This document shows positions 1-27,702 of a stretch of 27,702 bases of DNA, in pieces. The notes under the pieces were generated by a model. The model was not told the DNA's origin, did not search any database, and worked only from the letters and a program-made list of their open reading frames with translations. The stretch's first letter is position 1. Each line of letters begins with the position of its first letter. Source of the DNA: a virus (lineage: Duplodnaviria > Caudoviricetes); the IMG/VR virus record IMGVR_UViG_3300011417_000023, positions 1 to 27,702 of that record. The stretch is one strand, 5' to 3'. Made by a program: the position numbers and the translations under genes.

Positions 1-535
1 AGCCGGTCGCCCCGACCCCGAAGGTCTTAGAGGAGACAAGGATGCGATCGCCACCCCCAAGGCTCTCCTCGGTCCATCCTGAGATTGACGGCGGGGTGGA
101 CGGTGAGCCGACCGCGTCGGACACGTGGAAGCCGACGAGGCAGAGTGTGTCAGCTACGGCGACCGTGACACCGCCGACCGCCAGCGAGGTCGGCTCGGCG
201 GTGTCGACGGCGGGGGTGCCTTCGAGCGGGGTCTGACCGACGTTAGCCCCACGGACGATGAACGACGTCCACCGGATACCGCCGACATCACCGGTCGGCG
301 TCCACGTAGAGGGTTCCGTGCCGTCGCGGACCTTGAAGAACCAGCCGAACCAGCTGAGCGTGAAGCCGCCCTGCATGATCGTGGTGAAGCCGTCGTCCTC
401 GAAGTCCCACGTGGGGGCACCGGAACCGGACAGGTTCACACAGTGGATGACGTAGATGTCGCCGGCCACGCCGCCGGTCGGCCGGTCGACGGCGCCGGCT
501 TCGCCGTAGGTGAGACTTTCGACGACGGCCGGCAT
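1..535 (-). CDS. Putative minor tail/virion protein, partial (runs off left edge; absent from the ORF track)
   Basis: Manual translation from ATG at 535, just after the stop of the 540..1043 gene, is open to base 1: MPAVVESLTYGEAGAVDRPTGGVAGDIYVIHC...WFFKVRDGTEPSTWT...ISGWTEE... The G/T/V-rich beta-type pattern (P-x-G-x3-GD, GWT, K-x4-EP) resembles actinophage minor tail proteins, and codon use is GC3-rich. Confidence 0.7.
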   Translation of the reverse strand, partial: MPAVVESLTYGEAGAVDRPTGGVAGDIYVIHCVNLSGSGAPTWDFEDDGFTTIMQGGFTLSWFGWFFKVRDGTEPSTWTPTGDVGGIRWTSFIVRGANVGQTPLEGTPAVDTAEPTSLAVGGVTVAVADTLCLVGFHVSDAVGSPSTPPSISGWTEESLGGGDRILVSSKTFGVGATG

Positions 536-539
536 AAGC

Positions 540-1043
540 CTAGTCCAGGAGGGAGGTGAGTCCCACCGTGAGATCACCGTTGGTGTAGGTTACGGATGAA
601 CGTGCGACGAGGAGCCCGAAGATCGACGTCGAGGACGTTCCACACACGTAGTCGGCGCTCTGAAACACAACGGATGCAACGGAGTTCGCCGAACCCGGGA
701 AGGCCGCCCAGTCGGTGGTGAGGATCGGCACCCATCCCACATATGAGTCCATGTCGAAGTTCGCGTCGGCGACGTTAACCTGCTGCGAGTCGGTGCTCGT
801 AACCGTAGGTGACGTCACACTCCACACGTGCAGCTCGAGCGCGGCCGTCTGCGCACTGCGGTCGAGGATGCGAAGCAGCGAGAGACGCCCACCCGCGCCG
901 GCGAGTCGCGCGGCTCCCGTGAACGTCATGAGCCCACCGACCTGGTCGCCGGTGACGTACGCGGCTGCGCCGATCGTGGGCGTGACGTCCGGAAGCACCG
1001 CCGAACGAATGCCCCGTACGAACCCTCCGATGCCCTCTCCCAC
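540..1043 (-). CDS. Hypothetical protein, probable virion structural protein (beta-rich)
   Basis: 167-aa ORF; GTG start preceded by GGAGGTGAG; Thr/Ser/Gly/Val-rich; coupled to neighbours. Confidence 0.65.
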   Translation of the reverse strand: MGEGIGGFVRGIRSAVLPDVTPTIGAAAYVTGDQVGGLMTFTGAARLAGAGGRLSLLRILDRSAQTAALELHVWSVTSPTVTSTDSQQVNVADANFDMDSYVGWVPILTTDWAAFPGSANSVASVVFQSADYVCGTSSTSIFGLLVARSSVTYTNGDLTVGLTSLLD

Positions 1044-1046
1044 TTC

Positions 1047-1598
1047 TTACTCACCTCCCAAGCGGTACCTGTTGAAACGCCAACCGTCGGTTACGATAAT
1101 GCAACCCGCGTTGGCCGTGCCCATCGTGACGGTCGCTCGGAACGTGACCGCACTGGCGAATGAGGTCGTAAACGGAGTGCTGTTGCCGCCTACACGTATC
1201 TCTCCAGCGGTTGAGAGCGCTTGCCACTCTGTCTCCGCGGCCTGAGCCTCGAGTGTTTGGTACAGTTCCCACCGAGACTGGGTTTCGGCGATGGTCTTGA
1301 GAAAGCCCGACCACCGCAAGACGTAGGGTCGGTTCGCCGATGACGGAAGAGTGTCGGACGCCCCGCTGTCGGCGATCAGCGATCCACCGATGTAGAGGCG
1401 ATAGCGAAGAGTGACTCCCGCTCCGCTGTTGTTCCAGTTTCGTCCGGGGATAAGGATCTCCCAGAAGTCACCGACTCGAATCACACCCGCCGGGAGAGTG
1501 TAGTTCATAATGTCGAACTCTGCCGTGCTGTTGCCTTGTTGGGCGTTGTCCGTGCTATAAGCGACGATGGTTCCCACGTTGATGGTACGCATCGGCAT
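1047..1598 (-). CDS. Hypothetical protein, probable virion/tail protein
   Basis: 183-aa ORF; ATG overlaps the upstream TAA (TAATG); YTLPAG..GD and alternating beta-strand pattern. Confidence 0.7.
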   Translation of the reverse strand: MPMRTINVGTIVAYSTDNAQQGNSTAEFDIMNYTLPAGVIRVGDFWEILIPGRNWNNSGAGVTLRYRLYIGGSLIADSGASDTLPSSANRPYVLRWSGFLKTIAETQSRWELYQTLEAQAAETEWQALSTAGEIRVGGNSTPFTTSFASAVTFRATVTMGTANAGCIIVTDGWRFNRYRLGGE

Positions 1599-1918
1599 TA
1601 GCGCTCATCTCCGAACGCGTTAAAGCTGACCGTGCTCGAGTTCGCGCGCACCGTGATGACGTCGGACGCGTCACCCGTGATGCCGGCGATGAGGACACCC
1701 GCCCACAGGCCGTCGAGCGGAACGTCGAAGAGGACGTAGTGCTGCGCGGCGATGCCGGCGCCGTTCGGCCTGATCGCAACCCGCACGAGGGCCGAGGTGG
1801 ATACCTGATTGCACACCCACAGCGATGAACACACGAAGCTCATGTTCGCCGGGCACGTGTAGAGGTCGGTGTCGGTGTTGAGCGTCGGGTTTGCCTGCCC
1901 CAGGACCTTGTACGCCAT
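1598..1918 (-). CDS. Small beta-sandwich virion protein (KVLGQ...LYTCP...SFNAFG type)
   Basis: 106 aa; TGATG overlap with upstream gene; pattern LGQ-x8-LYT-x-P...HY-x2-D...SF-x2-FG-x-E resembles small phage structural proteins; paralog of the upstream ORF. Confidence 0.8.
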   Translation of the reverse strand: MAYKVLGQANPTLNTDTDLYTCPANMSFVCSSLWVCNQVSTSALVRVAIRPNGAGIAAQHYVLFDVPLDGLWAGVLIAGITGDASDVITVRANSSTVSFNAFGDER

Positions 1919-2421
1919 CAGCTCGCCGCCGGGAGTTCGACGCCGAACACCGAGAACGAGCAGTGACCCTTGATGCGAATCGTCGCGCCCGCGTCGAGCG
2001 GAAGGGTGACGGTGCGAACCTCCTCGCTGTCGAAGGGAATGTCGTACCAGATGTAGTGGCGAGGCTGGGTGAGGTTGTTCGAGTCGGGGTTGACGACCGA
2101 CATGCGAAGGGAAAGCTCGGCGGTCGGGAAGAACCCAAGCACGGCCGTCGTGATGACGACGGTCACGTACGCGCTGTAGCCGTCGGGCACGGTGTACGCG
2201 ACGACCTCCGTCTGGGATCGTCCCTGATTCTGCCCGAGAAGGCGCGTGGCGACCGGCGCCGCCTGCTGGTTCGACCGCACGGTGCCGTACGCGAAGAGTT
2301 CCCAGTTCTCTCGGTTCCAGAACGGGTACATGTAGCGCGTGGACTGGGGTGGACGAAAGCGTCGCAGCCCGTGACGGCGCGCCGCCTGCACACTTCCGGT
2401 TCCCGCTCCGCTCTGCGCCAT
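1918..2421 (-). CDS. Virion protein, paralog of 1598..1918 with N-terminal extension
   Basis: Start moved to ATG at 2421 (TGATG overlap with upstream stop), 167 aa. C-terminal ~105 aa align with the downstream ORF (LLGQ/VLGQ, YTVP/YTCP, HYIWYDIP/HYVLFDVP, SFSVFGVE/SFNAFGDE). Confidence 0.75.
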   Translation of the reverse strand: MAQSGAGTGSVQAARRHGLRRFRPPQSTRYMYPFWNRENWELFAYGTVRSNQQAAPVATRLLGQNQGRSQTEVVAYTVPDGYSAYVTVVITTAVLGFFPTAELSLRMSVVNPDSNNLTQPRHYIWYDIPFDSEEVRTVTLPLDAGATIRIKGHCSFSVFGVELPAAS

Positions 2422-3245
2422 CAGCCGTACACCACCGTGATGCGGCCCCACACCGTGACGGCGGTCGTGACCGAGGCGAGGATCATGAGCCCAAGTGACG
2501 CACCGTCGAACACGCGCTGCATGGGCGGGAAGTCATACATCAGGGAGACCTTGTTCTCGATGTTCGCGATCAGGCCCAGTGAGCAGAGCTTCTTCTGCAG
2601 CACAACGGTCGCGACACCCGCCGACGCGGCCGTTGCCACGTTGATGGTGGAGATGGCCTGCACACCCTTCTCGCCCGCGACCTCGGGGAGCTGAAGTGCG
2701 GTGTGCGCGTCCGTCGCCGCTGCCGGAAACGTCAGTGAACCACCGGCGAGGCCCGATGAACCGTCACCCGAGGTGTACGAGTTCATCGAGAGGATCGGTG
2801 CGGTCGTCGTCGTGGCCGTGGTGACCTCGAGCCAAGCCTCCACATCGGCGGAGGGACCGTTGCCCGCGTAGCGCGGAAGAGCCACGGAGGACACGGTCTT
2901 GTTGCCCGTGCTGCTGAGGGCGATACCCGACACACCGACGAGGCGGTCGTACAGCAGCAGCGTGCAGTTCTGGGTTGCACGTGCCTCGAAGAGGATCGCG
3001 AACTTGAAGTCAGATGACTGGTCGGTGAAGAACATCGACCCGACGGCGTCGTCGTACGCGGTGCCCGGTGTAGTGGCTGGGTCCGCGCCCGCACCGGGGC
3101 GACCCGTCGCCTTCCACAGCGTCTGATGCTGACCCGCGGCCTCGGCGGCCGCGGGCGCGATCTTCATGAACTGGTACTCGTAGACCTTGCCGAACTGGGT
3201 CGTTTCGGCGATGACGTCGTCGTACCCGGTGAAGCCTGGCATCAC
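2421..3245 (-). CDS. Hypothetical phage structural protein (LLLYDRL motif)
   Basis: 274 aa; strong RBS AAGGAGG before GTG/ATG (ATG at 3242 is an alternative start); Thr/Ala/Gly-rich; lies in the structural gene run. Confidence 0.75.
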   Translation of the reverse strand: MMPGFTGYDDVIAETTQFGKVYEYQFMKIAPAAAEAAGQHQTLWKATGRPGAGADPATTPGTAYDDAVGSMFFTDQSSDFKFAILFEARATQNCTLLLYDRLVGVSGIALSSTGNKTVSSVALPRYAGNGPSADVEAWLEVTTATTTTAPILSMNSYTSGDGSSGLAGGSLTFPAAATDAHTALQLPEVAGEKGVQAISTINVATAASAGVATVVLQKKLCSLGLIANIENKVSLMYDFPPMQRVFDGASLGLMILASVTTAVTVWGRITVVYG

Positions 3246-3273
3246 CCCTCCTTAGGAGCGTAGGGGGTGAGGC

Positions 3274-3744
3274 TTACTCCTCCCACTCGAACGACAGCAC
3301 GTACAGGTGCGAGGCGGGAAGAGCGTTGCCGACGTTCTGCACCGCGATGCCGTTCGCCGTGCCCTGGTCACAGATGAGCTCTTCCTGGAACTCCCACGGA
3401 ACGTCCATCGCCGACTGCGTGTTGATGGTGGGCTTCGCGAGGAAGTTCGCCGACACCGTCGGGTTGCCCGACCACGTGAAGTCGAGGCCCGTGATGACGG
3501 ATGCACCGGAGCGCGGATCCATCGGGATACCGGCGGAGTTGCCGGTCTGGGTGCCACGCGCCGTGGCGCGGGCGATGCCCACCGTCACCTGCTGTGACGT
3601 TGGGACGGATGCACCGGCGCGAACGCCGATGATGATGCGACGCAGCTTGTAGTTGGCCGACGCGCCCGCGACGAGGTTGCCGAACGTCGTGGGCGCAGCG
3701 GCGAGGGCGGCCGCAGATTCGGTCGTCACCTTGAAGCGGGCCAT
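3274..3744 (-). CDS. Hypothetical beta-rich virion protein
   Basis: 156 aa; RBS AAGGAG upstream; ends in a beta strand FEWEE as in small jelly-roll-like phage proteins. Confidence 0.7.
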   Translation of the reverse strand: MARFKVTTESAAALAAAPTTFGNLVAGASANYKLRRIIIGVRAGASVPTSQQVTVGIARATARGTQTGNSAGIPMDPRSGASVITGLDFTWSGNPTVSANFLAKPTINTQSAMDVPWEFQEELICDQGTANGIAVQNVGNALPASHLYVLSFEWEE

Positions 3745-3747
3745 TGC

Positions 3748-3975
3748 TTACTCCTTCTCGCTTGGGTTGGGCCAGACCTGCGCCCGGATGGTTACCTCGA
3801 GGACCTGCTCGTCCGCGTAGACGAAGATGCTTGCCCGTCCTCGATCCATACCCGCGGCCCCGTTCACGTAGCCTTCGAGGATCGCGAGCACATTCTCATC
3901 GGCGACTCCCGCTCCGGTCGCGGCGGACCGCGCATCCTCGAGGGTCGCGAACTCGAACTCCTTGATGTCTGCCAC
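3748..3975 (-). CDS. Hypothetical protein
   Basis: 75 aa; GTG with upstream AGGAG; fills the gap between neighbours. Confidence 0.65.
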   Translation of the reverse strand: MADIKEFEFATLEDARSAATGAGVADENVLAILEGYVNGAAGMDRGRASIFVYADEQVLEVTIRAQVWPNPSEKE

Positions 3976-3986
3976 AGGTCGTTCTC

Positions 3987-4433
3987 CTACGTGGCTCGAA
4001 TGACGTCGTTGGGTGTGTTCACCGTGAAGTCACCACCGTTGGTGACCTGCGGGAAGTTGCTGTCGTGGAAGCTGATCAGGTTGCGGGTCGCATCCGTACC
4101 GCCACCCTCCTCGTAGAACACGACGGCCCGCGCGGTCCAGCCGCTGGCGCCGTTCCACGTGATGGAGTCGCTGTCGAGGTTGGCGCGGTTGTTCACATCA
4201 TCCTGCGTGACGGTTCGTGATGTGACGAGCTTGCGGGCGTAGCCCGTGCCGCTGGCCTCGAGGATACCGGTCAGCGCTAGCAGTGCGGCGACCGTGAGAA
4301 GGTCGGGATCGAACATCTGCGACGGGGTGGTCGCGTTCGTACCGATCACCAGTGCACGGATGTCGGTGGTATCCCAGTCGAGAAGACCCGACGTGAAGCG
4401 CACCTTCGCGACGTTGTAGACCGTCTCACTCAT
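3987..4433 (-). CDS. Putative tail-associated virion protein
   Basis: 148 aa with pattern YN-x-AK...LDWDTTDIRALV...E-x-SGTGY...D-x-ITW...TNGGDFTV, which I recognise as recurrent in small phage tail-associated proteins. Confidence 0.7.
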   Translation of the reverse strand: MSETVYNVAKVRFTSGLLDWDTTDIRALVIGTNATTPSQMFDPDLLTVAALLALTGILEASGTGYARKLVTSRTVTQDDVNNRANLDSDSITWNGASGWTARAVVFYEEGGGTDATRNLISFHDSNFPQVTNGGDFTVNTPNDVIRAT

Positions 4434-4623
4434 CGGTGATCACGTCCCCTCGACTTGGGACAACATCGGTGAGTGCACCCGTCTCGACGTCGAGGACCGT
4501 GAACACGATGTCCGTCTCGTCGGCACGAAAGCTGATCGCATCCACGACGCCTTGCCCTTCGATGGGTTCATCTCCATCGACCAGGACAAGCTTGTAGGTG
4601 ACGTTGCCTCCGAGGTCGGGCAC
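4426..4623 (-). CDS. Hypothetical protein
   Basis: 65 aa, acidic; overlaps the next start by 8 nt; preceded by a leaderless-type -10 box. Confidence 0.55.
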   Translation of the reverse strand: MPDLGGNVTYKLVLVDGDEPIEGQGVVDAISFRADETDIVFTVLDVETGALTDVVPSRGDVITDE

Positions 4624-4629
4624 GGGCTA

Positions 4630-4635
4630 ACTGTA
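4630..4635 (-). promoter_or_regulatory. Putative -10 element (TACAGT) of a leaderless promoter
   Basis: Minus strand TACAGT-TAGCCC-GTG: TAnnnT hexamer 6 nt before the start codon, in an intergenic gap. Confidence 0.5.
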
Positions 4636-4670
4636 CCTTCACTTGGTGTCGAGGGGCGAGTCGCTTCCAC

Positions 4671-5372
4671 CTACACCTGCGGCTTGGGAATGCCGAGGTG
4701 GGCGAGGACGGCGTCCATGCTTGCCTCGAGTTGAAGAACGCGACCGGCGACGAGGTCGTCGTGATCGTCACCGTAGAGCCCGATGTAGTTCGCGTCGATC
4801 TTGGCGCGAATGTCCTTTGCACCCTGCGGTCCGATGCCGAAGTAGTCGTCGAGCGTCTTCAGCACCTTGTCCAGCTTCGCTTCCTGTGTAGGGGTCATGT
4901 CCTGGGCTCCTGGTCTGAAGGCGGCCTCGATCTGCGCCGAGGTGAGCGTACGTGATGACGAACGGTTGAGCTCGATGTGAATGTGATTCTGATGCAGCTT
5001 TCCCAGCGAGACGGACACACCGCGCCAGCCGGTGTCGCATCGCCACTCATCACTCTTGTAGAGAACGCGTTGCACACCGAGTGCCACGTGATTCTGCACG
5101 ATGAGTTGACGCCACATACGAATGATGGTGTCCGCCGGTGAGCCGGGTGGAATAGGCGCCGGGTTCGGTGCACCCGATGGGAGCGCGGCATTGATGTCCA
5201 TCGCGCGTCCCTCCGCGTGCACCGACCAACCCATCACCTGCAGGCGGGGCGGTCGGCAGGCGTAGATGCCGTTACCCGCGAGGTTGGGTGATCGCTTGAG
5301 GATGTAGTCGTACAACGCTCTTGCACCCCGCATCTCACGGGTGCAGGAGGTTGCCTTCTCGTAGCAACTCAC
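4671..5372 (-). CDS. Endolysin, Zn-dependent peptidase of the M15/LAS type
   Basis: Motifs SVHAEGRAMD (S-x-H-x2-G-x-A-x-D) and HQNHIHIE (HxH) supply the His/Asp/His Zn ligands; directly downstream of a holin-like gene. Confidence 0.75.
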   Translation of the reverse strand: MSCYEKATSCTREMRGARALYDYILKRSPNLAGNGIYACRPPRLQVMGWSVHAEGRAMDINAALPSGAPNPAPIPPGSPADTIIRMWRQLIVQNHVALGVQRVLYKSDEWRCDTGWRGVSVSLGKLHQNHIHIELNRSSSRTLTSAQIEAAFRPGAQDMTPTQEAKLDKVLKTLDDYFGIGPQGAKDIRAKIDANYIGLYGDDHDDLVAGRVLQLEASMDAVLAHLGIPKPQV

Positions 5373-5710
5373 TTGATGAGCGGCGGCTTGCTGGCGTCGT
5401 CGTTGTTATCGCGGGCCTGCTTGAAGTCCACGATGACGGATGCAACCGAACCGAGCACGAGGCCGAGCAGCAGCTTGGTGGGCGCGTCCATGTTCTCCAG
5501 ATTGATCTCAGCGACGGTGACCGTGTCACCGAACTGAGACTCTCCGTAGAGGAACACGGCGGCGATCATCCCAACCCACGACACCAGCTGCGTGACGATG
5601 GCCGACTTCTGCGTGCTGAAGTTCGACAACTGCCGTAGGAAGTCGACGAACTTGATGCCAAGGGTGGATAGACCCACCAGTCCTGCGATGAGGACGAGGG
5701 GTTCTGTCAT
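5369..5710 (-). CDS. Putative holin
   Basis: 113 aa with three hydrophobic segments and a charged C-terminus; GTGA overlap with the endolysin; RBS AGGAG. Confidence 0.65.
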   Translation of the reverse strand: MTEPLVLIAGLVGLSTLGIKFVDFLRQLSNFSTQKSAIVTQLVSWVGMIAAVFLYGESQFGDTVTVAEINLENMDAPTKLLLGLVLGSVASVIVDFKQARDNNDDASKPPLIK

Positions 5711-5719
5711 GTAAGGCTC

Positions 5720-6265
5720 CTATGCTGTAATCGGACCAAGATTGGTCGCTTGGATGAGACTGCGAATCGTGTTGGCAGCAGCGGATAATGTGCACGACGC
5801 AACCGGGTTGCGGTAGAGACCGCGGAACGTCACCTGATCCGCCGCAACGTCGGCGGGTTGCACAAGGTAACGACGCCCGATGTGAGCGCCGTACAACGCT
5901 TGACCCGAACCCTGCACCTGGAACGACTCGACGCAGCCCAAGTCTGCGTCACCCGTGCTACCGCTGATACGGTTCACGACCGTAGCACTCACCACGGTGC
6001 CGATGTCGAGACACACCTGCGCGTTTGCGGCGAACGCGTTCGGGTAGGTGGCAAGCATCAGGTCAACGACGTCACCGGCCTCGGCGTCGACCGCAACCTC
6101 ATAGCCGGTCATCGTCGCCCAGGTTGCACTGTTCGCGGCAACGTCGGCAGTGACGACGGTCTGCGCGTGGTCCTTGACGCCGACACCACCCGATGGGGTG
6201 ACGCCTCCACACCCAGTGTCACACGAACTTGTCGGCGCCCCGGGCGAGTAGTTGGTTCGGCTCAT
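5720..6265 (-). CDS. Hypothetical protein, probable virion accessory protein
   Basis: 181 aa; RBS AAGGA; Ala/Thr/Gly/Val-rich beta pattern; follows the capsid genes. Confidence 0.65.
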   Translation of the reverse strand: MSRTNYSPGAPTSSCDTGCGGVTPSGGVGVKDHAQTVVTADVAANSATWATMTGYEVAVDAEAGDVVDLMLATYPNAFAANAQVCLDIGTVVSATVVNRISGSTGDADLGCVESFQVQGSGQALYGAHIGRRYLVQPADVAADQVTFRGLYRNPVASCTLSAAANTIRSLIQATNLGPITA

Positions 6266-6273
6266 AAGAGTCC

Positions 6274-7167
6274 TTAGTAGAGCGACCGGTCGATCTGGAT
6301 GCCGACGTGCATGTACTGCTCCCAGGCGACGACGACCTCACGCTCGGCGTACACCACTGTGTGGTTGCGCAGTGCGTCCGTGACGGCCGACCACGCACCT
6401 TCATCCTCGGGATCATCGGGAATGTTCGGGATGGTCAACACCGGACCCAACCGGATCTGCGGCACGGGGGTCGCATACGCCCACACGACGTCGGGTGTAG
6501 CGGGTTGCCCACCCGGACCTTGACCCGTGTAGCCGCGCCCGGGCACGATGAGGTTGCCCATGGGGCTGACGAATCGTTGTCCGCCGCGTAGGCCCGGTTC
6601 CTTCGTGACGGAGCAGGTCTCCATCCACGGGACGATCTCGAACGGGCGAACGTGGAAGACGGCCTGCTGCCCGACGGAGACGTCGGCGACGATGTCCTCG
6701 AGCGCGGCGAGTGCGCTGCGCGGTGAGAGTGGACCGCCCGCCGGGGTCGCGTCCACGAAGTTCGGGTTGCCGCCCGAGAGGGCGATAGCCTGCGTGCAGA
6801 TGCCGAGGCTGTTTGTGTAGATCTCGTGCTCGATCAGCTTCGCCTGCGCGGCCTCGAGCTTGCGGGTCACGCGACCCATCCAGTCGCGGGCCTCGAAGGC
6901 GAAGGTGCTGCTGCGATCCGCGGCCCAGACGATGAACGAGCAGAAGCACTCGGTGCCGCACTCGTAGGAGGTGTCCTTCGTTACCTCACCGTCGGTGCAG
7001 ACGCCCTCCATGACGCCCGTGTTCTCGTTGCCCGAACCCTCGGGCAGCCAGCAGAAGCCGTTGGCCCAGTGAAGGTCGGGATCGAAGGTCTCGGGAACCG
7101 TGGTGAGCAGGCTGACGCTGGGCGGCAGCATGGGAGGTGCGTTGCGGGCCTCCACAGGGTTGGGCAT
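6274..7167 (-). CDS. Second capsid protein (major capsid pentamer-like)
   Basis: 297 aa directly after the major capsid; motifs W-x-NG, F-x-V-x-A, SPMGNLIVPGRGY, W-x-YAT, N-x5-AER-x-VV-x-W resemble the pentamer protein of Rosebush/cluster-B-like actinophages. Confidence 0.65.
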   Translation of the reverse strand: MPNPVEARNAPPMLPPSVSLLTTVPETFDPDLHWANGFCWLPEGSGNENTGVMEGVCTDGEVTKDTSYECGTECFCSFIVWAADRSSTFAFEARDWMGRVTRKLEAAQAKLIEHEIYTNSLGICTQAIALSGGNPNFVDATPAGGPLSPRSALAALEDIVADVSVGQQAVFHVRPFEIVPWMETCSVTKEPGLRGGQRFVSPMGNLIVPGRGYTGQGPGGQPATPDVVWAYATPVPQIRLGPVLTIPNIPDDPEDEGAWSAVTDALRNHTVVYAEREVVVAWEQYMHVGIQIDRSLY

Positions 7168-7193
7168 GACACCATCCTCGCTCGTGGGTGGGA

Positions 7194-7215
7194 GGGAGGG
7201 GCCGTAGCCCCTCCC
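7194..7215 (-). terminator. GC-rich hairpin after the major capsid gene (terminator lacking a U-tract, or mRNA-stabilising stem)
   Basis: Minus strand GGGAGGGGC-TACG-GCCCCTCCC: perfect 9-bp stem with a C(UACG)G tetraloop, 16 nt past the capsid stop. Confidence 0.7.
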
Positions 7216-7231
7216 CTAGGACCACCTTGAA

Positions 7232-8872
7232 CTAGCAGGTGATGACCGTCGCGCCGGTCGGGCCCGCACCGGACGGGCAGACCGTGGAGGTCACCTGGTA
7301 GGACTCGATCCCGACGAACGCCAGGTTCTCGAACGTCTCGGCGAAGACCGAGTAGTCGTTCGTCTGGTTGAGCGTCGAGTCCCGCACGAGGCCGAGGTCC
7401 AGCGTTCCACCGTCGAGGAAGAGGAACGAACCCTCCGGGTAGAGGTACCAGACCACCGTGGTTGGGAAGCCGAGCATCGCGCCCGCGCTCTGCGCACCGA
7501 ACTGCATACCCGCACCCGTCGGGGTGTCGAGGTAGAAGGTCGGCGTCACACCGCGTGAACGGAACCAGCTCGTGATCATCTCATCGGTGATATAGCCCGC
7601 CTCGGGGAAGCCCGGGAACTGCTGACGAGCGATGTCCGCCCGCATCAGTTCCTTCGTCCACGACGGACCCGCCCACCGGAACTGGCGGCTCTCGGTGATG
7701 CGGTGCCGGCTCTTGAAGCTGGCGAGCGCCTGGTCGATCTGCGGCAGCAGGGTGCGGGACGCACCGTACGTCGCCGCCGCCGTGATGGCCGTGGACGACG
7801 CGGCCAGCCGGTCCAGGAGCGCGGTCTCCGCGACCCGGGCGTGCTGCGCAAGCGACAGGGCCAGCCAGGTCTCGACCTGCTCGGGGAACGTACGCGCCCC
7901 GAAGTTGCCGAAGATCAGATGGCGGTAGATCGCCTGGATGGTGACGGTCTGCTGCACGCCACACGTGACGCGGAGCGGAGCCTTCAGCGCCGTTGGCGGG
8001 TAGCCCGACGCATCCTGGGCGGCGGTGCGAATGCCGATGGCGTTCGCCAGGTCCGTGAGCCGCGGAGGTGTGATGAACGTGATCGCACCGCGATCCGCAC
8101 CGAACACTGGGAACATGTCCCGCACGGGACGATCAGCCCCGGACAGGTTCTGCAGCCCGTAGTACGGCTCGGCCGGGGCGCAGATGCCACCGGACGCGAC
8201 CAGCGCCTGGGGATCCGCACCCTGCTCGAGTGCGGCGACCAGTGCGTCGACCTTCTCCTGGTTACCGGACGCCTCACCCTTCTTGAGCCAGCGCTCCTCG
8301 GGGAAGTCGGCCTTCACGGAGGCAACGATGACGCGGTCACCGTCGCCGGCCCGATCCACGCCACGGAAGTTGCCGCGCCGTGCGATGAACGCCTCGGCGA
8401 CCGCGGTCATGTTCGGAAGCTCGGCGCCCGCCGGCGTGGCCGGGATGTCCGCGCCCGCCGTGATGACGTAGGGCTGGGCCGTCTTGGGAGTGGGCTCGGA
8501 ACCCTCGGGAGCGTCGAGTCCGTTCGGACTCAGGCTCGCCGTGACCTCCTCGGGTGCGGGTTCCTCGGCCTCAGCCTCAGTGGCCTCAGCCTCGGGGGTC
8601 TCCTCGGCCGCGAGGGTCGTGCCCTTGACCTTGTCCTCGCTGGCGGCGACCTCGGAGTCGATCTCCTCGATCTGGGCCTTCAGCTCGGCACGGCGGGCGA
8701 TCTCGTCGCGGACCTCGGTGAGCTCGGTGCGGAGTGCACCCAGCTCTTGGACGGACTCACTGGTGAGTTCGAGTTGGCGCTTCTCGTTGTAGCGAGTGGC
8801 CAGGTCGACCTCGAGGGTCGAGAGCTCTTCATCTGAGAACTCTGTGATGGGCTTGGGCACGGGCGTAGGCAT
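7232..8872 (-). CDS. Major capsid protein (hexamer type) with N-terminal scaffold-like coiled coil
   Basis: Start moved to ATG 8872 (RBS AAAGGAG), 546 aa. Glu/Arg coiled-coil N-terminus and acidic linker, then ALVASGGICAP, RGAITF and LDLGLVRDSTLNQTNDY..FAETFE, typical of cluster-B-like actinophage capsids. Confidence 0.9.
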   Translation of the reverse strand: MPTPVPKPITEFSDEELSTLEVDLATRYNEKRQLELTSESVQELGALRTELTEVRDEIARRAELKAQIEEIDSEVAASEDKVKGTTLAAEETPEAEATEAEAEEPAPEEVTASLSPNGLDAPEGSEPTPKTAQPYVITAGADIPATPAGAELPNMTAVAEAFIARRGNFRGVDRAGDGDRVIVASVKADFPEERWLKKGEASGNQEKVDALVAALEQGADPQALVASGGICAPAEPYYGLQNLSGADRPVRDMFPVFGADRGAITFITPPRLTDLANAIGIRTAAQDASGYPPTALKAPLRVTCGVQQTVTIQAIYRHLIFGNFGARTFPEQVETWLALSLAQHARVAETALLDRLAASSTAITAAATYGASRTLLPQIDQALASFKSRHRITESRQFRWAGPSWTKELMRADIARQQFPGFPEAGYITDEMITSWFRSRGVTPTFYLDTPTGAGMQFGAQSAGAMLGFPTTVVWYLYPEGSFLFLDGGTLDLGLVRDSTLNQTNDYSVFAETFENLAFVGIESYQVTSTVCPSGAGPTGATVITC

Positions 8873-8966
8873 GGTGCTCCTTTGGCACACGTTGACGCAG
8901 CGGATTCTTGAGTGGGTTACTCACCGCCGGCGGCTATGCCTCCCGTTGGTTCCTTACCCAGTGATC

Positions 8967-8975
8967 ACCGTATCA
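8967..8975 (-). promoter_or_regulatory. Putative extended -10 promoter (TGA-TACGGT) for the capsid gene
   Basis: Minus strand TGnTAnnnT at the upstream end of the 110-nt intergenic region. Confidence 0.4.
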
Positions 8976-8982
8976 CCCGTCG

Positions 8983-9417
8983 CTACCCGGTGAGGTGAAA
9001 GAACGGTTCCTGCTGGAACTGGGTACGCAACTCTTCAGTGTACTGATCGGGTGTCGGGATGAGAAAGGGTTGCCCGGGTGTGCCCGGGTGGTTTACCTCG
9101 TGGAACCGGTAGATGCCCGGACCGTACGGGCCGTCCGCCCAGTAGAAGACGAGGAGCGGCGCGTTGGACGCGGCGATGGTGTGTGGCTGAGTCGGGTACT
9201 CCACGTGTTCGGCGTAGTCAGCCTCGGCCGCGATGCGTACGACGACGCGGGTCTCCGACTCATCGACGACGGTCGGGTCCACGATGGAGTCACGCAGGAA
9301 GCCCGTTCGCACGGGTGCGTTCAGGCGTGCCTCATCCGTGAAGTACTGCGCGGTTCGAATCAATGTCTCCCGACACCCGAAGCGAAGCCGTTCACGAAGT
9401 GCGTCTGCGTTAGCCAC
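8983..9417 (-). CDS. HK97 gp10-like virion morphogenesis protein
   Basis: Motifs APVRTGFLRDSI, YAEHVEYPTQPHTI and VNHPGT..QPFL match the gp10-like family pattern. Confidence 0.8.
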   Translation of the reverse strand: MANADALRERLRFGCRETLIRTAQYFTDEARLNAPVRTGFLRDSIVDPTVVDESETRVVVRIAAEADYAEHVEYPTQPHTIAASNAPLLVFYWADGPYGPGIYRFHEVNHPGTPGQPFLIPTPDQYTEELRTQFQQEPFFHLTG

Positions 9418-11680
9418 CGCTGTCGTACTTGTCCATCATCTTGAAGATCTTGTCGGGATCGCCCGTGAAGGTAGCGGTGGAATGTCCCGACGGGCCGGCC
9501 TCACTGGTCATCCGCCCACCCACTCCGGCCTCCTTCGCCATCGCGGCGGCGCCCTGCTTTCCACCTACGACGTCGACATCATTCACCGTGGCACGACCGC
9601 CGTCCACCTGGATGCCGTACGTTTCCTTCAGCTCATCGGCACGGTCTGCACCCAGGCCGAACCCGGTCTTCGCGTCGACCTCAGCCTTGAGGGCGTCCAT
9701 GCGGTCGCCCTGCATCGACCCACGTTCACCCGAGAACTTCTGTGACGTGCCGTCCGTCATCTTCACGGTGTAGGTACGCACCGATGGGTTGTCCGCCGTC
9801 GCCTTCGTCGCGGTGAACTTGACGGACTTCACGTCATCGAGTGACTTACCCTCACCGAGTTGCTTGAGTGCGGCGGCCGTGTCGGGGTGGGAACCGCTAG
9901 ATTCTTTTCCCCCGTCAGACGACCCACCACCTCCCTCCGACGCGAAGCGGCCGTCGTCGTCACGGGCCTGCTCGAACTCCTCCACATCCTCGTCCTCGAA
10001 GACACCGATCGTCGAGCCGACGCGCCCGATCCGTGCAACGCGACGGGCACGTTGGGTTCGCATCACCTGCCCTACCTTCGCCGGATCCTTCTCACGGGCA
10101 AACTCGACGGTCGGAAACACCTCGGCGGCGAGGGTCAACATCGTCGCCTCCATCGCCTCGAAGCGTGCGATGAACTCGTCGTCGGTGCCGGGCACGTCAT
10201 CCTCTGTGAACTCGAGGGTGGCAACGGGTGGGTTCAGCAACGCATCCTCGAGGCGGGCAAGCCGCTCGGCCAGGTTCTCCTCGGGTACGAGGACACCCGC
10301 CGCCACCAGGGCGACCGGAACGTCGGCCACGAGTTCGGCGCGGGCGCGCGGGACCGGGAAGCCCGGGGCGTTGACGGCCAACGCCGCCAGCAGCTCGAGA
10401 CTTCCGCCGATCTTGCGCCAGTCACCCGAGGGTGCGGACGCTCGAAGTGTGCGAAGCGTCGCCTCACTCACGTCGGGTCGAACGGCACCCGCGACCCAGA
10501 TACCGATCGCGTCCTCACCGCAGGCGAGGTCGGCGACGGCGGTACCGGTGTTGTCGTAGTGTCGCGTCACGTCGTGTGGACTGAGGCGGGTCGATGTGGA
10601 CGCGTGACCCGTGCCCAGGGTTAGCGGACCGGTCGCGACCTGCTTGCCCTCGCGGGTCAGCACCGCACCGGTGCGGAAGTACGCGTAGTCACTCTTGCTT
10701 GGCGGCGGGGTGAGGCACTGGCCCAGGTGGCCGGTGTGGCACGTTCCCCAGGTTGCCAGGTGCCCGTACACCCGACCCTCATCCGTGATCGTCAGCGCGG
10801 TCGGGGCGGTCAGGTTCGGGTTCTCGAACCACGTCTCGGGTGGGCGACACGGAATGCAGTCGCCGTCGGCGGACGCAACCAGGTTGACCATGAACTCGGC
10901 GGATGCGGCGACCGCCTCCTCGTTCGCGATGCGGGTGTTTCCGAACGCGGGAAAGGGAAGCACGGTGGTGCCGATGATGACGCCCGACTTGATCAGCTGA
11001 CTCATGCGGTCGCTGCCGTCCTCGGCGAGGGTGACCTCCGTGTCCGCATCGGCGATGTCCGCCGAGTTGCCCGTGAGGTACCCGCCGTCCACGAGAAGGT
11101 CGAGCTTCTCTCCCTCCGCGAGGGGGACGTAGTCACCGCGACCCCAGATCTGCGACGACTTGGGATCCTCGGTGCCGTCCTCGTTGCCGCGCCATGCCTC
11201 ACGGATCGTTCCACCCAACTCCGAACCCTCGTGACCGGGCGTGTTCACGGTCTTGAACATGACCGGGAAGGGCGGGTCGCGCCACGTCAGCCCACCCTGG
11301 GCGAACGAACGCCCGTCGTTGGTGACCTTCGACTCATCGACGATGAGGATCTTGAACGTCTGCTTGCCCTCCTCGGGTGCGCGCTCATCCTCATCCTCGT
11401 CATCCTCAGTGTCGTCGGACGCCGCCTCCTCCTCCTCCTCCTCCTCGCCCTCTTCCTCGTCCTCGTCACTCGAGGCAACGAGTGCGGCGAGCTCGGCGGG
11501 TCCCTCGAACGCGGGCTCCCACGACGCGATGTCGAGGATCAGCTCGTCGGTGATGGGGGTGGAGAGTTCGGAACGTGACAGGGTAGCGACCCGCGCGTTC
11601 GTCTCATCGTCGCGCAGGACGAGCCACCGGTCACCGTCCTCAGCTCGACCAATGACCTGGAACGTGTGCATGATGGTCAT
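9410..11680 (-). CDS. Capsid maturation (prohead) protease, multidomain, with C-terminal extension
   Basis: Start moved to ATG 11680 (RBS GGAGGAG), 756 aa. Protease-like region T-x-DGR-x-F...W-R-x-PP-x-P...GH-x-G...WGRG...SAD...PAF (~10930-11360); second conserved domain PP-x2-WF...GRVYGHLA-x-W-x2-CH...SGDWR...AVN-x-PGF (~10350-10845); lies between portal and capsid. Confidence 0.8.
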   Translation of the reverse strand: MTIMHTFQVIGRAEDGDRWLVLRDDETNARVATLSRSELSTPITDELILDIASWEPAFEGPAELAALVASSDEDEEEGEEEEEEEAASDDTEDDEDEDERAPEEGKQTFKILIVDESKVTNDGRSFAQGGLTWRDPPFPVMFKTVNTPGHEGSELGGTIREAWRGNEDGTEDPKSSQIWGRGDYVPLAEGEKLDLLVDGGYLTGNSADIADADTEVTLAEDGSDRMSQLIKSGVIIGTTVLPFPAFGNTRIANEEAVAASAEFMVNLVASADGDCIPCRPPETWFENPNLTAPTALTITDEGRVYGHLATWGTCHTGHLGQCLTPPPSKSDYAYFRTGAVLTREGKQVATGPLTLGTGHASTSTRLSPHDVTRHYDNTGTAVADLACGEDAIGIWVAGAVRPDVSEATLRTLRASAPSGDWRKIGGSLELLAALAVNAPGFPVPRARAELVADVPVALVAAGVLVPEENLAERLARLEDALLNPPVATLEFTEDDVPGTDDEFIARFEAMEATMLTLAAEVFPTVEFAREKDPAKVGQVMRTQRARRVARIGRVGSTIGVFEDEDVEEFEQARDDDGRFASEGGGGSSDGGKESSGSHPDTAAALKQLGEGKSLDDVKSVKFTATKATADNPSVRTYTVKMTDGTSQKFSGERGSMQGDRMDALKAEVDAKTGFGLGADRADELKETYGIQVDGGRATVNDVDVVGGKQGAAAMAKEAGVGGRMTSEAGPSGHSTATFTGDPDKIFKMMDKYDSGG

Positions 11681-11681
11681 C

Positions 11682-14144
11682 TTACTCCTCCTCACCTGAA
11701 GTGAGCGTGAAGGACTGCACAACGGCGCACAGGCAGCCGTTGTGATCACCCGGGTGGTAGTACTCGGTACCGAGCCAGGCGTCGTCGGGGTTCACCTCGA
11801 GTGCCGGGTCACTCCACGATGTGAACGAGAGCCCGTCGAGGTCGAGGTGCGGGTCGAAGCTGTTGCGCACGGCGGGTCCGTAGTCCCACTGCATACCCAT
11901 CGTCTGCACACCCTGGTCCTCGAGGATGGTCTCGGTGAGGGTGCCGGTGCCGACGCCACCCGTCGGCACCGACGGGTCCTCGCCACCACCTCCACCCGCG
12001 ATGCGAAGCACGTCCCGCACCAAACCCGCGGGCACACGCACGTCATCGAACTCACCGACGGTCGCCGCGCCCGCACCCGAGTCGAACAGACGACGACGGG
12101 AGAAGGCTAGCAGCCCAGCCATGAGTGCACCGGTGGCGACGACACCCGCCTCATCGAAGTGATCGGCGTAGCGGTTCTCGATGTCGTCGTACAGGTCGGC
12201 GAACTCGATGCCGCGTTCCTCCGCGACGGATTGGGCGATGTCCCGCATGGCCGCGACCTGCGCGTCGGCGATCCATCTCTGGGCCTTGGACCGGAAGGGA
12301 ATCAGCGCGGGGGCGAGCAGGTCGTTGTCGCCCAGATCCTCGAGCCCGTCCTCGGGTAGGTCAAGCTCATCGTCTACGGCGAAGCCGAGTGCACGCACCT
12401 TCTCCCGGCCCATGTGACACGCTAGATCCTCGTTGGCTATCCCGTCACTCAGGTGCATGCCGAACTGATCGTGTCGTGCCTTGGTGCGGATCTTCGCGCC
12501 GGCACGCTCGAGTGCACGCTGCACGGCGGCGTCGCCCGCGATCCGCAACCGCTGCATGAGGTCTTGGTCGAGGCGGGCGAGGCGCGTGCCCAATCGTGCA
12601 AGGCGACGACCCGGTGCGGCGGAGGCCAGCATCGTCGGAGGTCCGGGGGTCGTCGTCGTCGCGGCCGGGTTGGGACGATCGGCCGTGGCGGGAATCGCCT
12701 TGGCCGCATCGGACGGCTTGTCGGGATCCTCCATACCGCGCTCCTCAGCGGTCTTATCCTCGAACGGTAGTGCCGGTGGCCCACCCTCGGCCTCAGGCGC
12801 GGCAGGCTCGGGCACCTCGCCCGTGACGGCCATCTTGGCGTCCGCGAGCTTGAGCCCGACCCGCATCGCGTACTCCTTGCCGTCCGGCTTGTCCGTCTCG
12901 GGAAAGTCGGACTCCCTGCGGAGTGCCGCGTCGCTGATAACGATGCGGTCGTGCAGGTCCTTGGCGTCACCCGAGCGATCGGGCTTCACCACCAAACCGG
13001 CCGGGTCGTACCAGATGATGTACTTCTCGGGGTCCTTGACACCCGCGCGCTTAGCCGCCGGCTGCAGGTAGCCGATCGTCAGCGCGTCACACACCAGCTC
13101 AATGAAGGGCTGCAGGTGTGCCTTGAACGTCTGCTCCTCGATCTGCCACGCACCCCAGTGACTGACCTGGCTGGTGCCCAGGAGAACCTCAGGTGGGAGG
13201 TCGATGCCGACGGCCATGTTCTGCAGCGCCGTCTCACGCTTCTCCTTGAAGCGGGCGTCCTGCTTGCGGTCGAGCGTCATGTGCTGAAGCTGATCGAGGG
13301 CGTCGCCCTCGCCGGTCACGATGATCGGCACGACCTCCGAGGCGTGGCCAAACTGCTCGAGCGGTGTGGTGAGTGCACCCTGGAAGGCCTCCATCGTTGG
13401 GGTTGCATCCACACCGTGCACGAGTTGTCCCTGTCCACGCCGCACGTCGTCCGCACCTCGGGCGGGGAGTAGCAGGGAGTTCGGGAACTTGAGGATGCCG
13501 GCGCCGGCGATGCGGCTTCGGGAGAGCGCCTTCTCAGCCTGGGTCATCAGGATCAGAAGTTCGGCGTCATCGAGCACGGTCATCACCGACGAGTCAGCGA
13601 GACCCGAGTACTGCGGGCTCTCGTTCCAGATGCGGGTGACGTACGCGGCCTCGGGAAGCGGCACCTCCACCAGACCCGGGCCTACCCGACGGCCGAAGGA
13701 GCGGTCACCGATGCGGGCGACGAGCTCGTCGATGGAAAGGACGATCCAGTTCTGGGTCTTGTCCGGTTCCTCCCACCCGACGAGGTTCGCCTCGCCGCAG
13801 ATGAAGAGGTTCGCACCGAAGTTGCGCAGCAGGGACGCCTGCCCGCCGCGCTTCGACTTCAGGTTCTTCACCGCCTGCTTGATGGCCTCGTTCGACGTGG
13901 GCTGCGGCTCGGTGCCCGGGTCGTCGTCATCCTCCTCGGCCGCGATGAGCTTGATCTTGGAGAGGGCGTTCCCGACGAACCGACCCGCGAAGTGAAGTGG
14001 ACCCGAGACGCGGTAGTACGCCCACGCACGCTGCTGCCACGGCTGACGCAGAAGCTGACGCTCGATGAGCTGAGTCGTCGACTTGATGTTCAGCTCGGCG
14101 GCTGATGCAACCAGGGAACTGGGAAGCCGCGGACGAAGTGCCAC
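11682..14144 (-). CDS. Portal protein with C-terminal MuF-like (minor head) domain
   Basis: 820 aa; WQ-x2-AW-x-YY, G-x-DLPPEVLLG...HW-x-AWQI-x-E and IWYD match actinophage portals; C-terminus W...H-x2-LDG...HPGDHNGCLC resembles the MuF HxxCxC signature. Confidence 0.85.
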   Translation of the reverse strand: MALRPRLPSSLVASAAELNIKSTTQLIERQLLRQPWQQRAWAYYRVSGPLHFAGRFVGNALSKIKLIAAEEDDDDPGTEPQPTSNEAIKQAVKNLKSKRGGQASLLRNFGANLFICGEANLVGWEEPDKTQNWIVLSIDELVARIGDRSFGRRVGPGLVEVPLPEAAYVTRIWNESPQYSGLADSSVMTVLDDAELLILMTQAEKALSRSRIAGAGILKFPNSLLLPARGADDVRRGQGQLVHGVDATPTMEAFQGALTTPLEQFGHASEVVPIIVTGEGDALDQLQHMTLDRKQDARFKEKRETALQNMAVGIDLPPEVLLGTSQVSHWGAWQIEEQTFKAHLQPFIELVCDALTIGYLQPAAKRAGVKDPEKYIIWYDPAGLVVKPDRSGDAKDLHDRIVISDAALRRESDFPETDKPDGKEYAMRVGLKLADAKMAVTGEVPEPAAPEAEGGPPALPFEDKTAEERGMEDPDKPSDAAKAIPATADRPNPAATTTTPGPPTMLASAAPGRRLARLGTRLARLDQDLMQRLRIAGDAAVQRALERAGAKIRTKARHDQFGMHLSDGIANEDLACHMGREKVRALGFAVDDELDLPEDGLEDLGDNDLLAPALIPFRSKAQRWIADAQVAAMRDIAQSVAEERGIEFADLYDDIENRYADHFDEAGVVATGALMAGLLAFSRRRLFDSGAGAATVGEFDDVRVPAGLVRDVLRIAGGGGGEDPSVPTGGVGTGTLTETILEDQGVQTMGMQWDYGPAVRNSFDPHLDLDGLSFTSWSDPALEVNPDDAWLGTEYYHPGDHNGCLCAVVQSFTLTSGEEE

Positions 14145-14150
14145 GGGCGT

Positions 14151-14156
14151 ATCCTA
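14151..14156 (-). promoter_or_regulatory. Putative -10 element (TAGGAT) of a leaderless portal promoter
   Basis: Minus strand TAGGAT-ACGCCC-GTG; same geometry as at 26701 and 4630. Confidence 0.5.
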
Positions 14157-14166
14157 CACTGAGGTC

Positions 14167-14451
14167 CTAGCGATCGAGGCGATCGAGCAACCCGATCACG
14201 GCCGAGAAGGCGAAGGGACTGGCGATGATGGCGACACCTACGGGCCAGTGACGTACGAGAATGACTGCAACGAGTGACACCCAAAAGCCAATGCACCAGG
14301 AACAGTGAAGGAGCTCGTCAAGGTAACCGCCAGGCTTGAGACGCTCGGTGACCCACATGCGAGGTTTGTCCAGGATCGAGTCCCGGGTGACCAGTCGGGT
14401 AACCCGGTACGAGGCGAGAGCGACCGCGAGGTAGATGTACCAGAAGGGCAA
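14167..14451 (-). CDS. DUF1360-like membrane protein
   Basis: Start moved to TTG 14451 (RBS GAAAGGTG), 94 aa; LA-x-YR-x-TRL-x3-D-x-I and ELL-x-C-x-WC-x-G-x-W are DUF1360 hallmarks. Confidence 0.8.
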   Translation of the reverse strand: MPFWYIYLAVALASYRVTRLVTRDSILDKPRMWVTERLKPGGYLDELLHCSWCIGFWVSLVAVILVRHWPVGVAIIASPFAFSAVIGLLDRLDR

Positions 14452-14711
14452 AGTAAGAACACCTTTCGTTGGCGCTGCACCGCACGTCGTTCGGTGAGGT
14501 TGAGCCCACCCCACAGGCCGTGCTGCTCGTGGTTCTCCAGGGCGTACTCTAGACACTCCTCACGTACCGGACATCGGTTGCACACCGCACGCCCGTTCGC
14601 GAATGGGTCCTTGAGGCGACGATCCGGCTTGAAGAACAGGTCGGGATGCATCCCGACGCACGCACCTTCGTTCCACCACGACGCCTGATCGAGGACTAGG
14701 TCAAGGAACAC
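14238..14711 (-). CDS. whiB: WhiB-family Fe-S transcription regulator
   Basis: W-x4-AC...DLFF...C-x2-CPV-x2-ECL-x2-AL...GLWGG-x4-ERR: four Cys plus the G-L-W-G-G turn. The core ends near 14460 but the frame stays open to 14238. Confidence 0.92.
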   Translation of the reverse strand: MFLDLVLDQASWWNEGACVGMHPDLFFKPDRRLKDPFANGRAVCNRCPVREECLEYALENHEQHGLWGGLNLTERRAVQRQRKVFLLCPSGTSTSRSLSPRTGLPDWSPGTRSWTNLACGSPSVSSLAVTLTSSFTVPGALAFGCHSLQSFSYVTGP

Positions 14712-15067
14712 TCGGACTCCAAGGCCCAGGCCAGGTCTGCATTCTCGGTGTCTCCCAGCAACTCTTGCACCCGGTCACGGACCTGCTCAAGTGATGCGAT
14801 CCGTGAACGATGTTCCTCAGCCTCACCCGTGAGCTGGATGATCAGGTCGCGGGCGTCGTCGACCTCCTGCACCAGGGCCGGAAGGAGGATCTTCGCCTGC
14901 GCGATCAGTCGACCGCGGGCCGCCTCGAACAGTTGCTCGGGCCCGATGCAGACCAGTGAACCGTCCTCGCACTCCACCCGCCACCCGGGACTGGATCGCT
15001 CCGTGACCACCCACACACCGGGTCCCGCGTCATCCACAAGGCGTCGAATGAGGTCAAGTTCGAGCAT
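14696..15067 (-). CDS. Hypothetical protein with C-terminal coiled coil
   Basis: 123 aa; PG-x-W...LIA-x-A-x3-LP-x-L-x2-E pattern followed by heptad-like helix; overlaps the whiB start. Confidence 0.65.
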   Translation of the reverse strand: MLELDLIRRLVDDAGPGVWVVTERSSPGWRVECEDGSLVCIGPEQLFEAARGRLIAQAKILLPALVQEVDDARDLIIQLTGEAEEHRSRIASLEQVRDRVQELLGDTENADLAWALESECSLT

Positions 15068-15076
15068 CCTGTGTAC

Positions 15077-15095
15077 ACTATATCGAGGTTGTCAA
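15077..15095 (-). promoter_or_regulatory. Possible promoter elements (TTGACA and TATAGT) upstream of the hypothetical-whiB unit
   Basis: AT-rich gap reading TTGACA-ACCTCGA-TATAGT-GTACACAGG-ATG; both hexamers are near consensus but only 7 nt apart, so they cannot be one canonical promoter. Confidence 0.3.
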
Positions 15096-17023
15096 CGCAC
15101 GGGGCAGGAGCCTCCACCGCAGTCGGCGTCGAAGGGAACCGGATCCTCGCCCATGCGGTTGCCCAGCGGGACGCTGAGGTCAAGTCCGGCGGTCAGCTGC
15201 TCGTACCGGTGTTCGGTGATCGCCTCGTAGGGCATCAGTGGCCAGTTCCCCTCATCGTAGAGGTTGAACGACACACTCTTCACCTGGGTGTCGAAGTTGG
15301 ACTCGAGCCACGTGCGGATCTCGTGCAGCTCTTCACGGCGGTACGACACGGTAACCGACACCGCATTGTCGGCCCACTCCCGCTGCAGCCGCGCCATGAC
15401 CTCGAGCTGCTCGAGTGCGGACTGCTTGCTGATGAGCGGCACACCGTCCGGCGTCCAACACGGGAACTCGACGACGAGCTTGCTCCGATTCTCCCGCCCG
15501 TCGAGGCCGACGTCGTAGCAGACGTGGTACCCCCGCCGACGACACACATCAACGAGATCGTCGTTCACACCGAAGCGAACGCGGCGAATGTAGAACTCGG
15601 CGTGTGCGGCGTGTGCACCGGCCGTGACACCCGGCATCAGCGACCAGGAGCCGGACGGCTGGATGGCCGAAAGCTTAATGGACTCGGGCAGGCCGCGCTT
15701 GGCACTCCACCGCCGGTCGAGGTCACGCAGGTACTCGTACCCGTGAGAAAGCCACTCACGCTGCTCGTCGGTGGCCTGCAGGTAGCCCGTGACCGACATG
15801 CCCAGGCGCATGTTCCTGTGGATGATCTCCTGGGATGACTTGTCCGGGTATGGGAGACATGCGGTGGCCTTCTGCAACTTGTACAGCACCGTGATCGCCG
15901 TCTCGAACTCCTCGTAGGTGCGCAGACGCGGCAGACACAGGGTCGCGAGGTTGCACGCCTCCCGTGGTGCCAGCGGAACCTCGCCGCATGGGTTGGTCAC
16001 CAGCACCGACGGGTCGGGCTTGGGTTCACCGACGCGGCCCTCTCGTTGACTTAGGCGCCTGTTGAACAGCCCGTAGGCCTCACCCTTGCCGGTCTCGTAC
16101 GGGATCCAGAACTCGCCCGGGATGTGATCGTACGAGTCGACGACGAGTGTGTTGTTCGAGTGCTCCCGCCACGCGGGAATCGTCTCGCGGTCCCACCGCT
16201 TGGCCCGCAGGAACAGCACGTCGTCGGGGTCACCCATCGCGATCTGCGCACTGCGACGGGCCGAGCCCGCGACGACGAGGCGTCCCACGATGTTGAGGAC
16301 GTCGAGGCAGTCGACGCTGCGGAACTTCTTACCCACCCGCGCCTCGAACACCTCGACGATGTCATCGATGCCGTCGATGAGTGCGGCCGGCCCGGAGGCC
16401 GTTCCGCCGAACGTCTTGAGCGGCGTGCCCTCGGGTCGGATCAGCATGGTGGACCACGTGAAGCCGCGACCCGTGTACAGGTACGCCTTGATGACCATGC
16501 GTAGGACGTTCGACCAACCCTGTCGCTTATCCGGCACGATGTGATCGGCATCGTCGGTGCGCTCGTGTGTGATGGCCTTGTCGAGGTCCCGCACCCGAGG
16601 CAGGTCGTGAATGAGGCTGCGCTCGAGTGAGTACCCAACACCTCCTCCCACCATAAGGCGGTCCATCGCCCAGACGAAGTCATCCACGGTGCTTACGCCC
16701 GTGGCCCAGCAGTTCACCAAGCTGTCACCACCGAACAGGTCGACCATCGGTGTACCGAGCTGCCACAGGGCACGCCCCGAGGGACTAGCCCGCAGCTCGG
16801 ACAGGAGACGGTGTGCATCCGCCGTCTCCTGGTCCGTCCAACCTGGGTCGATCATCAGACCGCCGCCGATGACTCGGTCGACGGTCTCGGGCCAGTTCTC
16901 CCGACGCCCTACGCCCGGCACCTGCCGGGCGTATGTGCGGGCGTAGACGATCTCTCCCATGCCGTTCCAACCCCACTCGGGAGTGGACGCGGGCACGGGC
17001 ACAGCCAGGGTCTGTGTCTGCAT
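15092..17023 (-). CDS. nrdJ: Class II (adenosylcobalamin-dependent) ribonucleotide reductase, monomeric RTPR-like
   Basis: Start moved to ATG 17023 (643 aa). VYARTY-x-R...E-x-W-x-ETV-x-RV, SPSGR, NC, GGGVG, RRSAQI, catalytic TNPCGE, CNL, QPSG and C-terminal redox pair DCGGGSCPVR. Confidence 0.93.
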   Translation of the reverse strand: MQTQTLAVPVPASTPEWGWNGMGEIVYARTYARQVPGVGRRENWPETVDRVIGGGLMIDPGWTDQETADAHRLLSELRASPSGRALWQLGTPMVDLFGGDSLVNCWATGVSTVDDFVWAMDRLMVGGGVGYSLERSLIHDLPRVRDLDKAITHERTDDADHIVPDKRQGWSNVLRMVIKAYLYTGRGFTWSTMLIRPEGTPLKTFGGTASGPAALIDGIDDIVEVFEARVGKKFRSVDCLDVLNIVGRLVVAGSARRSAQIAMGDPDDVLFLRAKRWDRETIPAWREHSNNTLVVDSYDHIPGEFWIPYETGKGEAYGLFNRRLSQREGRVGEPKPDPSVLVTNPCGEVPLAPREACNLATLCLPRLRTYEEFETAITVLYKLQKATACLPYPDKSSQEIIHRNMRLGMSVTGYLQATDEQREWLSHGYEYLRDLDRRWSAKRGLPESIKLSAIQPSGSWSLMPGVTAGAHAAHAEFYIRRVRFGVNDDLVDVCRRRGYHVCYDVGLDGRENRSKLVVEFPCWTPDGVPLISKQSALEQLEVMARLQREWADNAVSVTVSYRREELHEIRTWLESNFDTQVKSVSFNLYDEGNWPLMPYEAITEHRYEQLTAGLDLSVPLGNRMGEDPVPFDADCGGGSCPVR

Positions 17024-17073
17024 GGGTTGACTTCCTAGGGGTGAGGGTGGCTTGCTTGGACCTACGGGGTGGG

Positions 17074-17511
17074 CTAGACCGGAGGCTCGACGACGGGCGG
17101 CGTGTTCGCGATCACGGCATCCTTGAGGGTGCCACTCGAACCGCGAAGTGCGGCGGCTGCCTCGTTGAGCGCGGCCTGGACGGCCGGCTCCTGGGCAACC
17201 TGCGCGGCGAGCTCGTCGATCTTGTCGGCGAGACCCTCGATGAGGGTGACGGCCGACTGGTCGACCGTGGTGTTCTCCTCGACGGCGGCGGTCAGTTCGG
17301 TGAAGTCGATTGCCATTTGGTCCTCCAGGACGTTGACGGAATGTGCAAGTGAGAATGTTCCGAGGGTTAGTGCCGCGAGCTGCGCACGGAACGCCTGCAG
17401 CTCGGCAACCACGTCGGCACCGGGTGCCGCGTGGAAGTGGTAGTTGTAGTTCACGGTGAGGTTGGGACTGGGCATGGGGGGCCAGACCTCCTCGGGCTGT
17501 ATGTCGCTCAC
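17074..17511 (-). CDS. Hypothetical coiled-coil protein
   Basis: 145 aa; GTGA overlap with upstream stop and GGAGG RBS; Ala/Leu/Glu heptad-like C-terminal half (LTAAVEENTTVDQSAVTLIEGLA). Confidence 0.75.
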   Translation of the reverse strand: MSDIQPEEVWPPMPSPNLTVNYNYHFHAAPGADVVAELQAFRAQLAALTLGTFSLAHSVNVLEDQMAIDFTELTAAVEENTTVDQSAVTLIEGLADKIDELAAQVAQEPAVQAALNEAAAALRGSSGTLKDAVIANTPPVVEPPV

Positions 17512-18200
17512 GGTGTACCTCCGTACCCGGTCTTGGGACCGGTGTACCCGGCCTCGTCGGGGAAGGCAAGCTCGGCGACCGCGGTGCGCAGCTGATCGGC
17601 GCGGGTGCGGGTCGTCTTGGCATCCTCACGCGCGGAGTGGGCGACCTGGTTGTCGGGGGTCTCCTCGGCGAACTGCCCGCCGGACCGCCGGGTGCGCGCC
17701 ATCTCTAGCCTCTCTGACATACTCAATGACTGCTCCCTGTTCGCGTGATCCACGAGCGCCGCGATGGCATCAGCCTTCGAGTTGATGCCGCCGAACTTCG
17801 GACGAACCTCTGCAGGGTCCGGTCTGCTCGGGTACTGGGGGATCTTCATTCGATCGTTCGACGCCGTGTCTGCCTTCCAGTACTTGGTATAGCCCTTACC
17901 GATCGCGTAGTTCTTACCGGGTGCCATCTTCTGGTACTCACGCTCGGCTTGGTACACACGACCTAGACGCTCACCGTCCTTGGACTTCACCTCGTAGACG
18001 GGCATCTCCCTGCCCTTGTGATCCGTGAGTGTGCTACGTGTGTAGTCGTTCAGCTCGGACGGGTCAAGAGCCTTGGCCTTGACATCGGAGACGGTAAGTG
18101 GCGCCTTCGTCTCTTCGCCGCCACTTCCACCTCCGCCCTCGGATGCAAACCGCCCGTTGTCGTCTCGCTCCTGGTCTTCGGCGGCGAGGGCGGTTACCAC
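17508..18200 (-). CDS. Hypothetical protein carrying the RDDNGRFAS motif; candidate internal head protein
   Basis: Start moved to GTG 18200, overlapping the terminase end (AAGTGGTAA), 230 aa. Begins MVTALAAEDQERDDNGRFASEGGGG, nearly identical to a segment of the protease. Confidence 0.7.
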   Translation of the reverse strand: MVTALAAEDQERDDNGRFASEGGGGSGGEETKAPLTVSDVKAKALDPSELNDYTRSTLTDHKGREMPVYEVKSKDGERLGRVYQAEREYQKMAPGKNYAIGKGYTKYWKADTASNDRMKIPQYPSRPDPAEVRPKFGGINSKADAIAALVDHANREQSLSMSERLEMARTRRSGGQFAEETPDNQVAHSAREDAKTTRTRADQLRTAVAELAFPDEAGYTGPKTGYGGTP

Positions 18201-19555
18201 TTGTCGTATCCTAGCCCAGCGGGCAGGCTGCCGACGGGGACCGCGAGGCCGCCTCCGTGGTAGGTATCGGTGATGAAGGTACACGCCCACACCAGAGCGT
18301 CGAGACGGTCGGGGCTGAAGTAGCCGTTCCCACGCTCACCCGGGACCCAGGTGCACATCTGATCCTCAAGTTCGGGGAAACTGCCTACGTGGGTAACGTG
18401 GCCCGGGCGCTCATAGAGGTAGGCAATGGGCTGCGCCCGCGCCTCCTTACCCTTGCTGGCCCAGACCGGATGCACCGGCATCCAGCGGTAGGCGCGCTTG
18501 AGCGTCTCCTCGACGAGGTCACCGCCGTTGTTCCGCTCGGCCACGACCGCGTCGGCGCGGTAGCGCTTGTAGGCGCGAAGTACCTGCTTCGCCCACTGGG
18601 CGGGGGTACCCTTCATCGACAGGTCATCGATCACGTACAGCTTGTTCTCGTAGTCGAGACCGACGACGACGATTCCCGTCTCGTCCGCATCCTCACCCGA
18701 TGTCACGGCCGGGTCGACGCCGACCACGACGCGACGCATGTCGGGCAACTCGGACACCGTCACACCGTCCTCGGAGAGGGACACGATGCGCTGGGTACGG
18801 TCACGGTCGATCCAGTCACGCAGCCACAGCGCACCCTCGACGTCCTCGAGGATCAGACCCTCGAGCTCTTGACGTCCAAGCTGGGTGTTTGCGTAGCGAC
18901 GCAGCAGGTAGCGCAGGGTGGACTCGGGCAGGTTCGCCGCGTTGTCCGTGGTGCGTCCGCGTGTGACGATGGTGCGTGGGTCGGCGATGAGGTTCTTGAG
19001 CACGGGTAGCGGACGTGGCGTGGTGGTGACCGCGGCCTGCGGGTGGTCACCGAGGCGTAGACCCATGACGAGCATGTCCCACGTCTCCTGTGGGTACCGG
19101 TGTGCGGCGAACTCCTCCACCCAGGCGAAGTGATGCTCAGGACCGCGCAGGCGATCGGGTTCGGTGGATGAGTACGGGAAGTATGCACTCCCGTTTCGCA
19201 GCCACACCTGACCCGTGGAGCGGTTGTATCGCTTGATCTCGCGCGGGGGCGTCACGGCCAGGATGCCCGACGGCCCCTCGATGCAGACGTCGCGGACCAC
19301 ACCGTGCGTCGGGCCGACGACGGCGATGCGGGTGTTGGGAACCTTCGCCCGCTTCTTCGCCTCCTCCGACGCGCTTCGCGTCTTGCCCGTGCCGCGACCG
19401 GCCAGGTACACCCACACGTCGCAGTCCTCGGTGGGAAAGCGCTGCTCCTCGCGTGACCACACGTTCCAGTCGTACCTGAGTCGATGCAGAAGCTGCGCCT
19501 TACGTTCACCGTCCCAGGAGCGCCAGTCAACCTCATCGAGGATTAGGTTACTCAC
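18194..19555 (-). CDS. terL: Terminase large subunit
   Basis: Walker A LAGRGTGKT, RLRG..Walker B FAWVEE, TTTP coupling motif, RQEL-x-G, nuclease VVVGVDPAV...DETG, and D-x2-DALVWA. Confidence 0.96.
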   Translation of the reverse strand: MSNLILDEVDWRSWDGERKAQLLHRLRYDWNVWSREEQRFPTEDCDVWVYLAGRGTGKTRSASEEAKKRAKVPNTRIAVVGPTHGVVRDVCIEGPSGILAVTPPREIKRYNRSTGQVWLRNGSAYFPYSSTEPDRLRGPEHHFAWVEEFAAHRYPQETWDMLVMGLRLGDHPQAAVTTTPRPLPVLKNLIADPRTIVTRGRTTDNAANLPESTLRYLLRRYANTQLGRQELEGLILEDVEGALWLRDWIDRDRTQRIVSLSEDGVTVSELPDMRRVVVGVDPAVTSGEDADETGIVVVGLDYENKLYVIDDLSMKGTPAQWAKQVLRAYKRYRADAVVAERNNGGDLVEETLKRAYRWMPVHPVWASKGKEARAQPIAYLYERPGHVTHVGSFPELEDQMCTWVPGERGNGYFSPDRLDALVWACTFITDTYHGGGLAVPVGSLPAGLGYDKW

Positions 19556-19847
19556 TCGACACCTCGGCCGGGTTGGGTGGTGGATTCAGTGGCTGCGGGA
19601 TCGCGTCACGTGCGGCGGTTCGCGCATCCACCCACTTCTGAAGTTCGACCGGATCGTAGATCTCGAACTCGGGATTGTCCACACGGTGTTCGCGAATGCC
19701 CTGCGCGTTCTCACCGAACGTGGTGGGCTCGGTCCCGGGTACGACCTCGTCCTCAGTGAGGAAGGTCTCGAACGGGCTCGTGAAGAACTCGTCCTCGACC
19801 TCCTCGATCGTCTTCTCTTGCTTCTTGCGCTTCTTCCTAGGCGGCAC
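19548..19847 (-). CDS. Hypothetical protein upstream of terL
   Basis: Start moved to GTG 19847 (GGAGG 6 nt upstream), 99 aa: basic N-terminus MPPRKKRKK then acidic. Position fits a terminase small subunit but I see no recognisable motif. Confidence 0.6.
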   Translation of the reverse strand: MPPRKKRKKQEKTIEEVEDEFFTSPFETFLTEDEVVPGTEPTTFGENAQGIREHRVDNPEFEIYDPVELQKWVDARTAARDAIPQPLNPPPNPAEVSSE

Positions 19848-22800
19848 GAACTTCCTCCAGCAGTCTCCGCAGCATAGCCGCCGCGCCGACGACGGTGCCA
19901 CCCTGCAATCCTAGTGCTTCCTGCACATCAAGCACGTCGGCCTGAATGGCAACGAGCTTCATCGGGGCGACCCACTGTCCATTCTCCTGGAACACCTCAC
20001 CGGTCTTCACGAGGATCGTGCCACGGGGGAGCAGAAGTTCCTGCTCACCCGGGTGGGCGTTGCCCGGCTTCCACGCGGCGGGCGTACCCGCGGGAACCTC
20101 GATGCGCATCTGCAACCCGTGTGAGCCCCATCCACCACCGATGCTGGTGGACTGGTAGCCCTGGTCCCGCATGATGCTGCCCACGGGCATCTCACGGATC
20201 TTCTGCTCGTAGGAGCCCAGGCCACCACGGTACGTGACGACGGCCTCGGGCGTGCGCTGCCGCATCAGTGCGGAGTCCAGCGACTGGATCATCGAGTTGC
20301 CGGTGGTGACCTTCGATAGGTCGCCCTTGGCGCTTCGCAGCGCGCCGTTCACGGTGCTGTAGTGACCGTCACCGTACTTGTACAGCGCGCTCCACTCACT
20401 CGCGGTGTACCGCGGCTTGCCACCAGCGGTGCCGAACGCCTTGTTACCCCACGCCTCGACCGCGCTGTGACCCTGCGCGCGTGGCACGGTCGCGTTGTTC
20501 GTAGGCTGGTCACCGAGGAACACACCACCCTGCGGAATCGGCGTGATCTGCGGAGCGATGGTCTTACCGGTCGCCGTCGTCTGCTGGGCGAGCGCGACCT
20601 TCTGCTCATCGCTGACGACGACCTTCGACCATCCGCTGGTCTGGTAGTTCTTCTCACCGAAGGTGTACACGACCCGAGTCGTCTCTTGCCCGTGTGGGTT
20701 GATGCCCTTGAGGATCGTAAGCACACCATCGTGCATCACGTAGCGAGAGTAGCCGGACACCGCGATGTCGGGAGCCTTGGACGTCCCGTACTTGGCACTC
20801 TCGATCGCCTTGCGGTCCGCATCGGTGAGCGGGCCGTTCACGTGCTTCACGAACTTGGCGTTCCCGATGTTCTGGTTCAGCAGGGCGAGGCGCTTGTACT
20901 CACGGGACCCGGCCTTCAGACTCTTACCGAACGCGTCCTTCGTCTGGTACGACCCGGGCTTAGGCATCACGCCCGCGCCCTCCTTCGATACCTGCTGCCC
21001 GACGACCGGTACCGGAGACGGTGCGGGCTGCGGCGCGGGCGTAGGCGGGGGCGTGAACTTGAGAAAATCCTCAGATGACATCATTTTCGTGTTGCCGAGC
21101 GCCTGGTAGTCCACGTTCATCTGCATGGGAGGTGGCGCCTGCCAGATCTTCGTCGCGCCGTTACGGTCCAGCTCGCTCAACTTCTCGACCACGGCACCCG
21201 CGGCGTTGAGGGTAAGCACGGTATTTCCAACCTGGAACTTCGAGGTCGGAAAGCCGTTCGCATCCTTCCCGTGCCACTCTGTTGTCGCCGCGCCCTTCTT
21301 TACCTGGGCGATGAGCTGGCGCGCTTCACTTGTGGGCTTCACCGCGTAGGTTGGAAACTTGCCCACACCCGTCTTCGGGTTCCAGTCCTCAACGATGCCA
21401 CTCTTGGGATCGCCGTACACCTTGCCCCCGAGTGCGTTGGTGGTGAAGGACTGAGATGCTGTGGCCTGCATCAGGTTCAGCTTGTCGAGGTTGTCGAGTG
21501 GGTTGGGATCATTCGGATCAAGGCCGGCGTTGGCCCATACCTGGCCCGAGGCGACGCCGTACTGCAGGGCGGTCAAGGCAATGACATCCTGCGTGTGCAA
21601 CTCACTGGAGTGGATGAGTGTATCCATCGTCTTGATGAACTGCTCGTCATTCATCGTACCGCCGGTCGCGAGTGTTGCTGCGCCGCTGTGATGCGTACCC
21701 AGCGTCTCTAGTGCAGATGCTACATCGGGTGCGTAGAGATCTAGGCTCGCCGCCTGGGTCTCGACCGCATTCTTGTAGTTCGTCCACGGTGAAACGTCGT
21801 GCGCATCAAGCTTCGCCTGCAGGTCACCGGCTGCGTTTGAGGTGGTGTTGAGTGCGGCCTGCGCCTGGGAGACACCCGCCTGCATCGGGGGAAGGACTGC
21901 GCCCATCGGGTAGATGCTGTGCTGCAGGTCGAAGAGAACGGACTGCACGTCGAGGTTGGGCACGATCGTCGCACCGCCGAGCTGGTGGTGCACGATGTCG
22001 TTCGCCTGGCCGCTGGTGATCTTGCCGTCCACCAGGGCGTTGTGTACGGCGGCCCAGCCCTGCGTGGTGAGCGCCCCACCCTTCAGCGCCTCGACGACGC
22101 TCTTGTCGGTGGTGTACTCGGTCGCGACCGTGGTATACGCGGCGGACGCGGCCTTTGCGAGTGGGCCCGGGACCTTGTCGTCACCGACGCCCGGAGGCTT
22201 GGCGCCGAAGGTAGGAGGCATGTTACCCGCGTCGGTGGCGATCTCGGCGGCCTTGGCGAGTGCCTCGTTGAAGCTACCTACCTTGTCGTAGTCGTCGAAT
22301 CCGGCGGCGAGGATCTCGTAGACGGCGACGCGCTCCGACGCGGTCAACTTGTGCTGATCGCTGATGACGGCCGCGAGGGTCTGCGGGGTAAGCTTTCCCT
22401 GTTCGTACGCGGTGAGCATCTTCAACGTCGCATTGCCGTTGAACTTCGACTCACCCAACACCGCAGCGGCGATGACGACGGGTGGAATGCCCGAGGAGGG
22501 GTCGAGCAACGCGGCGTACCCGTCCTGCAGGAAGCCGTACTTACCCGAGACCGCAACACTCAGCTTCGTGATGTCACTGGCGAGTTCCTGCGCCTCGGCC
22601 GAGGGTGGGGCGAAGGTCACACCCGTGGAGGGGAAGTTCTGTCCCGCATCCTGCGCGGGCTCGGATGCGAAGGCGAGTTGCTCGAGCGTCTGCTCGACGC
22701 TTGTGTAGGTATCCTCGTAGCCCTGCACGTTCTGGTGGTTGAGGATCGATGCCACCTGGTCGTAGTCAATGAGGTCGGACTGCAGGGCACCGTGCAGCAT

Positions 22801-25800
22801 GCTCCACGCGACCGGGCTGATCATCGCACCATGCTTGGCACTCTCGAGCGCGTCGGTCAAGATCTTGTTGCCGGCGGAGTTGGCGATCAGATGATCGTAG
22901 GTCAACGCCGTCAAGCCGCCCGCGGCTTTCGTGGGGCCCGCGTAGAAGTCCTTGGGAGCGGGAGGGGTGAAGTCGATGGGGCCGACGGATTGCAGCTCGA
23001 GGGGGGTCTGCCCGGGAAGACCCGCGCCCGCGTCGAACTCGGGTGGGATCGGGGTCTCGGCGTTCGCCTGCGCCTCGAGGACGATGCTCGACGGTGTCAA
23101 GCCGGCCTCAAGCTGCTCGACGAAGGCGTCGGCGTTACTGGCGATGTAACCCTCGGGTGCCTCCTGCCCGCCGGCCAGCTGGTACGCGAGTAGGCCCGCG
23201 ACCTCATCATCGGTGAGGATGCCGCCCATGCGCATCTCATCGATGGTGTCCCACTGCTCAAGGTTGAACATTGCCTCGCCCGTCCACGCCGCCGCGACCG
23301 CAAGCGGCTCGGGTGCGGGGGCGTCGGGGTCGTTGGCGAGGTCCCACAACTTCTGGAACCCACCCGCGGTACCCACGGGAATCGCGCCGAAGGTCATCGC
23401 CTCCTGCACCTGTTCGAAGAAGGCCATGTTGCCCGGGTCGTCGGTGACGTAGAAGCTCGCGTTGGGATACCCGCCCGCAGCACCCGGGCCCAGCTCGTTG
23501 TGTGTGGCCTGGGCGAACTCCTCCAGCTCAGTCCACGTGTTCAGCCCGGATGCGGCCATGTCGATGAGGACGGTCGGATCGGTAGGCGGGTACCGGTCCG
23601 CGAGGATGGACATGCCCTCGACGACGGTAAGGGAGCCGTTGACGTACATCTCCTTGATCGTCGCCCACTCCTTGGGCGTGAACTCACGCTCACCCAGCAA
23701 CACCTGCGCGATCGGCACGGTGCCTAGGTTGGTCGAGAGAACGGAGTACGCGTCATTGACGCTCGAGCCCGCGCCGAACTTATCGTCGAGGTAGCCCGTG
23801 AACGCCGTGAAGGATCCGAGCGCGGCGGCCTCGGGTGACGTACCCGTGGGCATGATGCTCGGCTCGGGCGTGCCGGGGAACTCGGCGGGCACGCTGGGAT
23901 CCCAGGGCGCGGGAGGGAAGTGTCCCATGTCGCCGTTCATGACGCTCTCGGCCGCGTCGGGGAGCGCCTGCACAAGTGTGCCGCCAAAGTTGGCGAGCCA
24001 CTCACCCGCCTCGAGGGTACTGCCGCCGAAGTACTGGTCGGCGAACATCGCGATCACGCGGTTCTCGCTGATCTCGCCGTCGGCGAGCATCACGGCGACC
24101 TGGTTCCACTGGTCTTGGTTGAACGTCGCCTCGTCGTTGACGACCGCCGCGATCGCGAGGGGTGTGAAGAGGGCGTCGGCGTCCTCGCTAACGAGCTGCC
24201 CGTACCCACCGCCGGCGGCCGTGCTGATCGTCCCGTTGTCCTCGGACACGATCAGCAGGGAGTACACACTCTCCCCGGCCATCGCGTAGGTGTGCGCGCT
24301 TAGGGTGGGCGTCTGCGCCTCGGACGGAACGACCGTCGCGGTGATGATGCCGGAGGCCGGGCCGTTGAGCACGCCCGTCGCGTAGGGTGGAGCGTCGGGC
24401 GTGAGGGACGCAAGAACGTTGGAGAGGTTGGTGGAGAAGTACTGCGCGGAGGTAATCGCACCGAGGTCGACACCGGCGAGCTTGAACTGCTCACCCACGA
24501 GAGTGGATGCGGCCTCGAGGGAGAGAGTGCCGTCCGCTACCTGGGCCGCGACGAACTCCCACGTGTTGGCCGAGAAAGACGCCTGCCCGGTCGCGACGGC
24601 GGCAAGCTCACCCTGCGGCGCCCCGTACGCCAGCAGGGTCATCAGTCCCGCGGCGGCCGCGGGTGGAATGAGGCCCGCCTTCGAGTCAGCGAGTACACCC
24701 TGGATGAACGCGGTCTTGTCCGTCGCGTAGGAGAGGGTCTTCTCACTCGCGTCGGGAACCGAGGGCGTGGGAGACGCCGCCAGTGCCGCTGCCTCGGCGG
24801 CCGCCGCGTACGACGCGTCCGCAACCTTGCCCGCGAGTGTGTCGGCCATCTGCTCGGTGGACGTCGCCTCCTGCACCGCGGCGTGAGGCTCGAGGGTGGT
24901 GGAGAGCTTGCCGTGCGGCACAAGCTCGTACAGGTGGCCCTTCCCGTCCGGGTTGGGCGTGACGACGAGCTCCTTGAACTTGCTGCCCGGGTACGCGTAC
25001 ACCGTCTGCTTGCCGTAGTTGACCGCGGAGGCGACGGACTTCGCACCCTCGGGTGTGTTCTTCAACTTGTTGAGGGCGTACGCGACGGCCTGACTCTTGG
25101 TGGGGCCACTGTTGAGCAGGCTCTTGATCGGGCCCGCGCCCGGGTTGGCCGCAGCTTGCTGGGCGGCTGCATCCGCGTCCGCCGTCTGGATCGCGGGGGT
25201 CTGGCCGGACTCGTCGACCGCGCCGGGTGTGTCACAGGGCACGAACTGCCCACCGTCCGGGGTGCCCGCGGGCATGTGACACGCCGCCGCGACGAGGGCG
25301 ATGATGCGCTGGGCACGCGCGGGCGAGGTGCGAAGCGCGAAGGGTTCCTCGAGGAGCTTGGTAACGAGGGATGGGATCTGCTCCTGGCGCTCACGCAGGG
25401 TGTCCGCCCACTTCTGAGATGTAAGGTCGCTGATGCCCGCGTCACGCCAGCTCGCCCGCACGTCATCGAGGTCAATGAGTGCGGCGCGCATAAGTGAGGC
25501 CGCCGCGGCCTTGTCCGTCATCTGACCGTACATGGCCTTGCCCTGCTCGGACGTTCGCATACTCTGGGGTTCAACCCACGGCTTGCCCGGTGCGAAGGAG
25601 TCCTTGGGATCGCCCATGGCGCGGTAGGCCATCGCACCCCCGGACTCGATGCGAACGGGGATGCCGTCGGGTGTGACGAGCGTGTTGTCGGCGTTGAGTC
25701 CGTGCACGTCCCAGTGGGAGAGCAGCGCGTCCACCCCGAAGTTCTTCGCGGCCTCAGCCTGCACCTCGGGATGTTGGTTCCACCACGAGGCCGACCGTTG

Positions 25801-26694
25801 CTCGAGGCCCTCGATCTTCTCGGACAGGGTGAACGACTTCGTGCCCGCCTCGTCGAGGAGCACGAAGGTGTTGGGGAAGGGAACGCCCGCCGCTCTGTAG
25901 ACGGAGCCGGAGGCGATTTCGTTCTGTGCGTGGTCGAGGCTCTTGGTCGGCTTGAGCAGGTACGTCTTACCGGTCTCCGGATCCCTGTGCCAGGTGCCAC
26001 CCTGGGAGCCGAGCGGCCCCGGAACCTTGGGCCAGGACCGCACCTCATCCGCGGAGCGGGCGGGTGCACCCGTGGCCTCCTGCGTCGCCTGATCCCCGTC
26101 GTCGTCACCCGAGGTGAACTTGCCGTCCGACCCGCGCGGGTGATCCTCCTCGTTGAAGAGTTCCTGGATCTCACGGGCGCGTGCACGCTGGGCGGACAGG
26201 GGGACGGGAACACCCTCATCCATGAGGAGGGGAACGGCGATCGTCACGGCCCGCGTGGAGGGAGGGATCTGCTCGAGGGAACGGCGCATCGCCGTGGGGC
26301 GTGGGTACTCGCCCAGGGTGACGTGGGGCTCGTACGTGGGGAAGCGGTCGGGAGGGAGGGTCACGCCGCGTCGGGTGAGACGCGCGAGGAAGTCGTCACG
26401 CACACTTGTAAGAAGGGTTCGCTCGGGCTCCGGGATCAGGCTGACGACGCAGGCATCGGGATCCTCGGGAGGGCCGAACACCCGGGTCGTCGGGGCGACC
26501 TCCGTGTGGATGAACGAGCCGTCCTGGCTGGGGAAGACGGTGCGGGACGCCTCCTCCGCGATGATCTTGGCGTCCGCGGGTGTGGCGTCGTCCCCCACGT
26601 AGAGGAGTGTAACGTGAGGTGGGTAGTCGAGGGTATCCCCGTCGTAGGCGTCGGTGATGGGCCCGGACACGGGCATGACGACGCACAGGGCCAT
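19837..26694 (-). CDS. Giant polyvalent protein: 2H phosphoesterase + kinase-like domain + helical repeats + VIP2-like ADP-ribosyltransferase
   Basis: 2285 aa. Two HxT motifs (PHVTLLY, PHVTLG) in aa 1-160; kinase-like region (LGSQGG, YLLK, NE, DALL-x-HWDV-x-G-x3-DN, RIE-x-GG) in aa ~220-450; C-terminal ART with Y...N-x2-LR, VVTYRG, GYQSTS, EQELLLPRG. Confidence 0.88.
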   Translation of the reverse strand: MALCVVMPVSGPITDAYDGDTLDYPPHVTLLYVGDDATPADAKIIAEEASRTVFPSQDGSFIHTEVAPTTRVFGPPEDPDACVVSLIPEPERTLLTSVRDDFLARLTRRGVTLPPDRFPTYEPHVTLGEYPRPTAMRRSLEQIPPSTRAVTIAVPLLMDEGVPVPLSAQRARAREIQELFNEEDHPRGSDGKFTSGDDDGDQATQEATGAPARSADEVRSWPKVPGPLGSQGGTWHRDPETGKTYLLKPTKSLDHAQNEIASGSVYRAAGVPFPNTFVLLDEAGTKSFTLSEKIEGLEQRSASWWNQHPEVQAEAAKNFGVDALLSHWDVHGLNADNTLVTPDGIPVRIESGGAMAYRAMGDPKDSFAPGKPWVEPQSMRTSEQGKAMYGQMTDKAAAASLMRAALIDLDDVRASWRDAGISDLTSQKWADTLRERQEQIPSLVTKLLEEPFALRTSPARAQRIIALVAAACHMPAGTPDGGQFVPCDTPGAVDESGQTPAIQTADADAAAQQAAANPGAGPIKSLLNSGPTKSQAVAYALNKLKNTPEGAKSVASAVNYGKQTVYAYPGSKFKELVVTPNPDGKGHLYELVPHGKLSTTLEPHAAVQEATSTEQMADTLAGKVADASYAAAAEAAALAASPTPSVPDASEKTLSYATDKTAFIQGVLADSKAGLIPPAAAAGLMTLLAYGAPQGELAAVATGQASFSANTWEFVAAQVADGTLSLEAASTLVGEQFKLAGVDLGAITSAQYFSTNLSNVLASLTPDAPPYATGVLNGPASGIITATVVPSEAQTPTLSAHTYAMAGESVYSLLIVSEDNGTISTAAGGGYGQLVSEDADALFTPLAIAAVVNDEATFNQDQWNQVAVMLADGEISENRVIAMFADQYFGGSTLEAGEWLANFGGTLVQALPDAAESVMNGDMGHFPPAPWDPSVPAEFPGTPEPSIMPTGTSPEAAALGSFTAFTGYLDDKFGAGSSVNDAYSVLSTNLGTVPIAQVLLGEREFTPKEWATIKEMYVNGSLTVVEGMSILADRYPPTDPTVLIDMAASGLNTWTELEEFAQATHNELGPGAAGGYPNASFYVTDDPGNMAFFEQVQEAMTFGAIPVGTAGGFQKLWDLANDPDAPAPEPLAVAAAWTGEAMFNLEQWDTIDEMRMGGILTDDEVAGLLAYQLAGGQEAPEGYIASNADAFVEQLEAGLTPSSIVLEAQANAETPIPPEFDAGAGLPGQTPLELQSVGPIDFTPPAPKDFYAGPTKAAGGLTALTYDHLIANSAGNKILTDALESAKHGAMISPVAWSMLHGALQSDLIDYDQVASILNHQNVQGYEDTYTSVEQTLEQLAFASEPAQDAGQNFPSTGVTFAPPSAEAQELASDITKLSVAVSGKYGFLQDGYAALLDPSSGIPPVVIAAAVLGESKFNGNATLKMLTAYEQGKLTPQTLAAVISDQHKLTASERVAVYEILAAGFDDYDKVGSFNEALAKAAEIATDAGNMPPTFGAKPPGVGDDKVPGPLAKAASAAYTTVATEYTTDKSVVEALKGGALTTQGWAAVHNALVDGKITSGQANDIVHHQLGGATIVPNLDVQSVLFDLQHSIYPMGAVLPPMQAGVSQAQAALNTTSNAAGDLQAKLDAHDVSPWTNYKNAVETQAASLDLYAPDVASALETLGTHHSGAATLATGGTMNDEQFIKTMDTLIHSSELHTQDVIALTALQYGVASGQVWANAGLDPNDPNPLDNLDKLNLMQATASQSFTTNALGGKVYGDPKSGIVEDWNPKTGVGKFPTYAVKPTSEARQLIAQVKKGAATTEWHGKDANGFPTSKFQVGNTVLTLNAAGAVVEKLSELDRNGATKIWQAPPPMQMNVDYQALGNTKMMSSEDFLKFTPPPTPAPQPAPSPVPVVGQQVSKEGAGVMPKPGSYQTKDAFGKSLKAGSREYKRLALLNQNIGNAKFVKHVNGPLTDADRKAIESAKYGTSKAPDIAVSGYSRYVMHDGVLTILKGINPHGQETTRVVYTFGEKNYQTSGWSKVVVSDEQKVALAQQTTATGKTIAPQITPIPQGGVFLGDQPTNNATVPRAQGHSAVEAWGNKAFGTAGGKPRYTASEWSALYKYGDGHYSTVNGALRSAKGDLSKVTTGNSMIQSLDSALMRQRTPEAVVTYRGGLGSYEQKIREMPVGSIMRDQGYQSTSIGGGWGSHGLQMRIEVPAGTPAAWKPGNAHPGEQELLLPRGTILVKTGEVFQENGQWVAPMKLVAIQADVLDVQEALGLQGGTVVGAAAMLRRLLEEVRAA
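21559..24625 (-). repeat. About eight degenerate ~45-aa helical repeats inside the giant protein
   Basis: Protein-level consensus A-x4-G-x3-F-x4-W-x2-h-x6-G-x-[LI]-[TS]-x7-h-x2-Q-[YFLH]; not evident as DNA repeats. Confidence 0.7.
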
Positions 26695-26700
26695 GGGACG

Positions 26701-26706
26701 ATCCTA
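26701..26706 (-). promoter_or_regulatory. Putative -10 element (TAGGAT) of a leaderless promoter for the giant gene
   Basis: Minus strand TAGGAT-CGTCCC-ATG; the TAG doubles as the primase stop codon. Confidence 0.45.
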
Positions 26707-27702
26707 ATCGTCGGTGATGATCCTGAAGACGTCCGGGTGGTAGCGCTCGAGGGTCATCAGGTCGGCCTCGTAACGGTCCGGGTCTGGGCGGGGAGGGTCG
26801 GTGGCCCGGGTGTACTTGGCGAGTGCTGTGTTCAGGGAGAAGTAGTCCTCGGCCTCGGGAGGTTGGGCGACGCGGGGGAAGAAGACGTGTGTGATGTAGC
26901 GAATCGCACGCTCGTAGGGCCAGCTTGAGTTGCGCAGGTTCACCGCGCAGCTAAAGGCCGCCTCGTCGCGGCGCCCGGGTGGAACGTGATCGGGTGGGTC
27001 GTGCACCGGGAAGTTCGTGAGGTCACCGTGGGACGTCGCGTCGTCGGGTGCGAGGTCGGTGAGGGTGGAGCGAAGGTAGAGGAGGGTGTCGAGGGTAAAG
27101 GGAGCGGAGGAGGCGTCGTACGACACCTCCGTGTACGTGCCCTCACCGTCTGGGGGACGGATGACGGAGGGTGGGGTGACGACGTACGCGCCCCGCAGCT
27201 GAAGGTCCGCGCCCGGGATCCGTAGGGTTCGGAGGTGCTCACTGGATGTATCACTTGCGAGCGTAAGTGATACGTAAACGTGTAGGCCACCCGAGGGAGT
27301 CGTCACCGCGCGGCGAATGAAGTTGGATGCACGGAGGCGGTCAACGATCTCCATCACGCGCGGGTAGGTGGAGATGGGAGAGCCGATGGGCGGGGGGTCA
27401 ACGTCGAGGACGGCGAGTCGGGAGACGGGACCGGTCTCCACGCCAACGTTCGCGTTGAGGTGGGTGAGTGAGTCGGCGGCGTCGCTCACGGCCATGAGTT
27501 GGGCAACGTCACCCCGGGTGAAGAGTGTCTGAAAGGTCCGGGTGCCGGGTGGGGGGAGGGGACCCGCGAAGCTGGCACCCGCGAGGAGGAGCTCTTGGCG
27601 CGCCTCGGGAGGGAGGCGGGTACTGGCCGCGCCCGGGAGTAGGGGGCGCTTGCCACCCGGGCGCAGGGCGACGGTGTGCCAGCGCTCCGCGACGTGGAGG
27701 AG
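26704..27702 (-). CDS. Bifunctional DNA primase/polymerase (Prim-Pol) with PriCT-like domain, 5'-partial
   Basis: The frame is open from 27702 with no stop (LLHVAERWHTVALRPGGKRP...), supplying the N-terminal P-x2-K-x-P motif missing from the 263-aa call; then NVGVETG..LAVLDVD, TPSGGLHVY, YVVTPPS and PriCT-like G-x-R-D-x2-AF. Confidence 0.88.
   Translation of the reverse strand, partial: LLHVAERWHTVALRPGGKRPLLPGAASTRLPPEARQELLLAGASFAGPLPPPGTRTFQTLFTRGDVAQLMAVSDAADSLTHLNANVGVETGPVSRLAVLDVDPPPIGSPISTYPRVMEIVDRLRASNFIRRAVTTPSGGLHVYVSLTLASDTSSEHLRTLRIPGADLQLRGAYVVTPPSVIRPPDGEGTYTEVSYDASSAPFTLDTLLYLRSTLTDLAPDDATSHGDLTNFPVHDPPDHVPPGRRDEAAFSCAVNLRNSSWPYERAIRYITHVFFPRVAQPPEAEDYFSLNTALAKYTRATDPPRPDPDRYEADLMTLERYHPDVFRIITDD

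Follow-up and report, generated by a model that had tools for sequence, protein, structure and literature searches.

A multi-enzyme chain near the terminase of an uncultured phage

What use a phage would have for several enzymes fused in one very long chain is the question raised by a stretch of 27,702 nucleotides from a Caudoviricetes virus (IMG/VR record IMGVR_UViG_3300011417_000023, hereafter the window), in which a preliminary description had noticed three enzyme motif sets in one open reading frame near the terminase. The phage is uncultured and its host is probably actinobacterial; a host search across bacterial genomes returned one MAG contig and one weak match, without identifying a host. 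The reading frame, P0001, runs from 26694 to 19837 on the minus strand (2285 codons) and starts at an ATG with AGGA 7 nt upstream. Its GC3 was 0.74–0.90 throughout, and full-length copies 100% identical at the protein level were found in three other assemblies (L006, L007 and L012, which may stem from related samples), whose DNA was 99.97–99.99% identical to the window; the L012 copy sits on a contig of 98,966 bp. On the basis of these copies and of the uniform GC3, an assembly chimera, a possibility raised in the preliminary description, was rejected. The chain is composed as follows.

19837..26694, minus strand: multi-enzyme ORF P0001, 2285 aa, about 240 kDa; intact reading frame, identical copies in other assemblies
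26266..26649, minus strand: 2H phosphoesterase, residues 16–143, H-V-T at 27 and 124 (PF13563)
26116..26199, minus strand: joint 1, Arg-rich segment 166–180, then leader tag 1 (181–193)
25345..26052, minus strand: CtkA/HipA-like kinase fold, residues 215–450 (AlphaFold2 model, Foldseek, VIA, motif table)
25240..25332, minus strand: joint 2, Arg-rich segment 455–469 ending in L-V-A, then leader tag 2 (472–485)
24880..25137, minus strand: D1, small conserved domain, residues 520–605 (35–36% identity to orthologs; no Pfam match)
21472..24678, minus strand: core of eight acidic, Lys/Arg-poor helical repeats, residues 673–1741 (profile analysis)
20605..21432, minus strand: D2 (1755–1856) and D3 (1940–2030), small conserved domains, weakly alike
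19945..20457, minus strand: ADP-ribosyltransferase (ART) of the Alt/VIP2 clade, residues 2080–2250, R / S-T-S / E-x-E (PF03496, phrog_3895, PDB sequence matches)
19840..19911, minus strand: C-terminal tail with an Arg-rich segment resembling those at the joints, kept in orthologs

The entire layout is retained in two distant orthologs, P0002 and P0003. Identity to P0002/P0003 is highest in the kinase (66/64%), followed by the ART (44/42%) and the 2H domain (34/27%), and the repeat core is the part that diverges fastest (25/14%).

Three enzyme folds in one protein

Segment-by-segment searches of the kind proposed in the preliminary description matched all three folds: 2H by PF13563, the kinase by Foldseek and VIA, and the ART by PF03496. 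PF13563 passed its cut-off of 27 bits on the isolated domain, with 30.6 bits, but not on the complete chain, with 24.6 bits. The two H-x-[TS] motifs, some 80–100 residues apart, that mark the 2H superfamily are present at H27 and H124, and both are retained as H-V-T in P0002 and P0003. As to the degradation of immune second messengers envisaged in the preliminary description, the profile of the anti-CBASS nuclease Acb1 (PF23474) gave no more than E 0.018 and 15.2 bits, short of its cut-off of 27. A PDB sequence search with the 2H domain found no match. For the ART, PF03496 matched residues 2080–2226 with an E-value of 2.6e-21, and the Arg (R2156), the S-T-S (2182–2184) and the catalytic Glu within E2217-x-E2219 lie on a VIP2-like domain, as in the Alt/VIP2 (R-S-E) type; the E-x-E is preserved in both orthologs.

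Residues 215–450 matched nothing in Pfam, PHROGs, NCBIfam or PADLOC, and a PDB sequence search with the kinase profile found no match. An AlphaFold2 model of this region (pLDDT 92.8) had as its best structural match, by Foldseek and VIA, the Helicobacter pylori kinase CtkA (Z 15.5, rmsd 3.4, 213 residues aligned), and its VIA score against HipA was Z about 12. The fold is thus like that of CtkA and HipA/HipT, although sequence identity is 12–14%. The two-lobed PI3K/HipA-like fold carries the catalytic Lys, helix-C Glu, catalytic Asp and Asn (motif residues K248, E259, H327-W-D329 and N337). It also differs from CtkA and HipA in being embedded in a phage chain and in having Glu350 in place of their Mg-binding Asp (D-x-G). 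Because of this replacement kinase activity is uncertain, and the Glu, to judge from the motif, may cripple the predicted kinase. The combination of this Glu with H-W-D occurred in 16 of 25 kinase copies, the other nine having Asp with N-[WF]-D. The family is present in 20 GenBank phage records and has been overlooked by standard profile libraries; a literature search, over the texts available, found no published description of it or of the leader tag described below.

The same unannotated kinase, 26–31% identical in sequence, is encoded by cultured phages, where an ART often forms the C-terminus of the protein. The examples are Yersinia fHe-Yen8-01 gp129, Pseudomonas Jeremy, Morganella Mecenats66 ORF50, Gordonia Forza gp78/gp80, Gordonia Phendrix gp66 and Actinomycetia DSL-LC01. 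All six cultured kinases that were read have Asn and Asp at the positions where the P0001 subfamily has His and Glu, and in the cultured kinase+ART proteins neither a 2H domain nor a repeat core of the P0001 type was found. Novel features are the 2H–kinase fold–helical repeat–ART architecture, the kinase subfamily of the Glu type and the repeat core without detectable relatives. The preliminary description had not recognised the domain combination; the novelty is narrowed by the fusions of kinase and ART that cultured phages already have.

The repeat core and the small domains

The repeat core of about 1000 residues reported earlier was resolved by profile analysis into eight units spaced 124–151 aa apart, across about 1070 residues. 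In a leave-one-out test, no more than 1 of 500 shuffles did as well as the unit concerned for six of the eight units, and units 5 and 8 were not significant (31/500 and 22/500). The repeats are visible by profiles only: DNA-level repeats in the core did not exceed chance, and self-BLASTP of P0001 gave no off-diagonal matches. Searches outside the protein were equally silent, with phmmer (residues 649–1785 against 1.84 billion representatives) recovering P0001 alone, the ESM Atlas yielding no usable match and Pfam nothing credible. A SHOCT likeness seen by eye is therefore unsupported. For a one-unit model built from the eight-row alignment of the P0001 repeats themselves (pLDDT 67), Foldseek returned nothing at E<=0.001 and VIA reached a Z of 4.2 at best, which shows neither a new fold nor the absence of one. 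The P0001 repeats are weakly similar to those of the orthologs: HHalign gave a probability of 23.5% and a score of 18.6 versus at most 9.6 in 40 column shuffles; hmmsearch gave no match.

A reading of D1–D3 as BECR RNases, considered by eye, was likewise unsupported, the sole likeness being a weak one between D2 and D3. A search with residues 1745–2285 found P0001 alone, and was insensitive, since even P0002 and P0003 were missed.

A leader tag at the joints

A short leader of the type x-D-Q-x-R-D-x-x-G-R-F precedes the kinase and, a second time, the repeat block of P0001. The joint 1 leader is found in the same place in both orthologs and leader tag 2 is invariant in them. In none of the three proteins is the ART separated from the repeats by a leader.

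The leader pattern, which was derived from these same proteins, had 22 matches in 19 proteins versus a shuffle mean of 0.34 and a maximum of 2. In 14 of 19 kinase proteins the leader lies just upstream of the kinase, with none inside it, and in 15 of 21 copies in other homologs a Lys stands 7 residues ahead of its Arg. This was also seen in an independent DNA-pattern scan, from whose pattern the residues upstream of the leader had been left out: among 40 distinct contexts, the matching position was Lys in 25, Arg in 4 and Met in 2. Family matches of 33 leader-bearing ORFs were to ART (7), portal (6), 2H (4) and PI3/4-kinase (2), and 13 had none. Three whole gene clusters (L009, L013 and L061) contain the pro-part, the Lys and the leader. 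In other phages the leader opens swappable modules, usually after a lysine, and given this, head packaging and cutting of P0001 are likely.

The cleavage signal itself was sought in the pattern [LIVA]-[VT]-A-[ASG], chosen after viewing the capsid protein and the protease, in which it occurs 6 times versus 0.9 expected and 4 times versus 1.1 expected, respectively. The pattern also occurs 3 times versus 0.5 expected in the ribonucleotide reductase reading, and is not enriched in P0001 (4 versus 4.3 expected). Joint 2 fits it, unlike joint 1 and the joints of the orthologs; in Forza gp78 and Phendrix gp66 the leader follows an L-T-A-A site. No single cleavage consensus covering both joints could be defined, leaving the scissile bonds undefined, and the available parts of the literature on Rosebush, Patience and related capsids offered no usable cleavage rule.

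Genomic setting

The head genes of the window are all on the same strand as P0001.

19548..19847, minus strand: 99-aa acidic ORF, GTG overlapping the P0001 stop, GGAGG upstream; candidate inhibitor or accessory protein
18194..19555, minus strand: terminase large subunit (Pfam, PHROGs)
17508..18200, minus strand: 230-aa ORF, a few residues and then a leader; second candidate cargo gene
11682..14144, minus strand: portal protein (phrog_776, E 2.5e-107)
9410..11680, minus strand: head maturation protease region, C-terminal module opened by a leader (phrog_859, phrog_18402)
7232..8875, minus strand: major capsid (hexamer) protein (phrog_777, NF033847)

The terminase gene is two genes downstream of P0001, the 99-aa ORF lying between them; this ORF had no PHROGs or NCBIfam match and its longer 117-aa reading no Pfam or PHROGs match. 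The leader of the protease region is at residue 596 of a 779-aa reading, and the [LIVA]-[VT]-A-[ASG] sites of the capsid protein are abundant in its N-terminal part; a PDB sequence search with the capsid protein found no match. Primase genes immediately precede P0001, and the same block has an inserted ribonucleotide reductase gene, so that location alone is no proof of packaging. Among the relatives, the kinase is near portal, MuF or capsid genes in L057, L060 and L061, immediately follows the portal gene in Gordonia phages, and is fused to MuF in P0007, P0008 and P0018. Yersinia phage fHe-Yen8-01 has a kinase+ART protein of 2146 aa that bears the database note 'phage particle associated protein'; it is without the leader pattern and the 2H domain, its kinase is only 26% identical to that of P0001, and a literature search found no corresponding proteomics paper.

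Relation to known head-packaged proteins

The general concept of head-packaged enzyme cargo is already known from T4 Alt, MuF and polyvalent proteins, and the likeness to these proposed in the preliminary description gained support from the folds, PF03496 and PHROGs. According to the available text of Iyer et al. 2017 (PMC5512222), polyvalent proteins combine 2–15 biochemically unrelated domains per chain, 2H, ART and kinase classes among them, are encoded with portal–terminase head genes and are predicted to be injected. P0001 resembles them in joining 2H, kinase fold and ART in one chain of a portal–terminase phage, with virion genes near. By the same text, the polyvalent-clade ART is of the H-Y-D type (PF18760), unlike the R2156, S-T-S, E-x-E type of P0001, and polyvalent kinases are without the C-terminal subdomain, whereas both lobes are present in the P0001 model, 213 of its 236 residues aligning to CtkA. 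A zincin metallopeptidase motif was not found in P0001, nor a description of the leader tag in the main text available for PMC5512222.

With T4 Alt and IPI–III, which have a capsid targeting sequence and are cut by gp21 (available parts of PMC7411985 and PMC5512222), P0001 shares an R-S-E ART and predicted packaging, processing and delivery with the DNA. In those sources, however, Alt consists of a single enzyme behind an N-terminal propeptide, whereas P0001 has three enzymes, internal joints and a leader after each putative cut; an N-terminal propeptide is lacking, 2H beginning by residue 16 and the candidate signals being internal. By capsid and protease type the P0001 phage is unrelated to T4. 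MuF toxins and MuF/portal/protease–ART fusions, as described in the available parts of PMC12226406 and PMC9503650, share with P0001 the head-gene location, a C-terminal VIP2-like ART and a small downstream gene, and the SEA-PHAGES annotation 'capsid maturation protease and VIP2-like ADP-ribosyltransferase' denotes a comparable fusion. MuF, portal and protease domains are absent from P0001 itself, which had no PF04233/TIGR01641 match in scans that detect MuF in P0008.

A proposed role as processed head cargo

From the domains, active-site motifs, head-module location, conserved layout and leader-opened modules, all directly observed, we consider it probable that P0001 is internal head cargo, cut by the prohead protease at its two tagged joints and entering the host with the DNA. 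Sequence features make it likely that the protein is packaged, processed into three fragments and delivered into the host in order to disarm it, and packaging is backed indirectly by the particle-associated note of the kinase+ART relative and by the shared leader. The Arg-rich segments at the joints and the C-terminus may aid prohead loading, like T4 capsid-targeting propeptides. Cuts right ahead of each leader would release pieces of about 20 kDa (2H), 31 kDa (kinase) and 189 kDa (D1–repeats–D2–D3–ART). The preliminary description had envisaged separate effectors; cutting is plausible at two joints, but the ART would remain attached to the repeats because no tag precedes it in P0001 or its orthologs. 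After entry, the ART would, like T4 Alt, attach ADP-ribose to arginines of host proteins, redirecting transcription or translation; the kinase would phosphorylate host proteins, as HipA and CtkA do, perhaps with altered metal use; and 2H could open phosphodiesters of the cyclic or 2'-5' kind, for example in defence signals or at damaged RNA ends. The acidic, Lys/Arg-poor repeats might be a non-catalytic carrier that holds the basic ART off the DNA and restrains it until delivery, a role suggested by their composition.

P0001 might instead be packaged and delivered whole or nearly so, its tags serving in loading or DNA binding, as in the virion RNA polymerase of N4, which enters the head without processing. 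The want of one cleavage consensus suiting both joints and the untagged ART agree with this, as do the unprocessed polyvalent proteins described in the available section 8 of PMC5512222. In most copies elsewhere, however, the leader is preceded by a fixed Lys or by a start Met, the prediction for an N-terminal signal unmasked by a protease, and whole delivery appears unlikely to us. Still less probable is a late non-virion protein acting in shutdown of host or competitor or in superinfection exclusion, with the 99-aa protein as its inhibitor. Such an arrangement would suit the small coupled acidic ORF, the position between primase and terminase genes with a ribonucleotide reductase gene in the block, and the linked immunity genes of MuF toxins (available parts of PMC12226406), but it sits poorly with the fusion of the leader to portal, MuF and protease proteins and with a kinase+ART relative recorded as particle-associated.

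We give slightly less credence yet to a mainly structural protein, in which the core would be an ejection or core protein for DNA crossing the thick actinobacterial envelope and the enzymes passengers, the kinase being a dead pseudokinase. Half of the chain is indeed a non-enzymatic helical repeat, present in both orthologs too, and Glu does replace the Mg-binding Asp. Against this, it is the core that diverges fastest and the kinase that is most conserved, P0001 has no strongly hydrophobic segment (best 19-residue window 1.57), and no match to the core was seen in the cultured relatives closest by capsid.

A bolder extension of the processed-cargo reading, which we hold as tentative and rather doubtful, is a portable two-part cargo code used across unrelated head types: a basic pro-segment ending in a site for the prohead protease, and an R-D-x-x-G-R-F-type leader that, as the new N-terminus, would grip DNA or portal and eject any enzyme behind it. 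P0001 would then be a three-piece cassette delivering an undescribed CtkA-like kinase of the Glu type, altered in its use of metal or substrate, together with an ART carried by acidic repeats with a new fold. A portable loading or ejection tag, if true, would be useful for placing chosen proteins in phage heads.

Head-packaged enzymes work ahead of phage gene expression and are a main counter-defence route, mostly unannotated, and the short leader allows candidate cargo modules to be recognised from sequence. The cultured Gordonia phages Forza, Phendrix and GodonK carry both kinase and tag, so that packaging, cutting and activity are testable now.

Integrity of the gene and its neighbourhood

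The protein P0001 is encoded by an ORF of 2285 codons on the minus strand, from 26694 to 19837, in a record of 27.7 kb with an estimated completeness of 25%. An assembly chimera, a concern raised in the preliminary description, is an unlikely source of this ORF, because the protein was found 100% identical over its entire length in three other assemblies (L006, L007 and L012, the last a contig of 98,966 bp), which may stem from related samples; the DNA of the window was 99.97–99.99% identical to that of matching assemblies, and codon-position GC was even from end to end of the gene. Partial copies of the protein were present in contigs L008, L010 and L011. The neighbouring genes were as follows.

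Immediately upstream of P0001: primase-polymerase gene
Downstream, same strand: 99-aa ORF
Downstream, same strand: terminase
Downstream, same strand: 230-aa ORF, with the leader at its start
17074–17511, minus strand: acidic ORF of 145 aa flanked by the 230-aa tagged ORF and the reductase gene, all of its matches being weak
15092–17629, minus strand: class II ribonucleotide reductase, inserted between the terminase and portal genes
Downstream, same strand: DUF1360 gene
11682–14144, minus strand, downstream: portal
Downstream, same strand: head protease, with a C-terminal module opened by the leader
Downstream, same strand: capsid hexamer protein
Downstream, same strand: phrog_779 protein

The real start of the reductase probably lies about 200 codons into its longest reading. 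Of the 820 residues of the portal protein, the portal match covers those up to about residue 560; the remaining 260 at the C-terminus had no Pfam match and end in H-x-x-C-x-C, which we take to be reminiscent of MuF tails. Contig L007, which extends beyond the upstream end of the window, encodes ahead of the primase-polymerase gene a P-loop protein of 626 aa (L007:1772–3652) that by eye looks like a D5-type primase-helicase. The capsid protein matched 367 phage records, with Gordonia (193), Mycobacterium (78), Microbacterium (65) and Streptomyces (17) in the lead and phage DSL-LC01 (46%) at the top among the matches listed. Because actinobacterial-phage records lead these matches, we infer a probably actinobacterial host.

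Domain architecture of P0001

The domain assignments of P0001 are well supported. Residues 16–143 form a 2H phosphoesterase with two H-V-T motifs, whose Pfam score was above the cut-off for the isolated domain and below it in the whole chain; the Acb1 profile reached an E-value of only 0.018. Residues 2080–2250 form an ADP-ribosyltransferase (ART) of the Alt/VIP2 clade, with Arg2156, S-T-S and E2217-x-E2219, and this domain is basic (calculated pI 9.4). The E-x-E motif in this clade indicates arginine as the acceptor.

Between them, residues 673–1741 comprise eight repeat units spaced by 124–151 aa, six of which passed a leave-one-out test. The structure model of one unit was all-helical and confident in its centre. 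The core is acidic (Lys/Arg 3.2% versus Asp/Glu 11.7%; calculated pI near 4.1) and is an orphan, no relatives being found by sequence searches or by a fold search with the one-unit model. The scans made gave no assignment for D1–D3, small conserved domains on either side of the core.

Two distant orthologs, P0002 (2707 aa) and P0003 (2786 aa), share with P0001 the order 2H, leader, kinase, leader, D1, helical repeat core, D2–D3, ART and tail. Identity of P0001 to P0002 and P0003 was 66 and 64% in the kinase, 44 and 42% in the ART, and 25 and 14% in the core. The phosphoesterase, kinase-like domain, repeats and ART placed in one chain by the preliminary description were thus all recovered; the leader tag was absent from that account.

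A kinase family missed by profile libraries

Residues 215–450 had no match among Pfam, PHROGs, NCBIfam and PADLOC models, so that standard profile libraries fail to reveal this kinase family. A structure model built on a 16-row alignment (pLDDT 92.8, pTM 0.90) matched best CtkA of H. pylori (Foldseek E 1.3e-5; VIA Z 15.5, rmsd 3.4, 213 aligned), followed by HipA/HipT (VIA Z about 12). In the ESM Atlas, unnamed, mostly viral clusters were retrieved at 0.97, the nearest named clusters being HipA_2 and PI3_PI4_kinase. The domain has the catalytic Lys, helix-C Glu, Asp and Asn in place, but the Mg-binding Asp position is occupied by Glu350. Among 25 copies read, 16 combined Glu with H-W-D, and nine, of the Asp type and including all six copies from cultured phages, combined Asp with N-[WF]-D. 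The Glu and H-W-D changes probably share a single origin in one clade, and their co-occurrence is therefore not independent evidence. No other part of the chain is as well conserved as the kinase, which speaks for a retained function.

The kinase on its own is a mobile module: in the 16 other retrieved proteins its partners were ART, MuF, Zeta, Nudix, 2H, DUF3626 or intein domains. It was found in 20 GenBank phage records, including those of Gordonia phages Phendrix and Forza, where it comes after the portal gene.

A leader tag shared with head-module proteins

A leader of the type x-D-Q-x-R-D-x-x-G-R-F occurs in P0001 at residues 181–193, with a variant at 472–485, and also opens the 230-aa ORF and the protease C-terminal module. 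Its core R-x-x-x-G-R-F presumably resembles the motifs with which NF-YA and CCT domains contact the minor groove of DNA. The homolog-derived pattern, drawn from the homologs themselves, gave 22 matches in 19 proteins versus 0.34 expected. The leader lay immediately ahead of the kinase in 14 of the 19 and inside it in none; no leader precedes the ART in P0001, P0002 or P0003. Of 21 leader copies in homologs from outside this family, 15 had a Lys at a fixed distance ahead of the leader.

As an independent test, viral contigs were scanned with a degenerate pattern of the ten leader residues only, yielding 39 loci and 40 distinct contexts, one from this phage. The matching upstream position held Lys in 25 of the 40, Arg in four and Met in two. 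Annotation of 33 of 38 ORFs (five were omitted as duplicated, derived from this phage or very short) gave family matches to portal (6), ART (7), 2H (4), PI3/4-kinase (2) or none (13). Three loci (L009, L013 and L061) carry many separate genes with a pro-part, Lys and leader. This arrangement would be as expected for a signal exposed by a head protease.

Two clusters (L009:5576–12450 and L013:5412–8851) consist of small genes that lack annotation and each encode a pro-part with a terminal Lys, then the leader; they are candidate cargo sets. Another type of leader, K-G-[DE]-x-x-G-H-P-F-R-G-N-Q, is placed in the same way in six or more adjacent genes of a head module (L061:7257–19604; proteins P0015 and P0018). 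On one 36-kb viral contig (L015–L019), consecutive ORFs carry up to five leaders each, about 210 residues apart, several modules being ART domains in an ART array.

Proposed mechanism

Beyond the domain assignments, all steps of the mechanism are those that we infer. Most likely, P0001 would be loaded into the prohead, cut at two joints (an Arg-rich segment plus leader, before the kinase and before the repeat block) and delivered with the DNA. Cutting at both joints would release pieces of about 20, 31 and 189 kDa (computed sizes), which would enter the host together with the DNA. There the ART may modify host proteins in the manner of T4 Alt, the kinase may phosphorylate host targets and the 2H domain may open cyclic or 2'-5' phosphodiesters, with the acidic repeats as putative carrier and restraint for the ART.

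The motif [LIVA]-[VT]-A-[ASG], picked after the fact and enriched in the capsid protein and protease, fits joint 2 only and not joint 1 in this phage; it scores in the ribonucleotide reductase reading too and is not enriched in P0001. Delivery of P0001 without cutting is unlikely. It is more doubtful that P0001 acts as a late toxin outside the virion, paired with an inhibitor, and a mainly structural role in ejection is the least probable of the three.

Comparison with known systems

By analogy, P0001 may work like polyvalent proteins and T4 Alt, the latter a precedent described in PMC7411985. It falls within the broad definition of polyvalent proteins in PMC5512222, but its ART and kinase lie outside the clades described there; unlike MuF proteins, it lacks a MuF domain. 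PMC9503650 already treats ARTs and 2H domains as likely cargo when they are fused to head proteins or encoded close to them. At the level of titles, no paper on this kinase or leader was found in the open-access literature, and the supplements of PMC5512222 may list related domains. The combination that the preliminary description did not recognise is new as an architecture, as are its Glu-type kinase subfamily and orphan repeat core, but the cargo concept and the kinase and ART pairing are already known from other phages. What sets P0001 above the ordinary is the kinase family missed by libraries, the orphan core and a tag that is amenable to testing in Gordonia phages already in culture.

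Kinase and ART occur in one chain in Pseudomonas phage Jeremy, Morganella phage Mecenats66 and Yersinia phage fHe-Yen8-01. The fHe-Yen8-01 protein is noted as 'particle-associated' in its database record, for which no source paper was found in the literature searched. In fHe-Yen8-01 (L066:8713–10015), Mecenats66 (L067:8742–9966) and Jeremy (L005:9722–11066), the kinase and ART gene is followed by a gene of about 160 aa and a Nudix or phosphatase gene; both products are noted as particle-associated in fHe-Yen8-01. Phage DSL-LC01 encodes, between its portal and protease genes (L004:5003–14872), a 3289-aa hypothetical protein with an Asp-type kinase and several x-T-A-A sites.
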